NCBI GenBank assembly: GCA_020850475.1
Contig: JADZEO010000010.1
Coordinates: forward strand, 33,411 to 97,410
Direction: 5' to 3'
DNA from: Bdellovibrionales bacterium
GTDB lineage: Bacteria > Bdellovibrionota > Bdellovibrionia > Bdellovibrionales > UBA1609
DNA length: 64,000 nucleotides
The position numbers and the translations under genes were made by a program. Below are positions 1-64,000 of this stretch, one piece after another. The notes below the pieces were generated by a model, which did not search any database, was not told where the DNA came from, and saw nothing but the letters and a program-made list of their open reading frames with translations. Numbering within the stretch: the first letter of the stretch is position 1; each line of letters begins with the position of its first letter.

Positions 1-780
1 AGTGGCTGTGGTGACGCAATCCCCCGCCCCCATTTCATCGGGTCGGCAGAATCGCCATAGATTGCGTTCTGGATTGTTGAACACTCGCATCACAATCCGG
101 ATGTCAACACCTCGAAGAGGAACAGCCAAAGAGGCATTGGGTGGGTCAGGGTTTATAACTGCAACGTCGACCACATTTTCAAAGGAAATTGAACTGCCGT
201 TGGCCGAATTGTCTCCCGCGCGCAAGGGAATGGCGGCCCCGGGACCCATCGATTCTGTAATCCAAAGAACACCAGAGAACTGACTGGTTTGATGTTGGTA
301 ATACACACCGATGCCGTTGACGTCGGTGAGTTTATCTCCGGCGGCATTGCCACCGCTGCGTTGGGATTCCTTAAGAAAGGCCGCTAGAGTTGTGACTGGA
401 GGAGAGGGGATTGCGGCACTAAAATCCGAGGCGACGGTGTCGGGAGCCCTTACAAGCTGGCGAACCCGTCCGCAGGTATTACCGGCAAAACAAGAACCAG
501 CTGTGACCTGGGGATCAAAGGCGTTGAGGTCGTTGTTTCCCGCCCAGTACACGCCAAGGCCCTGACCCATGTGGCGCAAGATCGCCATGTTGGCCGTCAT
601 CAGGTTGTCAATCATATGCTGGCGCTGCTGACTGACTTTAACACCCTTGTTGGTTTCGATGATGAGAGTTCCCGCCGCCAGAAAAATGATCGAGGCAATG
701 ACCATCGAAATCATTAGCTCCGGAAGGGTAAATCCATATTGAGTCAAACTGAGAGAATGTTTTTGTTCGCTGTTTGGCAC
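1..780 (-). CDS. Type IV pilin-like / pseudopilin protein with prepilin-type N-terminal cleavage-methylation motif (partial; 3' end runs off the left edge; absent from the supplied ORF track)
   Basis: Own translation of the minus strand: GTG at 780 preceded by GGGGGAGGA. N-terminus VPNSEQKHSLSLTQYG/FTLPELMISMVIASIIFLAAG has the G/FxxxE site plus a hydrophobic helix. No tta/cta/tca triplet occurs in this frame over 1-780. An in-frame upstream stop lies at 796-798. Confidence 0.6.
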   Translation of the reverse strand, partial: MPNSEQKHSLSLTQYGFTLPELMISMVIASIIFLAAGTLIIETNKGVKVSQQRQHMIDNLMTANMAILRHMGQGLGVYWAGNNDLNAFDPQVTAGSCFAGNTCGRVRQLVRAPDTVASDFSAAIPSPPVTTLAAFLKESQRSGGNAAGDKLTDVNGIGVYYQHQTSQFSGVLWITESMGPGAAIPLRAGDNSANGSSISFENVVDVAVINPDPPNASLAVPLRGVDIRIVMRVFNNPERNLWRFCRPDEMGAGDCVTTAT

Positions 781-1114
781 TCCAAATCCTCCCCCTTATA
801 TACCTTAGGCTTATCGGCCTTGTGTCCGTTGCACTCAACCGAGGGAAGTGAAATGTCGGCGACGCAAAAATCGGTATGGGAGCTGGTCGTGAATAGGTTT
901 GATTTGAGTGCTTCAAATTGAGAATTGCATCAAACAGAAACACCAAGGCGCGACAGGGATTGTCGCGCTCCGGGCGTAGGCTGGTAATTGGCGGCAATTT
1001 TATTTTTGATGCAGAACTTCCATAGAGTTGCCGATGAGTTATGTAGAGCTGGAACAGGCAAAGGTCGGTTTCAACTCAGACAAGGGAATTGAAAATTAAC
1101 TTGGGGTAGTAAAC

Positions 1115-2806
1115 TTGTCTTGTCGAGCGTTTGTAAAGGTGAACAATAGCAAGGGTTTCTCGTTGCCCGAAGTGGTGGTTTCTATTGCCATCATTGGAGT
1201 GACGGCGCTTGGTATTTCGCAACTGTTCATTACGGGTGCAACCGGCACCAAGGCGATGAATCAAACCAGCGCCTGCGTGAACCACTTGAACTCGGTGGTC
1301 AACCGCCTGCGTTCACTCGGCACTCGAGTCGTAGTCGGTGACTTCCTGCCCGCCCTCGGTGGTTCTCTAGTTAATCGCTGGGCAGTCGATGGGGTCGGTA
1401 CAGTCGCCATTGAGCAAGATATCACCGCAATCAATCCAGCGGATCGTTACCCTGGCATCGCTACTTTTAACATCACCAACGTACCCGCCAACCCGGCGGA
1501 TGTCTTATTGTTGCGTTCTCCTCATCTGATTCAAGGGGTGATGGGTGGTGTGCTTGCGATTTACAATAGCAATACTGCGGCCTTTTGCACGGGCGCGACA
1601 GGGAGTATTTATAACGTTCCTCCAGGACCTGTGCTGAGCTCTCTTTTTGCTCCCTCGTCTAACGCCCAAACTTTAATTGGCCTTGAGACGCGGATTCGAG
1701 TCCAGCCATACAACTTAGCCACCGGTTTGATCGATGGTGCCTGTCCGTCCCCGCTCATTATTGCTCCGCGGGGCTCGCCTGCTCACATGCCTAACATCAT
1801 GGCGAGCGGACGCACGGGCGGAATCGCCACCGGCCTTGTGGCTGGTGGACCCGCTGGAACAGCAACCGAAAATCAAAACTTAGTCAACTGGGGTGCGGGA
1901 GTTCGAAACGATCTTGGTTTGCTTGTAACTTTGCGGGCGAATTACACTGACGTTAACGCGGTTCCTATGGGGTGCACGGCCGAGATGCGCCTTCAGTATC
2001 CAGAAGACACCGGAGTTCCGGGAGCTCCCAATATCGTGATCAACCGCAACTCGACGTGGGATAATCCGGCGACCAGCCCGGCGACGGCCCGCACTGGAGA
2101 GTCACCGGTGGGGCCGTTGACGGTAACTGAGACTGATGTGAACTGCCAAACCCGCACTCAAAATGATGTTCGGTTCCAGATTGGTTACACCGTTGCCAAC
2201 ACGAACGAAGCTGGCACTGTGCTGCTTTGTCGGGATCGCTCCTACCAATTGCCGCCACCTGAGAGTGCCGCGGCAAGCTCTTACTTTGCTGCTTGCTTGG
2301 TGGGCGGGGTGCCGGACCTGTCTCGAGCCCAATATCCTCCGGCGGCCTATTTTGCGCCAGGTACCGATGGGCTACCCCGACCGCAACACGATAACACGGC
2401 CTGGGCCCCTGGCGGAACCGTTGACGTTCCCTATATTCTTGGTATTGGTGCGCCTTGGGGCTATGTTCCTCCCGCGAACTTCATTAATGTCGGCGACAAT
2501 ATATGGGTGCCCTGTGACCAGGTTCAAGTTTGCGGAGAAAACCCGACCGGTGGTGGTGTCAACTTGGGTGGCGGCGTGAAATCCTATGATCTTATTTTTG
2601 CCAATCTCCCCTCGGGTTGTGTCATGCAGCTAGATGTGAGGTCCGTTGACTCGGCGGGAAACCTTTCGCCCATTCGTAGCATTGACAACACCACAGTTGC
2701 CAGTGGAGCTAATATTGTGGAGTATCCGCGTTGCGGTGTCTGGTGCGGTGGTGGCGCGGCCTATGGTGCCCCACAAGGCTACTTCAGTTGCGGCGGCTGC
2801 CCGTAA
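1115..2806 (+). CDS. Large (563 aa) prepilin-type N-terminal cleavage/methylation domain protein (pilin-like adhesin or minor pilin)
   Basis: TTG start. N-terminus MSCRAFVKVNNSKG/FSLPEVVVSIAIIGVTALG matches the prepilin peptidase motif with E at +5. The tail is Cys/Gly-rich (CGVWCGGG...FSCGGCP). It is divergent from the pilin-like gene at 1-780. Confidence 0.65.
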   Translation: MSCRAFVKVNNSKGFSLPEVVVSIAIIGVTALGISQLFITGATGTKAMNQTSACVNHLNSVVNRLRSLGTRVVVGDFLPALGGSLVNRWAVDGVGTVAIEQDITAINPADRYPGIATFNITNVPANPADVLLLRSPHLIQGVMGGVLAIYNSNTAAFCTGATGSIYNVPPGPVLSSLFAPSSNAQTLIGLETRIRVQPYNLATGLIDGACPSPLIIAPRGSPAHMPNIMASGRTGGIATGLVAGGPAGTATENQNLVNWGAGVRNDLGLLVTLRANYTDVNAVPMGCTAEMRLQYPEDTGVPGAPNIVINRNSTWDNPATSPATARTGESPVGPLTVTETDVNCQTRTQNDVRFQIGYTVANTNEAGTVLLCRDRSYQLPPPESAAASSYFAACLVGGVPDLSRAQYPPAAYFAPGTDGLPRPQHDNTAWAPGGTVDVPYILGIGAPWGYVPPANFINVGDNIWVPCDQVQVCGENPTGGGVNLGGGVKSYDLIFANLPSGCVMQLDVRSVDSAGNLSPIRSIDNTTVASGANIVEYPRCGVWCGGGAAYGAPQGYFSCGGCP

Positions 2807-2932
2807 TATCAATACCACCGAGATTGCCGTTGGCTAGTTTGCCGAACCTGTCGAGTTGATCGACAGCAGCAAGCGTTTCGACAGCCCGGTTTTAATAGAC
2901 CCCAAAATTTTGCGTTATGCCGGAATGCTGAC

Positions 2933-2948
2933 TGGTCCGCCTCTTGCT
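2933..2948 (+). promoter_or_regulatory. Candidate sigma-54 (-24/-12) promoter TGGTCC-N5-TTGCT
   Basis: GG and GC lie at the canonical 12-nt register, about 60 nt upstream of the ATG at 3007. The -24 half is imperfect. Confidence 0.35.
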
Positions 2949-3006
2949 TAGTCTTAATATAGAGCGAGAACCGGGGATGTCTCAGAATGAGACAAGGTAA
3001 TTGAGC

Positions 3007-3597
3007 ATGAACGCAAAACTCATCAAACAACTTACGAGACTAATTTGCATTGCACTGGTCGCCACGCCCGGAAGTTTGTGGGCGGCGGTTCGGAATCCCT
3101 TCGCCTTGACCTACATGGAAGGCTACGATCTCGACCTGAGCGCCATCGAAAAAATCAGACCTCGTGAAGAGCTGGCGCGAATTAAGACTGAAAACTACAT
3201 TCCTTTGAGTTTGGCCGCGACCGACGACGGCGATGAAGTGGCGGCGCGCATTTTAGCCCATAGTTTGGGAAAGATTTTTGAGTCGCCTCATCTGCGGCGC
3301 ACGGGTTTTGGCTATGCGGTCTATACCATTAACGAATCAGTGAACGGGCAAGTCACCTTTGGGGGCGACGGCTCTGGTGTTCGCCACCAGCTGCGCTTTC
3401 AATTGAAGGCCGCAGAAACATTGGCGCAAATCAAGTACCAAGGCTATCTCGATGCGAAGTTGGCTTACCGGATTGACAGCCGCACCCTTGATTTCGAAAT
3501 GGTCAAGAGTGTAGGTCAACAAACGAGTGTCGTTTTTAACCACTCCGATCTTCCGGGTGAAGTGAAGGACTTGGTTTCGTTGCGTTGGCTGTTTTAG
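3007..3597 (+). CDS. Hypothetical secreted / outer-membrane-like protein
   Basis: ORF track 3001..3597, with ATG at 3007 giving MNAKLIKQLTRLICIALVATPGSLWAAV (signal-peptide-like). The C-terminus ends ...SLRWLF, an aromatic end typical of OM beta-barrel proteins. No family recognised. Confidence 0.5.
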   Translation: MNAKLIKQLTRLICIALVATPGSLWAAVRNPFALTYMEGYDLDLSAIEKIRPREELARIKTENYIPLSLAATDDGDEVAARILAHSLGKIFESPHLRRTGFGYAVYTINESVNGQVTFGGDGSGVRHQLRFQLKAAETLAQIKYQGYLDAKLAYRIDSRTLDFEMVKSVGQQTSVVFNHSDLPGEVKDLVSLRWLF

Positions 3598-4997
3598 GCC
3601 GAAGCTTCAGGCGGCGCGAGCCCCTTCTTCTTAATCTTTTCAACCAAAGTTGTGCGATTGAGTTTCAGGAGAATGGCTGCTTGATTGCGGTTCCAGCCGG
3701 TCTTCTCTAGAGCCTTGAGGATCAGCGCATTTTCAAAGCCATCGACTGCGGTATTAAAATCCATTCCGTTTTCTGGAATATTGAGGCGCTCGGGACCCGA
3801 CGAAGCCGTGAGGTTGTTGCAAACCTGGTACTTGCCAGGCAGATCGCCAGTCAAAACCAAGCCTTCTCCCTTGAGAATGGTGAGCCGTTCGACGAGGTTT
3901 TCAAGTTCGCGAATGTTCCCCGGCCAATTGTAGCGGGACAAGATTTCCATGGCATCGGGAGCGACACCCGTCAGCTTGCGTTCGCGCCCGCGGTTGAATT
4001 GTTCCATAAAATGGTGAATCAAAAGCGGGATGTCGCTCGGACGGTGCCGCAAGGGGGGTATCGCAATCGGTATGACATTGAGACGATAATAAAGATCCTC
4101 GCGAAAGCGCCCGTCTTCGACGGCGCGTTCGAGGTTGGCGTTCGTCGCGGCGACCACGCGCACGTTGGCGGTGATCGTCTTGGTGCTACCGACAGGCTCA
4201 AAGGTTCGCTCCTGCAATACGCGCAGAAGTTTCACTTGCAGGTTGGCGCTCATATCGCCGATCTCATCCAAAAACAGCGTTCCGCCTTCGGCCATTTCAA
4301 ACCGACCCACGCGATTGGCAATTGCTCCGGTGAAGGCCCCTTTAATGTGGCCAAATAATTCGCTTTCAAGGAGTTCACTGGGGATAGCCCCACAGTTGAT
4401 CGGAATAAATGGTTTGGTGGCGCGATCCGAATTAAAGTGAATCGCCTTGGCCACCAGCTCCTTGCCCGTGCCGCTTTCACCGGTAATCAGAACGGTGGAG
4501 TCTGATTCGGCGACTCTTTCAACCAGTCCGAGGACGTTCATGATCTCATCGCTTTGGCCGACGATGTTGTCGAAGCGATATTTTTTCTGAAGCGCCGATC
4601 GGAGCTGTTGATTTTCACTTTTGAGCTCGCGATGTTGCAGAGCTTTTTCGACCAACAAAGTAACTTCATCTAAATTGAAGGGTTTGCAAACAAAGTGAAA
4701 CGCGCCTTTTTGCGTGGCCTCGACCGCCGACTCGATGGTGCCAAAGCCAGTCAGGATAATGACCTGGAGGTTGGGCTGGTGCACCTGGAGTTTTGACATC
4801 AGCGCAATTCCATCACCGTCCGGTAGACGCAAATCCACGAGAGCTAAGTCGATGGTGGTCTCAGATTGTGAGAAGGTTTCGGCTTCGGCGCAGTTGCCGG
4901 CCGTAATCACTTGGTAACCTTTTCGGTCTAAGGCCCTGAACAGTGCGGTTCGGAGGCTGGTTTCATCGTCAACGATAAGGATTCTTCGCGCTTGCAT
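3594..4997 (-). CDS. Sigma-54-dependent response regulator (NtrC/PilR-like: receiver + AAA+ + Fis-type HTH)
   Basis: MQARRILIVDDE receiver start (internal Met of ORF 3594..5030, GGAAGGGAG upstream). Walker A GESGTGKE, GAFTGA loop, and C-terminal HTH NRNQAAILLKLNRTTL. Confidence 0.9.
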   Translation of the reverse strand: MQARRILIVDDETSLRTALFRALDRKGYQVITAGNCAEAETFSQSETTIDLALVDLRLPDGDGIALMSKLQVHQPNLQVIILTGFGTIESAVEATQKGAFHFVCKPFNLDEVTLLVEKALQHRELKSENQQLRSALQKKYRFDNIVGQSDEIMNVLGLVERVAESDSTVLITGESGTGKELVAKAIHFNSDRATKPFIPINCGAIPSELLESELFGHIKGAFTGAIANRVGRFEMAEGGTLFLDEIGDMSANLQVKLLRVLQERTFEPVGSTKTITANVRVVAATNANLERAVEDGRFREDLYYRLNVIPIAIPPLRHRPSDIPLLIHHFMEQFNRGRERKLTGVAPDAMEILSRYNWPGNIRELENLVERLTILKGEGLVLTGDLPGKYQVCNNLTASSGPERLNIPENGMDFNTAVDGFENALILKALEKTGWNRNQAAILLKLNRTTLVEKIKKKGLAPPEASA

Positions 4998-5198
4998 CCC
5001 GCTCCCTTCCTTGGTTTCCAACCATCTCAATCCTTGAGATGTGATCAGTTACGAACTCTTGCGGCAAGCTGTCGTCTCTATGTGTATTTGCTCGAAGTAT
5101 TTTCGCAGTCGATTGTCTCTCTCGAGAGCAACCTCTACTAGGATCATGTTAAGGGTGGAGAATTGGCGCTGTCAAATTTTCCAGTCAAAAAGTTGGCT

Positions 5199-7112
5199 CT
5201 AAGCCTTTAAATCTGGACGTTTCACGGTAATTCTTGCCGAGGCTCCAGAGCCAGTCTGGGAAGTAATTTCCAGTGTTCCACCATGATCAGTAATGATCGA
5301 AAACGCCACGGTTAATCCCAAGCCTGGATTATGGGCGGTGCTCTTGGTGGTATAAAGTGGGTTAAAAATTTTTTGCTGGTCTTTGGTAGCAATGCCGGTG
5401 CCGTTGTCATTTATATATATTTGATAGACGTTTTTTTTAACCTCAAGGGTGATGTCAATTTGTCCTGGAAAGCCCGGCACCTGGCTCATTCGCTCGACCA
5501 CGGCATCGATGGCATTTTGCAGGAGATTCCGGAGAGCTTGATTGAACTGAGCGGGCTGGCCCTTGAACGGGGCCGGCGCACCCGGAGTCTGGGCATTCAG
5601 CGCGATTCCTTGACTGCGGGTTTGGAGTTCCATAATCCGAACGGCTTGTTGGATGGACTCGCCGAGGTCGAACACCTGACCTTCGGCCTCGCCGCTCATG
5701 CGGGCAAAGCCCAACAAGTTTTCGACGATTTCTTTGCATCGTTTGGCGGCCTCTTCCATGGCCGCGACATCCTCTTTGATTTCGCTGCTGGGATCGAGAT
5801 CCATATTGATAAGCTGAAGAAACGACATGATTCCGCCCAGGGGATTGTTCAGCTCGTGGGCGATGCTGCTGCCAATTGTTCCCAACTCGGCCATCTTAGC
5901 ACTTTCCAAAACCTGTCGCTCAAGGCTCAGCTGTTCGGTGATGTTACGAAACAACACCAACCGTCCGTTGTCGAGCCGTGATTTGATGTTAAGGGGGCGC
6001 TGCGAGACTTCCCATACCCGGCGGTCATGATGATCCGTCGAAAACACTTCCCAGCGCGAACTCTCTCCGGAGCGGACCGAGGCGGGAGGGCTTTGTCCTG
6101 TCAGAGCAGTAAAGCAGTCCTTGCCGAGCAACTGATTGTAGGACTTTCCGGACGACTCCATGTAGGCGCGATTCATGCGAATCACGAAGTAATCGTTGTC
6201 GGTGATACACAAGGGCTCGGCAATCGCATCAAAGGTGGCTTCCCACTGGGCCTTAAAGCTACGAGTTTGCTCGAGGGCTTGCAGGCGCCCGAGGGCGAGA
6301 GCGACCGTCTCGGTGATTTGGTTGAGAAATTCAATTTCGATGTTAGAAAAATCCGCGCGCTCCACGGGGCGAGCGAAGCAGATGCTGCCGGCCTTTTTGT
6401 CATTGATGTGCAAAGGCGACTTGTACACGCGAATCGACCCCGCCGCCATGAGCGGATCAGTTCCGAGCAGGCTGCTCTGAGAAGAAAACAAAATTCTCGT
6501 CCAACTGAGCTGAAGGTGTTTGGCCAAGGCTTCGTTGAGAAATCGTTCCATCTCGCCCACGCTTTGCGCCTGGTGGATGGCTAACAGCGCGCTGTGGAGC
6601 GCTTCGATTTGTTGGTTGGTTTGCAGCAGGCGTTGTTCGGCGCGCGAGAGATAGCGTTGTCGCTTTTGCACTTTTTCTTCGAGTTCTTTATTGATCTTCT
6701 TGAGACGCTCGTTTTGCTCATGAACCAAGCGTAGCAGGTCGGCGTTTTGCCGCGATTGTCGATAGGCGGCCAGAGCCGATTGGACAATTTCACTCAACTG
6801 ACCTTCGTCGTACCCGCTCATCACGTGGAAGGGGTGGCAGCGATTGATCAGACGTCGTAAGTTTGCCCCGTTGAGTCCCTGATTGGCAAAAATGATTTCC
6901 GTTTCAGGCGATTGTTTTTTAAGGACGTCAAGGAGGTAGTTGAGTTCGTTGAAGAGAGAATCACTGGCGGGCAACACCGCCACACCAAACGCATGTTGAG
7001 TAATGAGGGATTCGGCCGCGGCGAGTGAAGGCACCCAATCGGCGCCCAGTAGACTTTGGACTTCCGCATTGCCGCCCGCTAACAAGATGCTGGAGCGAAC
7101 ATCCGTAGACAT
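5199..7112 (-). CDS. Soluble sensor histidine kinase (receiver-like N-domain, coiled coil, GAF/PAS-like region, HisKA, HATPase)
   Basis: H-box SSIAHELNNPL; N/G boxes NLLQNAIDA, DNGTGI, GLGLTV. No obvious transmembrane segment. Its start lies 4 nt from the stop of the upstream M14 gene. Confidence 0.85.
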   Translation of the reverse strand: MSTDVRSSILLAGGNAEVQSLLGADWVPSLAAAESLITQHAFGVAVLPASDSLFNELNYLLDVLKKQSPETEIIFANQGLNGANLRRLINRCHPFHVMSGYDEGQLSEIVQSALAAYRQSRQNADLLRLVHEQNERLKKINKELEEKVQKRQRYLSRAEQRLLQTNQQIEALHSALLAIHQAQSVGEMERFLNEALAKHLQLSWTRILFSSQSSLLGTDPLMAAGSIRVYKSPLHINDKKAGSICFARPVERADFSNIEIEFLNQITETVALALGRLQALEQTRSFKAQWEATFDAIAEPLCITDNDYFVIRMNRAYMESSGKSYNQLLGKDCFTALTGQSPPASVRSGESSRWEVFSTDHHDRRVWEVSQRPLNIKSRLDNGRLVLFRNITEQLSLERQVLESAKMAELGTIGSSIAHELNNPLGGIMSFLQLINMDLDPSSEIKEDVAAMEEAAKRCKEIVENLLGFARMSGEAEGQVFDLGESIQQAVRIMELQTRSQGIALNAQTPGAPAPFKGQPAQFNQALRNLLQNAIDAVVERMSQVPGFPGQIDITLEVKKNVYQIYINDNGTGIATKDQQKIFNPLYTTKSTAHNPGLGLTVAFSIITDHGGTLEITSQTGSGASARITVKRPDLKA

Positions 7113-7116
7113 GAGC

Positions 7117-7806
7117 TCATTTTAAGGGAAGAGGAATCTCTTGCCCAAAGATCTTTTGCAAACCCGGTCCGAAGCGGGTCCAGGTTTCCGTGGCCGAGAC
7201 GCGCTCCTCTTCCTCGGTACAAATGACGGGTATGCCTTGGTCCAGCCATCCCCATTGTCCTAGACTGCCTGGCGTCGGGTAGCCAATGTCGGGTTGAACG
7301 GGATACCCTGAACTTTCGGAGAGGAATCGGGGCGCGGGATGATTGGGTGGACCGGCAAACACCACCGATGGCTTCCATGAGTGAAAGTGCACGATCAAGC
7401 GCGGACGGACTTGCGCAACCAAGTGGACCAGGGCTTGGATTTCGGGTTCGCTGGCGGGTGCGGGGCCGGGAAAATACCGAGCCTCGCGGTGCTGGGGCGA
7501 CCAATCTCGCGAGGGAAAGTTGCGATTTAAATCCACGCCGTGATGATTGGTTCTTTGATTGCGACTAAAGCCGTCGGGATTTAAGCATTCAATGAGGACC
7601 CAGCTGTTTTTGACTGTGGCGGTGTGACTTTTTAGCCACGCCAAAAGCTGTTGTGCAAGTGCCACGCCTTCGGGTTCGTCGCCATGAACTCCACCGATCA
7701 ATAGCAAGGGTCGAAGGGACGCCAATTCAACAAGAGGATGAGAGTGGTAGAGCGTAATCTTGTGGCCGCCTGCGGACGTTGCCCACTGAGGTGATTCGAG
7801 ACTCAT
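7117..7806 (-). CDS. M14-family zinc carboxypeptidase / murein peptide amidase (MpaA-like)
   Basis: Motifs GGVHGDEPEG, NPDG, NRNF and a later H in HFHSW fit the M14 zinc site. The start is taken at the internal Met (MSLESPQW); the track ORF extends to 7848. Confidence 0.7.
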   Translation of the reverse strand: MSLESPQWATSAGGHKITLYHSHPLVELASLRPLLLIGGVHGDEPEGVALAQQLLAWLKSHTATVKNSWVLIECLNPDGFSRNQRTNHHGVDLNRNFPSRDWSPQHREARYFPGPAPASEPEIQALVHLVAQVRPRLIVHFHSWKPSVVFAGPPNHPAPRFLSESSGYPVQPDIGYPTPGSLGQWGWLDQGIPVICTEEEERVSATETWTRFGPGLQKIFGQEIPLPLK

Positions 7807-7863
7807 CTTTGTGACACCACGTCCTTTCTTGACCTTTGCTGGGTCCAATCATAACTAGAATAC

Positions 7864-9270
7864 ATGGCAAAAAAGGGTTTTTCTACCATTCTGTTGGCGG
7901 CGGGCAAAGGGACACGCATGAAGTCCCCTCTTCCGAAGGTTCTTCACCCGGTCGCTGGGCAACCCATGCTCGTGCGAGTGATTCGTGAAATCAAGAACGC
8001 GGGTGCCAAAGAAGTGCGGGTCGTGCTGGGGTTTGGTCAGGACTTGGTCAAACAAGTTGTTGAACCACTCGGTGTCGTTTTCTTTCAGCAAAAAGAGCAA
8101 AGAGGAACCGGAGATGCCGTGCGGTCGGCAGAGCCGGGTTCTTTGGACGGTACCGTGCTGATCATCAACGGCGATCATCCGCTGGTTGAGGCTGACGAGC
8201 TCAAGACTTTGGTGAGCCAGTTCGAACAATCAGATTGGGATTTGTGTGTGGTCACGGCGACGGTCAAAAATCCGACGGGCTTAGGGCGAATTGTTCGCCA
8301 CAACGGCGAGATCAAAGCCATTGTTGAAGAGAAAGATGCCTCTCACGAAACTCGCAAAATTCGCGAGATCAACTCCGGCATTTATCTGGTGCGGGCCGAA
8401 GTCTTGCAAGAGTACTTGCCGAAAATCAAAAGTCAGAATCAGCAGGGTGAATTTTATTTGACCGACATTATCTCCTTGGGACTACAGGGCGGAGCGCGAG
8501 TCAAGGCGCTTGCAGCCAGTCGCAGTTTGGCCTTTGGCGTGAATAGTCAAGCGGAGCTCGCCACCGCCACAGGTGCGATCTATCGCCGTAAGGCGCGCCG
8601 ACTCATGGACTCGGGTGTCGTGGTCATCGATCCTCGCGCTGTTTATGTCGAAGACGAAGTCAAGATCGGCGAGGGCTCCGTGATTTATCCTGGAGTCACC
8701 ATCAAGGGAGCGACTGAAATCGGTCGATTTTGTGTGATCGAGCCCCAGGCGTTTTTGAATCAATGCAAAGTGGGAGACTCGGTACAGATCAAAGTGGGTT
8801 CCTATATCGAAGCGGCGGTGGTGAAAGACCGCGCCCAAGTCGGACCCTACGCGCATCTTCGGCCTGAGACGGAAATCGGCGAAGAGGCGAAGGTGGGTAA
8901 TTTTGTCGAGCTCAAAAAGGTCAATTTTGGCGATCGCGCGAAGGCTTCGCATCTCACCTATTTGGGCGATGCTGAAATTGGCGCCGACACCAACATTGGC
9001 TGTGGTACCATTACTTGCAATTACGCCGTTGATCGCAAAAAGTATAAAACCGTGATCGGTAAAGATGTTTTTGTCGGGAGTGACACCCAGTTTATTGCTC
9101 CGGTTACGATTGGTGACGGAGCGGTTATCGCATCCGGCTCAACCATTACTAAAGATGTTCCGGCGAGGGCTCTGGCGGTGGCGCGTGGCCGTCAGATGAC
9201 TAAAGAGAATTACAAGCCGAAGTCATCGACGGCGTCGGCAAAACCCTCGGGCCTTGGGAAAGAAAAGTGA
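7864..9270 (+). CDS. glmU: Bifunctional UDP-N-acetylglucosamine pyrophosphorylase / GlcN-1-P N-acetyltransferase
   Basis: LAAGKGTRMKS nucleotidyltransferase motif, C-terminal left-handed beta-helix hexapeptide repeats, 468 aa, directly upstream of glmS. Confidence 0.95.
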   Translation: MAKKGFSTILLAAGKGTRMKSPLPKVLHPVAGQPMLVRVIREIKNAGAKEVRVVLGFGQDLVKQVVEPLGVVFFQQKEQRGTGDAVRSAEPGSLDGTVLIINGDHPLVEADELKTLVSQFEQSDWDLCVVTATVKNPTGLGRIVRHNGEIKAIVEEKDASHETRKIREINSGIYLVRAEVLQEYLPKIKSQNQQGEFYLTDIISLGLQGGARVKALAASRSLAFGVNSQAELATATGAIYRRKARRLMDSGVVVIDPRAVYVEDEVKIGEGSVIYPGVTIKGATEIGRFCVIEPQAFLNQCKVGDSVQIKVGSYIEAAVVKDRAQVGPYAHLRPETEIGEEAKVGNFVELKKVNFGDRAKASHLTYLGDAEIGADTNIGCGTITCNYAVDRKKYKTVIGKDVFVGSDTQFIAPVTIGDGAVIASGSTITKDVPARALAVARGRQMTKENYKPKSSTASAKPSGLGKEK

Positions 9271-9273
9271 TTT

Positions 9274-11160
9274 ATGTGTGGGATCGTTGGATACCTTGGG
9301 CCGCGAGATCCTAAAGACGTATTGATTGGCGGACTCAAAAGTCTCGAGTACCGTGGCTATGACTCAGCCGGAATTGCCATTCTTCATCGAGGCGAATTCA
9401 AGCGGATTCGTGCCGAAGGCAAGCTGCTCAATCTCGAAAACAAAGTTAAGAACGAGGAGTTCGACGGACATTTGGGGATTGGCCACACCCGTTGGGCGAC
9501 GCACGGGCCCCCCAGCGAACGCAATGCTCATCCGCACTGCGTGGGCGGCGTGAGCCTGGTCCACAATGGAATTATCGAAAACTATTCTGAACTAAGAGAA
9601 GAGTTGGGTCGCGGGGGCGCGGTCTTTTCTTCAGATACGGACTCGGAACTGGTTGCTCACTTGCTCGCGAGTGAAACCAAAAGTGGTCGACCGCTCTTTG
9701 AGGCGGTGTTAGCGGTGTTGCCCCGTTTGCGAGGGGCCTACTCCATTCTGGCAGTATCCCAGGAAGAACCCAATGTCATGGTCGCCTTTAAAAATGGCCC
9801 GCCACTCGTCGTAGGCAAGGGCCATCATGAGGTTGTAATTGCGAGTGACGTTCAAGCCCTTTTGCCTTACACCAAAGATGTCGTTTATCTTCATGATCAC
9901 GAAGTCCTGGTGGTGAAGGGCGAAGAGTTTAAGTTGACAGCTCCCGACGGCAAGCCTCTACCGATCAAAACTGTTCATATTAACTGGAGTCCAGAACAAG
10001 CTGAAAAGTGTGGGTATCCGCACTTTATGCTCAAAGAGATTTTTGAACAACCGCGAGCAGTGGCCGCGGCAATGGCTCCGCACATTGATTTGGCCTTGAA
10101 GGCCGTGAAGCTTCAGCGAGTGGGGTTTGGCGCCAGTTCCGTCGAAGACCTGGCAACTTTGAAGGCGGACCAAGACTGGGCGGCCACTCAGCGAGTGCTG
10201 AGTGAAACTGAGCGCGTTTTTATTGTCGCTTGCGGCACCAGTTTTTATGCGGGCATGATTGGTGAATATTTACTTGAGCGACTCGCCGGAGTTCCCGTCG
10301 AAGTCGATATCGCCAGCGAATTTCGCTATCGTCATCCGGTGCTGCCCCCGAAGTCTTTGTTAATTGTCATTTCACAGAGCGGTGAAACAGCCGATACCTT
10401 GGCGGCCCTGCGGATGGCCAAAGGAAGCGGCACCAAGGTTTTGAGTATCTGCAATGTAAAGAGTTCTTCGATCGATCGCGAAGCCGATGGACATTTGTAT
10501 ATGAATGCGGGAGTTGAGATCGGCGTGGCGAGTACGAAAGCGCTCGTTGCAACCATCGCCTTGTTGAACATTTTAGCTTTGGCAATGGGACAAGAGCGCC
10601 GTCAGTTGAAAGCCGCAGAAGTGAAAGATTTTTTGGAAGCCCTGCAAGCGGCCCCCAGCCAGATGGAAACGGTGTTGGCTTATAATCAGTGGTTCTCAGA
10701 GGCGGCAGCGACGCTTAAAAAGCACAAGGGCTTTTTGTACATGGGCCGGGGTGTGAGCTTTCCCGTGGCGATGGAAGGTGCGCTGAAGCTTAAGGAGCTT
10801 GCGTACATGCATGCCGAGGGCTACGCCGCCGGAGAAATGAAGCACGGCCCACTGGCCCTTATCGATGACCGGATGGCCGTCGTGATGTTGGCTCCCCAAG
10901 ACGATCTCCAAGAAAAAACCATCAGCAACCTGGAAGAAGTCAAAGCCCGCGGTGGTAAAATTATCGCCGTCGGTACCGGAGAAGACCCCAAGTTGCGACG
11001 GCTCTCTGAGCATTATGTGGCTCTTCCCGAAGCCCCGTGGACGGTCAATCCTTTGCTGGAAGTCATTCCGGTGCAGCTACTCGCTTACCATGTCGCTTCA
11101 AGCCTGGGGCACGATGTGGATCAGCCTCGAAATCTCGCCAAATCCGTGACGGTCGAATAG
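9274..11160 (+). CDS. glmS: Glutamine--fructose-6-phosphate aminotransferase
   Basis: MCGIVGY N-terminal nucleophile, two SIS domains, canonical C-terminus ...NLAKSVTVE. Confidence 0.97.
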   Translation: MCGIVGYLGPRDPKDVLIGGLKSLEYRGYDSAGIAILHRGEFKRIRAEGKLLNLENKVKNEEFDGHLGIGHTRWATHGPPSERNAHPHCVGGVSLVHNGIIENYSELREELGRGGAVFSSDTDSELVAHLLASETKSGRPLFEAVLAVLPRLRGAYSILAVSQEEPNVMVAFKNGPPLVVGKGHHEVVIASDVQALLPYTKDVVYLHDHEVLVVKGEEFKLTAPDGKPLPIKTVHINWSPEQAEKCGYPHFMLKEIFEQPRAVAAAMAPHIDLALKAVKLQRVGFGASSVEDLATLKADQDWAATQRVLSETERVFIVACGTSFYAGMIGEYLLERLAGVPVEVDIASEFRYRHPVLPPKSLLIVISQSGETADTLAALRMAKGSGTKVLSICNVKSSSIDREADGHLYMNAGVEIGVASTKALVATIALLNILALAMGQERRQLKAAEVKDFLEALQAAPSQMETVLAYNQWFSEAAATLKKHKGFLYMGRGVSFPVAMEGALKLKELAYMHAEGYAAGEMKHGPLALIDDRMAVVMLAPQDDLQEKTISNLEEVKARGGKIIAVGTGEDPKLRRLSEHYVALPEAPWTVNPLLEVIPVQLLAYHVASSLGHDVDQPRNLAKSVTVE

Positions 11161-11290
11161 CTTTTTCTTAGGTCGAATAGCCTTTTCGTAGGTGGAATAG
11201 CTTTTTCGTAGGCTGAATAGCTGTTTCGTGGGTGGACTGGCTTTTTCGTAGGTGGAATAGCTTTTTCGAAGTGGACTGGCTTTTTCGTAA
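11151..11290. repeat. Tandem array of 7 copies of a 20-bp unit (consensus GGTGGAATAGCTTTTTCGTA)
   Basis: Read directly: units start at 11151, 11171, 11191, 11211, 11231, 11251 and 11271 (the last has a 1-nt deletion). The first unit contains the last codons and TAG stop of glmS. Confidence 0.9.
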
Positions 11291-11393
11291 AGCCTCATCG
11301 GGTCGCTGAAGGCCAAACAAACCCGGCCCAACAAGATCAGCCCAACTAACCCCGCCAAAGGGGCCCGGGCAAACGGGTCCGACCAAACAGGTG

Positions 11394-11458
11394 TGGCAAA
11401 CGGTTGTGGCAAACGGTTGTGGCAAACGGTTATGGCAAACGGTTATGGCAAACGGTTG
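11394..11458. repeat. Tandem array of 5 copies of a 13-bp unit TGGCAAACGGTT(G/A), with degenerate GGCAAAC-containing copies on both sides (about 11300-11570)
   Basis: Read directly: units at 11394, 11407, 11420, 11433 and 11446. The related motifs CCAAAC/GCAAAC recur about 12 times in the surrounding 270 bp. Confidence 0.9.
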
Positions 11459-11513
11459 TGGCAGAACCACCCTGGCAAACAGGTTCGGCCAAGTGAAACC
11501 CGGCAAACATCCC

Positions 11514-11552
11514 CGGCTATTAAACTCGGCTATTAAACCCGGCTAGTAAACC
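11514..11552. repeat. Tandem array of 3 copies of a 13-bp unit CGGCTA(T/G)TAAAC(T/C)
   Basis: Read directly: units at 11514, 11527 and 11540. Confidence 0.85.
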
Positions 11553-11695
11553 CCGCCAAACCAACCCAGATGGGCTCCACTCGGGCTGCGCTCCATCATA
11601 AGAGAAGCGACTTTGCCGTCAACATCCAACTCATTAGTGCTCAAGTTGATGATCTGACGAATTCAATTGACATCGCTACCAATCGGGGAAAGTGA

Positions 11696-12268
11696 ATGGC
11701 GCCAAAGTATAGAAATTTGCAACTGTTTAATGACTCTGTTCCAAGACTATTTGGTGGGAGCCTGCTCAAAGGAAATCCCAAACAGGCGCGCCCTCTTTCC
11801 ACCAAACACGCGATTCACCTGGTGTTAAAGTCCCATAGGGCCTATGGCCAAAACTCGCTGTTACATGAACGAAATTGCGAACGCGTCTCTCGGATTGTTC
11901 ATCATCAAGCAAAACAGAGGAGCATTCGCATTTATCACTTCGTGAACGTTGGCAATCACCTGCATGTGGTGATTCGAATTCAGAGCAAGAGTATCGTCCG
12001 CGGGAAACAAGAGTTTCATTCGTTTATTCGCGCCATCTCGGGTTTGATCGCCCGACAGGTGCTCAAGGCCGAGAGAAATTCGGCCAAAAATGTCCAATTC
12101 TGGGTGGCGCGACCCTTTAGCCGACTCATTACCTGGGGGAGAGACTACAACTTTGTTACGCGCTATATGGGTAAAAATCGTTCTCAGGCGCAGGTTCTAA
12201 AAGCATTTGCAGACTGGGGATTTCGAATCACCGATCCTCAACGCATTGTGATGCTTAATACCGGGTGA
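11696..12268 (+). CDS. IS200/IS605-superfamily HUH Y1 transposase-like protein (RAYT-like, COG1943-type)
   Basis: HUH motif in VGNHLHVVIRI. The downstream segment FWVARPFSRLI...DYNFVTRYMGKN parallels the RayT pattern (W-P-RFW ... DY...YI..NP) with a catalytic Tyr candidate. Size 190 aa. Confidence 0.65.
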   Translation: MAPKYRNLQLFNDSVPRLFGGSLLKGNPKQARPLSTKHAIHLVLKSHRAYGQNSLLHERNCERVSRIVHHQAKQRSIRIYHFVNVGNHLHVVIRIQSKSIVRGKQEFHSFIRAISGLIARQVLKAERNSAKNVQFWVARPFSRLITWGRDYNFVTRYMGKNRSQAQVLKAFADWGFRITDPQRIVMLNTG

Positions 12269-12275
12269 GAGCTTC

Positions 12276-12306
12276 GTTGCGACCCCTCGCAGGGTTGCGA
12301 CCCCTC
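12276..12306. repeat. Two direct copies of GTTGCGACCCCTC, each able to form a short CCC/GGG hairpin (REP-like)
   Basis: Copies at 12276-12288 and 12294-12306, immediately after the stop of the HUH gene. Confidence 0.6.
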
Positions 12307-12334
12307 AAGGGACTTCTCGCGGGGGTGGGGCGTC

Positions 12335-13591
12335 TCACGAGGCCTTGAGGTTACTCACCACGGCGTCGCTGGCCTGTTGCATGGCACTTAAGAGGTTAGA
12401 AATCAGCGACTCGAGCTGGGACTTCTTGTTCATCAATTCTTGTAGTTTCAGCATATCCGTTTCATTCATGTCGCTCGCGCTATCAAGGAGTTTGTCCAAA
12501 TCTTCGGCCAGTGTATCAGCCCCCACGGCAACGGGATCCACAAATGAGACCATGGTATTGAATCGATCTTGGGCGAGCAGAAGGGCTTCAGCATCGCCCC
12601 AGCTCAACTCTTGATCTGCGACCAGAGTTGCCAATGTTCCTTGGAGGTCACTGGTTCGCGCCGAGAGATCATCAAAGGCGGCGCTAATGGCGGCTACGCG
12701 CAACGGAGAGTAGGACTTTGTCGGAAAGTCATCGCGACGCTTGTACTCCGAATGAATCTGGCACCTCAGACCGTTGAGGTAATTGAGGCCGGTAGAGACA
12801 ATACGAATTGCAATCGGTATTCGCCTCGGCAGTTCGGTTTCAAAAAGCGCGAAACCACCGGTGGCGGTCACTCGGCCGATTTCTTCATCGGCCGCGGCGT
12901 TGGTGATGACCAACTGGGTGGGAGGGGCATTCGCGCCACAGTCGGAGGTTACCTGAAGGCGTCCACCTTGAGCGTCAATCACAATCGGCGTCGATTGGTC
13001 GGTAGCGCCGCCGGAGTTGAGACGATCGGCAAGGCCGCTGAGATGGATAGCCCCAGTCGTGCTAAAGTCGATCAAAGAAATGCCCGAGTTCGAATCCTGT
13101 TTTCGTTGGATCACCTCGGCTTCTCTTCGAATTGCATCGCGGAGACCCTCAAGATCCTCTTGCATCTGTTTTATTTTTTCGCGGAGACTCTTTTTTTGAC
13201 TGAGCAAGGCATTGAGACTTTCCATCATGTTCTTGAGGTCCTGGCTCGCATCCTTGGCCACCAGGGACATAACAAGAGCTATGAGATAGTCGATGTCACC
13301 CTCACCTGCACCAACCGGTGATGAGCCGATGGCCGTGCCCACCGTGGTGTCCAAAAACACGCGAGTCAAATCCGCATTGGCCGTGAGCTCGTCAATGGGA
13401 AGCGCCAAGATTTCATCTTGAACGGCAAGTGAGGAGTTCTTAAGCTGGGTGATTGAAGCCATTGTGGCCTGTCGCTCGGTGGTCGTAAGCCGAGTTCCGC
13501 CGCCGGCATTGTCTGAACCATGAGAGCAGCCCACGGTCGCAGCTGCCAAAGTCAAAAAGAGCAAAGAAAAAATGCCGCCATTCAGGTTCAT
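12335..13591 (-). CDS. Hypothetical lipoprotein with coiled-coil segments
   Basis: Signal peptide plus lipobox (LAAATVGC). Has heptad-rich helical stretches (LKNMMESLNALLSQKKSLREKIKQMQEDLEGL; C-terminal DMLKLQELMNKKSQLESLISNLL). No family recognised. Confidence 0.6.
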   Translation of the reverse strand: MNLNGGIFSLLFLTLAAATVGCSHGSDNAGGGTRLTTTERQATMASITQLKNSSLAVQDEILALPIDELTANADLTRVFLDTTVGTAIGSSPVGAGEGDIDYLIALVMSLVAKDASQDLKNMMESLNALLSQKKSLREKIKQMQEDLEGLRDAIRREAEVIQRKQDSNSGISLIDFSTTGAIHLSGLADRLNSGGATDQSTPIVIDAQGGRLQVTSDCGANAPPTQLVITNAAADEEIGRVTATGGFALFETELPRRIPIAIRIVSTGLNYLNGLRCQIHSEYKRRDDFPTKSYSPLRVAAISAAFDDLSARTSDLQGTLATLVADQELSWGDAEALLLAQDRFNTMVSFVDPVAVGADTLAEDLDKLLDSASDMNETDMLKLQELMNKKSQLESLISNLLSAMQQASDAVVSNLKAS

Positions 13592-13847
13592 GACTTCCCC
13601 TTAATTCAAAAGCAAAGAGATTTTTGTTGGTGAAAACGTACTAGATTAGACGAGCAACGGGTCAGATTGACTTCATTATAGAGCTTAAGGGGCCCAGGTT
13701 AAACTGTTACAAAACTGACAGATCTGCCGATCCGTCACAAGAGACTGCAGATCAAATTCGAAGAGGTGCTGTCCCACGATGAATCACTCAGCGGTTGCGG
13801 GGTGCAGTCGAACTTCTCATTTTGAGACGGGACCAAACAACCAATTC

Positions 13848-15242
13848 TTAAAAAAGATGGGCGCCGGACTCGCTCGAGCGATGGGGGCGAGGCGGTAGCA
13901 CCCAGGGTTTGATCGTGAGCCATTGAGTGAACTCTCGGCGGGCCACTTCGATTTGCAAGCCACGCTTCACTTCACGACGGTTCCTTCGGCGTCCACGGGC
14001 CTTGCGGTCCATGGGCGGGTCCGGCATGAGTCCAAAATTAATGTTGGTGGGCTGAAAGTTATCCTTAGGCTCGGTAATCGCGTGCAGCAGCGAGCCCAGG
14101 GCCGAGGTGCGCGGCGGAGGCAGAAAAGCCCGGCCTTTCAGGTGATCGTTCAAAAAGTGGGCGACCAAGAGTCCCATGCAAGTGGACTCAAAATAGCCTT
14201 CGACTCCGGTAATTTGTCCGGCAAAAAATAGACTCGGATCGTGTCGGCTCGACAAGTTGGGGTTGAGGCACTGAGGAGAATTAATAAACAAATTGCGATG
14301 CATGCTCCCCAGCTTTAAGAACTCGGCCTCTTCCAGACCAGGGATCAAACGAAACACGCGCTGCTGTTCGGGGTAGGCCATTTTAGTTTGAAAGCCAACG
14401 AGGTTGTAAGCCGTGCCTTCTTTATTGTCTTGGCGAAGTTGAACAACGGCGTAAGGGCGCTCAGGGCTGCGAGGATTGGGAAGGCCTTTGGGTGAGAGCG
14501 GGCCAAAGCGCAGAGTCTCGGGGCCGCGCTCGGCCATGACCTCGATCGGCATACAGCCATCAAAGTAGGGAGTCTTTTCGAAGTCCCGAGGTTCCACTTT
14601 GCGGGCGGCCAGAATCTCCCTGACCAAGCCTTCGTACTGTTCTCGATTGAGCGGACAATTGAGGTAGTCGCCCGTGCCCTTGCCCCAGCGATCTCCTGTC
14701 CAAACGATGTCGAAGTTTAGGCTTTCGCGATCGATGACCGGGGCGATGGCATCAAAAAAATAAAGGAACTCGCTGGCAAAATGTTGAGACATTGCCGTCG
14801 CCAGCGTGCCATGGGTCAGGGGACCGGTGGCAATCACCGCCGGCCGGGGAATTTGGTCAAAATTTTCAACCACCTGATGGACCACTTGAATGCGCGGATG
14901 GGTACGAATGATTTCGGTGAGGGCTTGAGAAAAGCGCAGGCGATCGACCGCGAGGGCCATTCCGGCGGGCAAGGCCCAGTCCTCAGCTGTCCGTAAGACG
15001 AGGGAGTGCAGGCGCTCGGCCTCCCACTTCAATTGGCCAGGTGCGGAATAATCGGTTTGGCTGCCGAGCGAATTAGAGCATACGAGCTCTGCAAAAAGGC
15101 CCGTCTTGTGGGCAGGAGTTAGAGTTGTTTCGCGCATTTCATGCAGAACGACGTTATAGCCCATCTCCGCCAATTGGTAGGCACATTCGCTGCCGGCGAG
15201 ACCGGCACCGACAATATGAATTTGCTGTGTTCCAAAGCTCAT
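13848..15242 (-). CDS. trmFO: Methylenetetrahydrofolate--tRNA-(uracil54-C5)-methyltransferase
   Basis: MSFGTQQIHIVGAGLAGSECAYQLA FAD-binding fold, followed by ...TPAHKTGLFAELVCSNS, typical of TrmFO/Gid. Start is taken at the internal Met; the track ORF extends to 15281. Confidence 0.88.
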   Translation of the reverse strand: MSFGTQQIHIVGAGLAGSECAYQLAEMGYNVVLHEMRETTLTPAHKTGLFAELVCSNSLGSQTDYSAPGQLKWEAERLHSLVLRTAEDWALPAGMALAVDRLRFSQALTEIIRTHPRIQVVHQVVENFDQIPRPAVIATGPLTHGTLATAMSQHFASEFLYFFDAIAPVIDRESLNFDIVWTGDRWGKGTGDYLNCPLNREQYEGLVREILAARKVEPRDFEKTPYFDGCMPIEVMAERGPETLRFGPLSPKGLPNPRSPERPYAVVQLRQDNKEGTAYNLVGFQTKMAYPEQQRVFRLIPGLEEAEFLKLGSMHRNLFINSPQCLNPNLSSRHDPSLFFAGQITGVEGYFESTCMGLLVAHFLNDHLKGRAFLPPPRTSALGSLLHAITEPKDNFQPTNINFGLMPDPPMDRKARGRRRNRREVKRGLQIEVARREFTQWLTIKPWVLPPRPHRSSESGAHLF

Positions 15243-15257
15243 GATAGGCCTCAGACC

Positions 15258-15686
15258 ATGGGTCAAAGAAAAGGTCAGCAAAACAAACGCTTCAGCAAAC
15301 TGGAAGCTGCTTCCGATGTCCTACAGAGTCTTTTGGGGAATGGCAAGTCAGGTCTTGCGGAGCAGTTTCAAAGGTGGCGGCTTTGGCGGCAGTGGAATGA
15401 GGTGGTCGGCGAGATATTGGCCAAAAACACCTGCCCAGTGGGCTTTCAAGACGGGATCTTGATTATTTGGGTTGATCATCCGGCGCGAATTCAAGATCTC
15501 TATTACGTTAAGCAGGCAATGATTGATAAAATCAATGAATATCTGGGGCGTCGGTGGGTAAAGAACCTTAAGTTTACGACTGACCGCAAAGCTGTTCCCA
15601 AGCTTGAAGAAAGTGAACAGGGTCTGCGAGATTACCTTTCCAAATCACTTCCCAATGGAGATGAGGAGCCTCCACGCGACCGGTAG
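15258..15686 (+). CDS. DUF721-like (DciA-type) small protein
   Basis: The pattern W..VVGEILAKNT.P..F.DGILIIWVDHPARIQDL...K..I..KIN resembles DUF721. Start is at the internal ATG 15258. Its 3' end overlaps the convergent M23 gene by 113 nt. Confidence 0.5.
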   Translation: MGQRKGQQNKRFSKLEAASDVLQSLLGNGKSGLAEQFQRWRLWRQWNEVVGEILAKNTCPVGFQDGILIIWVDHPARIQDLYYVKQAMIDKINEYLGRRWVKNLKFTTDRKAVPKLEESEQGLRDYLSKSLPNGDEEPPRDR

Positions 15687-16461
15687 CGCCCGACAGGCCG
15701 AGTTGTTGCCCGATTTTGATCGGCTCTCCTGCTTTAACGTGGATTTTACTTAAGTGGAGATAACGGGAAAACAGACCGTCGCCATGATTGATGACCACAA
15801 TATTTCCAGGCACTAGCATAGCATGGGCATAACTGACTTGCCCAGAACCCATCGCAGTCACCGGAGTTCCCTCGGCTGCGCGCAAGTCGACGCCGTTATG
15901 CGAATAGGTATGACCGTTGGGGAGAGAGCGAGGAGCGCCAAAACGTGAGACGACTCGCGAAGCGAGCGGTCGCCGAAAACAGTCCTTACTTAACACGCCA
16001 GCTCTTTGATCCAAAACGTCCCGCATGATTTTGCGCTCTTCTTGTTTGCGTTCGGCAAATTTGTCGTCCATCGCGGCCCAAGTGCTGGCGGGAATGCGCA
16101 ATACTGACGTCCGCGAGCGTTCCGCGTTGGCAATAGAAATTCGGTGTCGGTAAAGACTGATGTGGGGGTGCCAAGAGGACGATGGTTTTGACTGAGTGGC
16201 GGTTTCGCCGTAAATCAGCACGGACCTCTGGGAACTTAAACCGTTCACTCCAAACCAATGGGTGCCAGTCGGAGACTTTGAAAAAGTCGCACTGTTGATG
16301 CGAGGAGGAGGCAGATTTTTAGCTACGGGAACGACAATGACTCCGCCGGGGATCACCGTCGACGGAAATTCCATGGGCGGCTCCGTCCACTCTTCAACCA
16401 CCAAATTGTAGGACGGAAAAAACGAAAAAGCACAGAGCGTGAAATAGATCGCCGCAAACAA
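15574..16461 (-). CDS. M23 (LytM-domain) peptidoglycan endopeptidase
   Basis: HNGVDLRA...GTPV...G.V...NHGDG..SRY.HLS....G.....G...G.SG.TG....PHLHWEV carries the HxxxD and HxH motifs. Confidence 0.85.
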   Translation of the reverse strand: MFAAIYFTLCAFSFFPSYNLVVEEWTEPPMEFPSTVIPGGVIVVPVAKNLPPPRINSATFSKSPTGTHWFGVNGLSSQRSVLIYGETATQSKPSSSWHPHISLYRHRISIANAERSRTSVLRIPASTWAAMDDKFAERKQEERKIMRDVLDQRAGVLSKDCFRRPLASRVVSRFGAPRSLPNGHTYSHNGVDLRAAEGTPVTAMGSGQVSYAHAMLVPGNIVVINHGDGLFSRYLHLSKIHVKAGEPIKIGQQLGLSGATGRVEAPHLHWEVIWKGNLADPVHFLQAWEQLCGQS

Positions 16462-16487
16462 ACTGGCATCCGCCAGCCAGCGACGAG

Positions 16488-17306
16488 CTACTGAGATTTG
16501 TCCTGGGATTGAATGGAGTCCCGAATGAGGGGCTTGAGAAATTTGTTTCGTGGCGACTCTCCCAACAAGGCCATCAACTTCTCATGAATTGATGGGTCGT
16601 TAATTATCGCTCCCAAGGTGCCTTGGCCCTTGTCGACTTTTTCAAGGATGCTTACCAGGTGAGACATGGCTTCGCGCAGCTTCTTGGCATCCTTGCCTTC
16701 TCCACGCAAATCCTGTACTGCGTGGCGCGATTCAATTAGCAGCTGGTTGAGGTTTTCACTGGATGAAACCAGATTGGCCATCAACTTGGCGCTGCGATTT
16801 CCTTCGTTCAGACCTTTGAGCAGGAAGTGGACTTCTTTGATCGCATCAACCAAGTGACCCAGCTCAGGGCCCTTTTCTTTGATCATATCAATAATATCAG
16901 CCCCTTCGTCAGCAACTAAATAATCTCCATCTTGCAAAGCCCGGGTTTCGGTTGGGCCAGGTTCAATGTAGATGTACTTGTCGCCGAGAGCTCCTTGAGT
17001 TCTGACCGAGGCGCGGCTGCCGTCGGTGATTCGCTCCGAAAATTCTCGATCAAGGTCGAGGACGATGTCCAAAGTTGAATCAGAATTAAAGTCAATCCGC
17101 CGAACATTGCCGATTTGCACTCCGGAGAGGCTCACCACGCTGCCCACAGCCACTCCCTGGACCTCCGACATTTTCACTTTCAGATTGTAAGTGCTGCGGA
17201 AGAACATTCGATCGCCGCCCAACATGAGGATTGAGGTCAACAGCAGAGCCAAGCCGCCAGTGACAAAGAGACCGACGCGAATTTCATCTTTCAAAGTCGA
17301 TTCCAC
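16488..17306 (-). CDS. mlaD: MCE/MlaD-family substrate-binding protein of an Mla-like ABC system
   Basis: N-terminal TM helix followed by an MCE fold (VKMSEVQGVAVGSVVSLSGVQIGNV). Operon position after the mlaE/mlaF-like genes. Confidence 0.75.
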   Translation of the reverse strand: MESTLKDEIRVGLFVTGGLALLLTSILMLGGDRMFFRSTYNLKVKMSEVQGVAVGSVVSLSGVQIGNVRRIDFNSDSTLDIVLDLDREFSERITDGSRASVRTQGALGDKYIYIEPGPTETRALQDGDYLVADEGADIIDMIKEKGPELGHLVDAIKEVHFLLKGLNEGNRSAKLMANLVSSSENLNQLLIESRHAVQDLRGEGKDAKKLREAMSHLVSILEKVDKGQGTLGAIINDPSIHEKLMALLGESPRNKFLKPLIRDSIQSQDKSQ

Positions 17307-17317
17307 CTGGGTTCACC

Positions 17318-18055
17318 TCAATTAGTAAATGATCCATTGATAAAGCGTTGCAAAATTCCGTTGGGATCCGATTTCATATCATCAATCGTACCGCTGGCTC
17401 GGATCTCACCATTGAGCAAAAGTGCCAAGCGATCACAAACAGCAAACGCGCTCGGCATGTCGTGAGTAACAAAAATTGAAGTCACGCCCTTACTCTTGAG
17501 TCTCAGGATCATTTCCTGAATTTTCTTAGTGTTGTAGGGGTCGAGACCGGCGGTCGGTTCATCATACAGGACCACTTTGGGGCGAGTGATGATGGCGCGG
17601 GCCAGGCCGACGCGTTTTTGCATTCCACCGGAAAGTTCGGCGGGCATGAGTTTCTCGCTTCCCTCGAGGCCAAACTCGGCCAACTGTTCCCGAATGCGAT
17701 CGGCAATCTCGGATCTCGTCATTTCTGAGTGTTCACGAAGCGGGTAGGCGAGATTGTCGAAGACGTTCATTGAGTCAAAGAGAGCGCCGCCTTGGAACAC
17801 ATAGGCCACTTTCTTGCGGATAGGAATTAGCTGCCGCTCGTTGTACCGATTAATTCGTTCGCCATCGATGGAGATCACTCCCGAGTCGGGCTTTTCCAAG
17901 CCAATCAGGCTGCGCAGGATCACGCTTTTGCCGGTTCCTGATCCTCCGACGAGGCCCAAACACTCGCCGGCCTCGACATCAAAGCTCACGTTGCGGTGAA
18001 CGATCTTTTCGTCGAAGGATTTTTTGAATCGGCGGACCATGATCATGAGAACCAC
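17318..18055 (-). CDS. mlaF: ABC transporter ATP-binding protein (MlaF-like)
   Basis: Walker A GGSGTGKS, signature LSGGMQKRV, Walker B VVLYDEP. Confidence 0.85.
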   Translation of the reverse strand: MVLMIMVRRFKKSFDEKIVHRNVSFDVEAGECLGLVGGSGTGKSVILRSLIGLEKPDSGVISIDGERINRYNERQLIPIRKKVAYVFQGGALFDSMNVFDNLAYPLREHSEMTRSEIADRIREQLAEFGLEGSEKLMPAELSGGMQKRVGLARAIITRPKVVLYDEPTAGLDPYNTKKIQEMILRLKSKGVTSIFVTHDMPSAFAVCDRLALLLNGEIRASGTIDDMKSDPNGILQRFINGSFTN

Positions 18056-18822
18056 CTTTCAATCACCAAAAAGGCTTTGGTGAGAAAGAAATCCCCAACC
18101 ATGATCAAAATCGAGGCCGTGACGACCGAGCGGGTGGTCGCTTGGCCCACGCCCTGGGTGCCGCCCCGCACTCGCAGACCGTAAAAGCACGCCGGCAAGC
18201 TGATAAACAGCGCAAAGAATACTGTCTTGCCCAGGCCGGAGACATAGTCCGCAATTGAAATGGTAGCGAGCACCTTCTGAAGGTAAAAGTGCGGATCCAA
18301 TCCCAAGTCGGTCGATCCCACGACGAGGCCCCCGGCAATTCCCACGGCATTGGCAATGACACAAATGATTGGCACTGACACCAGACAGGCCACGATGCGG
18401 GGGATGACGATTTTTTTAATTGGCGAAGTCCCGAGGGCGCGAATGGCGTCAATTTGCTGTGTCACCTTCATTGAGCCGATTTCCGAAGTGATCCCAGCAC
18501 CCACGCGTGCGGCCATCATCAACGAAGCGAACACGGGCCCCAACTCCCGAACAATCGACAGGGACACAATTTTGGGGACATACAACTTCCCACCGAACTT
18601 TTCGAGTCCTACGCCGAACTGCAGTGCCATCACCATGCCGGTGCTAACAGAGACGATCACGATCAGGGGAAGGGACTTGAGTCCGATCAGGTAAATCTGT
18701 TCGATGATCAGCGAGAGATAAATCGGGCGGCGCAGCCCTTCGACCAACGATTGGTAGGCCAGAGCGCTGGTTCCGCCGAGAAACTCAAACATCCTAAGGG
18801 TGCCGGCAAAGCGTTTGGTCAT
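18043..18822 (-). CDS. mlaE: ABC transporter permease (MlaE-like)
   Basis: Multi-TM permease of 259 aa with the MlaE-type pattern (IVRELGPV...M.AARVG..ITSEIGSMKVT.QIDA). Overlaps mlaF by 13 nt. Confidence 0.85.
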   Translation of the reverse strand: MTKRFAGTLRMFEFLGGTSALAYQSLVEGLRRPIYLSLIIEQIYLIGLKSLPLIVIVSVSTGMVMALQFGVGLEKFGGKLYVPKIVSLSIVRELGPVFASLMMAARVGAGITSEIGSMKVTQQIDAIRALGTSPIKKIVIPRIVACLVSVPIICVIANAVGIAGGLVVGSTDLGLDPHFYLQKVLATISIADYVSGLGKTVFFALFISLPACFYGLRVRGGTQGVGQATTRSVVTASILIMVGDFFLTKAFLVIERWFS

Positions 18823-19319
18823 GGCGCGCGAAATCCTTGAACAAAGTTTTCGAAGTCAGCCCGGTTCGACTCAAACTGGGCTTCCAAACCGACATAGGTG
18901 ATGACGTAAAGACATTTGTTCTTTTTCAAGATGACCATTTGCACCTGCGATGGGATGCCATCGACTTCCCCTTTGACTCTGGTGAACAAGGCTTGGCGGC
19001 CGTTGAAGGGCTTGTACGAAGAGTCGACCACTTCTTGTTTGGCAAGTCCGTTGAGGATTCCCTGTTGCACAGACGTGAGCGAGGGATCGCTCTTTTCATC
19101 ACAATCAGAAAGAAAGGAGATGCTGTTGCCATTTTTTGAATTCTTCCAAGCGGCGTCGAGGTGGTCGGGGGTAAAGGCCACAAAATCCCCATTGGGTGCG
19201 GAAAAGCGAACGCCTTCGGCTTTCTTGATTTCGTTTTCAGCGAGACGGACGGAGACGCAAGAGACACCGAAGATCAGTGACAAGGCGATCAAAGCTAAGA
19301 CCCGAGCGGCAATCAACAT
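18819..19319 (-). CDS. Hypothetical lipoprotein, first gene of the Mla-like operon
   Basis: Signal peptide plus lipobox (IFGVSC). Overlaps mlaE by 4 nt. No family recognised. Confidence 0.5.
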   Translation of the reverse strand: MLIAARVLALIALSLIFGVSCVSVRLAENEIKKAEGVRFSAPNGDFVAFTPDHLDAAWKNSKNGNSISFLSDCDEKSDPSLTSVQQGILNGLAKQEVVDSSYKPFNGRQALFTRVKGEVDGIPSQVQMVILKKNKCLYVITYVGLEAQFESNRADFENFVQGFRAP

Positions 19320-19526
19320 GAAGCAAATTTCCCGTGTGTGCTGTCAGGCTATTTATCGGAAAATACTGGTGATACTTTGAAATCAAACAAGCAAATATGA
19401 CCTTTCGTCGAGGGCCGCGCGAAACCGACCTATGGTGAGCGTCATTGGATTGTCAGAGCGACAATAAATTTGCTGGCCCGGACCCCGTCTGCGGGCTCTC
19501 CTCGGCATTTCTTTCCCAATGGGGGT

Positions 19527-19542
19527 TGGCATCCATTCTGCT
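19527..19542 (+). promoter_or_regulatory. Candidate sigma-54 promoter TGGCAT-N5-CTGCT in front of the flagellar operon
   Basis: GG/GC are in the canonical register. It is followed by AAGAGG and a GTG at 19585. It lies inside the 5' end of track ORF 19519..22473, which argues for a later start. Confidence 0.5.
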
Positions 19543-19584
19543 TTATCGAGGTATAGGTTAAGAAACGACAAGAGGTCATCGCTT

Positions 19585-22473
19585 GTGAGAATTCAGGATG
19601 AATTCGTCAAACAGTTGAAAACTCTCGAGATAAATCTTCTTTGGGCCTTGCGCGAAGCCAAAGTCCGATGTCGCATCCTTGACGTCAGGTATGTTCGTCT
19701 AGTTTTAGCCGGGATCTTTATCTGGTTATTTGTGACGGAGGCCTTGGGGGGAGAAGTGACCGGGCAGGTCGCCAAGGTGGGAGACGCGACTCATGTCGAG
19801 TTTCGGGGACAAGACCAGTGGAGTTATGAGCTCGATAAGGCAGGTGACTCTACGATTCGCCTGGTGGTCCCGCCCTTTGATGCAGCCACTGAGGCGACGC
19901 TCAAAACTTGGAGCGATAGTTTAGTGAAGGCCGTAAAAATCGACAAGAACGGCAAGGATGGAAAATTTGTTGTCACTTTTGAACTCGCTGACAAAAAGGT
20001 CGAAAGTTTTGATTACCTCACGGATGATCCTTCTCGTTTAATCGTCGATTTTTATAAGGCCGATCAAGCCACGGCGCCAGTGGCGGCCACGACTCCCGCA
20101 CCGGCAACGGTCAAGACGAAGCGCGCGGCCAAAGCCAAACCGAACAATCAGGAGCCACAGGAGACCGCCTCCGAGGGCTACACCAAACGTAATACTCAAC
20201 GGGATCCGGCGGGGAGCGAACTATTGAGCGTGGTGGCCGACCCGAACGGGGTCCCTAAGGCCACCGAATTGTCCTCGATGACCGGGGTCTTTGATGGCAA
20301 TGATCCGGCCTTTTCTCGATTTCAAATCAAAGACCATGAGGTTCGCGAAGAAGCCATTATCGCCAGCAAGCAAAATATCTACATTCGCTTCCCTATGCTC
20401 GAAATGCCCGCAAGCGAACTCAAACGGTTGATGGAAAATGCGCCCGAGTATGGCATTCGCCCCAAAGAGGAAGAAGAAAACAAACAAGCTCGGTTCTTGC
20501 TGACCCTGTTTACGAATAATCGCAATGCCGCCTTTTTGAAAACTTATGATTTCTTCATCCGCAAATATCCGACATCTATATATGATGAAATCGTCCGCAA
20601 TATGTCAGCGGAAGTTCACTATCGTTTGTTTCGCGAAACCAACGAAGCTTTACACTTTTCCAAGGCCAAGGGCGAGTATGAGTACCTTTTGGCGAAGTAC
20701 CCAGAGTCGCCGCTGGCGGAGCGCACCGAGTTGTTCCTCGGGTACATGAATTTGGAGCGCAACGATCCGGTAACGACTCTTCAGATATTTCAGAGATTCT
20801 TGGCGACGCGCCCGGGGTCCCCGGACCGGGACAAAGCTCAACGGGCGGTCGGGGTGGCCTATTTGCAACTGAAAAAGTTCGAAGACGCCGCGAAGGCCTT
20901 TCAAGACATGGAAAAAGCTGCCACTGACAAGGAAATGGCCAAAGAAGCCACCTACCGTCTTGGCGACGTGGCCTTTGCCCGAAGAGATTATGGCGACGCC
21001 ATTAAGCTCTATGAAGAGGCGCTAAAAAAATACCCAGAGGCGGAAGCTAAGTTTGCCAATCTTCATTACAATATGGGTGAGGCGCTCTTTTGGACCGGCT
21101 CCTATCGCCTGAGTTTGGATAACTACCTGGCCTTTCTGCGCCTGTTCCCTGCCCACGACCACGGTGGGTACGCCATCACTCGAGTGGGCGAACTCATGGA
21201 AATCATGGGCGTGGACCAGAGCCGAGTGATGGGCGCCTTCCTTGAGAGTTATTTTCGATTTCGTGAGAGCCCCGGGGCTCAAGTGGCTCGGGTCCGAATG
21301 CTAAGTCAGCGGATGAAAGGGATGAAAGAAAATGAGCTGACCCGGTCGGTCGACGAAATGAAAAAAATTGGCGAAGGCTCGGATCTACCCAAGATGAACG
21401 AGTTCGTCAGTTTGATGATTGCCGATGGCTATCATCGCCGGGGCGAGTACGATCAGGCACTCGACTTTTTGGTCACCTATTATCGACAGAATCCGACCTC
21501 CTCCAACCTCAACTTTTTTCAACGTCGAATCTTGCGCAACATCACCGACGACATGAGTAATATGATTGCGCGCAATGACTTCATGAAGACTCTCGACACC
21601 TTTTCAAAATACTCAGCGACTTGGCTGAAAAATCCCGACCGTCTTGATGTGCCGTACTTTTTGGGCCAGGCCTACGAAAAGGCGGGGGTGTTTTCCGAGG
21701 CTGAGCGGATTTACGGATCTTTGTTGGTTGAGCGCCAGAAGATCGTGGGTACCGAACAAGAAAAGGAACGTCGAGTAAATGAGCACCTGCCGTCGGCAGA
21801 CGAGATTTTTCTGCGTCTCTCGACAGTGGCCGCCAAGCAGCGCAAAGTGACGATGGCGAGTCAAAATTTGGCGCAGATCAAGGCCCCGGACCAACTCAAA
21901 GCTGAAGAGCAAATTGAGTGGATCGAGAACATGGCTTTAGTGGCCGAAGAAAAGGGCATGACGAAGGAGGCAATTAGCCATCTGACCAAGCTCACGGCAA
22001 ATTGGCAAAACCAGCCTCAGTATTTGCCACCAGTCTATCTCCGACTAGCAGAAATGCAGTTCAAAGCGGAGCAGTTCGCGGATGCCGAAGGGTCACTCAA
22101 CTTACTTCGAGACATGAAGCAAAACAAAATTGCCGTCGACGATCCGGTTTTAGCCAAAGCACTTGAGCGGCGCGGTGACGTGCTCTTGAAGCAAGGCAAG
22201 TCGGTGGCGGCCGTCGAAGCCTACCTAGAACTCTTAGACCAATTCGAGGACAAACGGCCGCTTTCATACATCCGCTACAAGGCGGGATCCATCCTCTATG
22301 AAACCGGCGATCTCAAAGGGGCCGAAAAAATTTGGGCTTCCTTGGATGGCAAAAACGGCGAAATGTACCGTCGTTTGGCCAACGAACGGTTGGCTCAGGC
22401 GCAATGGCAAGATGACTACAAAAAATACGTAAACCGAATCCCGGCGATGTCGGGCGCGAAAAAGGGGAGATGA
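19585..22473 (+). CDS. Large AMIN-like + TPR-repeat protein (start uncertain: GTG 19585 or TTG 19648)
   Basis: Hydrophobic signal/anchor (VRLVLAGIFIWLFVTEALG). The beta-rich module ending RLIVDFY is reminiscent of AMIN domains. It is followed by about 600 aa of TPR-like helical repeats. Stop TGA abuts the next ATG. Confidence 0.65.
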   Translation: MRIQDEFVKQLKTLEINLLWALREAKVRCRILDVRYVRLVLAGIFIWLFVTEALGGEVTGQVAKVGDATHVEFRGQDQWSYELDKAGDSTIRLVVPPFDAATEATLKTWSDSLVKAVKIDKNGKDGKFVVTFELADKKVESFDYLTDDPSRLIVDFYKADQATAPVAATTPAPATVKTKRAAKAKPNNQEPQETASEGYTKRNTQRDPAGSELLSVVADPNGVPKATELSSMTGVFDGNDPAFSRFQIKDHEVREEAIIASKQNIYIRFPMLEMPASELKRLMENAPEYGIRPKEEEENKQARFLLTLFTNNRNAAFLKTYDFFIRKYPTSIYDEIVRNMSAEVHYRLFRETNEALHFSKAKGEYEYLLAKYPESPLAERTELFLGYMNLERNDPVTTLQIFQRFLATRPGSPDRDKAQRAVGVAYLQLKKFEDAAKAFQDMEKAATDKEMAKEATYRLGDVAFARRDYGDAIKLYEEALKKYPEAEAKFANLHYNMGEALFWTGSYRLSLDNYLAFLRLFPAHDHGGYAITRVGELMEIMGVDQSRVMGAFLESYFRFRESPGAQVARVRMLSQRMKGMKENELTRSVDEMKKIGEGSDLPKMNEFVSLMIADGYHRRGEYDQALDFLVTYYRQNPTSSNLNFFQRRILRNITDDMSNMIARNDFMKTLDTFSKYSATWLKNPDRLDVPYFLGQAYEKAGVFSEAERIYGSLLVERQKIVGTEQEKERRVNEHLPSADEIFLRLSTVAAKQRKVTMASQNLAQIKAPDQLKAEEQIEWIENMALVAEEKGMTKEAISHLTKLTANWQNQPQYLPPVYLRLAEMQFKAEQFADAEGSLNLLRDMKQNKIAVDDPVLAKALERRGDVLLKQGKSVAAVEAYLELLDQFEDKRPLSYIRYKAGSILYETGDLKGAEKIWASLDGKNGEMYRRLANERLAQAQWQDDYKKYVNRIPAMSGAKKGR

Positions 22474-23430
22474 ATGGCTGAAAGAGATTTCAGTGTCATC
22501 CAAACGGCTGATCCACGGATGAAAAGCATTTTAGCGGTCGCTGAGAATATTGCGAGCAGCCGCGCTGCGGTTTTAATACAAGGCGAGAGCGGGACGGGCA
22601 AAGAGCTACTGGCTCGCTACATTCACGCCAGAAGTCCGCGAGCAACCCAGCGGTTTATTGCAATTAACTGCGCGGCGGTGCCCGATAATTTGCTCGAGAG
22701 CGAGCTCTTTGGATACGAAAAAGGGGCCTTCACCGGAGCGGACGCGCGCAAACTAGGCCGATTTGAGCTCGCCAACAACAGCACCTTTCTCCTTGATGAG
22801 ATTAGCGAAATGCCCATTTTGCTTCAGGCCAAATTGTTGCGCGTGATTCAAGAAGGGGAAATTGAACGCCTGGGAGGCACTCAACCCATTCGCGTGAACG
22901 TCCGAATCATTGCGACGTCCAACCGAGACTTGCGGGAATTGGTTACGGCGGGAAAATTCCGCGAGGATTTATTTTACCGACTCAACGTGATTCCTCTTGA
23001 GGTCCCTCCTCTGCGCGTGCGCCCGCTGGACGTTGAAATGTTGGCGAACCACTTCGTTGAAACTTCTTGTTCGGAAAATGGCCTGGCTCTTCGCCCACTT
23101 TCGCCCGAGGCTCTGCATAAACTCAAAACCTGGAATTGGCCGGGCAATGTGAGAGAGCTCCAAAACGTCATTGAGCGCTCGGTGCTGCTGAACTCGGGTG
23201 CCGATTTGATTCCCGCCGAGGGAATTATGATTTCGGGCTATGAAGAAGTCCGCGATCCTCATCACTTGCGGCCGGGTATGACTGTTTTTGAAGCTGAGCG
23301 GGCGCTCATTCTCAAAACCTTGGAATTCACCGGGCAGAATCGCACGCATGCGGCGGAGATGCTGGGCATCAGCATTAGGACCTTGCGAAACAAAATCAAG
23401 GAATACAAAGAGGTTTTTGCGTATGAGTAA
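22474..23430 (+). CDS. Sigma-54 enhancer-binding protein lacking a receiver/sensory domain (AAA+ + HTH only; PspF-like architecture)
   Basis: Only about 25 aa precede the AAA+ core. Walker A GESGTGKE, GAFTGA, and C-terminal HTH NRTHAAEMLGISIRTLRNKI. Overlaps flgB by 8 nt. Confidence 0.9.
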   Translation: MAERDFSVIQTADPRMKSILAVAENIASSRAAVLIQGESGTGKELLARYIHARSPRATQRFIAINCAAVPDNLLESELFGYEKGAFTGADARKLGRFELANNSTFLLDEISEMPILLQAKLLRVIQEGEIERLGGTQPIRVNVRIIATSNRDLRELVTAGKFREDLFYRLNVIPLEVPPLRVRPLDVEMLANHFVETSCSENGLALRPLSPEALHKLKTWNWPGNVRELQNVIERSVLLNSGADLIPAEGIMISGYEEVRDPHHLRPGMTVFEAERALILKTLEFTGQNRTHAAEMLGISIRTLRNKIKEYKEVFAYE

Positions 23431-23836
23431 TCTCTTTGACAAAACCACGGATGCGCTCGGCGCCTCCATCAATATGCGGCTGCTCCGCAACTCGATCACC
23501 GGCACCAATATCGCGAATGCCGAAACGCCGGGTTTTAAGGCTAAGAAAGTCGACTTTGAGGAGGCTTTGGCTCGAGCGATTGACGTCGAGGGACTCAAGA
23601 AAATGAATCCGAGTCAGCCGGAACACTTCGCTTCTGGGCCTGGAGCGATCTCCAATGTTCGGGCTGATGTCTACGACAACCCGGATGTGAATGTAACTAA
23701 CGACGGCAATACCGTCGACATGGAGCGGGAGATGGCGCTGCTGGCGGAAAACAGTATCCTCTACAATGCCGCCGTTCAACTCATTAATAAAAAACTTGCA
23801 GCCCTAAAATATGCTGCAACCGAAGGAGCTAGATAG
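23423..23836 (+). CDS. flgB: Flagellar basal-body rod protein FlgB
   Basis: Internal ATG of track ORF 23288..23836. Rod-protein N-terminal motif (ITGTNIANAETPGFKA) and position before flgC. Confidence 0.9.
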   Translation: MSNLFDKTTDALGASINMRLLRNSITGTNIANAETPGFKAKKVDFEEALARAIDVEGLKKMNPSQPEHFASGPGAISNVRADVYDNPDVNVTNDGNTVDMEREMALLAENSILYNAAVQLINKKLAALKYAATEGAR

Positions 23837-24273
23837 TGGATTTTTCTAAAGCGATGAGCATTTCGGCGAGTGGTCTCACCGCCCAGCGGATGAGGATGAA
23901 TACGATCTCGTCAAACATTGCCAATATTAACACCACGAAAACTCCCGAGGGCGGACCCTATCGGCGCAAGGATGTCGTCTTTGAAGCCATTCCGGAGACC
24001 CGTAATTTTGGTGAAATTGTGACAAGTCTCCCGGACCGCAATCTGGAACGAGTTCAAGTGTCTGATGTCGTAGTGGACCGCAAGGCACCTCGGCTAAAGT
24101 ATGAACCGGACCATCCCGACGCGGATCCGAACGGGTACGTTGCTTACCCGGATATTAATTTGATGGAAGAGATGGCAAATATGATTCAGGCGACACGCTC
24201 CTACGAGGCTAACGTCTCGGCCATGCAAGCCACTAAGGACATGGCCTTGCGAGCATTAGAGATTGGCAGATAG
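23836..24273 (+). CDS. flgC: Flagellar basal-body rod protein FlgC
   Basis: SASGLTAQRMRMNTISSNIANINTT...GPYRRKDV and C-terminal YEAN..A....K.M are FlgC hallmarks. Confidence 0.92.
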   Translation: MDFSKAMSISASGLTAQRMRMNTISSNIANINTTKTPEGGPYRRKDVVFEAIPETRNFGEIVTSLPDRNLERVQVSDVVVDRKAPRLKYEPDHPDADPNGYVAYPDINLMEEMANMIQATRSYEANVSAMQATKDMALRALEIGR

Positions 24274-24335
24274 CTTCTCGAATTTGTTGAGGTAGCACGG
24301 CGAATAATTTGTTAAGCTAAAAGTGAGGGAAAACC

Positions 24336-24671
24336 ATGGATGGTTTGACGGTTAGCAATGCAGAGGGTCTGTTGGAAACGGGCAGAACGCTCAGTGAACA
24401 GCGGACAGCAAAAATCAACAAAGATGCCGGCATTCCCACCGCGGGTGGCGGAAAGACCTTTGCCGAAACTCTCAAAGACGCGGTTCAAAACGTCAATCAA
24501 ATCCAAAAAGAAGCTGACGTGGCAATGCAGAAGCTGGCGACGGGCGAAAACAAAAACATCGCTGAAGTCATGGTCGTAACAGAAAAGGCCGACATCGCGA
24601 TGAAATTGATGGTGCAAGTTCGAAATAAAATTATCGAGGCTTATCACGAAGTCATGAAGATGCAGGTTTGA
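24336..24671 (+). CDS. fliE: Flagellar hook-basal body complex protein FliE
   Basis: 111 aa with the C-terminal pattern KADIAMKLMVQVRNKIIEAYHEVMKMQV. Synteny flgB-flgC-fliE-fliF. Confidence 0.88.
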   Translation: MDGLTVSNAEGLLETGRTLSEQRTAKINKDAGIPTAGGGKTFAETLKDAVQNVNQIQKEADVAMQKLATGENKNIAEVMVVTEKADIAMKLMVQVRNKIIEAYHEVMKMQV

Positions 24672-24690
24672 TGTCTTGAGGGGGTAACGT

Positions 24691-26340
24691 TTGCAAAAGT
24701 TGTTTGGTCAACTGATCCTTCAGTTCAAGGAATTTTATAAGACGCTGACGCCGGTCAAGCGGGCCTCGCTCATTGGAGCTTCGGCGGCCGTGTTGATCTC
24801 AACCGTAATCGTGGGCTTGCTCGTGACCGGGACCAATCATGTTCCGCTGTTTCGAAATGTTCCGCCGGATCAACTTGCGGTGGTTCTAGAAAAACTGCAG
24901 AAGAACAACATCCCGTTCAAGCTCGATGAGGGAGGAAGCACGGTTTTGGTGCCTTCCAACCTGCAGCACTCCACCCAAATGATGGTGATGACCGAGGTGG
25001 GAACTTCTGAGGCTGGACAAATGGGTTTGGAGTTGTTTGACAAGCAAGATTTCGGAATGACGTCCTACGCTCAAAGAATCAACTATCAGCGAGCCTTGCA
25101 GGGTGAGCTGATGCGGGCGATCAACACTCTGTCGGCGGTGAAGCACTCCAAAGTGATTTTGGCCCTTCCCCCAAAGAAGACCTTTCTTGAGGAGGGCGGC
25201 GAACCGACGGCTTCAGTGGTGGTTGATTTACACCCGGGAAAGAGTCTGTCCGCCGAACAAGTAAAAGGAATTACCAACCTCGTGGCGAGTGCGGTTGAGA
25301 ACCTCAACCCCGACAAAGTGACCGTGGTTGACTCACGTGGCAAGTCCCTGACCCGGCAATACAGCGCCGAGGGTGGGGCGTCGAGTGAGCTGCTGGAGCT
25401 CAAACGCAAAATCGAGGGGGATCTGGAGCAGCGGGTAGAGAGCATTCTTGCTAAGGTAGTTGGCTCGGGAAAAGTTGTTGCTAAGGTCGATGCGACACTG
25501 AATATGAAAAATCAGAACACCATTGAGGAAAAGGTCGACCCCGATATGACGGCGGTTAGTAGCAGCGCAACGGAAGAAGAGTTACTAGATGGGGCCCGCA
25601 CCAATCCGACAGGAATACCGGGGTCTCGGGCCAACCTCCCGGGCGCCGAAGACAATGGTCAAGTGGGCTTTCGCCAAAATGTGCGCAAGGAGCTAAAGAC
25701 CACCAACTTTGCCGTCCCCAAAACCACTCGCAACGTCAAGGAGGCTGCGGGAACGGTTGAGCGAATCAGCATCGCGGTGTTAGTCGACGGCATGATGGTG
25801 CCTGAGACCGACAAAGAGGGCAACGTGACCAGCAAATATGCTCCACGTTCTTCTGAAGACCTCGCCAAGTATGAAACCATCGTCAAAAACTCAATCGGCT
25901 TTAGTAGTACCCGTGGGGACAGCGTTAAGATCGAGAACATCCAAGTTCAGGTCGAGGACTTTGCTGAATCGGAGCGCTTGTTAACCAATTTGGAACGAAA
26001 GAAGCTACTCTACTCTTTGTTCAAATGGTCGATCTTGAGCCTCAGTTTAGCGTTGTTCTTCTTCATTGTGGTCCGCCCATTTATGCGTTGGATCACCGAC
26101 TCATTCCAAGAGTCAGTTGATGACATGTTGCCAAGAACAATCGAGGAGCTCGAAGAGTTGCAGTCAGTCGACAACACCCTTCCTGGAATGTCAGGTGCCT
26201 TACCGGTCCTGGAGGAATCCATCGACCCGAACAAGGCGGAGAGCGAACTACTTCGCGAGCGAATCATGGCAATTATGGATGGCGATCAGGAAAAGGCAGC
26301 TGGGGCTTTCAGCTTGTGGCTTTCACGGAGGGATGCATAG
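24691..26340 (+). CDS. fliF: Flagellar M-ring protein FliF
   Basis: 549 aa with N- and C-terminal TM segments flanking a large periplasmic domain (YQRALQGEL.RAI). Synteny supports the call. Confidence 0.92.
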   Translation: MQKLFGQLILQFKEFYKTLTPVKRASLIGASAAVLISTVIVGLLVTGTNHVPLFRNVPPDQLAVVLEKLQKNNIPFKLDEGGSTVLVPSNLQHSTQMMVMTEVGTSEAGQMGLELFDKQDFGMTSYAQRINYQRALQGELMRAINTLSAVKHSKVILALPPKKTFLEEGGEPTASVVVDLHPGKSLSAEQVKGITNLVASAVENLNPDKVTVVDSRGKSLTRQYSAEGGASSELLELKRKIEGDLEQRVESILAKVVGSGKVVAKVDATLNMKNQNTIEEKVDPDMTAVSSSATEEELLDGARTNPTGIPGSRANLPGAEDNGQVGFRQNVRKELKTTNFAVPKTTRNVKEAAGTVERISIAVLVDGMMVPETDKEGNVTSKYAPRSSEDLAKYETIVKNSIGFSSTRGDSVKIENIQVQVEDFAESERLLTNLERKKLLYSLFKWSILSLSLALFFFIVVRPFMRWITDSFQESVDDMLPRTIEELEELQSVDNTLPGMSGALPVLEESIDPNKAESELLRERIMAIMDGDQEKAAGAFSLWLSRRDA

Positions 26341-27378
26341 ATGGTTCGGTTAGTTAAGGTCGAGGACATTCGATACGATGCCCTAAGGGGATTTGAAAAG
26401 GCCGGAATCCTGCTCAACTACTTGGGCCCTAACGCCGCCAAGCTGCTGTTTAAGCATATCGACGATGGTGACATTCGCAAACTCCTAGGCACGATGCAAA
26501 AGTTCCGCATCGTACCCGTCGAGGTAACCAAACGGGTGCTGGAAGAGTTTTATGAAATGATCAGCGAGTCAGAGGAGTACATCTTTTCAGAAAAGACCAC
26601 CAACAAGGAGACCGTGGTCGACGCCGTCGGCGAAGAGCGGGCGCGGGGAATTCTCGGTCACCTCAATGTGAATTCGCCGGTGCAGCGCCAGCTTGAGAGT
26701 TTGGAAATGGTTGACGCCAAGTCGCTTTCTAACTTCCTGCTGAACGAGCACCCACAGACCATTGCGGTGATCCTTGCCCATCTCGAACCAGAGAAGAAGG
26801 GTGAGGTCTTGAAGCGTCTTCCCGAAACTCTCCAATCTGAGGTGGTGTTGCGGCTGGCGAACCTTGATCATGTCGCTCCTGAGCTCATCGCCGAAGTGGA
26901 TCGCGTCCTTAAGCAAGAACTTTCAACGATGGGGACCGTTGAACAAGCGGCGCTCGGTGGCGTGCAGCCTGTTGCCGAGATGTTAAACGTTATGGACAAG
27001 AACACCGAGACGGCGATTATGTCGCGCATTGAGGAGAAAGATCCGATTCTCGCCGAGGAAATTCGCAAGTTGATGTTTGTCTTTGAAGACATCGTTAAAA
27101 TTGACGATCGCGGAATTCAGACGCTGCTTAAAGAAGTTCCCAACGACAAACTTCTGTTGGCACTCAAGACTGCCAACGAGGAAATTCGAGCGAAGATTTT
27201 CAAAAATATCTCACAGCGTGCCGCCAATCTGCTCAAAGAGGATTTGTCCAACATGGGGCCGTCGCGGTTGTCTGACGTCGAATCGGCACAGGTCGAAATC
27301 GTCAACGTGGCTCGACGACTCGAAAGTGAGGGTAAGATTCTTATTGCTCGTGGCGGTTCTGAGGATGCACTGGTTTAA
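26341..27378 (+). CDS. fliG: Flagellar motor switch protein FliG
   Basis: 345 aa with FliG patterns (EHPQTIAVILAHL, MFVFEDI, C-terminal charged helix region). Confidence 0.93.
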   Translation: MVRLVKVEDIRYDALRGFEKAGILLNYLGPNAAKLLFKHIDDGDIRKLLGTMQKFRIVPVEVTKRVLEEFYEMISESEEYIFSEKTTNKETVVDAVGEERARGILGHLNVNSPVQRQLESLEMVDAKSLSNFLLNEHPQTIAVILAHLEPEKKGEVLKRLPETLQSEVVLRLANLDHVAPELIAEVDRVLKQELSTMGTVEQAALGGVQPVAEMLNVMDKNTETAIMSRIEEKDPILAEEIRKLMFVFEDIVKIDDRGIQTLLKEVPNDKLLLALKTANEEIRAKIFKNISQRAANLLKEDLSNMGPSRLSDVESAQVEIVNVARRLESEGKILIARGGSEDALV

Positions 27379-27396
27379 GGCGGAGCAGGTATTGAG

Positions 27397-28176
27397 ATGA
27401 TGGTTAAAAGTAATAGTGTAGTTAAGAGTGAGACCTCTGGAGATATCGTCTTTGACTATATTCCCAAATCTTTCCCGGTGGTGATGACCAAGGAAGCTTC
27501 TGACTTTGTTTCGTCTCAAGAAACCAAGGTGTCGGACTTCAAGATTTCGCATTTGGTGGCGGAGCAGACCGGGATTGCCGATGTTCAGCGCAAAGGAATC
27601 GACGACCGCATCGAAGAAGCCGCTTTGCAAAAGATGAAGGAGATCGAGGAACGGGCCTACCGAGAGGCCTATGATCTTGGGATGGTCGAGGGAGCGGAAA
27701 GGGCCTTTGCAGAAAAGAAGCAAGACTTAGAAGCCCGCTTAAACCAAGTGGATCAACTTTTGGTGATGTTCGATGATGTTAAACGCAAGCTGTTGGCGGA
27801 GAATGAGCGGCAGTTGATGGAGCTGATGGTGCAGATTGCAGAGCGCATCGCTTTGCAAAAAATTGCCGAAGATCCCGAGAGCATCTTGAAGACTTTGGAC
27901 ATGGTTCTTGAGGACATCCAAAAAGATGAGAACATCACGATCTATTTGTCCCGGGCCGACCGCGACTTTTTAGAGGAGATTCGGGCCAAGGGTGGCAAGC
28001 GAGCTGAGGACCTCAGGCACGTCAAACTCGAACCGCTGGATCATATCCAATCGGGCGGCTGTCAGGTCGAAACGAATTACGGAGTGATTGATGCCACGCT
28101 CGATCAACGGGTCGAGCGGGTTTTGGTAGCGGTGCGTGAAAAAATGCCTCGGGCCAAAAAGTCGGTTGTTGAATGA
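27397..28176 (+). CDS. fliH: Flagellar assembly protein FliH
   Basis: Position between fliG and fliI, coiled-coil centre, C-terminal GGCQVETNYGVIDATLDQRVE. Confidence 0.8.
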   Translation: MMVKSNSVVKSETSGDIVFDYIPKSFPVVMTKEASDFVSSQETKVSDFKISHLVAEQTGIADVQRKGIDDRIEEAALQKMKEIEERAYREAYDLGMVEGAERAFAEKKQDLEARLNQVDQLLVMFDDVKRKLLAENERQLMELMVQIAERIALQKIAEDPESILKTLDMVLEDIQKDENITIYLSRADRDFLEEIRAKGGKRAEDLRHVKLEPLDHIQSGGCQVETNYGVIDATLDQRVERVLVAVREKMPRAKKSVVE

Positions 28177-29504
28177 TGGACGCTAAAGCTTCGTTGAATA
28201 TCGACAAATACTCCGCCGCGCTCCGCTTGATCAAGCTGACCAAAGACATCGGCAAGATCACTCAGGTGACGGGCTTTACCCTAAAGGGTTTTTTGCCGGG
28301 CGCTTGTGTTGGCAGTGTGTGTGCGGTCTATCCGACTGGAAGTGGTCAATCGTTTTTAGCCGAAGTGGTGGGCTTTCAAGATCGCCAGGTGGTGTTGATG
28401 CCTCTTGGTGAGATGCGCGGAGTGGGATTGGGATCAAAGGTGGAACTGCTTCGACCACGCGCCACAATCAATGTGGGTTGGGAGCTATTAGGCCGGGTGA
28501 TCGACGGGCTGGGTCAGCCGATTGATAACAAGGGTGAAATCGAGGCGCTCGAAGACCGTCCCCTCTATGGCGAGGCAACGAATCCTCTGGTGCGTCCGCC
28601 GATAGACACGCCGTTGAGCTTGGGCGTGCGGGCTATTGATGGACTCATCACCGTTGGCCAAGGTCAGCGCGTGGGCATTATGGCGGGCTCGGGCGTGGGC
28701 AAGTCGGTGTTGCTGGGCATGATTGCGCGGAACACCTTAGCCGATATCAACGTCATCGCGCTGATCGGCGAGCGTGGCCGTGAGGTGCGCGAGTTTATTG
28801 AGCAGAACTTGGGAGAAGAGGGGCTCAAACGGTCGGTGGTGGTCGTGGCGACTCCAGATCAGAGTCCCCTGGTGCGGATGCGGGGAGCCTTTGTGGCAAC
28901 TTCAATCGCCGAGTACTTCTGCGACCAAGGCAAGAATGTCCTGCTCATGATGGACTCCTTAACCCGTTTTGGGATGGCTCAGAGGGAAATTGGTTTGAGC
29001 ACGGGCGAGCCACCGACGTCAAAGGGTTACACGCCAAGCGTGTTCGGCATGTTGCCCAAAATTTTGGAAAGAGCAGGCCGCTTCGAAGGGCGAGGATCGA
29101 TCACCGGATTGTATACGGTTCTCGTCGAAGGCGATGACATGGACGACCCCATCGCCGACTCGGTTCGCTCGATCGTTGACGGGCACATTGTTCTTAATCG
29201 AAACCTCGCGCAGAAGGGACACTTCCCATCGATCGATGTCCTCCAAAGTACCAGTCGGGTTATGCGGTTTATAGTCTCCGAAGCCCACCAACAAATGGCT
29301 CTGCAGATGAGGGAGAGCCTGGCCACCTATAGCGAGGCTGAGGATCTGATTAACATCGGTGCCTATAAAGAGGGCTCCAATTCAAAGATCGATCGGGCGA
29401 TTGGCCTCCATGACGGCGTTGAGGGTTTTCTGCGGCAAGGGGAGCACGAGACAAGCCCCCCAATGGAGACTTTACTAGCAATGCAAAATTTGGTGGGTAG
29501 GTAA
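28173..29504 (+). CDS. fliI: Flagellum-specific ATPase FliI
   Basis: Walker A GSGVGKS and F1/T3SS-ATPase-like sequence throughout. Overlaps fliH by 4 nt. Confidence 0.95.
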   Translation: MMDAKASLNIDKYSAALRLIKLTKDIGKITQVTGFTLKGFLPGACVGSVCAVYPTGSGQSFLAEVVGFQDRQVVLMPLGEMRGVGLGSKVELLRPRATINVGWELLGRVIDGLGQPIDNKGEIEALEDRPLYGEATNPLVRPPIDTPLSLGVRAIDGLITVGQGQRVGIMAGSGVGKSVLLGMIARNTLADINVIALIGERGREVREFIEQNLGEEGLKRSVVVVATPDQSPLVRMRGAFVATSIAEYFCDQGKNVLLMMDSLTRFGMAQREIGLSTGEPPTSKGYTPSVFGMLPKILERAGRFEGRGSITGLYTVLVEGDDMDDPIADSVRSIVDGHIVLNRNLAQKGHFPSIDVLQSTSRVMRFIVSEAHQQMALQMRESLATYSEAEDLINIGAYKEGSNSKIDRAIGLHDGVEGFLRQGEHETSPPMETLLAMQNLVGR

Positions 29505-29509
29505 AACCA

Positions 29510-29959
29510 ATGCCATTCAAATTTACTCTTGAACCATTGATGAAACACCGCAAGCGCCTCGAAGAAGATGCTCAACGAGAATTCTTTAAGGCCAGGTCGG
29601 CGGTGGACGAAGCCCTGCGAAGGATTAACTCCTTGTATGAGAGTGTCGACCACGCACGCCGGCAGATTCAGATATTGCAGCGGTCCGGCGGCCAAGCGAT
29701 TGCCGCGATTACCCAACATGAGGAGTTCATTGCTGGCGTGCAAATTAGAATTGAGCGGGAACGTAAAGTGGCGCGGGAGCTCATGATGGTGGCGGAAGAA
29801 AAACACCAGGTCTTGCTGGAAGCTGCCAAGGAATTCAAGTCTATCGAGAAGCTGAAGGAACGCCGCCATCGGCAGTATCGAGAAGAAAAGAAAAAGAAAG
29901 AACTTAAAATTATTGATCAGACTGTGACGATGCGATTTAAACGAGGAGCCGTCGGATGA
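29510..29959 (+). CDS. fliJ: Flagellar export chaperone-like protein FliJ
   Basis: 149-aa coiled-coil protein directly after fliI. Confidence 0.75.
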   Translation: MPFKFTLEPLMKHRKRLEEDAQREFFKARSAVDEALRRINSLYESVDHARRQIQILQRSGGQAIAAITQHEEFIAGVQIRIERERKVARELMMVAEEKHQVLLEAAKEFKSIEKLKERRHRQYREEKKKKELKIIDQTVTMRFKRGAVG

Positions 29960-30780
29960 AATCGGGTTACGACCAACACTTCAAAAAAGTGCAACAAACA
30001 GCCAAAAATGTTCGTGGGTCCATGCCCAAGGGCAAGGCCAAACAGCGCTCCGCCGCGGTCCCCACCGATGCTGAGGTCGCCATTCGCCAAGCCTTAGGTC
30101 TCAAGCAAGCGGCCCGGCGACCGAAATTGAAGCCGGCAAAAATCTCCACTGTGGTGGGAGCTGCGGCTGTAATGGGTGGTTTAGGTGTGATGGTTTGGTT
30201 GGCGCTGGAGCCCTCACGGCTCGACCATTGGTTGGAGCGAGTGGAAATCGGTATCTTCGGCGAGACTTTGGCCGCCGAGTCCGGCGGGCGCAAGTCGGAA
30301 AAATCCGCCGAGGCGGGTCCCGCAAAAGAGGAAAAATCATCCTCGTCTGAAAGTCGAGGACCCCAAGCCGTCGGCGAAACGGTTCCACATGATCTGAGTT
30401 ATTACGCTAAGTTAAATGAAAAAAGAGAAGAGCTTGATTTGCGAGAAAAAGAGCTCGGTGAGTTGGAAGAGGAATTGCATAAGCAGAAAGCTGAGGTGGA
30501 AGCTCGCATTCAGCACCTAGAAGGACTGCGCGAGCAAATCGCCGGAGTCTTGAAAGAAAAGGTCGAGGTCGACCAAGAAAAGGTGAATCGGTTGGTGGAA
30601 TTTTACTCAAATATGAAACCTCAACAAGCAGCCAAGGTCATTGGGACCCTCAATGAAGACCTGGCCATTGAGGTCCTGGGCAAGATGAAAAAGAAAAGTG
30701 CAGCAGAGATCATGAACCTTCTCGAGCCTGACAAGGCCCAGGTGTTGTCCGAGAAATTTGCAGGATATAAACGGCGGTAG
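29956..30780 (+). CDS. MotE/YlxF-like flagellar protein (TM anchor, coiled coil, MgtE_N-like C-terminus)
   Basis: C-terminus MKPQQAAKVIGTLNEDLAIEVLGKMKKKSAAEIMNLLEPDKA resembles the MgtE-N/MotE fold. It occupies the ylxF position after fliJ. Confidence 0.6.
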   Translation: MKSGYDQHFKKVQQTAKNVRGSMPKGKAKQRSAAVPTDAEVAIRQALGLKQAARRPKLKPAKISTVVGAAAVMGGLGVMVWLALEPSRLDHWLERVEIGIFGETLAAESGGRKSEKSAEAGPAKEEKSSSSESRGPQAVGETVPHDLSYYAKLNEKREELDLREKELGELEEELHKQKAEVEARIQHLEGLREQIAGVLKEKVEVDQEKVNRLVEFYSNMKPQQAAKVIGTLNEDLAIEVLGKMKKKSAAEIMNLLEPDKAQVLSEKFAGYKRR

Positions 30781-30786
30781 ATAACT

Positions 30787-32682
30787 GTGTTGGATTTGAC
30801 GGCTGGTTTAAATGTTGGCTCTCAAGCGCGGGATCGGGCGGAAGCTCCGAGCGCTTCTAATCAGCCAATCCAGTTCGGCAAAAAGACCGCCAAGAACAAC
30901 CGTCCCAGTGAGGCTTCAGCAGAGTTCGGTCAAGAACTCTCCGCTCAACAAGCTAGCCCCACCAAGCCCTCAATCCCCAGTAAGGGATTTGAAGAAGTGC
31001 CTGCGCCTTCCGGAAAGTGGGAGACCATTGAGGCCCGCTCGGCAGAACCTAAACTCCAAACCAAAGAGGCTGTGCCCGAATGGCCAGTCGCAGTTAAGGC
31101 CGCGGGTGAAGTGGATCCCTTGACCCGTCGATCGGCAATGATGGCCTTTATCCGCAAGATGGAAGATGAGTTGGGCATTAGCGCAACTGATATTGTGGCG
31201 GCCTTTTCTAAATTAACCGCCGAAGAGCTCTTGGCGCCGCCGGAAGAAAGTGTCGGACGAGTGCTGGATCAAATGGGCCTACAAGGTGAGGATCGGGAGA
31301 AAGCCCTTCTTTATTTTGAAGAAATGCTCAAAAAGTCAGCCTCATCAAATATGGCTGAGTACCTCAAGGGCAGTAATCAACAGATTTCATTAGAAGTAAT
31401 GTCAAAATCCGAAGCTCGCAAAAAACAGATCAACGACTCGGTTGATCGCATGTCACAGTCGTTCTTTGTCTCTCCCGCCAGCCGTCAGGCCTCGGTGATG
31501 GGGGCGACAGCAGCGGGAGCGGCGATAGCGGGAGCAGGAGTAGGAGCAGCGGCAGGGGGAGTGGGCACCAGTGCCCAAGGCCAAATGCTGTGGAGTGCGC
31601 AGTCACCGACCAGTGAATTAGGGTGGGCCAATCAAGGGGAGCAAGGTTTAAGTCAGGGCTTTGAGGGCCTGACAGAAGCGAACACCACCGAGGCGGCGGG
31701 TTCGCTGCGTCCCAACTCCACCTCAGGGCAACCGCTGCCTCAGGGTTTTGAGGGAATCAGCTCTGGCGAATCGGTCAGTCTCAAGGAAAACGCTCAGGCG
31801 ATTAAAACCGCCCCTGAAACGCCGACCAGTTCTAGCCAGGGCTCCGGAAAAGTCTTGGCCTTTGGCTTTGGCGCGGATCCAGTGGTTGAGGCTCTCGGTG
31901 AAACTGAGGCGATGACGGTTCCGGCCGAAACGGCGGAAGCGCTCGGCAAAATTTTCGATCAAACAAATGTTGAAACAACCGACACGGCGAAACCGACTTC
32001 CGAAGCGGCAGCCGGAAGTGTAACAGCGGCTTTTGACTCCAAGGAACAGCGAGCCGAAGATGGTCACCAAGACCTGAGCGGCGAAGCCCAAGGCGACACC
32101 GCCCAATCACTCGCTGGCCAAACCACGCAAAAAGTCGCGGACCAGCCGGCCTTCATGCCCTTAGCACCTAAGATGAGCGAAAATCAAGAAGCTCAAAATG
32201 TTCGTAATGTCGTCGACCAAGCTCAAGTCATGATTCGCAATGGCGGCGGCGAAATGAAGGTGAAGCTCAATCCAGAAGGCATTGGCGAGGTGACCTTGAA
32301 AGTGGTCAGTGAAGGTGGGCGCGTCAATGTGGAAATGATCGCCTCCAATGCTGAAACCAAGCGCATGCTCGAGCGGGGATTGGGTGATTTGCGTGAAACG
32401 CTGGCATCACACAAACTCAATATCGATCACGTGAAGGTGGGATCGACGGAGCAAACCTCTAAGCAGATGGATCAGCAGCTCCAAGATCAGCAGTCGCGAT
32501 TTGCTCAGCAATTTATGGAAGACTTCCGACGCGAGAATCAAGCTTGGCGCCAAGGCTTTGTCGACATGCCAGGCATACGCAATTATCGGTCTCAAACAAC
32601 TGATGGCAGCGGCATGGGTGGAATTACTCCGCAGCAGTCATCAGGTAAACGCGAAGGTCGACGACTCGACCTGGTCGCATAG
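30787..32682 (+). CDS. fliK: Flagellar hook-length control protein FliK
   Basis: Low-complexity Ala/Gly/Ser/Pro-rich body. C-terminal Flg_hook-like domain (GGGEMKVKLNPEGIGEVTLKVVSEGGRVNVEMIASN). Confidence 0.8.
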   Translation: MLDLTAGLNVGSQARDRAEAPSASNQPIQFGKKTAKNNRPSEASAEFGQELSAQQASPTKPSIPSKGFEEVPAPSGKWETIEARSAEPKLQTKEAVPEWPVAVKAAGEVDPLTRRSAMMAFIRKMEDELGISATDIVAAFSKLTAEELLAPPEESVGRVLDQMGLQGEDREKALLYFEEMLKKSASSNMAEYLKGSNQQISLEVMSKSEARKKQINDSVDRMSQSFFVSPASRQASVMGATAAGAAIAGAGVGAAAGGVGTSAQGQMLWSAQSPTSELGWANQGEQGLSQGFEGLTEANTTEAAGSLRPNSTSGQPLPQGFEGISSGESVSLKENAQAIKTAPETPTSSSQGSGKVLAFGFGADPVVEALGETEAMTVPAETAEALGKIFDQTNVETTDTAKPTSEAAAGSVTAAFDSKEQRAEDGHQDLSGEAQGDTAQSLAGQTTQKVADQPAFMPLAPKMSENQEAQNVRNVVDQAQVMIRNGGGEMKVKLNPEGIGEVTLKVVSEGGRVNVEMIASNAETKRMLERGLGDLRETLASHKLNIDHVKVGSTEQTSKQMDQQLQDQQSRFAQQFMEDFRRENQAWRQGFVDMPGIRNYRSQTTDGSGMGGITPQQSSGKREGRRLDLVA

Positions 32683-32700
32683 GAACTTGAATAGAAAACT

Positions 32701-33705
32701 ATGATTAATATCAAGAACTCAACCCAAACCTGGTCCACGGCACAACAAGATCCGAGTTGGAAGTCAGACAATGTGCAAAATGTCAGTGCTGAGGAGTACA
32801 AAAAGGCCTTTGGCGAAAAAGATGTGGGTGAGGTTCTGAACAAGCTCGCCGACCCCAATTGGGTCGATCCGGCCAAAACTCGCCGAGTGGGCAACAATCA
32901 ACTCGACAAAGATGCCTTTCTTAAATTGCTTTTGACCCAATTAAAATATCAAGATCCGACCAACCCGATGGAGAGCCATGAGATGGCGGCCCAACTGGCC
33001 CAGTTCTCTTCACTCGAGAGCTTGGCCAACATTGATAAAGGGATTGGCGAACTGCAAAAGGCCGCCGCACCAAAGAACGATTTTGCGGCCCTCAACCTGA
33101 TCGGCAAGGCTGTCAGCGGCGATTCGTCTAAAATCAGTCGCACCGATGAGACTGAACAACACGACGTTCAATACGATCTTTTGGGTGACGCCCAAAAGGT
33201 CATCGTTAAGGGTCTCGATGCCAACAACCAGCCCGTGCGTGAGTTGACCTTTAGTGACGTCAAGAAGGGAAAAGCTGAGTTTAATTGGAACGGACTTGAC
33301 GAAGAGGGCAAGGCAGCTCGGCCTGGTCAGTACCGCCTGCAAATTGATGCTGTCGGCTCGAATGGACTCAAGGTCGGCGCGACCACCCAGTTCGAAGGTA
33401 GAATTAGCGGTGTTAACTTCACTCCCACTGGGCCCTTGTTGTTGATTGGCAATCAGAGTATTCGTCTTAGCGATGTGAAAAAGATTGTGGACCCAGCGAT
33501 GTTGGGTGGTCAGGCCGTTCAACGCCCGACCGAAATTCCCAATCAGCCAAATGCGAAGGCCGCGGGAGCTCCAGGCCCGGCTATGGCGGCCAACGATGGC
33601 GCCTCAGGTGATCCGGGGGCAGTGACCGGGAATATGGAATCCGTAGGAATGAGTCGAGGAATGCTCAACGCCATGAAAAAGCAAGGCGTTAAGGCGGGAT
33701 TGTGA
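32701..33705 (+). CDS. flgD: Flagellar hook assembly/capping protein FlgD
   Basis: LDKDAFLKLLLTQLKYQDPTNPM signature and a C-terminal FlgD Ig-like region. Confidence 0.9.
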   Translation: MINIKNSTQTWSTAQQDPSWKSDNVQNVSAEEYKKAFGEKDVGEVLNKLADPNWVDPAKTRRVGNNQLDKDAFLKLLLTQLKYQDPTNPMESHEMAAQLAQFSSLESLANIDKGIGELQKAAAPKNDFAALNLIGKAVSGDSSKISRTDETEQHDVQYDLLGDAQKVIVKGLDANNQPVRELTFSDVKKGKAEFNWNGLDEEGKAARPGQYRLQIDAVGSNGLKVGATTQFEGRISGVNFTPTGPLLLIGNQSIRLSDVKKIVDPAMLGGQAVQRPTEIPNQPNAKAAGAPGPAMAANDGASGDPGAVTGNMESVGMSRGMLNAMKKQGVKAGL

Positions 33706-34136
33706 GTTTGATCAATCAGGCCGGAAAAGTCGGCCAACTTTCACCCATCACGAATGACAAGCCGTCCGGGCTTGGTGATTTGGGCAAAGTTCAAGGTGAG
33801 GGCTTTAAAGACGTCCTTCGCCAAGTGCGCGATCAAGCGACAGAAAAGGCGACAGCCGCGGCAAAACCAAATGGCAACGAAAGCGGCATTCGCTTTTCGA
33901 ATCATGCGGTAGAGCGAATGCGCAGTCGGGGAATTGTGTATGGTCCGGAAACTTTAGACAAGATCGGCCAAGCGATGCAAAAGGCCGCAGCGAAAGGAGC
34001 AAAGGAAACCCTCGTACTTACAGATAACTCAGCGTTGATTGTGAGTGTGAAAAACAACACGGTCGTTACGGTGATGGATAAAAACGCGCTTAAGGAAAAT
34101 GTTTTTACCAACATTGACTCGACTGTGGTGATTTAA
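33702..34136 (+). CDS. Small flagellar operon protein (family found between flgD and flgE in some fla operons)
   Basis: IRFSNHAVERMRSRGI...KGAKETLVLTDNSALIVSVKNNTVVTVMDK...NVFTNIDSTVVI matches my recollection of the TIGR02530-type family. Confidence 0.6.
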   Translation: MSLINQAGKVGQLSPITNDKPSGLGDLGKVQGEGFKDVLRQVRDQATEKATAAAKPNGNESGIRFSNHAVERMRSRGIVYGPETLDKIGQAMQKAAAKGAKETLVLTDNSALIVSVKNNTVVTVMDKNALKENVFTNIDSTVVI

Positions 34137-34250
34137 AAATAGAAAAACGGTTTGAACAGAAAGTTTAATAACCAGGGGCTGGACCTCATTGAGGGGGCCC
34201 CTCCATAAACGCCACGGAGTGATTGAAGTGGCGCAAGACATGGAGGTCTT

Positions 34251-35549
34251 ATGGGTGTTTTATCGTCACTTTATACCGGTGTGTCCGGTTTGAGCGCGCA
34301 AGGCGAAGCGCTGGGCGTAATCGGCGACAACATCGCCAACGCCAACACGGTGGGATTCAAAGCCAGCCGTGCGGAATTTCAAGACATCATCTCAAAGAGT
34401 CTTAAAGGCATTCTTGGTGGTAACCAGATTGGCCGCGGGGTAAAAATTGGTGCAGTTAATCCGATTTTGACCCAAGGTAACGTCGACGCAACGGAAAAGG
34501 CCACCGACTTAGCCATTTCTGGAGACGGATACTACATCGTGCGAGGCTCTGACGGTGAGTCGTTTACTCGTGATGGTTCTTTCCACTTTGACAAGGAAGG
34601 ATACCTGGTCACCAATGACAACCAGCGGGTGCAAGGTTTTGAAGCGGACGAAGCCGGAACCGTCATCAACAAAATTGGTGATATTAAGTTCCCGCGCGCC
34701 CTCATTCCTGCTCGTGGCACGACCAAAGTTAAACTCGAGCTCAATTTAGATTCTCGCGTTTCACAAGATCCAACGACGGTCAAAACGTTTGATCCTAAGA
34801 ATCCCTACGACACTTCCAACTACTCGACAGGGGTTGAGATCTACGATTCGCAAGGCAACAAACACTTAATGACGATGTTCTTCAACAAGACTGCGGACCG
34901 CACCTGGGATTTCCGCGGGATGGTTGACGGCAAAGAAGTCGTGGGTGGCGTTGACGAAGGTCTTTCAGAAGTTTGCAAAGGAAAACTGACCTTCACGGTT
35001 GACGGCAAACTCGACACCGAAGAGTTGCAGGCTTCGACCTTCAACTTCAAGGGTGGAGCGCTTCAGAATCAACAGATCAAGATTGATTTTGGTGATTCAA
35101 TCACCACGGACAAAGGCAAGGGTCTCGATGGGACTAAGCAGTACGGAAAAGACTCCGACATGATCGCCTGGAATCAAGATGGTAGCGCCGCAGGTACCAT
35201 TACGAATCTGTCGTTTAACGACGAGGGCGTGTTGACGGCTCTGTACAGCAACGGAACCACCAAGGACCTTGCGCAGATCTCCCTGGCGAAGTTCGAAAAT
35301 CCCGAAGCGTTGTTCAAAGTCGGTAACAACCGACTTAAAGAAGCCCGTGACTCAGGTGCTCCAGCGGTGGGCAAACCCAATCGCGCGGGCCGTGGCAAGA
35401 TCTTCGCGAAGTCGCTCGAGCGTTCAACGGTGGATCTGGCCCTGGAATTCGTTAACCTGATTCAGAATCAACGGGGATTCCAAGCCAACGCCAAAACCAT
35501 CACCACCACCGATGAGTTGCTGGCGGAAGTGATTAACCTAAAACGATAG
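34251..35549 (+). CDS. flgE: Flagellar hook protein FlgE
   Basis: N-terminus MGVLSSLYTGVSGLSAQGEALGVIGDNIANANTVGFK and C-terminus FVNLIQNQRGFQANAKTITTTDELL. Confidence 0.95.
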   Translation: MGVLSSLYTGVSGLSAQGEALGVIGDNIANANTVGFKASRAEFQDIISKSLKGILGGNQIGRGVKIGAVNPILTQGNVDATEKATDLAISGDGYYIVRGSDGESFTRDGSFHFDKEGYLVTNDNQRVQGFEADEAGTVINKIGDIKFPRALIPARGTTKVKLELNLDSRVSQDPTTVKTFDPKNPYDTSNYSTGVEIYDSQGNKHLMTMFFNKTADRTWDFRGMVDGKEVVGGVDEGLSEVCKGKLTFTVDGKLDTEELQASTFNFKGGALQNQQIKIDFGDSITTDKGKGLDGTKQYGKDSDMIAWNQDGSAAGTITNLSFNDEGVLTALYSNGTTKDLAQISLAKFENPEALFKVGNNRLKEARDSGAPAVGKPNRAGRGKIFAKSLERSTVDLALEFVNLIQNQRGFQANAKTITTTDELLAEVINLKR

Positions 35550-35571
35550 TAATTTAATTGTTCGTACTGAT

Positions 35572-35603
35572 CAGGGGTCCTAAGGGACCCCTGGTGATTT
35601 GCG
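35572..35603 (+). terminator. Hairpin after flgE (9-bp perfect stem CAGGGGTCC/GGACCCCTG, loop TAAG, weak T tract)
   Basis: Read directly, 23 nt after the flgE stop. The tail GTGATTTG is only a weak U tract. Confidence 0.5.
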
Positions 35604-35610
35604 TAGACCA

Positions 35611-37431
35611 ATGAGTAAAACAGCCCTTGAAATAGCTCAGTCGAAATTTTCTGTGCCCTCATTAGTTGCGGGGGTTGTGGGTGCGTCGAGCCTTGCGGTG
35701 GCGCTGTTTTCGCAGGCGGGAACGGCTCCGCAATGTTCGTTTGAAGCGCTCACCAACAATTGCCGCATGTTCGAGGGTGACCCAATCAAATTTCCCGATG
35801 GGACAAGTCTGCCGTCGATCACCGAGCGGAGTCCGGCATTGGCAGCACAGTTGGCCTCAGGTGGTACGGAATCTTCGCCGAGCCAAGAGGCTTCGTTGCA
35901 GTTGGCCCAACGGGAATGGGAAGCGCGCCTTGATCTTCTCGAATTGTTGAACCAAGTCGACAAGTACCGGTTAAGTCGGCAGGCGGTTCTTTATTTTAGT
36001 AATCACCCGGAAATATTAGATTTGATTTTCTCCGATGATCGACAAGACGGCGAGCAGGTGGTCCCGTGGCCAATGGATGGACGTGCGGAGCTCAATGGCG
36101 TGATTTCTTTGCGCCGGGTGAAGACCGCTGAAATTCGCCGCTATCTCGAGCGAAACCTGCCGGCGCATATTCGCGAGCAAGCGCGCAAGGCGGCCCGCCA
36201 ATACACCGAGTTGAGTCCTCGATATCCCTCGACAAGTGACTTTCGCGCCGGAGAACCTGGTACCATCGCGAGCCAGGAGCGAAATATCAGCCGAGTGGAG
36301 GCGGTATTTGCGCGCGCCCGGGCTCGAGTCGAAGAAATTTTGCTGGGCGGGCGACCGGAACAATCTCTGACCGAGGGTGAACGAGGTCAGCTTGAGAAAA
36401 TTCGCGGTTTGCGCTTGCGATTTCCGCCACTCAACTCAGGCAGTTGTCAGGGCATCTTAGGCAATGCCTACTACTTTTCCGCTGATAACACCGTCAACGT
36501 ATGTCCCCAACTCCTCAATCACCCCGAGGCGAGTCTTGCGACGGTGCTTGGCCACGAAGTGGGTCATGCGGTTGATCCGTGCAACTCCCAGTTCGGCTAC
36601 TGGCAGATCAATCGTGATCTTGCCAAACGCCTCAATCCGACTCGACCACCTCCGGAAGTGGCGGCCAGTCGGTCGCGGAGTTTGATTCTAGCGGCGGCAG
36701 TCGGTATTGGCCGCACGGCCGATGGCGATCGGACCGCTCTTCCGTTTGAAATTCTGGCGAATTCGTCGGATGACCTCAAGTACTTTGAAAGCCTTGGTCT
36801 GCTTAAGTCGATCGCGCCGGGCATTCCCTTTGGTAGCTATCCTCTCAGTGATGTCTATAAATGTTTGACGTCCTCTCCTGGCGGGGGCTTTCGGGAAGTG
36901 ACCATGGAAGACATGAGTCGAATGGCCACTGAAGTCACCCGCTACAGGTCGGAAATTTTCGGAAGTGACTACGATCTCGCAAACGATCACCAACGCATCA
37001 TCGAGACCTTCAGTCGTTATCCGCAGTGTACGGGGTCAGCCAAGGCCTCGCAAATGGGTGAGGCCATCTCGGACTGGTTCGGGGCCGAGGTGCTGGCCGA
37101 TTTTCTCCAGAGCAAGTCGCTCACAAGCCAAAACGATAAGATTGCGGGCATTGGATTTTTTGCCGCTCAAGTTTGCCTTGATCGAAAGCAACAAACGGTG
37201 CCGGTGGGTCCTGACATCGAGGTCATGAACGCGGCTCTTCGCGATTGGCGAGCATACAAGGGTGAGCATCCACCATCGGTTCGGCGAATCAACGAAGTTA
37301 TTCTGCGCCACCCGGCTATTCGCCAAGCTTTGGGGTGCAAGCCAGGTGACCCCAATTGCAAACATCACAGCGGAGCGGGAAAAGGCACAAATGCGCCGAC
37401 TGAAGCCATCACTCCGGGAGTAGGAAACTAA
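35611..37431 (+). CDS. Divergent M13 (neprilysin/PepO)-like zinc metallopeptidase, secreted
   Basis: NAYYFSADNTVNVCPQLL ... VLGHEVGHAVD (HExxH) ... GEAISDWFG parallels the M13 motifs NAYY, xGHExxHxxD and GENIADxGG. The N-terminus is hydrophobic. Start is ATG 35611 or TTG 35599. Confidence 0.6.
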   Translation: MSKTALEIAQSKFSVPSLVAGVVGASSLAVALFSQAGTAPQCSFEALTNNCRMFEGDPIKFPDGTSLPSITERSPALAAQLASGGTESSPSQEASLQLAQREWEARLDLLELLNQVDKYRLSRQAVLYFSNHPEILDLIFSDDRQDGEQVVPWPMDGRAELNGVISLRRVKTAEIRRYLERNLPAHIREQARKAARQYTELSPRYPSTSDFRAGEPGTIASQERNISRVEAVFARARARVEEILLGGRPEQSLTEGERGQLEKIRGLRLRFPPLNSGSCQGILGNAYYFSADNTVNVCPQLLNHPEASLATVLGHEVGHAVDPCNSQFGYWQINRDLAKRLNPTRPPPEVAASRSRSLILAAAVGIGRTADGDRTALPFEILANSSDDLKYFESLGLLKSIAPGIPFGSYPLSDVYKCLTSSPGGGFREVTMEDMSRMATEVTRYRSEIFGSDYDLANDHQRIIETFSRYPQCTGSAKASQMGEAISDWFGAEVLADFLQSKSLTSQNDKIAGIGFFAAQVCLDRKQQTVPVGPDIEVMNAALRDWRAYKGEHPPSVRRINEVILRHPAIRQALGCKPGDPNCKHHSGAGKGTNAPTEAITPGVGN

Positions 37432-37898
37432 TGAGTTGGTTACGAGACATGCTGATACTTTTGCTCATCGGTTGTTATCTGGCGATGGCCTTGGCCTCTG
37501 AGGCGGCAACCTCGCCCTACAAGCCCTTGGAAGACTGGGTGGTGACCGTGGGACACGCGGCTCCTGAACAGCTCGTCCTGTCGAGGGGCCAATGGAAGGA
37601 GCGCAAGGTGTGGATGATTGGGTACAAGGTCGGGGAGCGCCTGGCCGGTCAAAAAGTTCTCACGGACGACTTCTTCCAGAAGTTTGAAAAAGAGTTGCAG
37701 GGATTTATTCGCCTCGGGGGAACTCGCAATTCCGCAGCACTTCCCTGCGAGATGCCGGTGTTGGTCCACCACCGGGAGACGGCAAAAATCACTCGCCAGG
37801 AGCTTTGCCCGATGCAAATGGCAGCGGCAGACCAACTCAAATTTGGAGATTGGTACCGCCGCTGGCAACTTTGGGTGACTCAAGATCAGGTCTTTTAG
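37431..37898 (+). CDS. Hypothetical secreted protein, translationally coupled (TAATG) to the M13-like gene
   Basis: Signal peptide MSWLRDMLILLLIGCYLAMALASEA. 1-nt overlap with the upstream stop. No family recognised. Confidence 0.5.
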   Translation: MSWLRDMLILLLIGCYLAMALASEAATSPYKPLEDWVVTVGHAAPEQLVLSRGQWKERKVWMIGYKVGERLAGQKVLTDDFFQKFEKELQGFIRLGGTRNSAALPCEMPVLVHHRETAKITRQELCPMQMAAADQLKFGDWYRRWQLWVTQDQVF

Positions 37899-39181
37899 AA
37901 CCACACTTCCGCTTGAAAGCCGTAAGCTGCGCCGCTGGTGCGATCAGCATAAGCGGGAGCGCCGGTGGCGATCATGGTTTTGTTTTCTTTATTCCACCAG
38001 CTTTGGGTATAGAAAGCTCTAAGCACGGGGCGGCCCCAGACACTACGGCTCACGGCCAACTGGGGAGCGATCGTCGCGCGAAACAAAGTGCGAGAACCCA
38101 GAGGATCACCGGCACCATCGACTTCACTCTCGACTTCGATTTGCGATGCACCGAGTACCCCTGTCAAATGCACATGATCAGTAACAAAGAAAATCGGCTG
38201 TACTCCCAAAGCCGACCAAGTTCCGCCGCTCTTGGTGGCGGCCCCGGTGTCCCACTGTTCATGTGACGCCATCACCTGCCAAGCCCAGCGTGAGCCGGCC
38301 TCTTCATGAGCCCAGTGGTCAGCGAGGCGTACGCGCTGAGCTTTATCTTGCGTACTCGTTCCTTCAATGGGGGCCGAGTCTCCCGTGAGATCGAGAGACT
38401 GCATGAGACCTTGCCCGGCAATGAGTACAATTTCGTTAAAACCCTGCCCGAGCTTTTGATGAAACTTGGTTCCAAGTACGTAGCCCGTGGCTTTTTCATA
38501 AACCGTTGCGCCACTGGTGCCATTGGGAGAATGCGCATAGCCCAGCCAAAAAGCCAAATCAGAGGTTTCACCCACTTTGATGTCTGACAGTCGCACATCC
38601 CATAAAGTCAGACCATGGCGGCCGACATCGGAGGAGATCGTATCGTGAATTTGGCGGAGTTGTGCAACTGCCAACTTGCCAAACCCGACTGGAATTTCCT
38701 CGATCCCCGCGCCATTTCCGGCGGTGTCACCGTAGTACCACCAGTCATTCATATAAATATTAGGTCCCCGATAAAAACGCTTTCCGATCCAAAAAGTGTA
38801 AGGAGTGTCGTGCACCCTTCCGCCTTGGGCGAAGGCTTCCGTGACATGAATTTCTTCGCTCGAGCCTTCGTATGACTTGTGGCCGGGCGAAATATAGGCC
38901 AGCGTAACCACGCCCTTAAAAAAGGGATCGGCTTCGCCACCGCGTAGCTGGTGCGCCGTGAGCGTCGCCTCGCCATAAATGCCGCACTCGTTTCCTAAGC
39001 GAAACTCATTGCCACTGGAACCACTGTTTTTAAAACACTGTTGGTCGCCACCCAAAGAGTTGGTAGCGGTGCCAGCGCGGAAGTATCCCGTGTATTCAAA
39101 ATTTTCCGAGGGAATCGCTTGGGCACCAATAGCCAAAGACAAAACAATACTGAGCAGTGAACTGCGAATTACGAAATTCAT
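37895..39181 (-). CDS. lamB: LamB-family carbohydrate porin (maltoporin-like)
   Basis: YTGYFRAGTATNSLGGDQQCFKNSGSSGNEFRLGNECGIYGE and FWIGKRFYRGPNIYMNDWWYYGDTAGNGAGIEEIPVGFGKLAVA closely parallel E. coli LamB. C-terminus is FQAEVWF. Confidence 0.85.
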   Translation of the reverse strand: MNFVIRSSLLSIVLSLAIGAQAIPSENFEYTGYFRAGTATNSLGGDQQCFKNSGSSGNEFRLGNECGIYGEATLTAHQLRGGEADPFFKGVVTLAYISPGHKSYEGSSEEIHVTEAFAQGGRVHDTPYTFWIGKRFYRGPNIYMNDWWYYGDTAGNGAGIEEIPVGFGKLAVAQLRQIHDTISSDVGRHGLTLWDVRLSDIKVGETSDLAFWLGYAHSPNGTSGATVYEKATGYVLGTKFHQKLGQGFNEIVLIAGQGLMQSLDLTGDSAPIEGTSTQDKAQRVRLADHWAHEEAGSRWAWQVMASHEQWDTGAATKSGGTWSALGVQPIFFVTDHVHLTGVLGASQIEVESEVDGAGDPLGSRTLFRATIAPQLAVSRSVWGRPVLRAFYTQSWWNKENKTMIATGAPAYADRTSGAAYGFQAEVWF

Positions 39182-39207
39182 TGATAGGTCTTCCTTGTTG
39201 AAGTTGC

Positions 39208-39235
39208 AAAAAAAATCGGAGATTGGGAAATCTCC
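39208..39235 (-). terminator. Rho-independent terminator (stem GGAGATT/AATCTCC, then 8 U on the minus strand)
   Basis: Read directly. It lies downstream of gene 39324..39845 and only 27 nt upstream of the porin start codon. Confidence 0.7.
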
Positions 39236-39323
39236 AATTGGCGCGGAATCTAGCCCAACAAAAGAAGTCGGTAAATAACAGATTGGAGCTGGTGGGTTGC
39301 GTTAGCTAAAGGCGTCGGCGATA

Positions 39324-39845
39324 TCAGCGCGTGGGTTTGATTCCCATAAATGGTTCATCGGTTGGCGTACGGCCAACGAACATCGGCGTGCCGAGGCCGC
39401 GTCTCTCCCAAATGAGATAGAGAGTGCCTTCCATTACCGATGAAATTCCGGTGCGACTGCTGTTGAGAGTCACGATGCGACCGCGCAAAACATTGCGGTC
39501 CATTTCATGCGAGGTTTTGGCGTCCACCACCATCGGCAAAAGACCAAATTCAATCGATGTACTGTCGGTATACATGACTTGAAGAATTTGAAAGTCATGA
39601 ATGGATTCATTAATTGCTCTCGACGAGTGAATACAAACTACCGAAATTTGCCGGGTGGGACCATCAATACCGGTATTGAGCCCATTGCTCACGCAGGTCC
39701 GGTACAGAACCGGTTCTTCTTTGCGCTGATCACTTCCGTAGAGGCGGGACCAGTCGGTGCTAACAATGCCACCCGAAGCGAAAGCTGTGAATGAGTACCA
39801 AATGACTAACACTAAGGCCGATGTCGTCTTCGCCAACAAATGCAT
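39324..39845 (-). CDS. Hypothetical secreted protein
   Basis: Signal-peptide-like N-terminus MHLLAKTTSALVLVIWYSFTAFA. No family recognised. Confidence 0.45.
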   Translation of the reverse strand: MHLLAKTTSALVLVIWYSFTAFASGGIVSTDWSRLYGSDQRKEEPVLYRTCVSNGLNTGIDGPTRQISVVCIHSSRAINESIHDFQILQVMYTDSTSIEFGLLPMVVDAKTSHEMDRNVLRGRIVTLNSSRTGISSVMEGTLYLIWERRGLGTPMFVGRTPTDEPFMGIKPTR

Positions 39846-39991
39846 ATTGATCTTCCCTTATGTCGCTCCCGGGTGGGATCCCGATGAGACTGCCCTTTAT
39901 ACACCAAACCCTAACCCGGGAACCAGCGATCACTCGTGGGGCGGGCAGTAATTACAGGAGTGTCAAAAAAGATAACAGGGTCGGCGGCGCC

Positions 39992-41137
39992 CTACCGGGG
40001 CGGAATGGTCGTTACAAAGCGATTAACGGGCCCGTCCACCTTGAATATAACGGCCGGCTTTTCGGCGTTTCGATCAGAATTAAGACTGATCGTACCTGTA
40101 ACGCCCTGGAACCCTTTGGTTTCAGCAATCTGAGTGCGCACTTCAGATCGGGTCGTTGATTTTGAAGCGGCAAGAGCTCGGGCGAGAATATGGGTGGCGT
40201 CGTAGGCCATGGCCGCGAAACTATCTGGTCGCTCCTGATAGCGTTCACGATAGAGGTCGACAAATTCCTTCACCTTGGGCTCTGAGGACTCGGAACTAAA
40301 ATGGCTCGAAAAATAGCTGCCGTTAACGGCCTCTCTTGCAATCTCGAACAGCTTGGAAGAATCCCAGCCATCGCCGCCGAGCAAATGAGCCTTTAGACCC
40401 ATTTTACGAATTTGGCGGGCAATGAGGGCGACGTCGGGATAATAGCCTGGGATGAAGATCGCTGCCGGAGCCACCGAACGAATGTGAGAGAGTTGTTCTC
40501 GAAAGTCCGAATCCCCAGCCACAAACTCTTCTTCGGCGACGATTTCACCGCCCAGGCCGGAAAAGGTTTTTGAAAAATACTCGGCCAATCCCATGCTGTA
40601 CTCGGACTTGCGATCTCTGAGGATGGCCACCTTGCCGACTTTTAAATGATTGTGGGCAAATTGGGCCATCACATAGCCTTGAAAGGGATCGATAAAACAA
40701 ACCCGAAAAATATAGTCACCGGCTTCCGTCACCCGGGGATTCGTGGAACTGGGACTGATCATCGGAATTTGCTTTTTCTGCGCAATCGGAGCAGCGGCCA
40801 AGGAAAGTTGGCTTGCTGCCTGCCCAATGATAGCGACGACGTTTTCTTGGTCGGCCAATTCACCCACGACTTGTTTGGCAACTTCTGGGTTGCCCTTATC
40901 GTCTTTGATCACCAATTTGAGGGTTCGACCTTTGACTCCACCCTGGGAGTTGATCTGGTCAATGGCCATCTCTAAGCCCTTGCGAGTGCTACTGCTAAAC
41001 GAGGTTTCCGTTCCGGTCAGTGAGAGGTAGGCGCCAATAACGAGGTCAGAAGAGTCGGTATCGGATTGCTTGTCCCAACAAGCAGATGCCATAATGCTCA
41101 TGGCGACGACTAAGCTAATTCGAACAACATTTTTCAC
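39992..41137 (-). CDS. Periplasmic substrate-binding lipoprotein, LivK/branched-chain amino acid type (no cognate permease/ATPase in the window)
   Basis: Lipobox (MASAC). Type-I PBP pattern (IGAYLSLTGTETSFSSSTRKGLEMAIDQINSQGGVKGRTLKLVIKDDKGNPE). Confidence 0.8.
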   Translation of the reverse strand: MKNVVRISLVVAMSIMASACWDKQSDTDSSDLVIGAYLSLTGTETSFSSSTRKGLEMAIDQINSQGGVKGRTLKLVIKDDKGNPEVAKQVVGELADQENVVAIIGQAASQLSLAAAPIAQKKQIPMISPSSTNPRVTEAGDYIFRVCFIDPFQGYVMAQFAHNHLKVGKVAILRDRKSEYSMGLAEYFSKTFSGLGGEIVAEEEFVAGDSDFREQLSHIRSVAPAAIFIPGYYPDVALIARQIRKMGLKAHLLGGDGWDSSKLFEIAREAVNGSYFSSHFSSESSEPKVKEFVDLYRERYQERPDSFAAMAYDATHILARALAASKSTTRSEVRTQIAETKGFQGVTGTISLNSDRNAEKPAVIFKVDGPVNRFVTTIPPR

Positions 41138-41175
41138 TACGCCATCAACTCCACACCAAGTTCACACAGTACCAT

Positions 41176-41355
41176 TGCAGCTTCAAAGTTACTTGTTTCG
41201 AGATTTAATTATTTGTCCGAATCTTCGCCGTCGCGCGGGGCGTATCCGGGTTGCGGTGGCCCGCAGGGCTAACGCAATCCGAAGACGAGCCTGCGGCCGA
41301 TAAGGCGCGTGAGGACGAATAATTAAATCTCGAAACAAGTAACTTTGAAGTTGTA
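41176..41355 (+). repeat. Long inverted repeat / predicted structured RNA of about 180 nt (38-bp arms 41181-41218 and 41313-41350 with one T.G position; 5 further pairs outside; GC-rich imperfect inner hairpin with apex at 41263-41265)
   Basis: Read directly. All 5 non-Watson-Crick pairs I found in the stems are G.U on the plus-strand transcript and would be A.C on the minus. No U tract follows on either strand. Confidence 0.7.
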
Positions 41356-41428
41356 TTAACAACTGGTGAAGATGAGGTCAAATGTGGCGCAGTGATATCC
41401 GGTTCTATGTGTCATTCGAGGCGCGGCA

Positions 41429-42418
41429 CTAACGGAGGCGGTCCACCAAGTCCAAATATCCCTGGGGAATGACCTTGCGCTGAGCGAGGCACTGGCTCAT
41501 ATCGAGGTTGATGAGCTGGCCGTTACGGACACCCGCCATGACGTCACACACCCCTTGGTGAAGAAGGTCGACGGCATGGGCCCCAAGGCGGCTTCCCAAG
41601 ATGCGATCCGCGGCCGTCGGCGCACCACCTCTTTGAATGTGTCCCAAGATACAAACTTTGGCTTCAAACCCGGATTTCTTCCGAATCGATTCCGCGAGAT
41701 CATAAGCCCGCCCCGGCTTCTGTCCCTCCGCCGCAATGAGGATACTGGAGGTCTTTCCCCCCTTGACCCCGGCCTGAATTTTGTCGATCACGGCCTCAAC
41801 CGGGAGGGGAGATTCAGGAATAAAAACAGCTTCGGCTCCACCGGCAAGCCCCACATCCAGAGCGATAAAGCCCGAGTTGCGACCCATCACCTCAACGATA
41901 AACAGGCGGTCATGGCTAGCGGCGGTGTCGCGAATGCGGTCAATGGCTTCGAGTGCCGTGTTGACCGCCGTATCAAAGCCAATCGTGACGTCCGTACCAT
42001 AAATATCATTGTCGATGGTGCCCGGAACACCGACGTAGGGAATGCCCTGTTCCTTCCACAATAGGTGAGCTCCAGTGAAAGAACCATCACCGCCGATACA
42101 AACGAGAGCTTGGATCCCGCGAGCGCGAAGGTGATCGGCGGCCTTTTGTCGCTGCTCGGGCTGATGGAACTCCGGACTTCGCCCCGTTTTGATGAAGGTT
42201 CCGCCTCGCTGAATGGTATTGGCAACGCTGCGCAAGTTAAGAGGCGCAAATTCGCCTTTGAGCATTCCCTTGTAGCCTTGCAGAACGGCCTCGATCTCAA
42301 GTTTTGATGAAATCGCCGCCCTCACCACAGAGCGAATGGCCGCATTCATCCCAGGAGCATCGCCGCCACTGGTGAAAACGCCAATTTTTTTGAGGGAACT
42401 GGAGTTAAATTGGGCCAT
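41429..42418 (-). CDS. pfkA: ATP-dependent 6-phosphofructokinase
   Basis: KKIGVFTSGGDAPGMNAAIR, GGDGS and PGTIDND motifs. 329 aa. Confidence 0.93.
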   Translation of the reverse strand: MAQFNSSSLKKIGVFTSGGDAPGMNAAIRSVVRAAISSKLEIEAVLQGYKGMLKGEFAPLNLRSVANTIQRGGTFIKTGRSPEFHQPEQRQKAADHLRARGIQALVCIGGDGSFTGAHLLWKEQGIPYVGVPGTIDNDIYGTDVTIGFDTAVNTALEAIDRIRDTAASHDRLFIVEVMGRNSGFIALDVGLAGGAEAVFIPESPLPVEAVIDKIQAGVKGGKTSSILIAAEGQKPGRAYDLAESIRKKSGFEAKVCILGHIQRGGAPTAADRILGSRLGAHAVDLLHQGVCDVMAGVRNGQLINLDMSQCLAQRKVIPQGYLDLVDRLR

Positions 42419-42448
42419 ATCGGTTCACAATATGGACCATTTTAGGGC

Positions 42449-42492
42449 AAAAAAAAAGGACCAATTTCGCTAGAAACTGGTCCCGTTTTTTT
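42449..42492 (-). terminator. Bidirectional rho-independent terminator (A9 - GGACCA...TGGTCC - T7)
   Basis: Read directly, 17 nt downstream of the hup stop. A T/A tract lies on both sides. Confidence 0.75.
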
Positions 42493-42508
42493 CATTCAAA
42501 AGAATGAA

Positions 42509-42781
42509 TTAGCGGACGTTTTGTTTGAATTCTGCGCCCGGACGGAATTTGGGGTACCATCCAGCCGGAATTTTGATTGCTTTGCCCGTTTGCGGGTTGC
42601 GGCCCGTGCGAGCTTTACGCTTGGTCTTGGTGAAAGTTCCAAAACCGACCAATTTGACGTCATCGCCTTTTTTGACGGACTTCAAAACCATATCGATGGT
42701 TGCATCCAATACGCGCTCAGTTTGAGCTTTGGTCATTTGTGTTGCTTCAGCGACTTTTTCGATAAGTTGCGCTTTGTTCAT
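42509..42781 (-). CDS. hup: Nucleoid-associated DNA-binding protein HU
   Basis: MNKAQLIEKVAE...VKLVGFGTF....RKARTGRNPQTGK.I.IPA is the classic HU/IHF fold sequence. 90 aa. Confidence 0.93.
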   Translation of the reverse strand: MNKAQLIEKVAEATQMTKAQTERVLDATIDMVLKSVKKGDDVKLVGFGTFTKTKRKARTGRNPQTGKAIKIPAGWYPKFRPGAEFKQNVR

Positions 42782-42830
42782 TCTCTGTTACTCCCGTTGA
42801 ATAACTAGGTTGGTGAATAATTGTAGAGAA

Positions 42831-42859
42831 ATTGAACTGTTTATTGATCCTAGGGTCAA
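42831..42859 (-). promoter_or_regulatory. Possible sigma-70-type promoter for hup (TTGACC-N17-TTCAAT)
   Basis: Read on the minus strand about 50 nt upstream of the hup ATG. The -10 element is weak. Confidence 0.3.
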
Positions 42860-42960
42860 CTTTTTTTTAAGGCGATACCAAAAAGAAATCTGTGTTCAGG
42901 TGAAAGCCGCTCGCGGCAAGCGCTTGGGCGGACGCATTATATTTTCGCAAAAGCCACCAA

Positions 42961-43170
42961 CTATTGATCATCAACGGGATTGTCTTCGTCACCTGGGGAG
43001 TTCTCTATTTCGGTTGGCGCCGAGGGTTCTTCGCTGGGAATAGTGTATTTTTCGTCGGCCCATTGACCCAGATCCAAGAGTTGGCAACGTTTTGAGCAGA
43101 ATGGACGATAGGGATTTTGCGATGAGAATTCACAAGATTTTCCACATCGCGGGCAGTCGACGGTTGTCAT
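42961..43170 (-). CDS. yacG: Zinc-ribbon DNA gyrase inhibitor YacG
   Basis: CPRCGK...[14 protein letters not shown] matches YacG. Start taken at the internal Met [11 protein letters not shown]. Confidence 0.8.
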
Positions 43171-43224
43171 GGCGTTTGACTTAACCGCCCGCTGAAATCC
43201 TGTCAATTGTGAATCTGCCTCAAC

Positions 43225-43941
43225 TTAACGTGAAACTTCCGAGTAGGCGAACTCACCGCTCTTATACATCAAGCGAACGCGGAAGCGGTTCCCAATGGTT
43301 CCGTCCGCGTTCATGGTACCGGTGCCATCGGCAATTACGCGGATGACATCATTGTATGCGGGAGTCATCCCGTAACCCGTGCGGCGCAGTTCAAAGCCGG
43401 AGTTGTTGTTAATGGGATCGAAACTCCCGTTAACCGAAATCGGCACGCCACCGTAGTAATATGAGTAATCCGAATAGGCAACGATGGTCGCGGCACCATA
43501 GACGGGTGGTTTGTTGCCAACAGTTTCAAGATAAAGGAAGCCGTAGCTATCCCAAGAGTCACAGTTCGCGGCTCCCCAGTTCCAACCGATGACGATCGGG
43601 TTACAGACCTGAGCATACTCTTCAAGAAAGTCGCGGTAGAGACCGGGGTTGGTGATCACCATGCGACCGGTCCAAATCAGACCAAAAGTTCCGAAGTTGT
43701 TGTTGGGAATGCCACCCTGAATTTGCACACATTGGCGAGTGGTGGGATCAACACCGTAACCGGCCTGGGCGCACTGTTGGAGACAGGCATTGTGAGCCGG
43801 TGACCAAATAGAACCAACACCGCAAGACTGCGGGGTCACCGCCGGGGTGCCGGACTTCTTCTTCTTTTCTCCACAGCCGACGCCAATACTCAGCAATACC
43901 GCGATAGCGCTGACGACGAGAAGTTGGTAAAAGGCTTTCAT
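43225..43941 (-). CDS. Hypothetical lipoprotein
   Basis: Signal peptide plus lipobox (SIGVGC) followed by a Lys-rich linker. No family recognised. Confidence 0.5.
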   Translation of the reverse strand: MKAFYQLLVVSAIAVLLSIGVGCGEKKKKSGTPAVTPQSCGVGSIWSPAHNACLQQCAQAGYGVDPTTRQCVQIQGGIPNNNFGTFGLIWTGRMVITNPGLYRDFLEEYAQVCNPIVIGWNWGAANCDSWDSYGFLYLETVGNKPPVYGAATIVAYSDYSYYYGGVPISVNGSFDPINNNSGFELRRTGYGMTPAYNDVIRVIADGTGTMNADGTIGNRFRVRLMYKSGEFAYSEVSR

Positions 43942-44120
43942 GTTCGTCTCCTTGGGCCTCTAGGCCTCAGCCGGGACTGAGTTCAAAATTGACAGTCCAC
44001 GCCTTGAACCAAGGAATTTCACTTCCTGTACCAGCTCAAATCGAAATAATCGGGATTAGGCTCTCGTCAAAAGTTAGACAATGAGGAAATTGTTACTCAA
44101 GGTGACAAAAACCGTCGCCT

Positions 44121-44211
44121 CGAAAGGTGCCTGCTACTTTTGGTGAATGCGCCTTTGCAACCGGCTAGGCATTGCCCACATACATTCGCCAAAAGTAGCA
44201 GGCACCTTTCG
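44121..44211. repeat. 29-bp inverted repeat (one T.G position) with a 33-nt spacer; the right arm is followed by a direct duplication of GGCACCTTTCGAA
   Basis: Arms 44121-44149 and 44183-44211, read directly. It lies 16 nt beyond the stop of the VWA gene; on the minus strand GGTTTTTG follows about 8 nt after the stem. Confidence 0.8.
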
Positions 44212-44226
44212 AAGGCACCTTTCGAA

Positions 44227-45465
44227 TTACTCGAGGCAGACGTAGTCCACGCGAACATTGGTTCCCTCGGGTAAGGGCGGATTAAAGTAGACCTTGTTAC
44301 CCGATACGGTCGGAGTTGACCCGGAATTGGGAGTAATAATGATGGCCTCAACGCTCTCAGGTGCGCACCTTAGACTGACTGAGCGCAGGGATTTGACCGT
44401 GCGTTGGCCAATGGCGGTCAGTTGATTCGCGTAATCCCCGAGGCAAATATTGGCTTTTTCAGCATCGGTAATGTCGCTCAGAATCTGCACGACGTGGCCG
44501 TAAAAAGCCGGGTGGTCTTTGTCCTGAGCATCATAGCAGGCGCGATCATCACGCAAAATGCCGATGCTATGACCGGTAAAGGGCTTCTGCGGCCACTTCT
44601 GTTGAATTCGGGCCAAGAGCGTCTCAGGGTTATTGTTCGGCGTCAGCGCTCGGAATTGATCCGTATAGAGTTTGAGGTTGCGGCCCGGGTAGGGAGCGCC
44701 CACATCGTTGGTGGTTTGGCAGCGGCCGGCACAACTATTCTCGTCTTCGTCAGAGAGTACCACCATCGCTAAAGCGGCATCGGAACGAAAGCACTCGGCG
44801 TTGTCGGTGCGGTCGATGGCCAAGAGTCCGGCGTGGACCGGTTGCTCATAACCACTGCCTAAGCCAAAGTCCCACAAAGCCAAAGTCTTGAGCGTATCGG
44901 CGAAGTACTTTTTGGCATTGGGATTATCTTTGCGCAAAACCTTGGAGCCGATGGGAGTAAAGTTGAGCAGCGATTCGTTGTTGTACCATTCGCGAACGGC
45001 CCCGGCATCGGGTTTTACCGCACCTGTTCCATCGACGACGTGAGTGAGAGTATAGCAAATCTGCCAGTCAACATTATTGTTGTTGAGTACATCAATGAGG
45101 TTTCCCAGGCGTTGCGCGAGTTTTTTATGTTCAGGCGCCATGGAACCGCTATTATCAAGAATCATTAACAAGTCGACCTTGTTGGGCGCAACGGGAATAG
45201 AAAAGTTAGAAGTATAATGTACCGGAAACTTCGGTTGATCGCAGTTCTCTCCATAGCAGGGTTCGCAGCGAGTGCCCTCGCAGAACTGCGGGCAGTTGGG
45301 CTCTTCGCAGTCGGGATTGATACCGGTGCTGATGCGAGCAGGATCGCTTTCCGCGACCTTGGAGAATCTTGCGGCTGAGCAGGCGTTGAAAGCCACGCCC
45401 AGAGCGAGTCCGCCGCCCATCAAAATAGCCACGAAGAAGAATTTCTTGTATTGAGACGAAAGCAT
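44227..45465 (-). CDS. VWA-domain lipoprotein with Cys-rich N-terminal module (paralog 1)
   Basis: Lipobox (AFNAC). CEEPNCPQFCEGTRCEPCYGENC module. MIDAS-type DNSGSM after a beta strand (VDLLMILDNSGSM). Collinear with 45594..46817. Confidence 0.75.
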   Translation of the reverse strand: MLSSQYKKFFFVAILMGGGLALGVAFNACSAARFSKVAESDPARISTGINPDCEEPNCPQFCEGTRCEPCYGENCDQPKFPVHYTSNFSIPVAPNKVDLLMILDNSGSMAPEHKKLAQRLGNLIDVLNNNNVDWQICYTLTHVVDGTGAVKPDAGAVREWYNNESLLNFTPIGSKVLRKDNPNAKKYFADTLKTLALWDFGLGSGYEQPVHAGLLAIDRTDNAECFRSDAALAMVVLSDEDENSCAGRCQTTNDVGAPYPGRNLKLYTDQFRALTPNNNPETLLARIQQKWPQKPFTGHSIGILRDDRACYDAQDKDHPAFYGHVVQILSDITDAEKANICLGDYANQLTAIGQRTVKSLRSVSLRCAPESVEAIIITPNSGSTPTVSGNKVYFNPPLPEGTNVRVDYVCLE

Positions 45466-45493
45466 CCGGTTCACCCCTTCATGTTCCCTAATA

Positions 45494-45509
45494 CCCAAAT
45501 ACAGTGCCA
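45494..45509 (-). promoter_or_regulatory. Sigma-54-like element TGGCAC-N5-TTGGG (non-canonical GG at -13/-12)
   Basis: Read on the minus strand about 28 nt upstream of the ATG at 45465. The same architecture sits upstream of the paralog, while the surrounding sequence differs. Confidence 0.4.
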
Positions 45510-45593
45510 TCGTCCGCTCAATAGAGAGCCGATGGCCGGTGCCCACCTGTTAAAGTTGGGAAAATTGAAAATAAGTTGAACAGCCTACGTTCT

Positions 45594-46817
45594 CTATTCG
45601 AGACAAGTATAGTCGACGCGGACGTTGGTTCCTTCAGGGAGAGGCGGTGTGAAGTACACCTTGTTACCCTCTACGTGTGGAACGGAACTCAGTGTGTTTG
45701 GTGTAATCACGATGTCTTTGACTGCCTGAGGAGCACAGCGAAGTGTCACTGAGCCCAACGAACTGACGGTGCGCTGACCAATGGCCGTTAACTGTGAGCC
45801 GTAGTCGTCGGCGCAAATGGTGCCCTTAATGCCGTTGGTGATATCGCTGAGCGTTTGAATAACGTGACCATAAAAAGCCGGATAGGCTTTATCTTGGGCA
45901 TCATAACAAGCGCGGTCATTGCGCAGGATCGAGATCGTGTGACCGGTAAATGGTTTTTGCGGCCACTTGGCTTGCACCCTTTGCACCAAAGTATCTGGGT
46001 TGTCGTTTTGATTCAGCGGTCGATACTGGTTCGTATAGTCGGTCAAGGGGCGTCCCGGATATGGGCCCCCAATGTCAGTTACTGATTTGCAACGAGCGCC
46101 GCAGCTTTTTTCATCTTCGTCCGAGAGAATCACCATAGAAAGGGCGGCATCGGGACGGAAGCACACATCATTGCCGGCTTTGTCGACAGCGAGGAGGCCA
46201 GCGGCGATCGCCTGTTCGTTACCGCTGCCACCGCCAAAATCCCAAACCGCTAGAGTTTTCAACGAGTCGCCAAAATACTTTTTGGCGTTGAGTGTATTCT
46301 TGGTCAATACCTTGGAGCCGATGGGCGAAAAATTGAGACCAGTGGTGTTGTTGTAAAAGTCGCGAATGGCGCCCGCATCACTCTTGGTTCGGCCATCGCC
46401 ATCCACCACGTGGGTGAGCGTATAACAAAGTTGCCAATCGACACCGTTGGCATTGAGCACGTCAATGAGGTTCTCCAAACGCTGAGAGAGTTTTTGATGT
46501 TCCGGTTCCATGGAACCGCTATTATCAACAACCATCAAGACGTCGACCTTTTTAGTTGAAACAGGCACCGTAAAAGTAGATGAGTAATCGACTGGATTTT
46601 TAGGTTGATTGCAATCACTTCCGTAGCAGGGCTGACAGCGCGGCCCCTCGCAGAACTGAGGACAATCAGGACCCGTGCAATCGGGGTTTACTCCCGTTGC
46701 CACTTGGCTCGGATCAGGCGTAGAAAATTTAACGTCCGAACAGGCGTTAAACGTCGAACTGGTTAGGAATAATCCGCCCGCAATGAGCAGTGTGGAGAAA
46801 ATCCGTTTTCTATGCAC
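45594..46817 (-). CDS. VWA-domain lipoprotein with Cys-rich N-terminal module (paralog 2)
   Basis: GTG at 46817 with GGAGG 6 nt upstream (the track ORF extends to 46835). Lipobox (TFNAC), CTGPDCPQFCEGPRCQPCYGSDC, VDVLMVVDNSGSM. By eye roughly two-thirds identical to paralog 1, including the identical ending ...PPLPEGTNVRVDY.CLE. Confidence 0.75.
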   Translation of the reverse strand: MHRKRIFSTLLIAGGLFLTSSTFNACSDVKFSTPDPSQVATGVNPDCTGPDCPQFCEGPRCQPCYGSDCNQPKNPVDYSSTFTVPVSTKKVDVLMVVDNSGSMEPEHQKLSQRLENLIDVLNANGVDWQLCYTLTHVVDGDGRTKSDAGAIRDFYNNTTGLNFSPIGSKVLTKNTLNAKKYFGDSLKTLAVWDFGGGSGNEQAIAAGLLAVDKAGNDVCFRPDAALSMVILSDEDEKSCGARCKSVTDIGGPYPGRPLTDYTNQYRPLNQNDNPDTLVQRVQAKWPQKPFTGHTISILRNDRACYDAQDKAYPAFYGHVIQTLSDITNGIKGTICADDYGSQLTAIGQRTVSSLGSVTLRCAPQAVKDIVITPNTLSSVPHVEGNKVYFTPPLPEGTNVRVDYTCLE

Positions 46818-46850
46818 TTCTAGCCTCCAGAACACCCCAATCCAAATACT

Positions 46851-46866
46851 TCCAATTACGGTGCCA
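46851..46866 (-). promoter_or_regulatory. Sigma-54-like element TGGCAC-N5-TTGGA (non-canonical GG at -13/-12)
   Basis: Read on the minus strand about 22 nt upstream of the GGAGG/GTG of paralog 2. Confidence 0.4.
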
Positions 46867-47003
46867 GCAAAAGGAGCCTAAATAGCCAAAATAAAAGGAC
46901 CTTGCTGTCGAACCCGCCGGAGTTGTTGACGAGTTAGACAGAGTGCGCAGGTGGCAATGTGAATTTTGTCCAGTTCTTAGACGGTGCTCGCGATAAACCA
47001 GCG

Positions 47004-47753
47004 TCAGGACGGAGAAATCTTGGATCGTTGGCGTCTGATATCCACGACCACTAAGATCACAAGAATCAAACTGATCCAAGAAGCGATGCTCAGTCCGAGC
47101 GGCATAAGACCCCGATCGTCGGCGCGGAATTGTTCCATAATGAAACGGCCCGTGGCGTGCGCCAGGACCCATATCATGAATAGATGGCCAGGCACCCGAA
47201 CCCACGGCATCTGGTCGCGGCGGGATTCAGCCCACAGCAGGAGTGCCCCGGTTATCAACTCCCATCCTGTCGCATAAAGCGGCGTCGGGTGACGACCGGC
47301 CACGCTCCAAGGGAGGTCGCAAGCAGCCCCATAACAACAACCGTTAAAAAAACAACCCAAGCGACCCAAGCCGTAACTGATGGCGACCACGGGCGCGTAA
47401 AAATCGGCCCACCTTCGCCAGTTCTCTCCTTGGCGTTTTAACCACCAAGCGGCGCTAACAAAGGCCGTGAGGGCTCCGCCATAAAACACAAAGCCACCTT
47501 GCCACACCTTGAAGAGGTCGAGAGGCCGAGCCAAGTAAAAATCCGGCATCTCCCACACCACGTGGAACAAGCGGGCTCCGATGAATCCCCCAATCATCAA
47601 GATCAGGGCAATATCGAGAGCGCGAGTGCGGTCAACCTCAAGACGCTGGGCCCGGCGGACCACCCACAAAAGAGCGCCGCAATAAACCAAGCTCATGACC
47701 ACCAAGTAGGTGGGAAGTGAAATGGATTCCGTCACATGCAGATGTGGATACAA
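47004..47753 (-). CDS. lgt: Prolipoprotein diacylglyceryl transferase
   Basis: Multi-TM protein with Lgt patterns (GGFIGARL, W.GG..FYGG, GRLGCFFNGCCYG). Confidence 0.9.
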   Translation of the reverse strand: MYPHLHVTESISLPTYLVVMSLVYCGALLWVVRRAQRLEVDRTRALDIALILMIGGFIGARLFHVVWEMPDFYLARPLDLFKVWQGGFVFYGGALTAFVSAAWWLKRQGENWRRWADFYAPVVAISYGLGRLGCFFNGCCYGAACDLPWSVAGRHPTPLYATGWELITGALLLWAESRRDQMPWVRVPGHLFMIWVLAHATGRFIMEQFRADDRGLMPLGLSIASWISLILVILVVVDIRRQRSKISPS

Positions 47754-47756
47754 ACG

Positions 47757-48302
47757 TTATCCCTTGGCTTGGTCCGCGTCCGACTCCAGCGTCCCGGCGC
47801 GCTGGGCCGCGCGGTCTTCAAGAAATTGCTGGGTCATGATGAGCAGGAGGAGCCCGACGCCTCCCACGATGCACATGTCAGCCACGTTAAACGCCGGCCA
47901 AGTGAAACGATGTTGATAGTGGAAGTCGAGAAAATCAATCACAAAGCCAAAGCGCAAGCGATCGATGTAGTTGCCCACGGCTCCACCGAAGACATTGCCA
48001 AGGGCAAAAACCTGCAGACGGTCGGTGTCTTTGACTCCCCAAAGAATCGACAGGATCACGATCATCGCCAAGGGAGGCATCGACAAAAAGAAAAGATTGC
48101 GGAAGGTTTCTCCGGCATCGCGAAAAATACCAAAGGCCGCACCCGTGTTTCGCACATAGGTAATGTTAAAGAAGTCATTAATGACGGTCAGCGACTCGCC
48201 CAAATAAAATTGGGTGTGGATATAGAGCTTGGTGGCTTGATCGAGAGTGACGATAGTTCCAGCGAGTGCGGCGAGAAGCAGATACTTCTTGCTGATCTTC
48301 AT
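47757..48302 (-). CDS. lspA: Lipoprotein signal peptidase II
   Basis: DQATK, NTGAAFG and FNVADMCIVGG motifs. The internal ATG at 48302 overlaps the ileS stop (ATGA). Conserved ileS-lspA synteny. Confidence 0.9.
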   Translation of the reverse strand: MKISKKYLLLAALAGTIVTLDQATKLYIHTQFYLGESLTVINDFFNITYVRNTGAAFGIFRDAGETFRNLFFLSMPPLAMIVILSILWGVKDTDRLQVFALGNVFGGAVGNYIDRLRFGFVIDFLDFHYQHRFTWPAFNVADMCIVGGVGLLLLIMTQQFLEDRAAQRAGTLESDADQAKG

Positions 48303-51064
48303 GCGAGGGCCTCTACGCACTTCGGGCAAACACCAGGGAAGCGCTGATCTTTGCCGGTTTCATCACTGTAATGCCAACAGCGCACACACTTGGTTCCGTC
48401 CGCGTGTTGGGCAACGATTTTTTCTTCACTTCCCTCTTGGATTTTTACCATGGAGACAATGAACAGTTGCCGCAAATCCTTTTGGTACTGCTGAAGTAGT
48501 TTAAAAACTGGGCCTTGGGCGGTGATGGTGACTTGAGCGTCAAGACTTGAGCCAATCACCTTATCGCGGCGCAGGTCCTCCAGAACCTTGGCCACCTTCG
48601 TGCGCATCTCCAGGAGGCTCGCAAAGCGCTCAACCAACCCCTCTTTGTTCCACTCCGGGTTCATTTGCGGAAACTCGCTTAAAAAGATGCTGTCATGTTT
48701 CTTACCGGGCAGGTAGGAGTAACCCTCTTCGGCCAAGAACGAAACAATTGGCGCCAGCATGGTCAAGGTTTTTTCAGTGAGCTCATAAAGCACGGTCTGC
48801 GCCGCGCGCCGAGCCCGGCCGTTGGCTTTCCAGGTGTAAAGTCGATCTTTCAAAATATCCAAGTAGGTTGCCGACAGATCAACGGTATAGAAATTATTGA
48901 GTGCGTGATAGACTTTGTAAAAATCGTAGTTGTCGTAGGCGTTGCGGGTCTTGCCGATGAGATCATTGAGTCTCAACAAGGCCCACTGGTCGAGTTCCGG
49001 CATATCTTTGAAAGCCACTCGATCAGTTTGCGGGTTGAAGTCATGTAAATTGCCCAGCAAGAAGCGCACGGTATTGCGAAAGCGGCGATAGGTTTCGGTG
49101 ATCCGCTGAAAAATTTCTTCGCCGATATTCACGTCTTGCCCATAGTCCTCGTAGGCCACCCACAACCGCAGGATCTCAGCACCCATGGTGTTGATGACTT
49201 GGCTGGGGTCAATGACGTTGCCTTGGGATTTGCTCATCTTGTAACCAGCGGCATCGGTCACAAATCCGTGGGTCACCAAGGCCTTGTAAGGAGTTTTTCC
49301 CACCGAGGCGATGGCCGACATTAGGCTGGTTTGAAACCAGCCGCGATGCTGGTCGCTGCCTTCAAGATAAATGTCCGCCGGGAAGGCGAGACCGTGACGT
49401 TTGCGTTGAACCGCGGCATGACAGACTCCGCTATCAAACCACACGTCGAGAATGTCTTGGCCTTTCTTAAAAGTTTTGCCGCCGCACTTGGCGCAGGATT
49501 TTCCGCCAACAAACTCACTCGCCTCGCGATTGTGATAGGCTTCGATTCCCTCACCGGTCGATTCCATGATGTCGGCAAGGCGCCGCATGATTTGACTGTC
49601 GGCTAAGGCTTCGCCGCACTCTTCACAATAAAAGACCGGAATGGGCACACCCCAAATGCGCTGGCGGCTTAAGCACCAGTCGGGTGAATTGGCGATCATC
49701 GAAGTCAAGCGTTGGACACCCCACCCGGGATAAAACTTAATGTCTTTTTCAGCCGCGGAAAGAGCCATCTTACGGACGGGGTACTTGTCATCATCCAATC
49801 GCACAAACCACTGGGGGGTCGCGCGAAAAATCAAAGGCGTCTTGGAGCGAGGATTGTGGGGATAGCTATGCACGATCTCGCGAAAGCCCAGCAAGTGGCC
49901 TGACTTTTTGAGGTCCTCAACGATCAGCTTGTTGGCGTCCCAAATTTTGATGCCTTTATACATCGGCACTTCTTCAGTAAAGCGTCCGGCAACGTCGACC
50001 GGGCTGTGCACAGGTAAGCCATACTTGAGTCCCACTTGATAATCTTCGAGACCATGCCCCGGAGCGGTGTGCACACAACCGGTTCCCGCATCGAGAGTCA
50101 CATGATCGCCGAGCATGACAAGGGAGTCGCGGCCCATAAACGGGTGATCGGCTTTAAGCCCTTCAAACTCGGTGCCCTTAAACGAACGAGTGGGTCGAAG
50201 AGTGAGCCCGGTCTCCTTTTCGACCATTTCTTTGAGATCTTCGGCGATGATGAGAAGCTCATGACCCGAGTCGAAGAGATTGTAAGTGTAATTGGCGTGA
50301 ACACAAATCCCGTAGTTGGCCGGCAGGGTCCAGGGAGTGGTCGTCCAAATAACCAAGGACACAGGCTTGTTCGGTGAGCCCACGCGCTTTAATTCTTTAG
50401 TGAGGGGGAACTTCACGTAAATCGAAGGACTCTTGTGGTCGTGGTATTCGACCTCGGCGGCGGCTAGGGCTGTTTGCAAAGCGGGACACCAATAAACTGG
50501 TTTTTCACCGCGATACAAAACTCCGTTGTCATGAACTTGCGCGAGCACCCGAATTTCTTCGGCTTCGTACTCTGGTTGAATGGTTAAATAGGGATTTTCC
50601 CAATCAGCGAGCACGCCCATGCGGACAAATTGTTCGCGCTGTTTGTCGACCCATGAAAGCGCTTCTTGGCGACATAGTTTGCGAACTTGGGCGGGTGAAG
50701 TCTCTTGCTTGTCTTTGCCCAGTTTCTTCGTGACATTGAGCTCGATGGGGAGTCCGTGACAATCCCAACCCGGAATAAAAGCAGCTTGGAATCCCGCCAT
50801 ATTACGGTACTTGACCACGATATCCTTGAGAATTTTATTGAGAGCGTGGCCCACATGCAGGTTGCCGTTAGCGTACGGAGGCCCGTCGGGCATCACATAG
50901 AGCGGGCGCCCCTGATTCTTCTTGAGGATTTGGCGATAGAGGTCGGCGGACTTCCACTGCGCAATTCGTTTAGGCTCCGCCTCGGGGAGATTCCCCTTCA
51001 TAGGAAAAGCCGTATTGGGAAGCTGAATTGTATCTTTATATTGGTCGGCGACTTTATCGGCCAC
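48299..51064 (-). CDS. ileS: Isoleucine--tRNA ligase
   Basis: HVGH (class I HIGH variant), KMSKS, C-terminal zinc-finger Cys pairs. 921 aa. Confidence 0.97.
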   Translation of the reverse strand: MADKVADQYKDTIQLPNTAFPMKGNLPEAEPKRIAQWKSADLYRQILKKNQGRPLYVMPDGPPYANGNLHVGHALNKILKDIVVKYRNMAGFQAAFIPGWDCHGLPIELNVTKKLGKDKQETSPAQVRKLCRQEALSWVDKQREQFVRMGVLADWENPYLTIQPEYEAEEIRVLAQVHDNGVLYRGEKPVYWCPALQTALAAAEVEYHDHKSPSIYVKFPLTKELKRVGSPNKPVSLVIWTTTPWTLPANYGICVHANYTYNLFDSGHELLIIAEDLKEMVEKETGLTLRPTRSFKGTEFEGLKADHPFMGRDSLVMLGDHVTLDAGTGCVHTAPGHGLEDYQVGLKYGLPVHSPVDVAGRFTEEVPMYKGIKIWDANKLIVEDLKKSGHLLGFREIVHSYPHNPRSKTPLIFRATPQWFVRLDDDKYPVRKMALSAAEKDIKFYPGWGVQRLTSMIANSPDWCLSRQRIWGVPIPVFYCEECGEALADSQIMRRLADIMESTGEGIEAYHNREASEFVGGKSCAKCGGKTFKKGQDILDVWFDSGVCHAAVQRKRHGLAFPADIYLEGSDQHRGWFQTSLMSAIASVGKTPYKALVTHGFVTDAAGYKMSKSQGNVIDPSQVINTMGAEILRLWVAYEDYGQDVNIGEEIFQRITETYRRFRNTVRFLLGNLHDFNPQTDRVAFKDMPELDQWALLRLNDLIGKTRNAYDNYDFYKVYHALNNFYTVDLSATYLDILKDRLYTWKANGRARRAAQTVLYELTEKTLTMLAPIVSFLAEEGYSYLPGKKHDSIFLSEFPQMNPEWNKEGLVERFASLLEMRTKVAKVLEDLRRDKVIGSSLDAQVTITAQGPVFKLLQQYQKDLRQLFIVSMVKIQEGSEEKIVAQHADGTKCVRCWHYSDETGKDQRFPGVCPKCVEALA

Positions 51065-51092
51065 GGGAGATCCTCACAGACAGAATCTCACT

Positions 51093-51121
51093 ATGCTAGG
51101 CCAGTGGCTGCACCTTGTCAA
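51093..51121 (-). promoter_or_regulatory. Sigma-70-type promoter candidate for ileS (TTGACA-N17-TAGCAT)
   Basis: Read on the minus strand 29-57 nt upstream of the GTG start at 51064. Confidence 0.45.
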
Positions 51122-51129
51122 CGGACGAA

Positions 51130-51642
51130 CTAAGGCGTGGGTAGAATCGTACGCAATCGATCATAGCCAAGGCTGATCAACATCCGCAGAGCTTCACCTT
51201 CAGAGCTCAAGTTCAGCCGAGACTGGACGCGACGAAGTGTTTCTAGGCTTCGAGCATCCAACGCAACACCAGAGACTGCCTTGGGCGGCGCCGTCATGGG
51301 CGGTGCTGTAACAGCCGGCGGTGGCGGCAAGCTGCGCTCATGGAGCAGGGGCTCGTCGCTTAAAAGATCGGCCGGGCGAGTCGGGTCCTCAAACTCTTTC
51401 ATGCCACGAGAAAGATCACGCAGGGTCTTCTTGAAATCTTGGGTGGAGCGCGGCGCATCTCCGCCATTATCATCGCGATAAACATCAACACCATGGCGAA
51501 CAGCATGAAGATACAAACTGACAAGTGCGTCGGGAGTCTTCGCGCGCTCTTTGATTTCGTTTGGCTGGTCGCGCAGCCAAAGGAAGGCCTGCGACAGGGT
51601 TTCGCGGGTATAAGCTTGCGGTGCGGTCTTGATATCAGCCAT
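51130..51642 (-). CDS. Hypothetical protein with Pro-rich linker
   Basis: Track ORF 51130..51681, with the internal Met MADIKTAPQAY preferred. No family recognised. Confidence 0.4.
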   Translation of the reverse strand: MADIKTAPQAYTRETLSQAFLWLRDQPNEIKERAKTPDALVSLYLHAVRHGVDVYRDDNGGDAPRSTQDFKKTLRDLSRGMKEFEDPTRPADLLSDEPLLHERSLPPPPAVTAPPMTAPPKAVSGVALDARSLETLRRVQSRLNLSSEGEALRMLISLGYDRLRTILPTP

Positions 51643-51792
51643 GGAGCCGAGCACACTAAGGCAAAATTTTGACCGTTTCAAACAGAAAAATCACCAAAGA
51701 CAAACAGCCCCGGATCCAAGCGTGCAAAAAATTTTTTATTGGTTCTTGACAAGGGCAGGACGCTTGCGTCCGCCCCCTCATGGTCTCATTGA

Positions 51793-53268
51793 TTACTCGG
51801 CGTAGTCCTTGGCGACGATTCCGTATTTTTCGATTTTGCGGAGCAAAGTCTTCTTCGGAATGTTCGCATGCAGCGCCGTCTGGTTGATTCGCCCTTTAAA
51901 GGTCTTCAACGCCTTAATGATAAATTCCTTTTCGAAAGCTTCTTTGTGGCGGTTAAAATCCAACGTGTCGCCAGAGATCGTGACGATTTCATCACCCTCG
52001 GAATCACCGTCCGCCATCTCCATTGAATCATCCAAACCGTCGTCGTCGGCGGCGGCGCCCAGGGCTTCGGCGGGCGTCGACTCGAGATCAACGCCAACGG
52101 CCTTGAGAAAACTCTCAGGAAAAGACTGAATGGTCAGCAGGTTGGACTCCTCAAGAATAAACGCGTGTTCGATCACATTTTCCAACTCGCGGATATTCCC
52201 CGGCCAGCTGTACCTCTTAAGCACCGCCAAGGCGGAAGGCGAAGTGCCAATAATTTTTTTGCCGTGCGCCTGATTAAACTTTTTGATGAAGGTATTGACT
52301 AGGTGGTCGATGTCTTCGCAACGCTCCGCCAAGGAGGGTAAAAAGATCGGCATGACGTTAAGGCGATAATAGAGATCTTCCCGGAAAGTACCCTTTTTGA
52401 TCATGTCTTCCAGGGGTCGATTGGTGGCGGCAATAATCCTGACGTTGGTTTCGATTTCACGGTTGGCGCCAACGGGGGTAAAAACCTTTTCCTGCAACAC
52501 GCGCAGGAGTTTGACCTGCATCAGCAGCGGCATATCGCCCACTTCGTCCAAAAAGATGGTTCCACCTTCGGCGTACTGAAATTTTCCGATTTTGCGTTGG
52601 TCGGCTCCGGTAAAGGCGCCCTTCTCGTGACCAAACAGTTCGCTTTCAAAGAGGTTCTCAGGGATGGCCGAACAATTCAGAGCCACAAATTTGCCGTCTT
52701 TGTTGGCGCTGTTATGGTGAATCGCCCGGGCCACCAATTCTTTACCAGTTCCCGAAGCACCGCGAATCAACACGGGCGTATCGACCTTCGAAAGGCGGTT
52801 GATGATGTTGTACACCTTCTGCATTTGCACGGTGTTGCCGATAATCTTGCGACCCGATTCATGTAAAATCGGCGCACTGGCGGCGACGTCAGAAATCAAT
52901 TTGTTCGCAACGATCGCTTTCTCAACCATTGCCACCAGCTCTTCGCCTTTGATGGGTTTAGAAACATAGTTGTAGGCGCCGTCGCGAACCGCTTGAACAG
53001 CGTCGTCGATTGTGGCGTAAGCCGTCATGATGATCACGATCATCGACGGGTCATGTTCCTTAATGGCCTTAAGGGCCTCGAGGCCCGACATTCGTGGCAT
53101 GTCGACATCTAAAAGGACGGCCGTGTAGCGATTGGCCTTTACCTTCTCGACGGCGTTGAGTCCGTCAAAGGCTTCGTCCACCTCAAACTTGCCGGCGGCC
53201 GCCAGCAGGGACGACTTGACTGAGAGTCGCAATCCTGAGTCGTCATCAACCACCAAGATTTTGAACAT
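51793..53268 (-). CDS. Sigma-54-dependent response regulator (receiver + AAA+ + HTH)
   Basis: MFKILVVDDD receiver, Walker A GASGTGKE, GAFTGA, acidic linker, C-terminal HTH. Its start is 12 nt after the kinase stop. Confidence 0.9.
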   Translation of the reverse strand: MFKILVVDDDSGLRLSVKSSLLAAAGKFEVDEAFDGLNAVEKVKANRYTAVLLDVDMPRMSGLEALKAIKEHDPSMIVIIMTAYATIDDAVQAVRDGAYNYVSKPIKGEELVAMVEKAIVANKLISDVAASAPILHESGRKIIGNTVQMQKVYNIINRLSKVDTPVLIRGASGTGKELVARAIHHNSANKDGKFVALNCSAIPENLFESELFGHEKGAFTGADQRKIGKFQYAEGGTIFLDEVGDMPLLMQVKLLRVLQEKVFTPVGANREIETNVRIIAATNRPLEDMIKKGTFREDLYYRLNVMPIFLPSLAERCEDIDHLVNTFIKKFNQAHGKKIIGTSPSALAVLKRYSWPGNIRELENVIEHAFILEESNLLTIQSFPESFLKAVGVDLESTPAEALGAAADDDGLDDSMEMADGDSEGDEIVTISGDTLDFNRHKEAFEKEFIIKALKTFKGRINQTALHANIPKKTLLRKIEKYGIVAKDYAE

Positions 53269-53280
53269 GATCCTACTCCT

Positions 53281-55191
53281 TTAATTCGACAATGACTGCA
53301 CTTCCGAATTTTCCAAACTCATTGGCAACTCGACGGTAAAGGTCGAGCCTTTGCCCAATTCACTTTCAACTGAAATACGCCCGCGGTGAAGCTCCACAAA
53401 ATACCGGGACAAATAGAGACCCAGTCCCGAGCCCTTGACGGGCGAATTCTTCACTTCGTTGCTGCGATAAAACTTTTCGAAGACGTGGCCCAATTCTTCG
53501 TCAGGGATGCCAATTCCCTGGTCCGCGACTTGAATGACGATGTGGCCGTTGATTTCCTCGGTGCTTACCAAGATCTTAGAATTCTCGGGGCTGTACTTGA
53601 TGGCATTCTCAATCAAATTAGTAAAGACTTGGCGAATGAGATCCTCGTCGAGCTTGATACTAAAGAGGGGCTCAAACTCAGGAATGACCTTGATACCTTT
53701 TTTAGCCGCCAAGTACTCGCTCTTTTTGATGACATCGGCCAGGAGAGTGTTGACATCGCGGCTATGGAGTTGAAGTTTGATTTCTTTGGACTCGATCCGA
53801 CCGAGGCTCAAGATCGAACCAATAAACTCCGACAGTTCCTCACTCGAGCGATTGATGGTCGCCAAGGCCTCTTTTTGTGAGGGGCTGAGTTGACTTGCAT
53901 CAGCCATCACCATGTCGGCCATTCCCTGGATGCGAGCCAAGGGCGTCTTGAGATCATGTGACATCATTCGCAAAAAATTGCTCTTAAGCTCTTCCACCTG
54001 AGTGAGAAGACGGTTGCGTTGGTAATACTCCCAACTGCGCCGATTTTCCATAATGAGTCGATAAGGAATAAAAAAGTAGTAACAAATAAAAATTGAAAGT
54101 AAGGGGTGGGCCATGCCAATCCAAAACCCCAACCCAGCAAAGGATACATAGGCGACCACGGCAAAGGAAATCATGGTCGCCATGAGGATCAAAAGTCCGC
54201 GCGCCGGCCTCACGGACAGCACCACATAAACGGTCAAAATCGAAATCAGCGAAGTGAGGAGGAGATCCAACCAATCCGGACCCTTGCGAGGCGCGGAGTT
54301 GAGAATCAAGGTGTCCGTCATATTGGCGTGCATCTCAAGCGTGCTCATGGCGACCACTTCGCGCGAATAAGGTGTCCGGATGTAGTCGGCAGAGGAGATA
54401 ACGGTGTCCGCACCAACAAACACCACTTTGTCGCGGAAGTCTTCGGCCTTAAAATTGCCGTTGAGAACCTGGGCGAAAGAAACCGGTCGATAAGTTCCCG
54501 ACGGTCGGAAGTCGATGAAGGCTTGATAGGTGCCCAGGAAGTCGAAGATGCCGCGAAAGTCCTGCATGGCGTGAAGATCATCATACCTCAGGCCGTTGTA
54601 GCTACTGGCGATGAGGGCATGAAGCGATGGGGCACCATGATATGAAAAAATCAAACGACGAGTCACATCGTCCTTAGCAAAAATCTTTTGGTCGGAAGTC
54701 TTGGGACCCGGCAAAACCGTCAGGCGATCGAGTGGCGCATCAAGTTTTAGTTGCTCTTCTTGCCCTTTGATCGGCAGGCGGTTCGCAGCGACGATAAATT
54801 GATTGAGCTGTAAGGCCGAGTCAGCAAACAACTTCATTTCTTCGAAGGTGCCGTCAATCTCGTTCGGGGGGTTGATGTAAACCACCGCGCGTGGACGAGC
54901 CGCCGCCAGGCGCCCCAAAAGGCGCACGTGATCCATGGCGTTTGGATCGCGTTTAAGTTCTTCCACTGTTTGCGGATCGATGGCGACCGTGACCACATGG
55001 CCCGAAGGCGGAGTCGGGCGTTTGCTCTGCATGCGCAGGTCGTAGGTCCACGACTCCAAATAGTCCAAATTAAACTGGGACAACAGCACGGCAATGCCGA
55101 GAGCAAGGGCGATCCGCAGGAGGCGAATCAGCCATTCTTTTTGTTGTGGTCCCAGTTTAATTAACTTCAAGCCTTTACCTCTAGTTCTCAA
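53281..55191 (-). CDS. Membrane sensor histidine kinase with CHASE2-like extracytoplasmic domain
   Basis: N-terminal TM segment, an outside domain of about 270 aa, a cluster of 3 TM helices, then H-box MSHDLKTPL and the HATPase N/G boxes (NLIENAIKYS, DQGIGI, GSGLGL). TTG start. Confidence 0.8.
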   Translation of the reverse strand: MRTRGKGLKLIKLGPQQKEWLIRLLRIALALGIAVLLSQFNLDYLESWTYDLRMQSKRPTPPSGHVVTVAIDPQTVEELKRDPNAMDHVRLLGRLAAARPRAVVYINPPNEIDGTFEEMKLFADSALQLNQFIVAANRLPIKGQEEQLKLDAPLDRLTVLPGPKTSDQKIFAKDDVTRRLIFSYHGAPSLHALIASSYNGLRYDDLHAMQDFRGIFDFLGTYQAFIDFRPSGTYRPVSFAQVLNGNFKAEDFRDKVVFVGADTVISSADYIRTPYSREVVAMSTLEMHANMTDTLILNSAPRKGPDWLDLLLTSLISILTVYVVLSVRPARGLLILMATMISFAVVAYVSFAGLGFWIGMAHPLLSIFICYYFFIPYRLIMENRRSWEYYQRNRLLTQVEELKSNFLRMMSHDLKTPLARIQGMADMVMADASQLSPSQKEALATINRSSEELSEFIGSILSLGRIESKEIKLQLHSRDVNTLLADVIKKSEYLAAKKGIKVIPEFEPLFSIKLDEDLIRQVFTNLIENAIKYSPENSKILVSTEEINGHIVIQVADQGIGIPDEELGHVFEKFYRSNEVKNSPVKGSGLGLYLSRYFVELHRGRISVESELGKGSTFTVELPMSLENSEVQSLSN

Positions 55192-55284
55192 GTTCCCAAC
55201 GGAATGCAGCTTGGATTAGGAACAGTTTTAATGGCCCCCGACTTATTGCTGCTGTCGGTGTTTGCCGGTTTTTCTTTGGCGACG

Positions 55285-56625
55285 TCACCAGCCTTTACGT
55301 TTAATTTCTTGATGTGCTTCATTTGACCCCCTCGGTTGCCGAGATTTGGTTAACTCCATTGCTAGATACTGAATACTCAAAGCGGCTAAGCCGCGCATTC
55401 GCTCACAAAAATATTCGTCCCGCACGTGGGACTGGCCCGTTTTAGTGCGGAACACGGAGGCGCAACCGCCTCCGCAGAGATTTCGCGCCCAACAATTCTG
55501 ACAGTCATGGCGAACCGTCAGCGGCTGCGCCCACTGTTGGCGGCGGGTCTCATCAAGTTGATCAACTTCGCCTAATTTCTCTTTTGAGTCACCTGAAAAC
55601 CAGTTGCAGGCATAGAGTCCGCCATTGGTGTCGGAATGAATAAAACTCTTTCCAGCGCCGCAAAAATTTTCCACCGGAACACCACTGTCGAGTGCGGTGA
55701 TGAGGCGCCCAAAGGGCTGAATTCGGCTCAAAGCAGTGAAACCCTCTTGGCGATAAACCTGGTCCGCCAGCCGCGCCATTTCACGTAAGTAGAGCGGCGA
55801 GGTTTGGGCGTCGTCGGCGCCGGCGGCAAAGCCGAAGTTATAGAGATCAAAATCAAAGGTGCGCAAAAAAACATAAGTCCCAATCACATCCAGGTGGTGA
55901 GCGCCCATCACGGCATTGGCGTGGAGAGACTGAAGTCCCTCGCGCACGCGGAGCAGCTCCTTAAGCCCGCGCAATACTTCAGGGGCCGAGGCGCCTCCTC
56001 CGCGCGTTGGGCGATTTTGATTTTGCACTTCCGGCGGTCCATCCAGACTCAAGGTAACTTGAAAGCCAAAGTCCGCTAGATAATCGGCGAGGGGCGCATT
56101 CAGCCGAGTGCCATTGGTAATCAAGGAGAACTGTATGGTCACACCCTGTTGGCCGGCAAGCTCACGGGCAAATTGTGAGAGATGTTGTAATTCGGCGGGA
56201 AAGAGCAGCGGTTCGCCGCCGACAAACTGAAGGCGAAAAACTTCGCCCTTGGTCAGGCGTCCAAGAAAAAAGCGCAATTGCTTTTCGACCGTGGCGAGAT
56301 CAGCGCGGGGACGGGTGGAGCCGTAGCTGCCATCGCCACCGGCGCCACAGTAAGAGCAGCGCAAATCACACACTTGCGACAGGTTGAGAGAAAACTCTCG
56401 GACGGTGTGGGGTTGAGGGCGAGCACTGCCGGCCGTTTGCGGAAGTTCCTCGTTCCACTTGCGCAACTCCAAATGGGCCGTTGAATCCCACCCTGAGGTC
56501 GAATTCATTGCCTCCCAAGCTTCGCTATCGAGCTCGGCGAGTTCCAGGTTGTTAGCATTAAAGCCCGTCACCTGACCGGTGGGTCCACGAAAGGCAACGA
56601 TCTCTTGATAACGACGTAAGTCCAC
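55285..56625 (-). CDS. Radical SAM enzyme with C-terminal SPASM-type auxiliary cluster domain (peptide/protein-modifying maturase family)
   Basis: CDLRCSYC (CX3CX2C). GGEPLL. C-terminal Cys cluster CGAG...C(N)W...CQNCWARNLCGGGCASV...C. An N-terminal extension of about 85 aa precedes the core. GTG start with AGGGGA upstream. Confidence 0.8.
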   Translation of the reverse strand: MDLRRYQEIVAFRGPTGQVTGFNANNLELAELDSEAWEAMNSTSGWDSTAHLELRKWNEELPQTAGSARPQPHTVREFSLNLSQVCDLRCSYCGAGGDGSYGSTRPRADLATVEKQLRFFLGRLTKGEVFRLQFVGGEPLLFPAELQHLSQFARELAGQQGVTIQFSLITNGTRLNAPLADYLADFGFQVTLSLDGPPEVQNQNRPTRGGGASAPEVLRGLKELLRVREGLQSLHANAVMGAHHLDVIGTYVFLRTFDFDLYNFGFAAGADDAQTSPLYLREMARLADQVYRQEGFTALSRIQPFGRLITALDSGVPVENFCGAGKSFIHSDTNGGLYACNWFSGDSKEKLGEVDQLDETRRQQWAQPLTVRHDCQNCWARNLCGGGCASVFRTKTGQSHVRDEYFCERMRGLAALSIQYLAMELTKSRQPRGSNEAHQEIKRKGW

Positions 56626-56653
56626 AAGTTTCCCCTAGTTCCGAGGGATCATG

Positions 56654-56669
56654 AGCAATAACTTTGCCA
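56654..56669 (-). promoter_or_regulatory. Sigma-54 promoter TGGCAA-N5-TTGCT
   Basis: Read on the minus strand. GG/GC are in exact -24/-12 register, 28 nt upstream of the radical SAM GTG. Confidence 0.6.
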
Positions 56670-56729
56670 GGGTTTGGAGAGCGGTCTCAGACGGTCAAAT
56701 CGAATTGGCGGGTGCTTGGTCGCAAAACC

Positions 56730-56764
56730 GGCGCTGGTGAAGGGTTTCACCGGCGCCATTTTTT
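56730..56764. terminator. 12-bp GC-rich hairpin with T6 on the plus side and T4 on the minus side
   Basis: GGCGCTGGTGAA-GGGT-TTCACCGGCGCC, read directly, 46 nt downstream of the lipoprotein stop (minus strand). It separates that gene from the radical SAM promoter. Confidence 0.55.
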
Positions 56765-56802
56765 CCAATCGGAGGGACAAAAAGTGTCAAAATGACACCA
56801 TC

Positions 56803-57684
56803 TTAAGTGGGCGGAACGGGTGCAGTTTCGGCTTTATTGAAGATCAAAATAAAGCTGCGAAACACGCCGCCTTGGGTGGGGCGCTCAATCAGCATGCGAA
56901 TCTCATTGGCGTTGCTGGCGCGCAGATGAAGTTTAGTGCCCTTGGTTGCACCATCGCGAGTGGTGGTAAAGAACTCGCCCGAGACGTCAAGCAAGGTACT
57001 GTCGAGAAGGCTCAAAGGTTGAACGGCAGTTGAGGGCGGAGTGTCGTGACTGAGGACTTCGCCCACGTCACCACTCGGGATGTTCATTTCAAAAAAGATC
57101 GGCTGATTAACCTTAATGCCGGTTTCACCTTCTTTGACAATCTCCAGTGCGAGGGTAGCGGCGTTGGTCAGGGGACTTGAGCCGCCATGGCTGCGGTTGT
57201 TGGAAAGAAAGCTTTCCTTTTCAATTCCAATTTGATTGCCCGTGGTTTTAACTTTTGCCGCCAATATAGCGCGGTAGCTGTTGTTGGACTGCACAACCGT
57301 CGCAATCACTTGGCTCAAGCGATAGGTACCTTCCGGAATGTCCTTCAAGGTCTTTTTTGGAATGTTGGGACCAAAGGCACTGGCAATGACTTCATCGATT
57401 TGCTTGTTGGCAGCCTCATTAGCGCCCGCCAAGTTGGTGAGCGGACTCGGAGCCCCCGCGCCTGGTGCGGCGGCAGGACCTGCGGCCGGAGCGCTAGGTG
57501 CGCCGGGTTTGGCTGGAGTTGCGCCCGGGGCGGGTTTGGCGCCAGCAGTACCGGGTTTCTGATTAAGGCCGCGCCCTTTGCGAACGCGCTCTTTCTTATC
57601 ATTAGATGATGGGGCACAACCAACGAGAGCCGTGGTCGCCACAAAGGAAACGAGAATAATGGCGATCGCCAAAAGGTTTTTCAT
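56803..57684 (-). CDS. Hypothetical lipoprotein with Ala/Pro/Gly-rich linker
   Basis: Signal peptide plus lipobox (ALVGC), followed by (AP/GA)-rich low complexity and then a globular domain. No family recognised. Confidence 0.55.
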   Translation of the reverse strand: MKNLLAIAIILVSFVATTALVGCAPSSNDKKERVRKGRGLNQKPGTAGAKPAPGATPAKPGAPSAPAAGPAAAPGAGAPSPLTNLAGANEAANKQIDEVIASAFGPNIPKKTLKDIPEGTYRLSQVIATVVQSNNSYRAILAAKVKTTGNQIGIEKESFLSNNRSHGGSSPLTNAATLALEIVKEGETGIKVNQPIFFEMNIPSGDVGEVLSHDTPPSTAVQPLSLLDSTLLDVSGEFFTTTRDGATKGTKLHLRASNANEIRMLIERPTQGGVFRSFILIFNKAETAPVPPT

Positions 57685-57710
57685 TTAATACCTCCGCTTC
57701 TGGTTGGTCT

Positions 57711-57726
57711 TACAAAGGCAGTGCCG
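57711..57726 (-). promoter_or_regulatory. Weak sigma-54-like element cGGCAC-N5-TTGTA
   Basis: Read on the minus strand about 25 nt upstream of the GGAGG/ATG of the lipoprotein gene. The -12 dinucleotide is GT, not GC. Confidence 0.25.
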
Positions 57727-57765
57727 CTCGGGACTCCAGTTGGTTGAACGTGGGACCCCGTTTAT

Positions 57766-57791
57766 TTCGATTTGAGGAAACCCAAATCGAA
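57766..57791. promoter_or_regulatory. Perfect 9-bp inverted repeat TTCGATTTG-N8-CAAATCGAA in a divergent intergenic region (operator-like)
   Basis: Read directly, between the lipoprotein gene (minus) and the acyltransferase gene (plus). Confidence 0.4.
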
Positions 57792-57917
57792 TAGGCCTCA
57801 GACAGTGGTCCGCAAATTGGCAACAAGCCTTTGGTTGGACCGGAATTAAGTGGGCACATTGTCTGGCTTTGCCGAGGGAGGGCAGCAGTGGTAAATTGTG
57901 ATTCTGCCCTCAAGTGA

Positions 57918-59837
57918 ATGATCGAAGTGGGGTTTGTTTTGTCCCTCAGCCATCCGTCCTATCGCGCGGACATTGATGGATTGCGAGCGATTGCCGTCTT
58001 GGCGGTGGTGGTGTTTCATACCTTTCCGGCCTGGTTACCCGGTGGGTTTGTCGGAGTGGATGTATTCTTTGTTATCTCCGGCTTTCTGATCTCGACAATC
58101 TTGTTCTCGAGTTTAGAGAATAACAGTTTTAGTTTTTTCGAATTCTATTCCCGGCGAATAAGACGCATTTTTCCGGCGCTCGCAATAGTTTTAATTTTTT
58201 GTCTATTGGCTGGGTGGTGGGTGGCCTTGCCCGGTGAATACCAACAATTGGCCAAGCACACGATCGCGGGTACGGCATTTGTCGCCAATTTTGTCTTTTG
58301 GCAGGAGACCGGATATTTTGATAATTCAGGCGACACAAAACCTCTCCTGCACCTGTGGAGTCTCGGAATCGAGGAGCAATTTTATATTGTCTGGCCACTC
58401 CTTCTCTGGGTGGGGTGGCGATTCAAGGTGAGGCCTGTCTTTGTCACTGTCGGTCTGGGCGTAACCTCTTTCTTATTCAACTTGCATGGTATCAAGACTG
58501 ATGTTGGAGCGACTTTCTACTCTCCTCATACTCGAATTTGGGAATTGCTAATGGGTGGGTTCGTGGCTTGGCTGGGACTCGATCCTCGCTGGTCGGCGAT
58601 GCCTGAGCGACTGACGCCGAAAGTTCGTCAACTTTGGCAAAACAGCTCATCAGTTATCGGAATGAGTTTAATTTTATACTCCACCCTCCAGTATTCCCGA
58701 TTTTCGAAATATCCTGGCACTTTGGCACTCCTTCCAACTTTTGGGACGGCCTTGATTATCGCTGGAGGCGGACCGAGTTGGCTCGGCCGCTACCTTCTCT
58801 CGAATCGCGTTTTGGTGTGGTTTGGGCTGATCAGTTACCCCCTTTACTTGTGGCACTGGCCATTGATTTCGTTTACTCGCTTCTTTGGGACCGAAGCCCC
58901 TGGCCCGTTCGTCAAGGCCGGCCTCGTGCTGCTGGCAACGCTCTTAGCCTGGATCACGTACAGGTTCATCGAGAGGCCTCTCCGCAAGGGAGTGGTGACC
59001 AGCAAGGTAACGGGCTTGCTGATTCTCACCCTAGTCAGTGTCGCCTTGATTGGTGTGATTATCTTTCGGGCAGGAGGTTTCGTTAATCGCTTTGCCTTCA
59101 ATGTCTCGTTAGATGAGCAGGCAATTGAACGGGAGCGAACCCGATACTTAACAAGCCGTCCTACGCGCGGCTTTGAAGGCAAACGAGTGAAGGTCCTGTT
59201 TTACGGAGACAGTCACGCCGCCGATTTGTACAAATCATTCTCGAATGATCCCGAAATTGGTTTGAATGTTTTAGGCATGGGACATCATTGCGTCGCTTTA
59301 GGTGCGGGAGCAGAACTTGGTTTCGAATCATTTGCGCCTCAATGCGCAGACAGTCTCAAATATTTGCTCAGCTCCAGAGAGTTGTCAGAAGCTAACGTGT
59401 TTGTTTACGGGTCGTTCTGGCGGAGAGATCTGGAATCGAGTGCCGCCGAAGCCGCCTATGAGCGAACGTGGGCTGAAATTCGCCGTGTTAACCCGACGAT
59501 CAAGATTGTTGTCTTTGGGCCCAAGCCGGTTTTAGGGATCGAGTGGCGGACAATCAATTCCATCGTACGCGGCCAAACCTCCAAAGCCCGACTCAATAGC
59601 TATCTCAATGAGGTGAAGGCGTTTCGCGAGCACGATAATCAGTATGCTAAGGCAATAGCCTCCAAGTTTGGGCTGGCTTACGTCGATGTGAGTGAGATCT
59701 ATTGCCGTGGTGGTTGTGTCTTTTATTCGGATAACAAGTTTGCCTACTTCGACAACAACCATTGGACCGAGTTCGGGGCGAAGGTGTTTTTCGACAAGTT
59801 TCGTCAGACAGAGGAATACCAAAATCTATTTCAATAG
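57918..59837 (+). CDS. Membrane O-acyltransferase (AT3 family) fused to a C-terminal SGNH-like domain (OafA/YrhL type)
   Basis: YRADIDGLRAIAVLAVVVFH start motif, about 10 TM helices, then a soluble tail of about 270 aa (VLFYGDSHA). Confidence 0.85.
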   Translation: MIEVGFVLSLSHPSYRADIDGLRAIAVLAVVVFHTFPAWLPGGFVGVDVFFVISGFLISTILFSSLENNSFSFFEFYSRRIRRIFPALAIVLIFCLLAGWWVALPGEYQQLAKHTIAGTAFVANFVFWQETGYFDNSGDTKPLLHLWSLGIEEQFYIVWPLLLWVGWRFKVRPVFVTVGLGVTSFLFNLHGIKTDVGATFYSPHTRIWELLMGGFVAWLGLDPRWSAMPERLTPKVRQLWQNSSSVIGMSLILYSTLQYSRFSKYPGTLALLPTFGTALIIAGGGPSWLGRYLLSNRVLVWFGLISYPLYLWHWPLISFTRFFGTEAPGPFVKAGLVLLATLLAWITYRFIERPLRKGVVTSKVTGLLILTLVSVALIGVIIFRAGGFVNRFAFNVSLDEQAIERERTRYLTSRPTRGFEGKRVKVLFYGDSHAADLYKSFSNDPEIGLNVLGMGHHCVALGAGAELGFESFAPQCADSLKYLLSSRELSEANVFVYGSFWRRDLESSAAEAAYERTWAEIRRVNPTIKIVVFGPKPVLGIEWRTINSIVRGQTSKARLNSYLNEVKAFREHDNQYAKAIASKFGLAYVDVSEIYCRGGCVFYSDNKFAYFDNNHWTEFGAKVFFDKFRQTEEYQNLFQ

Positions 59838-59915
59838 GTGTTTCTGCCTTCCACCCCAAGCTAGTTACTCGTTGATACTGCGAAGACCACCAAAGACTTC
59901 GGACTTACCTCTTAC

Positions 59916-60038
59916 GGGCACTTGGAGCCGTTGGCTTTATAGAGCCACAATCCCGAACCATAGACGTAGTAGGCGATAACACCATATTCGGGGATCGAAG
60001 TGGTGATACCAGCCCCGCCGGCATTCAGCGGAGAAGTG
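59916..60038. repeat. Copy A of a perfect 123-bp direct repeat (orphan copy of the 3' end of gene 62463..63224)
   Basis: Base-for-base identical to 62467-62589. It is followed on the minus strand by its own CCG-TAA, so a Pro-stop is retained with synonymous changes. Confidence 0.95.
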
Positions 60039-60040
60039 AT

Positions 60041-62308
60041 TTAGGGTTCGATCCTTATGCGGATGGTATGATAGTTTGGCGTTACCGCCTCAATGACTCG
60101 CTCGGCACTTGCGGGATCAGAGATGAGTTTGGAATTTCGCAAACCGGTCATGTCCTCAATGGTCCGCAGAATAAAATTTGTCGCCTCTCTTGGCGAAGCG
60201 CTGGCCTTTAAGCCCTCATCAAGTACTTGCCCTAGAGACCTTTGCTTGTCCCAGTACATTTGGTGACTGTGAAACACAAAGTTTCCTTGTCTTCCAGAGG
60301 CAAGGCTTTCGGTTATTTGGGAGATGGTCCGTCTCAAGCACCACTGACAGTATCCCCCAGCAAAGTGAAACTCCTTGGAGTTAAGCACCAGCCCGTCGGG
60401 TAGCTCTCCCCGTGATGAAAACTTCACGACGGTGGCTTGCTCATAGAGATCGCGAGAATTTACTTTAAAGTCGTCTCCCCCTAGTATCACGCGAGGAACT
60501 TTTTTGAATCGGGGATCAGTCTTGAGCATTTTGAGCGTGGCATCGGTGGTAAAATCAAACACCTGATGGGTGATTACAAACATCGAATCCATTTCTTGGC
60601 CTGCTTCGAGGGAATCAACAATGGCTTGGGTGCGAAAGGGAATTTGGGGGTTTGGAGAAAGGTCGATACTGCCTGTACGAATCAGAGCGGTCCGGGTTTC
60701 AGGCGTTACACAGCGCCCGGAAGGACAAGCCGCCATCAACTCCTCCCATTTTTTGCGTAAGGGCTCTTCGAGTGTTTTGAGCTGACTGTCAATTTTCCAA
60801 AAGTCATTTTTTAATGTTTCCACTTGGGCGGTCAGCTCAGCTATCTCCTTGGCTTCTTTAGGTTCGTTTGCTTGAATCAAAGTTTTCAATTTGCGCTCGG
60901 CGGAGTGGTACCGAGTGCTGGCGGCCTTCCACTCCTCCCGAAGTGGACTCAGGGCAGAATGCTGAGCTCTAATCGCCTCCAGGTTTCTCTCAAGGGAGGC
61001 TTCTCTGAGTAGTTGGCGAAGCTGTTCTTCCGAGGCCACCTTTTGCGGGGTGATAGCTTTGACCGCCTCAATTCGTCCGCTGGTGATTTGGCCAAGGGCT
61101 TCTTTGGCCACTTTGGTTGTGGCGTAAATGCCCAGGGTGTTCAAAACACTGACAAGCAAACAATTTTCTGCGGTTTGAGACGCGAGAACGTGTTCTTCAC
61201 ATGACGAGGCCCTTCGATTTCTGGTGGTCTTGCCGCTGAGGCTAACCTCCTGGCCGAAGCAAGCGCTTTGTGCCTGGCTGAGACTCGCTGCCGTGCCCCC
61301 GGCCGCCGCTAAAACCCTCAGTATCCCTGCGGTTCGAATGGATATCGACCCGGCCGCGACGGCTCCGGTCAATGATGAGGCCAATCCGGCCACACCAATT
61401 TTGGCAAGCCCTAAGGCAGCGCCGGGGCCTACGATGGATAAACCAATGAGGGTTCGATCACGATACTGAGCTCCGCTGCCGTACTTGGCGTCCACTCGAC
61501 AGGCCAGGGGTTTGAGAAGGTTTTGAATTTCGGAGTTTTCGTTTCTAAAAGTTTCGACCAAGTCAGTATCTTGAGCCAAGGACTCTCGGGTGTTGGTATC
61601 GAGCGAGGCACCCCCAGTTTGAATTCCGGTCCTGAGGTTAGTCCTATTTTCCTTGATGAGGTCGAAGGAAGCTTTTGTGGCCTTTTTAATCAGATCGGCA
61701 GTTTGCTTTTCAAGCCAGCCATCGAGTCGATCGGGCGCGTAAGTTTCATATTGTGAAATGACGTAGGTGATGACCTTCCTAAAGGGAGCGATATCGGCGA
61801 AGGGAAGAGACTCAATGAGGGCAAGAGCCCTCATTCGGGAGTTTTCGTAAGCGCGGAGAGAGGCTGGATTCATCGGAGTTGTCTTCAATTCCTTCATCCG
61901 CCGCTTTTCGATTCCGAGTAAAGTGACTTTGGCTTGATAGTCTCTCACAAAGGCCGTGAGATCGCCCGGCGACGTAATTAACCGTGAAATCTGCTTTTCG
62001 GTGCAGGCAAGTTGTTGATCTCGAATTTCCGCTAAGCCAACTAAATAGGTGGCTTCGGCAGTCTCACTTGATTCTTCGCTCAAAAGGTTGATTCGGCTCA
62101 GGGTGCCTGATTTGTGGCTACAGGACCAACAGGTATCAGCCTCTAATGTGGAATTGTTCGTTTCTCTGACGTTCTTGATTAATGGAGGGCAGTCACCAGT
62201 CCAGAGTTTGTACGACAATTCAGCAAAAAACTGAGCCTGGGCGGTCCAACTGCCAACCGCCAAAAAGAGATAGACCAAAGAAGGGAAAATCGCTTTATCT
62301 ATATTCAT
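60041..62308 (-). CDS. Hypothetical 755-aa secreted protein with Gly/Ala-rich hydrophobic core segment and coiled coils
   Basis: Signal peptide MNIDKAIFPSLVYLFLAVGSWTAQA. Central segment LIGLSIVGPGAALGLAKIGVAGLASSLTGAVAAGSISIRTAGILRVLAAAGGTAA. No family recognised. Confidence 0.6.
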   Translation of the reverse strand: MNIDKAIFPSLVYLFLAVGSWTAQAQFFAELSYKLWTGDCPPLIKNVRETNNSTLEADTCWSCSHKSGTLSRINLLSEESSETAEATYLVGLAEIRDQQLACTEKQISRLITSPGDLTAFVRDYQAKVTLLGIEKRRMKELKTTPMNPASLRAYENSRMRALALIESLPFADIAPFRKVITYVISQYETYAPDRLDGWLEKQTADLIKKATKASFDLIKENRTNLRTGIQTGGASLDTNTRESLAQDTDLVETFRNENSEIQNLLKPLACRVDAKYGSGAQYRDRTLIGLSIVGPGAALGLAKIGVAGLASSLTGAVAAGSISIRTAGILRVLAAAGGTAASLSQAQSACFGQEVSLSGKTTRNRRASSCEEHVLASQTAENCLLVSVLNTLGIYATTKVAKEALGQITSGRIEAVKAITPQKVASEEQLRQLLREASLERNLEAIRAQHSALSPLREEWKAASTRYHSAERKLKTLIQANEPKEAKEIAELTAQVETLKNDFWKIDSQLKTLEEPLRKKWEELMAACPSGRCVTPETRTALIRTGSIDLSPNPQIPFRTQAIVDSLEAGQEMDSMFVITHQVFDFTTDATLKMLKTDPRFKKVPRVILGGDDFKVNSRDLYEQATVVKFSSRGELPDGLVLNSKEFHFAGGYCQWCLRRTISQITESLASGRQGNFVFHSHQMYWDKQRSLGQVLDEGLKASASPREATNFILRTIEDMTGLRNSKLISDPASAERVIEAVTPNYHTIRIRIEP

Positions 62309-62462
62309 GAAACTCCGGAAGCATAGTTAAAATTCGGCCCTTTTTGAGCCCGACTTTACGACGCTCGGCAGGGCTTTGCGCAAAATTTGACTGTCAGAGC
62401 AGTTGCTCGAGGTGTCTGATCAGGTCCAGGTGGTTTGGTGGAACGTCCGCTTAGGTTCGGTC

Positions 62463-63698
62463 CTAAGGGCACTTGGAGCCGTTGGCTTTATAGAGCCACA
62501 ATCCCGAACCATAGACGTAGTAGGCGATAACACCATATTCGGGGATCGAAGTGGTGATACCAGCCCCGCCGGCATTCAGCGGAGAAGTGCCATGGGCCGC
62601 CCAAGCATTGGTGGTGGGATCGTATTGGTAAATGGCTCCGGTCTTGTCGAGAAAAATAAAATTTCCGCCGCTCGGGTCTTCAGTAAACCAACCGCTGCCG
62701 GTGTTGATCGAGAAGGCAACTGGGGGAGTGGGAATCGAGCTCACTTTACGATCGGCTGTTAACTTATAGAGCGACGAACCAGCGGTGGAGCCAAAGATCA
62801 TGACGTTGGATGCGGGATTGTAGCGAGCCGTGGCATATCCGGAAGCAAAGTTCGCAAGATTCGAAGCCAAAGTCGTCCAGGTTTTAGTTTGATCATTATA
62901 AAGCGCGACCGTGGCGTCGTCGGTGGTGGCTTCAACCAAACCCATTCCCTTGAAATAGCCGATCGCTCGCGTGCCCCAGTATTGACTGGCGTTGCGGCTG
63001 GAACCGGGATCCAAAGTCCACACCCCACTGCGGGTGTCATAGGCATAGAGCGATCCAAACCGAATCAAATAGTGAATTCCCTTGTCGGTATCCATGGCAT
63101 TGGTGCTGTAGGCGTGCATCGCCCAGGTCCAGACATTGGAGTCGGTGTAGTTAATCGCCGTTGGGCGAACTTCGTAGGTCCACTTCATGGTGTTTTCACA
63201 CAAACGGATAAACGCCGGTTGCACGAGGTGGCCCGCGCCATAAAAATAAAAGCAGCGGGTGTAGGGATCCCAACCCGCACTATTTGCCCAATCGAGATGT
63301 TGGGTGGATTGAGACGCTCACTCCAGGCATTTGGCCGGCACAAAAATGGAGTGGTTTTTGTAAACGCCACGGGTCCACTCAAGGTCAACGCCTTCGAGCC
63401 AAATCTTAGTTCCCTTGTCGAGATTGCCGGCCCGTGAACTCATGGGGTTTGGGACTTTAAAGAAGGCGCAACTCACTTTAGTGACGCGGTAACCGGCGGA
63501 AAACGTGGCCGGACCTCGTTTGACGGGAAGCTTTTTCGGCGGGCCCGAGGCCAAGAGCTCCTCGGGAATTTCTTTGGCCGTGAGCACCAAGCCCCGCAAC
63601 TGGGGTTGCCCATCGCCTTGAGCTTCAGCCAAGTTCCCGGCGCTCAGTGACCCGAGTAAAATCGCCGTGAAGAGTTGGAATTTGAAAATACCCATCAA
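62463..63698 (-). pseudogene. Secreted SH3-like + beta-propeller-repeat protein gene interrupted by a single in-frame TGA (63318-63320); pseudogene or recoded
   Basis: Track ORFs 63318..63698 (signal peptide) and 62463..63224 are in the same frame. The 31 codons between them have no stop. Repeated blade-like motifs are present (LYAYD, ALYND, SLYKL, IYQYD, LWLYK). Confidence 0.5.
62467..62589. repeat. Copy B of the perfect 123-bp direct repeat (native 3' end of the propeller-repeat gene)
   Basis: Identical to 59916-60038. Encodes the last 41 codons (TSPLNAGGAGITTSIPEYGVIAYYVYGSGLWLYKANGSKCP). Confidence 0.95.
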
Positions 63699-63780
63699 CA
63701 GGCGTATCGGATTGAAATCGAATCAGCTTGACCAAACTGGCCTTACATCGAGGGGGTCCAAGGTCCGTAAGTATTCCGAC

Positions 63781-63999
63781 TCAAAAACCCGGCTGTTCGC
63801 CTTCGCGAAAGACGAGTTCAAATTCGGTGATGGGGAGCTCTTCGGGTTTGCTGAGTTTGCGATTGTACTCGTCGACTGAATAGGGAAAGGTCACCGTGCC
63901 CTCGGGCCAAGTGAAGTCACGGCGAGGCCAACGTGGGGCGATTTGTTTCATGTATTCAGACCAAATGGGCAAAGCTCCCGAAGCCCCGGTCAGTCCATG
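63781..63999 (-). CDS. Class A penicillin-binding protein, C-terminal end (partial; 5' end beyond the right edge)
   Basis: The frame is open to the window edge. ...HGLTGASGALPIWSEYMKQI resembles the conserved PBP1 segment near the end of the transpeptidase domain. Confidence 0.5.
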   Translation of the reverse strand, partial: HGLTGASGALPIWSEYMKQIAPRWPRRDFTWPEGTVTFPYSVDEYNRKLSKPEELPITEFELVFREGEQPGF

Positions 64000-64000
64000 A

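Follow-up and report, generated by a model that had tools for sequence, protein, structure and literature searches.

Which substrate does a radical SAM/SPASM enzyme modify when its gene stands in one unit with those for a membrane-bound sensor kinase and a sigma-54 activator, and what might these proteins do together? The question is posed by a locus in a 64-kb stretch of DNA (the window) from a member of the Bdellovibrionales, a predatory bacterium that provides a Gram-negative setting for the cassette. On the minus strand, the order from 5' to 3' is a radical SAM/SPASM enzyme gene, a 44-codon peptide gene, a gene for a CHASE2-domain kinase and a gene for a GAFTGA-containing sigma-54 activator, all co-oriented with short gaps, and the unit is real. 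The original prediction had described a 93-nt gap after the enzyme gene and no substrate nearby. The gap is filled by a conserved 44-codon open reading frame, and the claim that no substrate lies nearby was therefore wrong: a conserved precursor peptide gene follows the enzyme immediately. The locus is best read as a RiPP precursor with its maturase, coupled to a two-component system. As had been anticipated for the enzyme, kinase and activator, the combination appears undescribed: we found no curated family or paper that covers it. The earlier observation is thus partly confirmed, and its interpretation partly supported.

The enzyme gene (55285–56625, minus strand; GTG start at 56625) encodes a 446-aa protein that matches PF04055 (E 5e-14), in agreement with the earlier annotation. 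Its CX3CX2C motif (C86/C90/C93) falls within CDLRCSYC, seven auxiliary-cluster cysteines follow in the C-terminal region (C322, C340, C375, C378, C384, C388 and C407), and all ten are invariant among 28 family members. The closest curated NCBIfam families, PapB (165 bits), nif11-type (160 bits), QhpD (140 bits) and SCIFF (113 bits), are all formers of Cys thioethers. These scores are far below every curated subfamily cut-off (PapB 340, SCIFF 425, QhpD 453). The top PDB match of an AlphaFold2 model of the enzyme (pLDDT 87.7) is CteB (5WGG; E 4e-23, TM 0.78, 455 aligned columns), and a profile search against PDB sequences also recovers CteB (3.5e-46). The alignment of the model with CteB runs from end to end, and residues 1 to ~75 form a peptide-recognition (RRE-like) domain, the role that had been guessed for this extension. 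C322/C340/C388 correspond to CteB C344/C362/C413, the three-Cys auxiliary cluster AC1, and C375/C378/C384/C407 to CteB C400/C403/C409/C432 of AC2. AC1 is the auxiliary cluster that binds the substrate Cys, and the seven cysteines lie at CteB spacing (PMC10177961).

Downstream, the putative precursor gene (55188–55322, minus strand) shares 38 nt with the 3' end of the enzyme gene and encodes a 44-aa peptide, MKHIKKLNVKAGDVAKEKPANTDSSNKSGAIKTVPNPSCIPLGT, made up of a KHIKKL leader, a variable linker rich in Lys, Ser, Thr and Gly, and a single-Cys core, PNPSCIPLGT. A Shine-Dalgarno sequence, GAGGGGG, is positioned 4 nt upstream of the ATG. Databases label the peptide just 'hypothetical'. Could this be a chance reading frame, with the enzyme's substrate encoded elsewhere? 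The frame is short, runs across the 3' end of the enzyme gene and is skipped by many gene callers (among loci L001–L009 it is annotated in some only). However, an automatic rule finds a homologous ORF at the same position, after the enzyme gene and before the kinase gene, in at least 81 of the 90 loci from Bdellovibrionales, and most of the remaining loci show the peptide by eye. The same leader and C-x-P core recur even though the enzymes are only 28–71% identical to that of the window. Across the alignment, C-x-P keeps its C and its P without exception, and conservation of H-I-K is 90% or more. The peptides range from 27 to 81 aa and share a KHIKK leader and a lone Cys within C-[I/V]-P. Exactly one Cys is present in 72 of 77 distinct peptides, and an SD-like site precedes 69 of the 77. 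Synonymous changes outnumber nonsynonymous ones in close peptide pairs (14:2, 12:4 and 7:1), and between MKHIKKLNVKAGDVAKEKPANTDSSNKSGAIKTVPNPSCIPLGT and the L001 peptide seven of the eight changed codons in the conserved ends are synonymous. Conservation, SD sites and the synonymous excess together effectively refute a chance frame, to which we assign a negligible probability, and the peptide and radical SAM enzyme are very likely a real precursor-maturase pair.

What might the enzyme do to this peptide? It is CteB-like. In common with CteB, Tte1186 and PapB (SCIFF and ranthipeptide maturases), it has an N-terminal recognition domain, a radical SAM barrel and a SPASM domain, the CX3CX2C motif and seven auxiliary cysteines at identical spacing, including the three-Cys AC1, and an adjacent precursor gene; Tte1186a receives a single Cys cross-link, as we propose for the window peptide. 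Nevertheless, the window enzyme is only ~20% identical to these proteins, and its precursor is unrelated to theirs, having a KHIKK leader and C-[I/V]-P in place of CX3D repeats or a six-Cys pattern. Its family, unlike theirs, occurs only in Bdellovibrionales, where a CHASE2 kinase and a sigma-54 activator accompany the enzyme in nearly all loci. We favor thioether formation on the peptide as the probable reaction; with scores so far below all curated cut-offs, the chemistry may differ from that of known thioether formers. QhpD, which acts with QhpC in maturation of quinohemoprotein amine dehydrogenase, is a related radical SAM/SPASM Cys-thioether former, but its substrate is a dehydrogenase subunit and not a 27–81-aa peptide, and qhpA, qhpB and qhpC are absent from the window locus. 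The nearest outgroup homolog of the window enzyme sits in a qhp operon that itself adjoins a kinase and a sigma-54 activator.

Alternatively, the enzyme could act like an anSME and convert the Cys of C-x-P-x-R/G to formylglycine (or a thioaldehyde), giving a reactive peptide aldehyde and no thioether. With its C-[I/V]-P-x-[G/R/K] pattern the core is similar to the C/S-x-P/A-x-R motif of sulfatases, C-I-P-V-R is a frequent ending among Bdellovibrio peptides, and no residue that could accept a cross-link is found at a fixed distance from the Cys across the peptides. Moreover, anSME shares the SPASM fold and is the second-best match to the enzyme by both structure and sequence. Those 370-aa matches, however, leave the recognition domain uncovered, and the score against TIGR03942 (87 bits, cut-off 349) is lower than those for thioether formers. 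In anSMEs eight auxiliary cysteines fully ligate both clusters, whereas the window enzyme has seven, and no sulfatase is encoded near it. We consider such anSME-like chemistry improbable.

The two genes that follow encode a two-component system of the kind originally proposed. The kinase ORF (53281–55191, minus strand) matches CHASE2 (PF05226, E 3e-29), HisKA (PF00512, E 3e-16) and HATPase_c (PF02518, E 1e-29), arranged from the N terminus as a transmembrane helix, CHASE2 in the periplasm (~residues 33–315), a transmembrane block, HisKA with the H-box SHDLKTP, and HATPase_c. Translation probably starts at a TTG at 55170, preceded by AGAGGT, rather than at 55191, so that the peptide stop either overlaps the kinase ORF or falls 17 nt before the likely kinase start. 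The activator gene (51793–53268, minus strand) begins 12 nt after the kinase gene and encodes an NtrC-family response regulator with a receiver domain (D54; PF00072, E 9e-28), an AAA+ domain containing GAFTGA (PF00158, E 1e-72) and a Fis-type HTH_8 domain (PF02954, E 3e-06); it reaches no NCBIfam equivalog cut-off, and across loci it is 63–88% identical. The enzyme/kinase/activator order is kept in nearly all of the ~90 Bdellovibrionales loci, wherever the locus is long enough to show linkage, with the kinase following the enzyme gene and, where identified, the peptide gene. None of the findings that the original prediction named as counting against it (loss of this linkage in orthologs, clean assignment to a known subfamily whose substrate is encoded elsewhere, or a sigma-70 start independent of rpoN) was made. 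The genes ileS-lspA likewise stay nearby across loci, so the synteny could in part reflect general conservation of gene order within one order.

Upstream of the enzyme gene lies the sigma-54 type -24/-12 element that had been predicted, TGGCAAAGTTATTGCT (56654–56669, minus strand). Its spacing is GG-N10-GC, and the GTG start codon follows 45 nt downstream. Although it is the sole TGGYA-N6-TTGCW match in the window, a single match in 64 kb is not significant alone (shuffles predict 0.47, and one or more turn up in 33 of 100), and the element carries weight because of its position and conservation. Elements that score 9 or more of 11 occur in the 200 nt preceding the enzyme gene in 63 of 86 related loci, compared with 46 of 1780 background windows (2.6%). 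Transcription is predicted to start near 56643, ~18 nt before the start codon, and the four genes likely form a sigma-54-dependent operon. Further upstream, directly past the stop codon of a lipoprotein gene and ~115–130 nt from the -24 element, is an inverted repeat, GTGTCA-N3-TGACAC (TGGTGTCATTTTGACACT; 56783–56800, minus strand), the top-scoring site for its motif across the window. Related repeats above 12 bits are present in 38 of 71 distinct upstream regions and 9 of 534 background windows, and in two-fold cross-validation 31–50% of held-out loci pass, compared with ~1.5% of background. The repeat, detectable ~95–130 nt upstream in roughly half of the lineages only, could be the binding site of the activator. 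Between this candidate site and the promoter, the expected hairpin was found at 56730–56757, with a 12-bp stem, 8 of its 12 pairs G-C, and a 4-nt loop; it has a minus-strand tail, GGTTTTGCG, and looks terminator-like for the lipoprotein gene. The plus-strand tail is T-rich as well.

These features suggest how the cassette might work. The precursor would bind the N-terminal recognition domain through its KHIKK leader, and Cys39 would coordinate the open iron site of AC1, the arrangement known from CteB, PapB and Tte1186. A 5'-deoxyadenosyl radical would then take a hydrogen from a nearby carbon, closing one thioether ring in the C-terminal C-I-P-L-G-T. Thr44 of MKHIKKLNVKAGDVAKEKPANTDSSNKSGAIKTVPNPSCIPLGT stands at +5 from Cys39, and the cross-link of CteA reportedly joins Cys32 and Thr37 at the same spacing. 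Factors unlinked to the locus would remove the leader and export the peptide, the periplasmic CHASE2 domain would sense the small cyclic product, and the kinase would phosphorylate the activator. By binding the inverted repeat, the activator would fire the -24/-12 promoter of its own operon, creating positive feedback. Of the self-amplifying circuit originally envisaged, the feedback fits the repeat seen in about half of the lineages, while the supposition of an enzyme without an adjacent substrate gives way to a peptide that adjoins it. As a whole, an undescribed, self-activating peptide-signaling cassette of the RiPP autoinducer type is our best explanation, one that we put at slightly under an even chance; that the peptide is the ligand of the kinase we propose tentatively.

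Divergence across the cassette forms a gradient expected of a co-diversifying ligand system. Averaged over pairs, identity is lowest in the recognition domain (35%), followed by CHASE2 (40%), where the kinase diverges most, the enzyme core (47%), the cytoplasmic kinase region (66%) and AAA+ (82%). Partial Mantel tests controlled for AAA+ distance, which overstate significance on related sequences, show a double dissociation. Divergence of the peptide core goes with that of CHASE2 (r 0.43, p 0.0005), but its link to the recognition domain, which is just as divergent, is not significant (r 0.07). For the leader, the correlation is higher with the recognition domain (r 0.26) than with CHASE2 (r 0.12). 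Within kinases the sensor domain generally evolves fastest, a caution on the CHASE2 correlation. Might the peptide instead stay inside the cell and tune the kinase or activator, as MgrB tunes PhoQ? Neither an exporter nor a leader peptidase is encoded in the conserved neighborhood, no secretion signal was seen there, and the peptide lacks a hydrophobic signal sequence, points that also weigh against our best explanation. The peptide stop overlaps the kinase ORF or precedes the likely kinase start by 17 nt, and core distance correlates with the kinase transmembrane block (partial r 0.21). The strongest link is nonetheless to the periplasmic domain, the peptide has no membrane segment, and core distance is uncorrelated with the cytoplasmic domains of the kinase (partial r 0.01) and with the receiver domain (-0.01), making an intracellular modulator a poor prospect.

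A stronger competitor, though still unlikely, is that the peptide is an output and not a signal: CHASE2 would sense an unrelated external cue (such as prey or envelope), the activator would turn the operon on, and the modified peptide would be an antimicrobial or prey-directed factor, a metal-binding or redox-active peptide, or cofactor-like. Co-transcription with the two-component system would then be mere autoregulation, which is common in such systems. The promoter, synteny and peptide evidence serve this account equally, as does a cluster with no exporter or peptidase gene, and we know of no ligand for any CHASE2 domain. Against it, the peptide core follows CHASE2 and not the enzyme once CHASE2 is controlled (r 0.09, not significant), one small ring on a ~10-residue peptide is atypical for an antibiotic, and the order maturase, precursor, histidine kinase, response regulator is the signature of autoinducing cassettes such as agrBDCA of staphylococci and comQXPA of Bacillus.

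A signaling role would place the cassette beside agrBDCA and comQXPA in further respects. Each of those is a single autoregulated unit, as we infer for the window operon, and the likeness extends to a variable maturase, peptide and sensor domain next to a conserved kinase core and regulator; comQXPA also has no dedicated exporter gene. No component is homologous, however: the place of AgrB or ComQ is taken by a radical SAM enzyme, that of the polytopic sensor by CHASE2, and that of the LytTR or NarL-type regulator by a sigma-54 AAA+ activator. The host here is Gram-negative, unlike theirs, and peptide signaling in it is a proposal. Radical SAM-modified small peptides have been tied to cell-cell signaling before: streptide and related shp/rgg-controlled streptococcal clusters are linked to quorum sensing (PMC9389541), and SCIFF ranthipeptides are reported in clostridial quorum sensing (Chen et al., 2020, cited in PMC13635244). 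In those systems a separate signal controls the RiPP or its role is indirect, whereas the window operon unites RiPP genes and sensor in a Gram-negative predator under sigma-54.

Finally, a conserved 170–183-aa protein of unassigned function, which matches nothing in Pfam, NCBIfam or PDB, is encoded between the activator and ileS (51130–51681, minus strand). In most loci tblastn places it beyond the activator gene, in some of them with inserted genes in between, and this frequent neighbor may be a candidate member of the system.

Positions 56800 to 51793 of the window, on the minus strand, form one co-oriented unit in both the ORF listing and the raw sequence, and a Pfam scan supported three of its genes, encoding an enzyme, a kinase and a regulator. 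The enzyme gene (55285-56625, minus strand) begins at a GTG with AGGGGA just 5' of it and encodes a 446-aa protein that matches PF04055 at 53 bits (53.2 against a cut-off of 29.5), placing it in the radical SAM superfamily. The kinase (53281-55191, minus strand) is a CHASE2 sensor histidine kinase, with all three domains above their Pfam gathering scores: CHASE2 (E 3e-29; 102.8 versus 26.3 bits), HisKA (59.8 versus 26.9) and HATPase_c (103.5 versus 26.4). The regulator (51793-53268, minus strand) contains REC, Sigma54_activat (PF00158, E 1e-72), AAA lid and HTH_8 (PF02954, E 3e-06) domains, and GAFTGA is present in its translation; both the AAA+ sigma-54 interaction domain with this motif and a DNA-binding HTH were thus found in the activator. 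These three genes, together with the -24/-12 element and the hairpin of the original prediction, were all recovered at the positions it had assigned, as judged from ORFs, Pfam matches and sequence.

The 93-nt gap that had been described between enzyme and kinase is in fact occupied by a gene of 44 codons, which runs on the minus strand from an ATG at 55322 to its end at 55188, has GAGGGGG upstream of the ATG, and encodes MKHIKKLNVKAGDVAKEKPANTDSSNKSGAIKTVPNPSCIPLGT. A small frame lies between the enzyme and kinase genes in all nine of the first related loci fetched, and the nine peptides keep an N-terminal K-H-I-K-K-[V/I/L] and a C-terminal G-C-[I/V]-P, with enzymes that are merely 31-71% identical. 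Of 90 loci, 81 yielded the precursor under an automatic rule; two of the remainder are cut off by contig ends, and most of the others have recognisable variants. Among 77 distinct peptides, 69 are preceded by a Shine-Dalgarno-like site and 72 have exactly one cysteine. When 28 peptides were aligned, the Cys and Pro of C-x-P proved invariant, with conservation of H-I-K at 90% or more. Peptide lengths range from 27 to 81 aa, with a low-complexity linker of very different lengths. Synonymous to nonsynonymous changes stood at 14:2, 12:4 and 7:1 in close peptide pairs, and between the window and the related locus L001 seven of eight changed codons in the conserved peptide ends are synonymous. The 44-codon ORF is a protein-coding gene under purifying selection.

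The peptides have the layout of a RiPP precursor, with a conserved leader, a variable linker and a short conserved core. The features that define a precursor-maturase pair are present, namely a small conserved ORF adjoining the maturase gene, a conserved leader, a modifiable core and selection at the protein level, and we consider it very likely that the pair is genuine. The enzyme had been portrayed as an orphan without a substrate, a view that the conserved precursor gene right beside it overturns. Seven variants of the peptide matched no NCBIfam family even with E values up to 10 allowed, and a protein search with the peptide alignment returned only unnamed or 'hypothetical' entries; the latter include entries in the cultured Bdellovibrio bacteriovorus strains HD100 (CAE78161.1), Tiberius (Bdt_3279) and 109J.

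The peptide ends vary by lineage. Precursors of the Bdellovibrio genus end exactly in C-[I/V/L/M]-P-[I/V]-R (for example L005 at 9306-9398, L018, L020, L022, L025, L052, L055 and L063), and in other clades a tail follows C-I-P-x-G. In the sub-clade of L015, L030, L059 and L075, Pro directly follows Cys (G-C-P-E-L, P-C-P-E-R, A-C-P-V-L) in place of C-x-P, and these cores may form a different ring or use a different acceptor. Locus L011 carries two tandem precursors between enzyme and kinase at about 7232-7560, with cores …VGLGCVPVGIR and …VGLECAPLGAS. Lipobox-like cores (G-L-A-C, G-I-S-C, G-L-G-C) occur in L023, L032, L034, L045, L008 and L009, and lspA and lgt are usually found a few genes from the cluster (window lspA, 47757-48329). 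We considered whether the L-A/S-G/A-C cores and the downstream lspA and lgt mark the peptides as lipoproteins, and rejected this reading: a hydrophobic signal segment is absent from the peptides, and the NPSC of the window peptide does not fit the pattern.

Turning to the enzyme, C86-X3-C90-X2-C93 and seven C-terminal cysteines (C322, C340, C375, C378, C384, C388 and C407) are invariant in a 28-member alignment. Every NCBIfam score fell far below its curated cut-off, the best being PapB (NF047865, 165.1 bits versus 340), nif11-type (TIGR04064, 159.9 versus 518.7), QhpD (TIGR03906, 139.8 versus 453) and SCIFF (TIGR03974, 112.8 versus 425). By these scores, the nearest families are peptide maturases that form Cys thioethers. 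QhpD itself was rejected as an assignment given its score and the lack of qhp genes here, unlike in the outgroup locus L090. A profile search of PDB sequences gave CteB at 3.5e-46 and the anaerobic sulfatase-maturating enzyme anSME at 1e-24. An AlphaFold2 model (pLDDT 87.7) likewise had CteB as its best structural match (E 4e-23, TM 0.78), and the Foldseek alignment of the two spans 455 columns over the full length, N-terminal domain included. Residues 1-59 of the model, where an N-terminal RiPP recognition element (RRE) would lie, fold into four strands and two helices; the Pfam scan of the enzyme gave no PqqD match.

In CteB, auxiliary cluster AC1 has three protein ligands, C344, C362 and C413, and AC2 is held by C400, C403, C409 and C432 (PMC10177961). 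For PapB and Tte1186 the same paper shows that an iron, most likely in AC1, is bound by the Cys or SeCys of the substrate (PMC10177961). The spacing in the window enzyme is identical to that of CteB C344/C362/C400/C403/C409/C413/C432, and its seven-Cys pattern, C-x17-C ... C-x2-C-x5-C-x3-C ... x18-C, is that of the CteB/PapB/Tte1186 type. Since the spacings are the same as in CteB, we infer a CteB-type mechanism, in which the single Cys of the precursor would ligate AC1 and become the sulfur donor of one thioether. The enzyme is thus predicted to work like CteB, Tte1186 and PapB, yet falls in no curated family, and on balance we favor thioether chemistry. No acceptor residue stands out across the clades. 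Peptides of the window clade carry a C-terminal Thr at +5 from the Cys, the spacing of the CteA cross-link; clades outside it end at C-I-P-V-R or C-K-P-S.

Assignment as an anaerobic sulfatase-maturating enzyme was rejected: the TIGR03942 score is 87.1 bits versus 349.45, the auxiliary cysteines number seven rather than eight, and no sulfatase lies in the neighborhood. An anSME-like oxidation of the peptide to formylglycine is nevertheless kept as a minor alternative because the core resembles the sulfatase motif C-x-P-x-R, which precursors of the Bdellovibrio genus match at their ends. Arguing against such an oxidation are the seven-Cys pattern and a putative recognition domain (enzyme residues 1 to about 75).

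A scan of the genome collection with the single enzyme sequence confirmed no relative. Repeated with the family alignment and one genome per species, it gave 80 loci, all labelled Bdellovibrionales or Bdellovibrionota save one bin whose label is evidently wrong. At E below 1e-55 and with full-length coverage, the family of the enzyme is limited to Bdellovibrionota, with a sharp drop in score beyond. In a tblastn survey with the window proteins, enzyme, kinase and activator occur in the same order and on the same strand in essentially every sufficiently long locus, bearing out the linkage of orthologs to a kinase and enhancer-binding protein. Among the exceptions, L060 has no activator match and two loci are rearranged: L077 has kinase and activator both upstream on the opposite strand, and L082 has the activator alone upstream on the opposite strand with the kinase still downstream. 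In both, the peptide still comes after the enzyme, which is itself preceded by a -24/-12-like element (AGGCA…TTGCA). The closest outgroup enzymes have markedly different surroundings: one, a QhpD, belongs to an operon for quinohemoprotein amine dehydrogenase, and another, a maturase with a PqqD domain, has a small ORF of its own. The CHASE2 linkage is therefore specific to the window's enzyme family.

Genes upstream of the unit vary among loci; 3' of the activator, tblastn usually finds a 170-183-aa protein and then often ileS-lspA-lgt. In the window this protein (51130-51681, minus strand; 183 aa) has no Pfam, NCBIfam or PDB match. In the majority of related loci it comes after the activator, in some cases with other genes inserted between them. 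Its N-terminal part is helical and is joined by a Pro-rich linker to a C-terminal segment that, by eye, resembles a ribbon-helix-helix. The window's upstream neighbors are a lipoprotein (56803-57684, minus strand), with an L-V-G-C signal peptide and a long Ala/Pro/Gly-rich linker, which is found in the closest relatives only, and an AT3-SGNH acyltransferase (57918-59837, plus strand). Neither is kept beside the unit in other lineages.

The -24/-12 element, TGGCAAAGTTATTGCT, lies at 56654-56669 on the minus strand, 45 nt before the GTG start. It is the one match to TGGYA-N6-TTGCW in the whole 64-kb window, which by itself is not significant, as shuffles expect 0.47 in 64 kb. Conservation is more telling: of 86 loci, 63 have a GG-N10-GC element scoring at least 9 of 11 in the 200 nt before the enzyme gene, compared with 46 of 1780 background windows. 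With a -24 TGGCA and -12 TTGC conserved in orthologous loci, as expected of a sigma-54 promoter, sigma-54 dependence of the operon is likely. The notion of a conserved sigma-54 unit with probable autoregulation holds up, with synteny and promoter both conserved across related loci.

When the loci were aligned on the -24/-12 element, another conserved feature emerged some 95-130 nt upstream of it. The window's copy is the inverted repeat TGGTGTCATTTTGACACT at 56783-56800, a perfect GTGTCA-N3-TGACAC and the best-scoring motif site in the whole window; its Bdellovibrio equivalent is TAGTTTCCTTTTGCACC. In two-fold cross-validation, 31-50% of held-out loci scored above 12 bits, against about 1.5% of background, and the repeat is visible in only about half of the lineages. 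Its distance and symmetry would fit an enhancer for a Fis-HTH activator, making it a candidate site for the operon's own activator. Between repeat and promoter lies a 12-bp hairpin (56730-56757), most simply the terminator of the upstream lipoprotein gene. T-runs follow it on both strands, so it could be a bidirectional terminator; no plus-strand gene ends there. Moderate scores with the repeat matrix were also given by a perfect GC-rich palindrome, GGGGTCCCTTAGGACCCC, at 35573-35591 and a related sequence near 20248, which probably have no relation to the motif and represent hairpins or repeat elements. Scanned against Rfam, the region 51000-57900 had one chance match only, below threshold.

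We then asked whether the peptide might be the signal for the kinase. Divergence among the related loci is graded: mean pairwise identity is lowest in the putative recognition domain (35%), CHASE2 (40%) and the enzyme core (47%), and higher in the kinase transmembrane block (61%), the cytoplasmic part of the kinase (66%), the receiver (68%) and the AAA+ domain (82%). In partial Mantel tests controlling for AAA+ distance, the peptide core tracked CHASE2 (r 0.43, p 0.0005), but neither the equally divergent recognition domain (r 0.07) nor the cytoplasmic kinase part (r 0.01), and its association with the enzyme core vanished once CHASE2 was controlled (r 0.09). The leader, conversely, correlated with the recognition domain (r 0.26) above CHASE2 (r 0.12). 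A model of leader-maturase and core-receptor contacts predicts such a double dissociation, which is suggestive only, since Mantel tests leave shared ancestry in. That the peptide is the CHASE2 ligand is a possibility we take seriously while holding it short of probable. In the main rival reading, which we rate somewhat lower, the kinase responds to another cue and the peptide is an output. Counting against the signal model, the cluster has no linked exporter or leader peptidase gene in the related neighborhoods and no signal sequence, and the upstream repeat is seen in only about half of the lineages.

The agrBDCA and comQXPA cassettes place a maturase, precursor, kinase and regulator under one autoregulated promoter. 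The window unit shares this order and no homologous component, the likeness being one of architecture only: its Pfam and NCBIfam matches are to radical SAM, CHASE2 and NtrC-type families, with no homology to AgrB/AgrD/AgrC/AgrA or ComQ/ComX/ComP/ComA. We tentatively propose, at rather less than even confidence, that Bdellovibrionales share an order-wide self-activating system in which a ribosomal peptide cyclised by a radical SAM enzyme is the ligand of a CHASE2 sensor kinase. RiPP radical SAM pairs and autoinducing cassettes are already known kinds; the window unit joins the two with CHASE2 sensing and control by sigma-54, and does so in Gram-negative predators. A full-text literature search on Bdellovibrio, radical SAM, CHASE2, sigma-54 and RiPP systems found no description of the cluster.

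We know of no established ligand for CHASE2, a widespread extracellular sensor domain, and a genetically hard-wired peptide partner is a direct, testable candidate; if it proves true, this would be, as far as we know, the first ligand class for CHASE2, in a sigma-54-driven peptide quorum- or self-sensing circuit of Gram-negative predatory bacteria. Peptide autoinducers are viewed mainly as a Gram-positive trait, and an agr/comQXPA-like cassette in such predators would broaden that view and raise the prospect of self-sensing during predation. With its KHIKK leader and single Cys in C-[I/V]-P, the precursor family, like the enzyme, lies outside all curated subfamilies, and their product may contain a small thioether ring that has not been described. 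Because the cultured B. bacteriovorus strains HD100, Tiberius and 109J carry the system, it is open to genetic work. In the outgroup locus L090 (1-7994), a dCache kinase and a sigma-54 response regulator come before the QhpD operon; here, independently, two-component control through sigma-54 adjoins a SPASM enzyme that forms thioethers.
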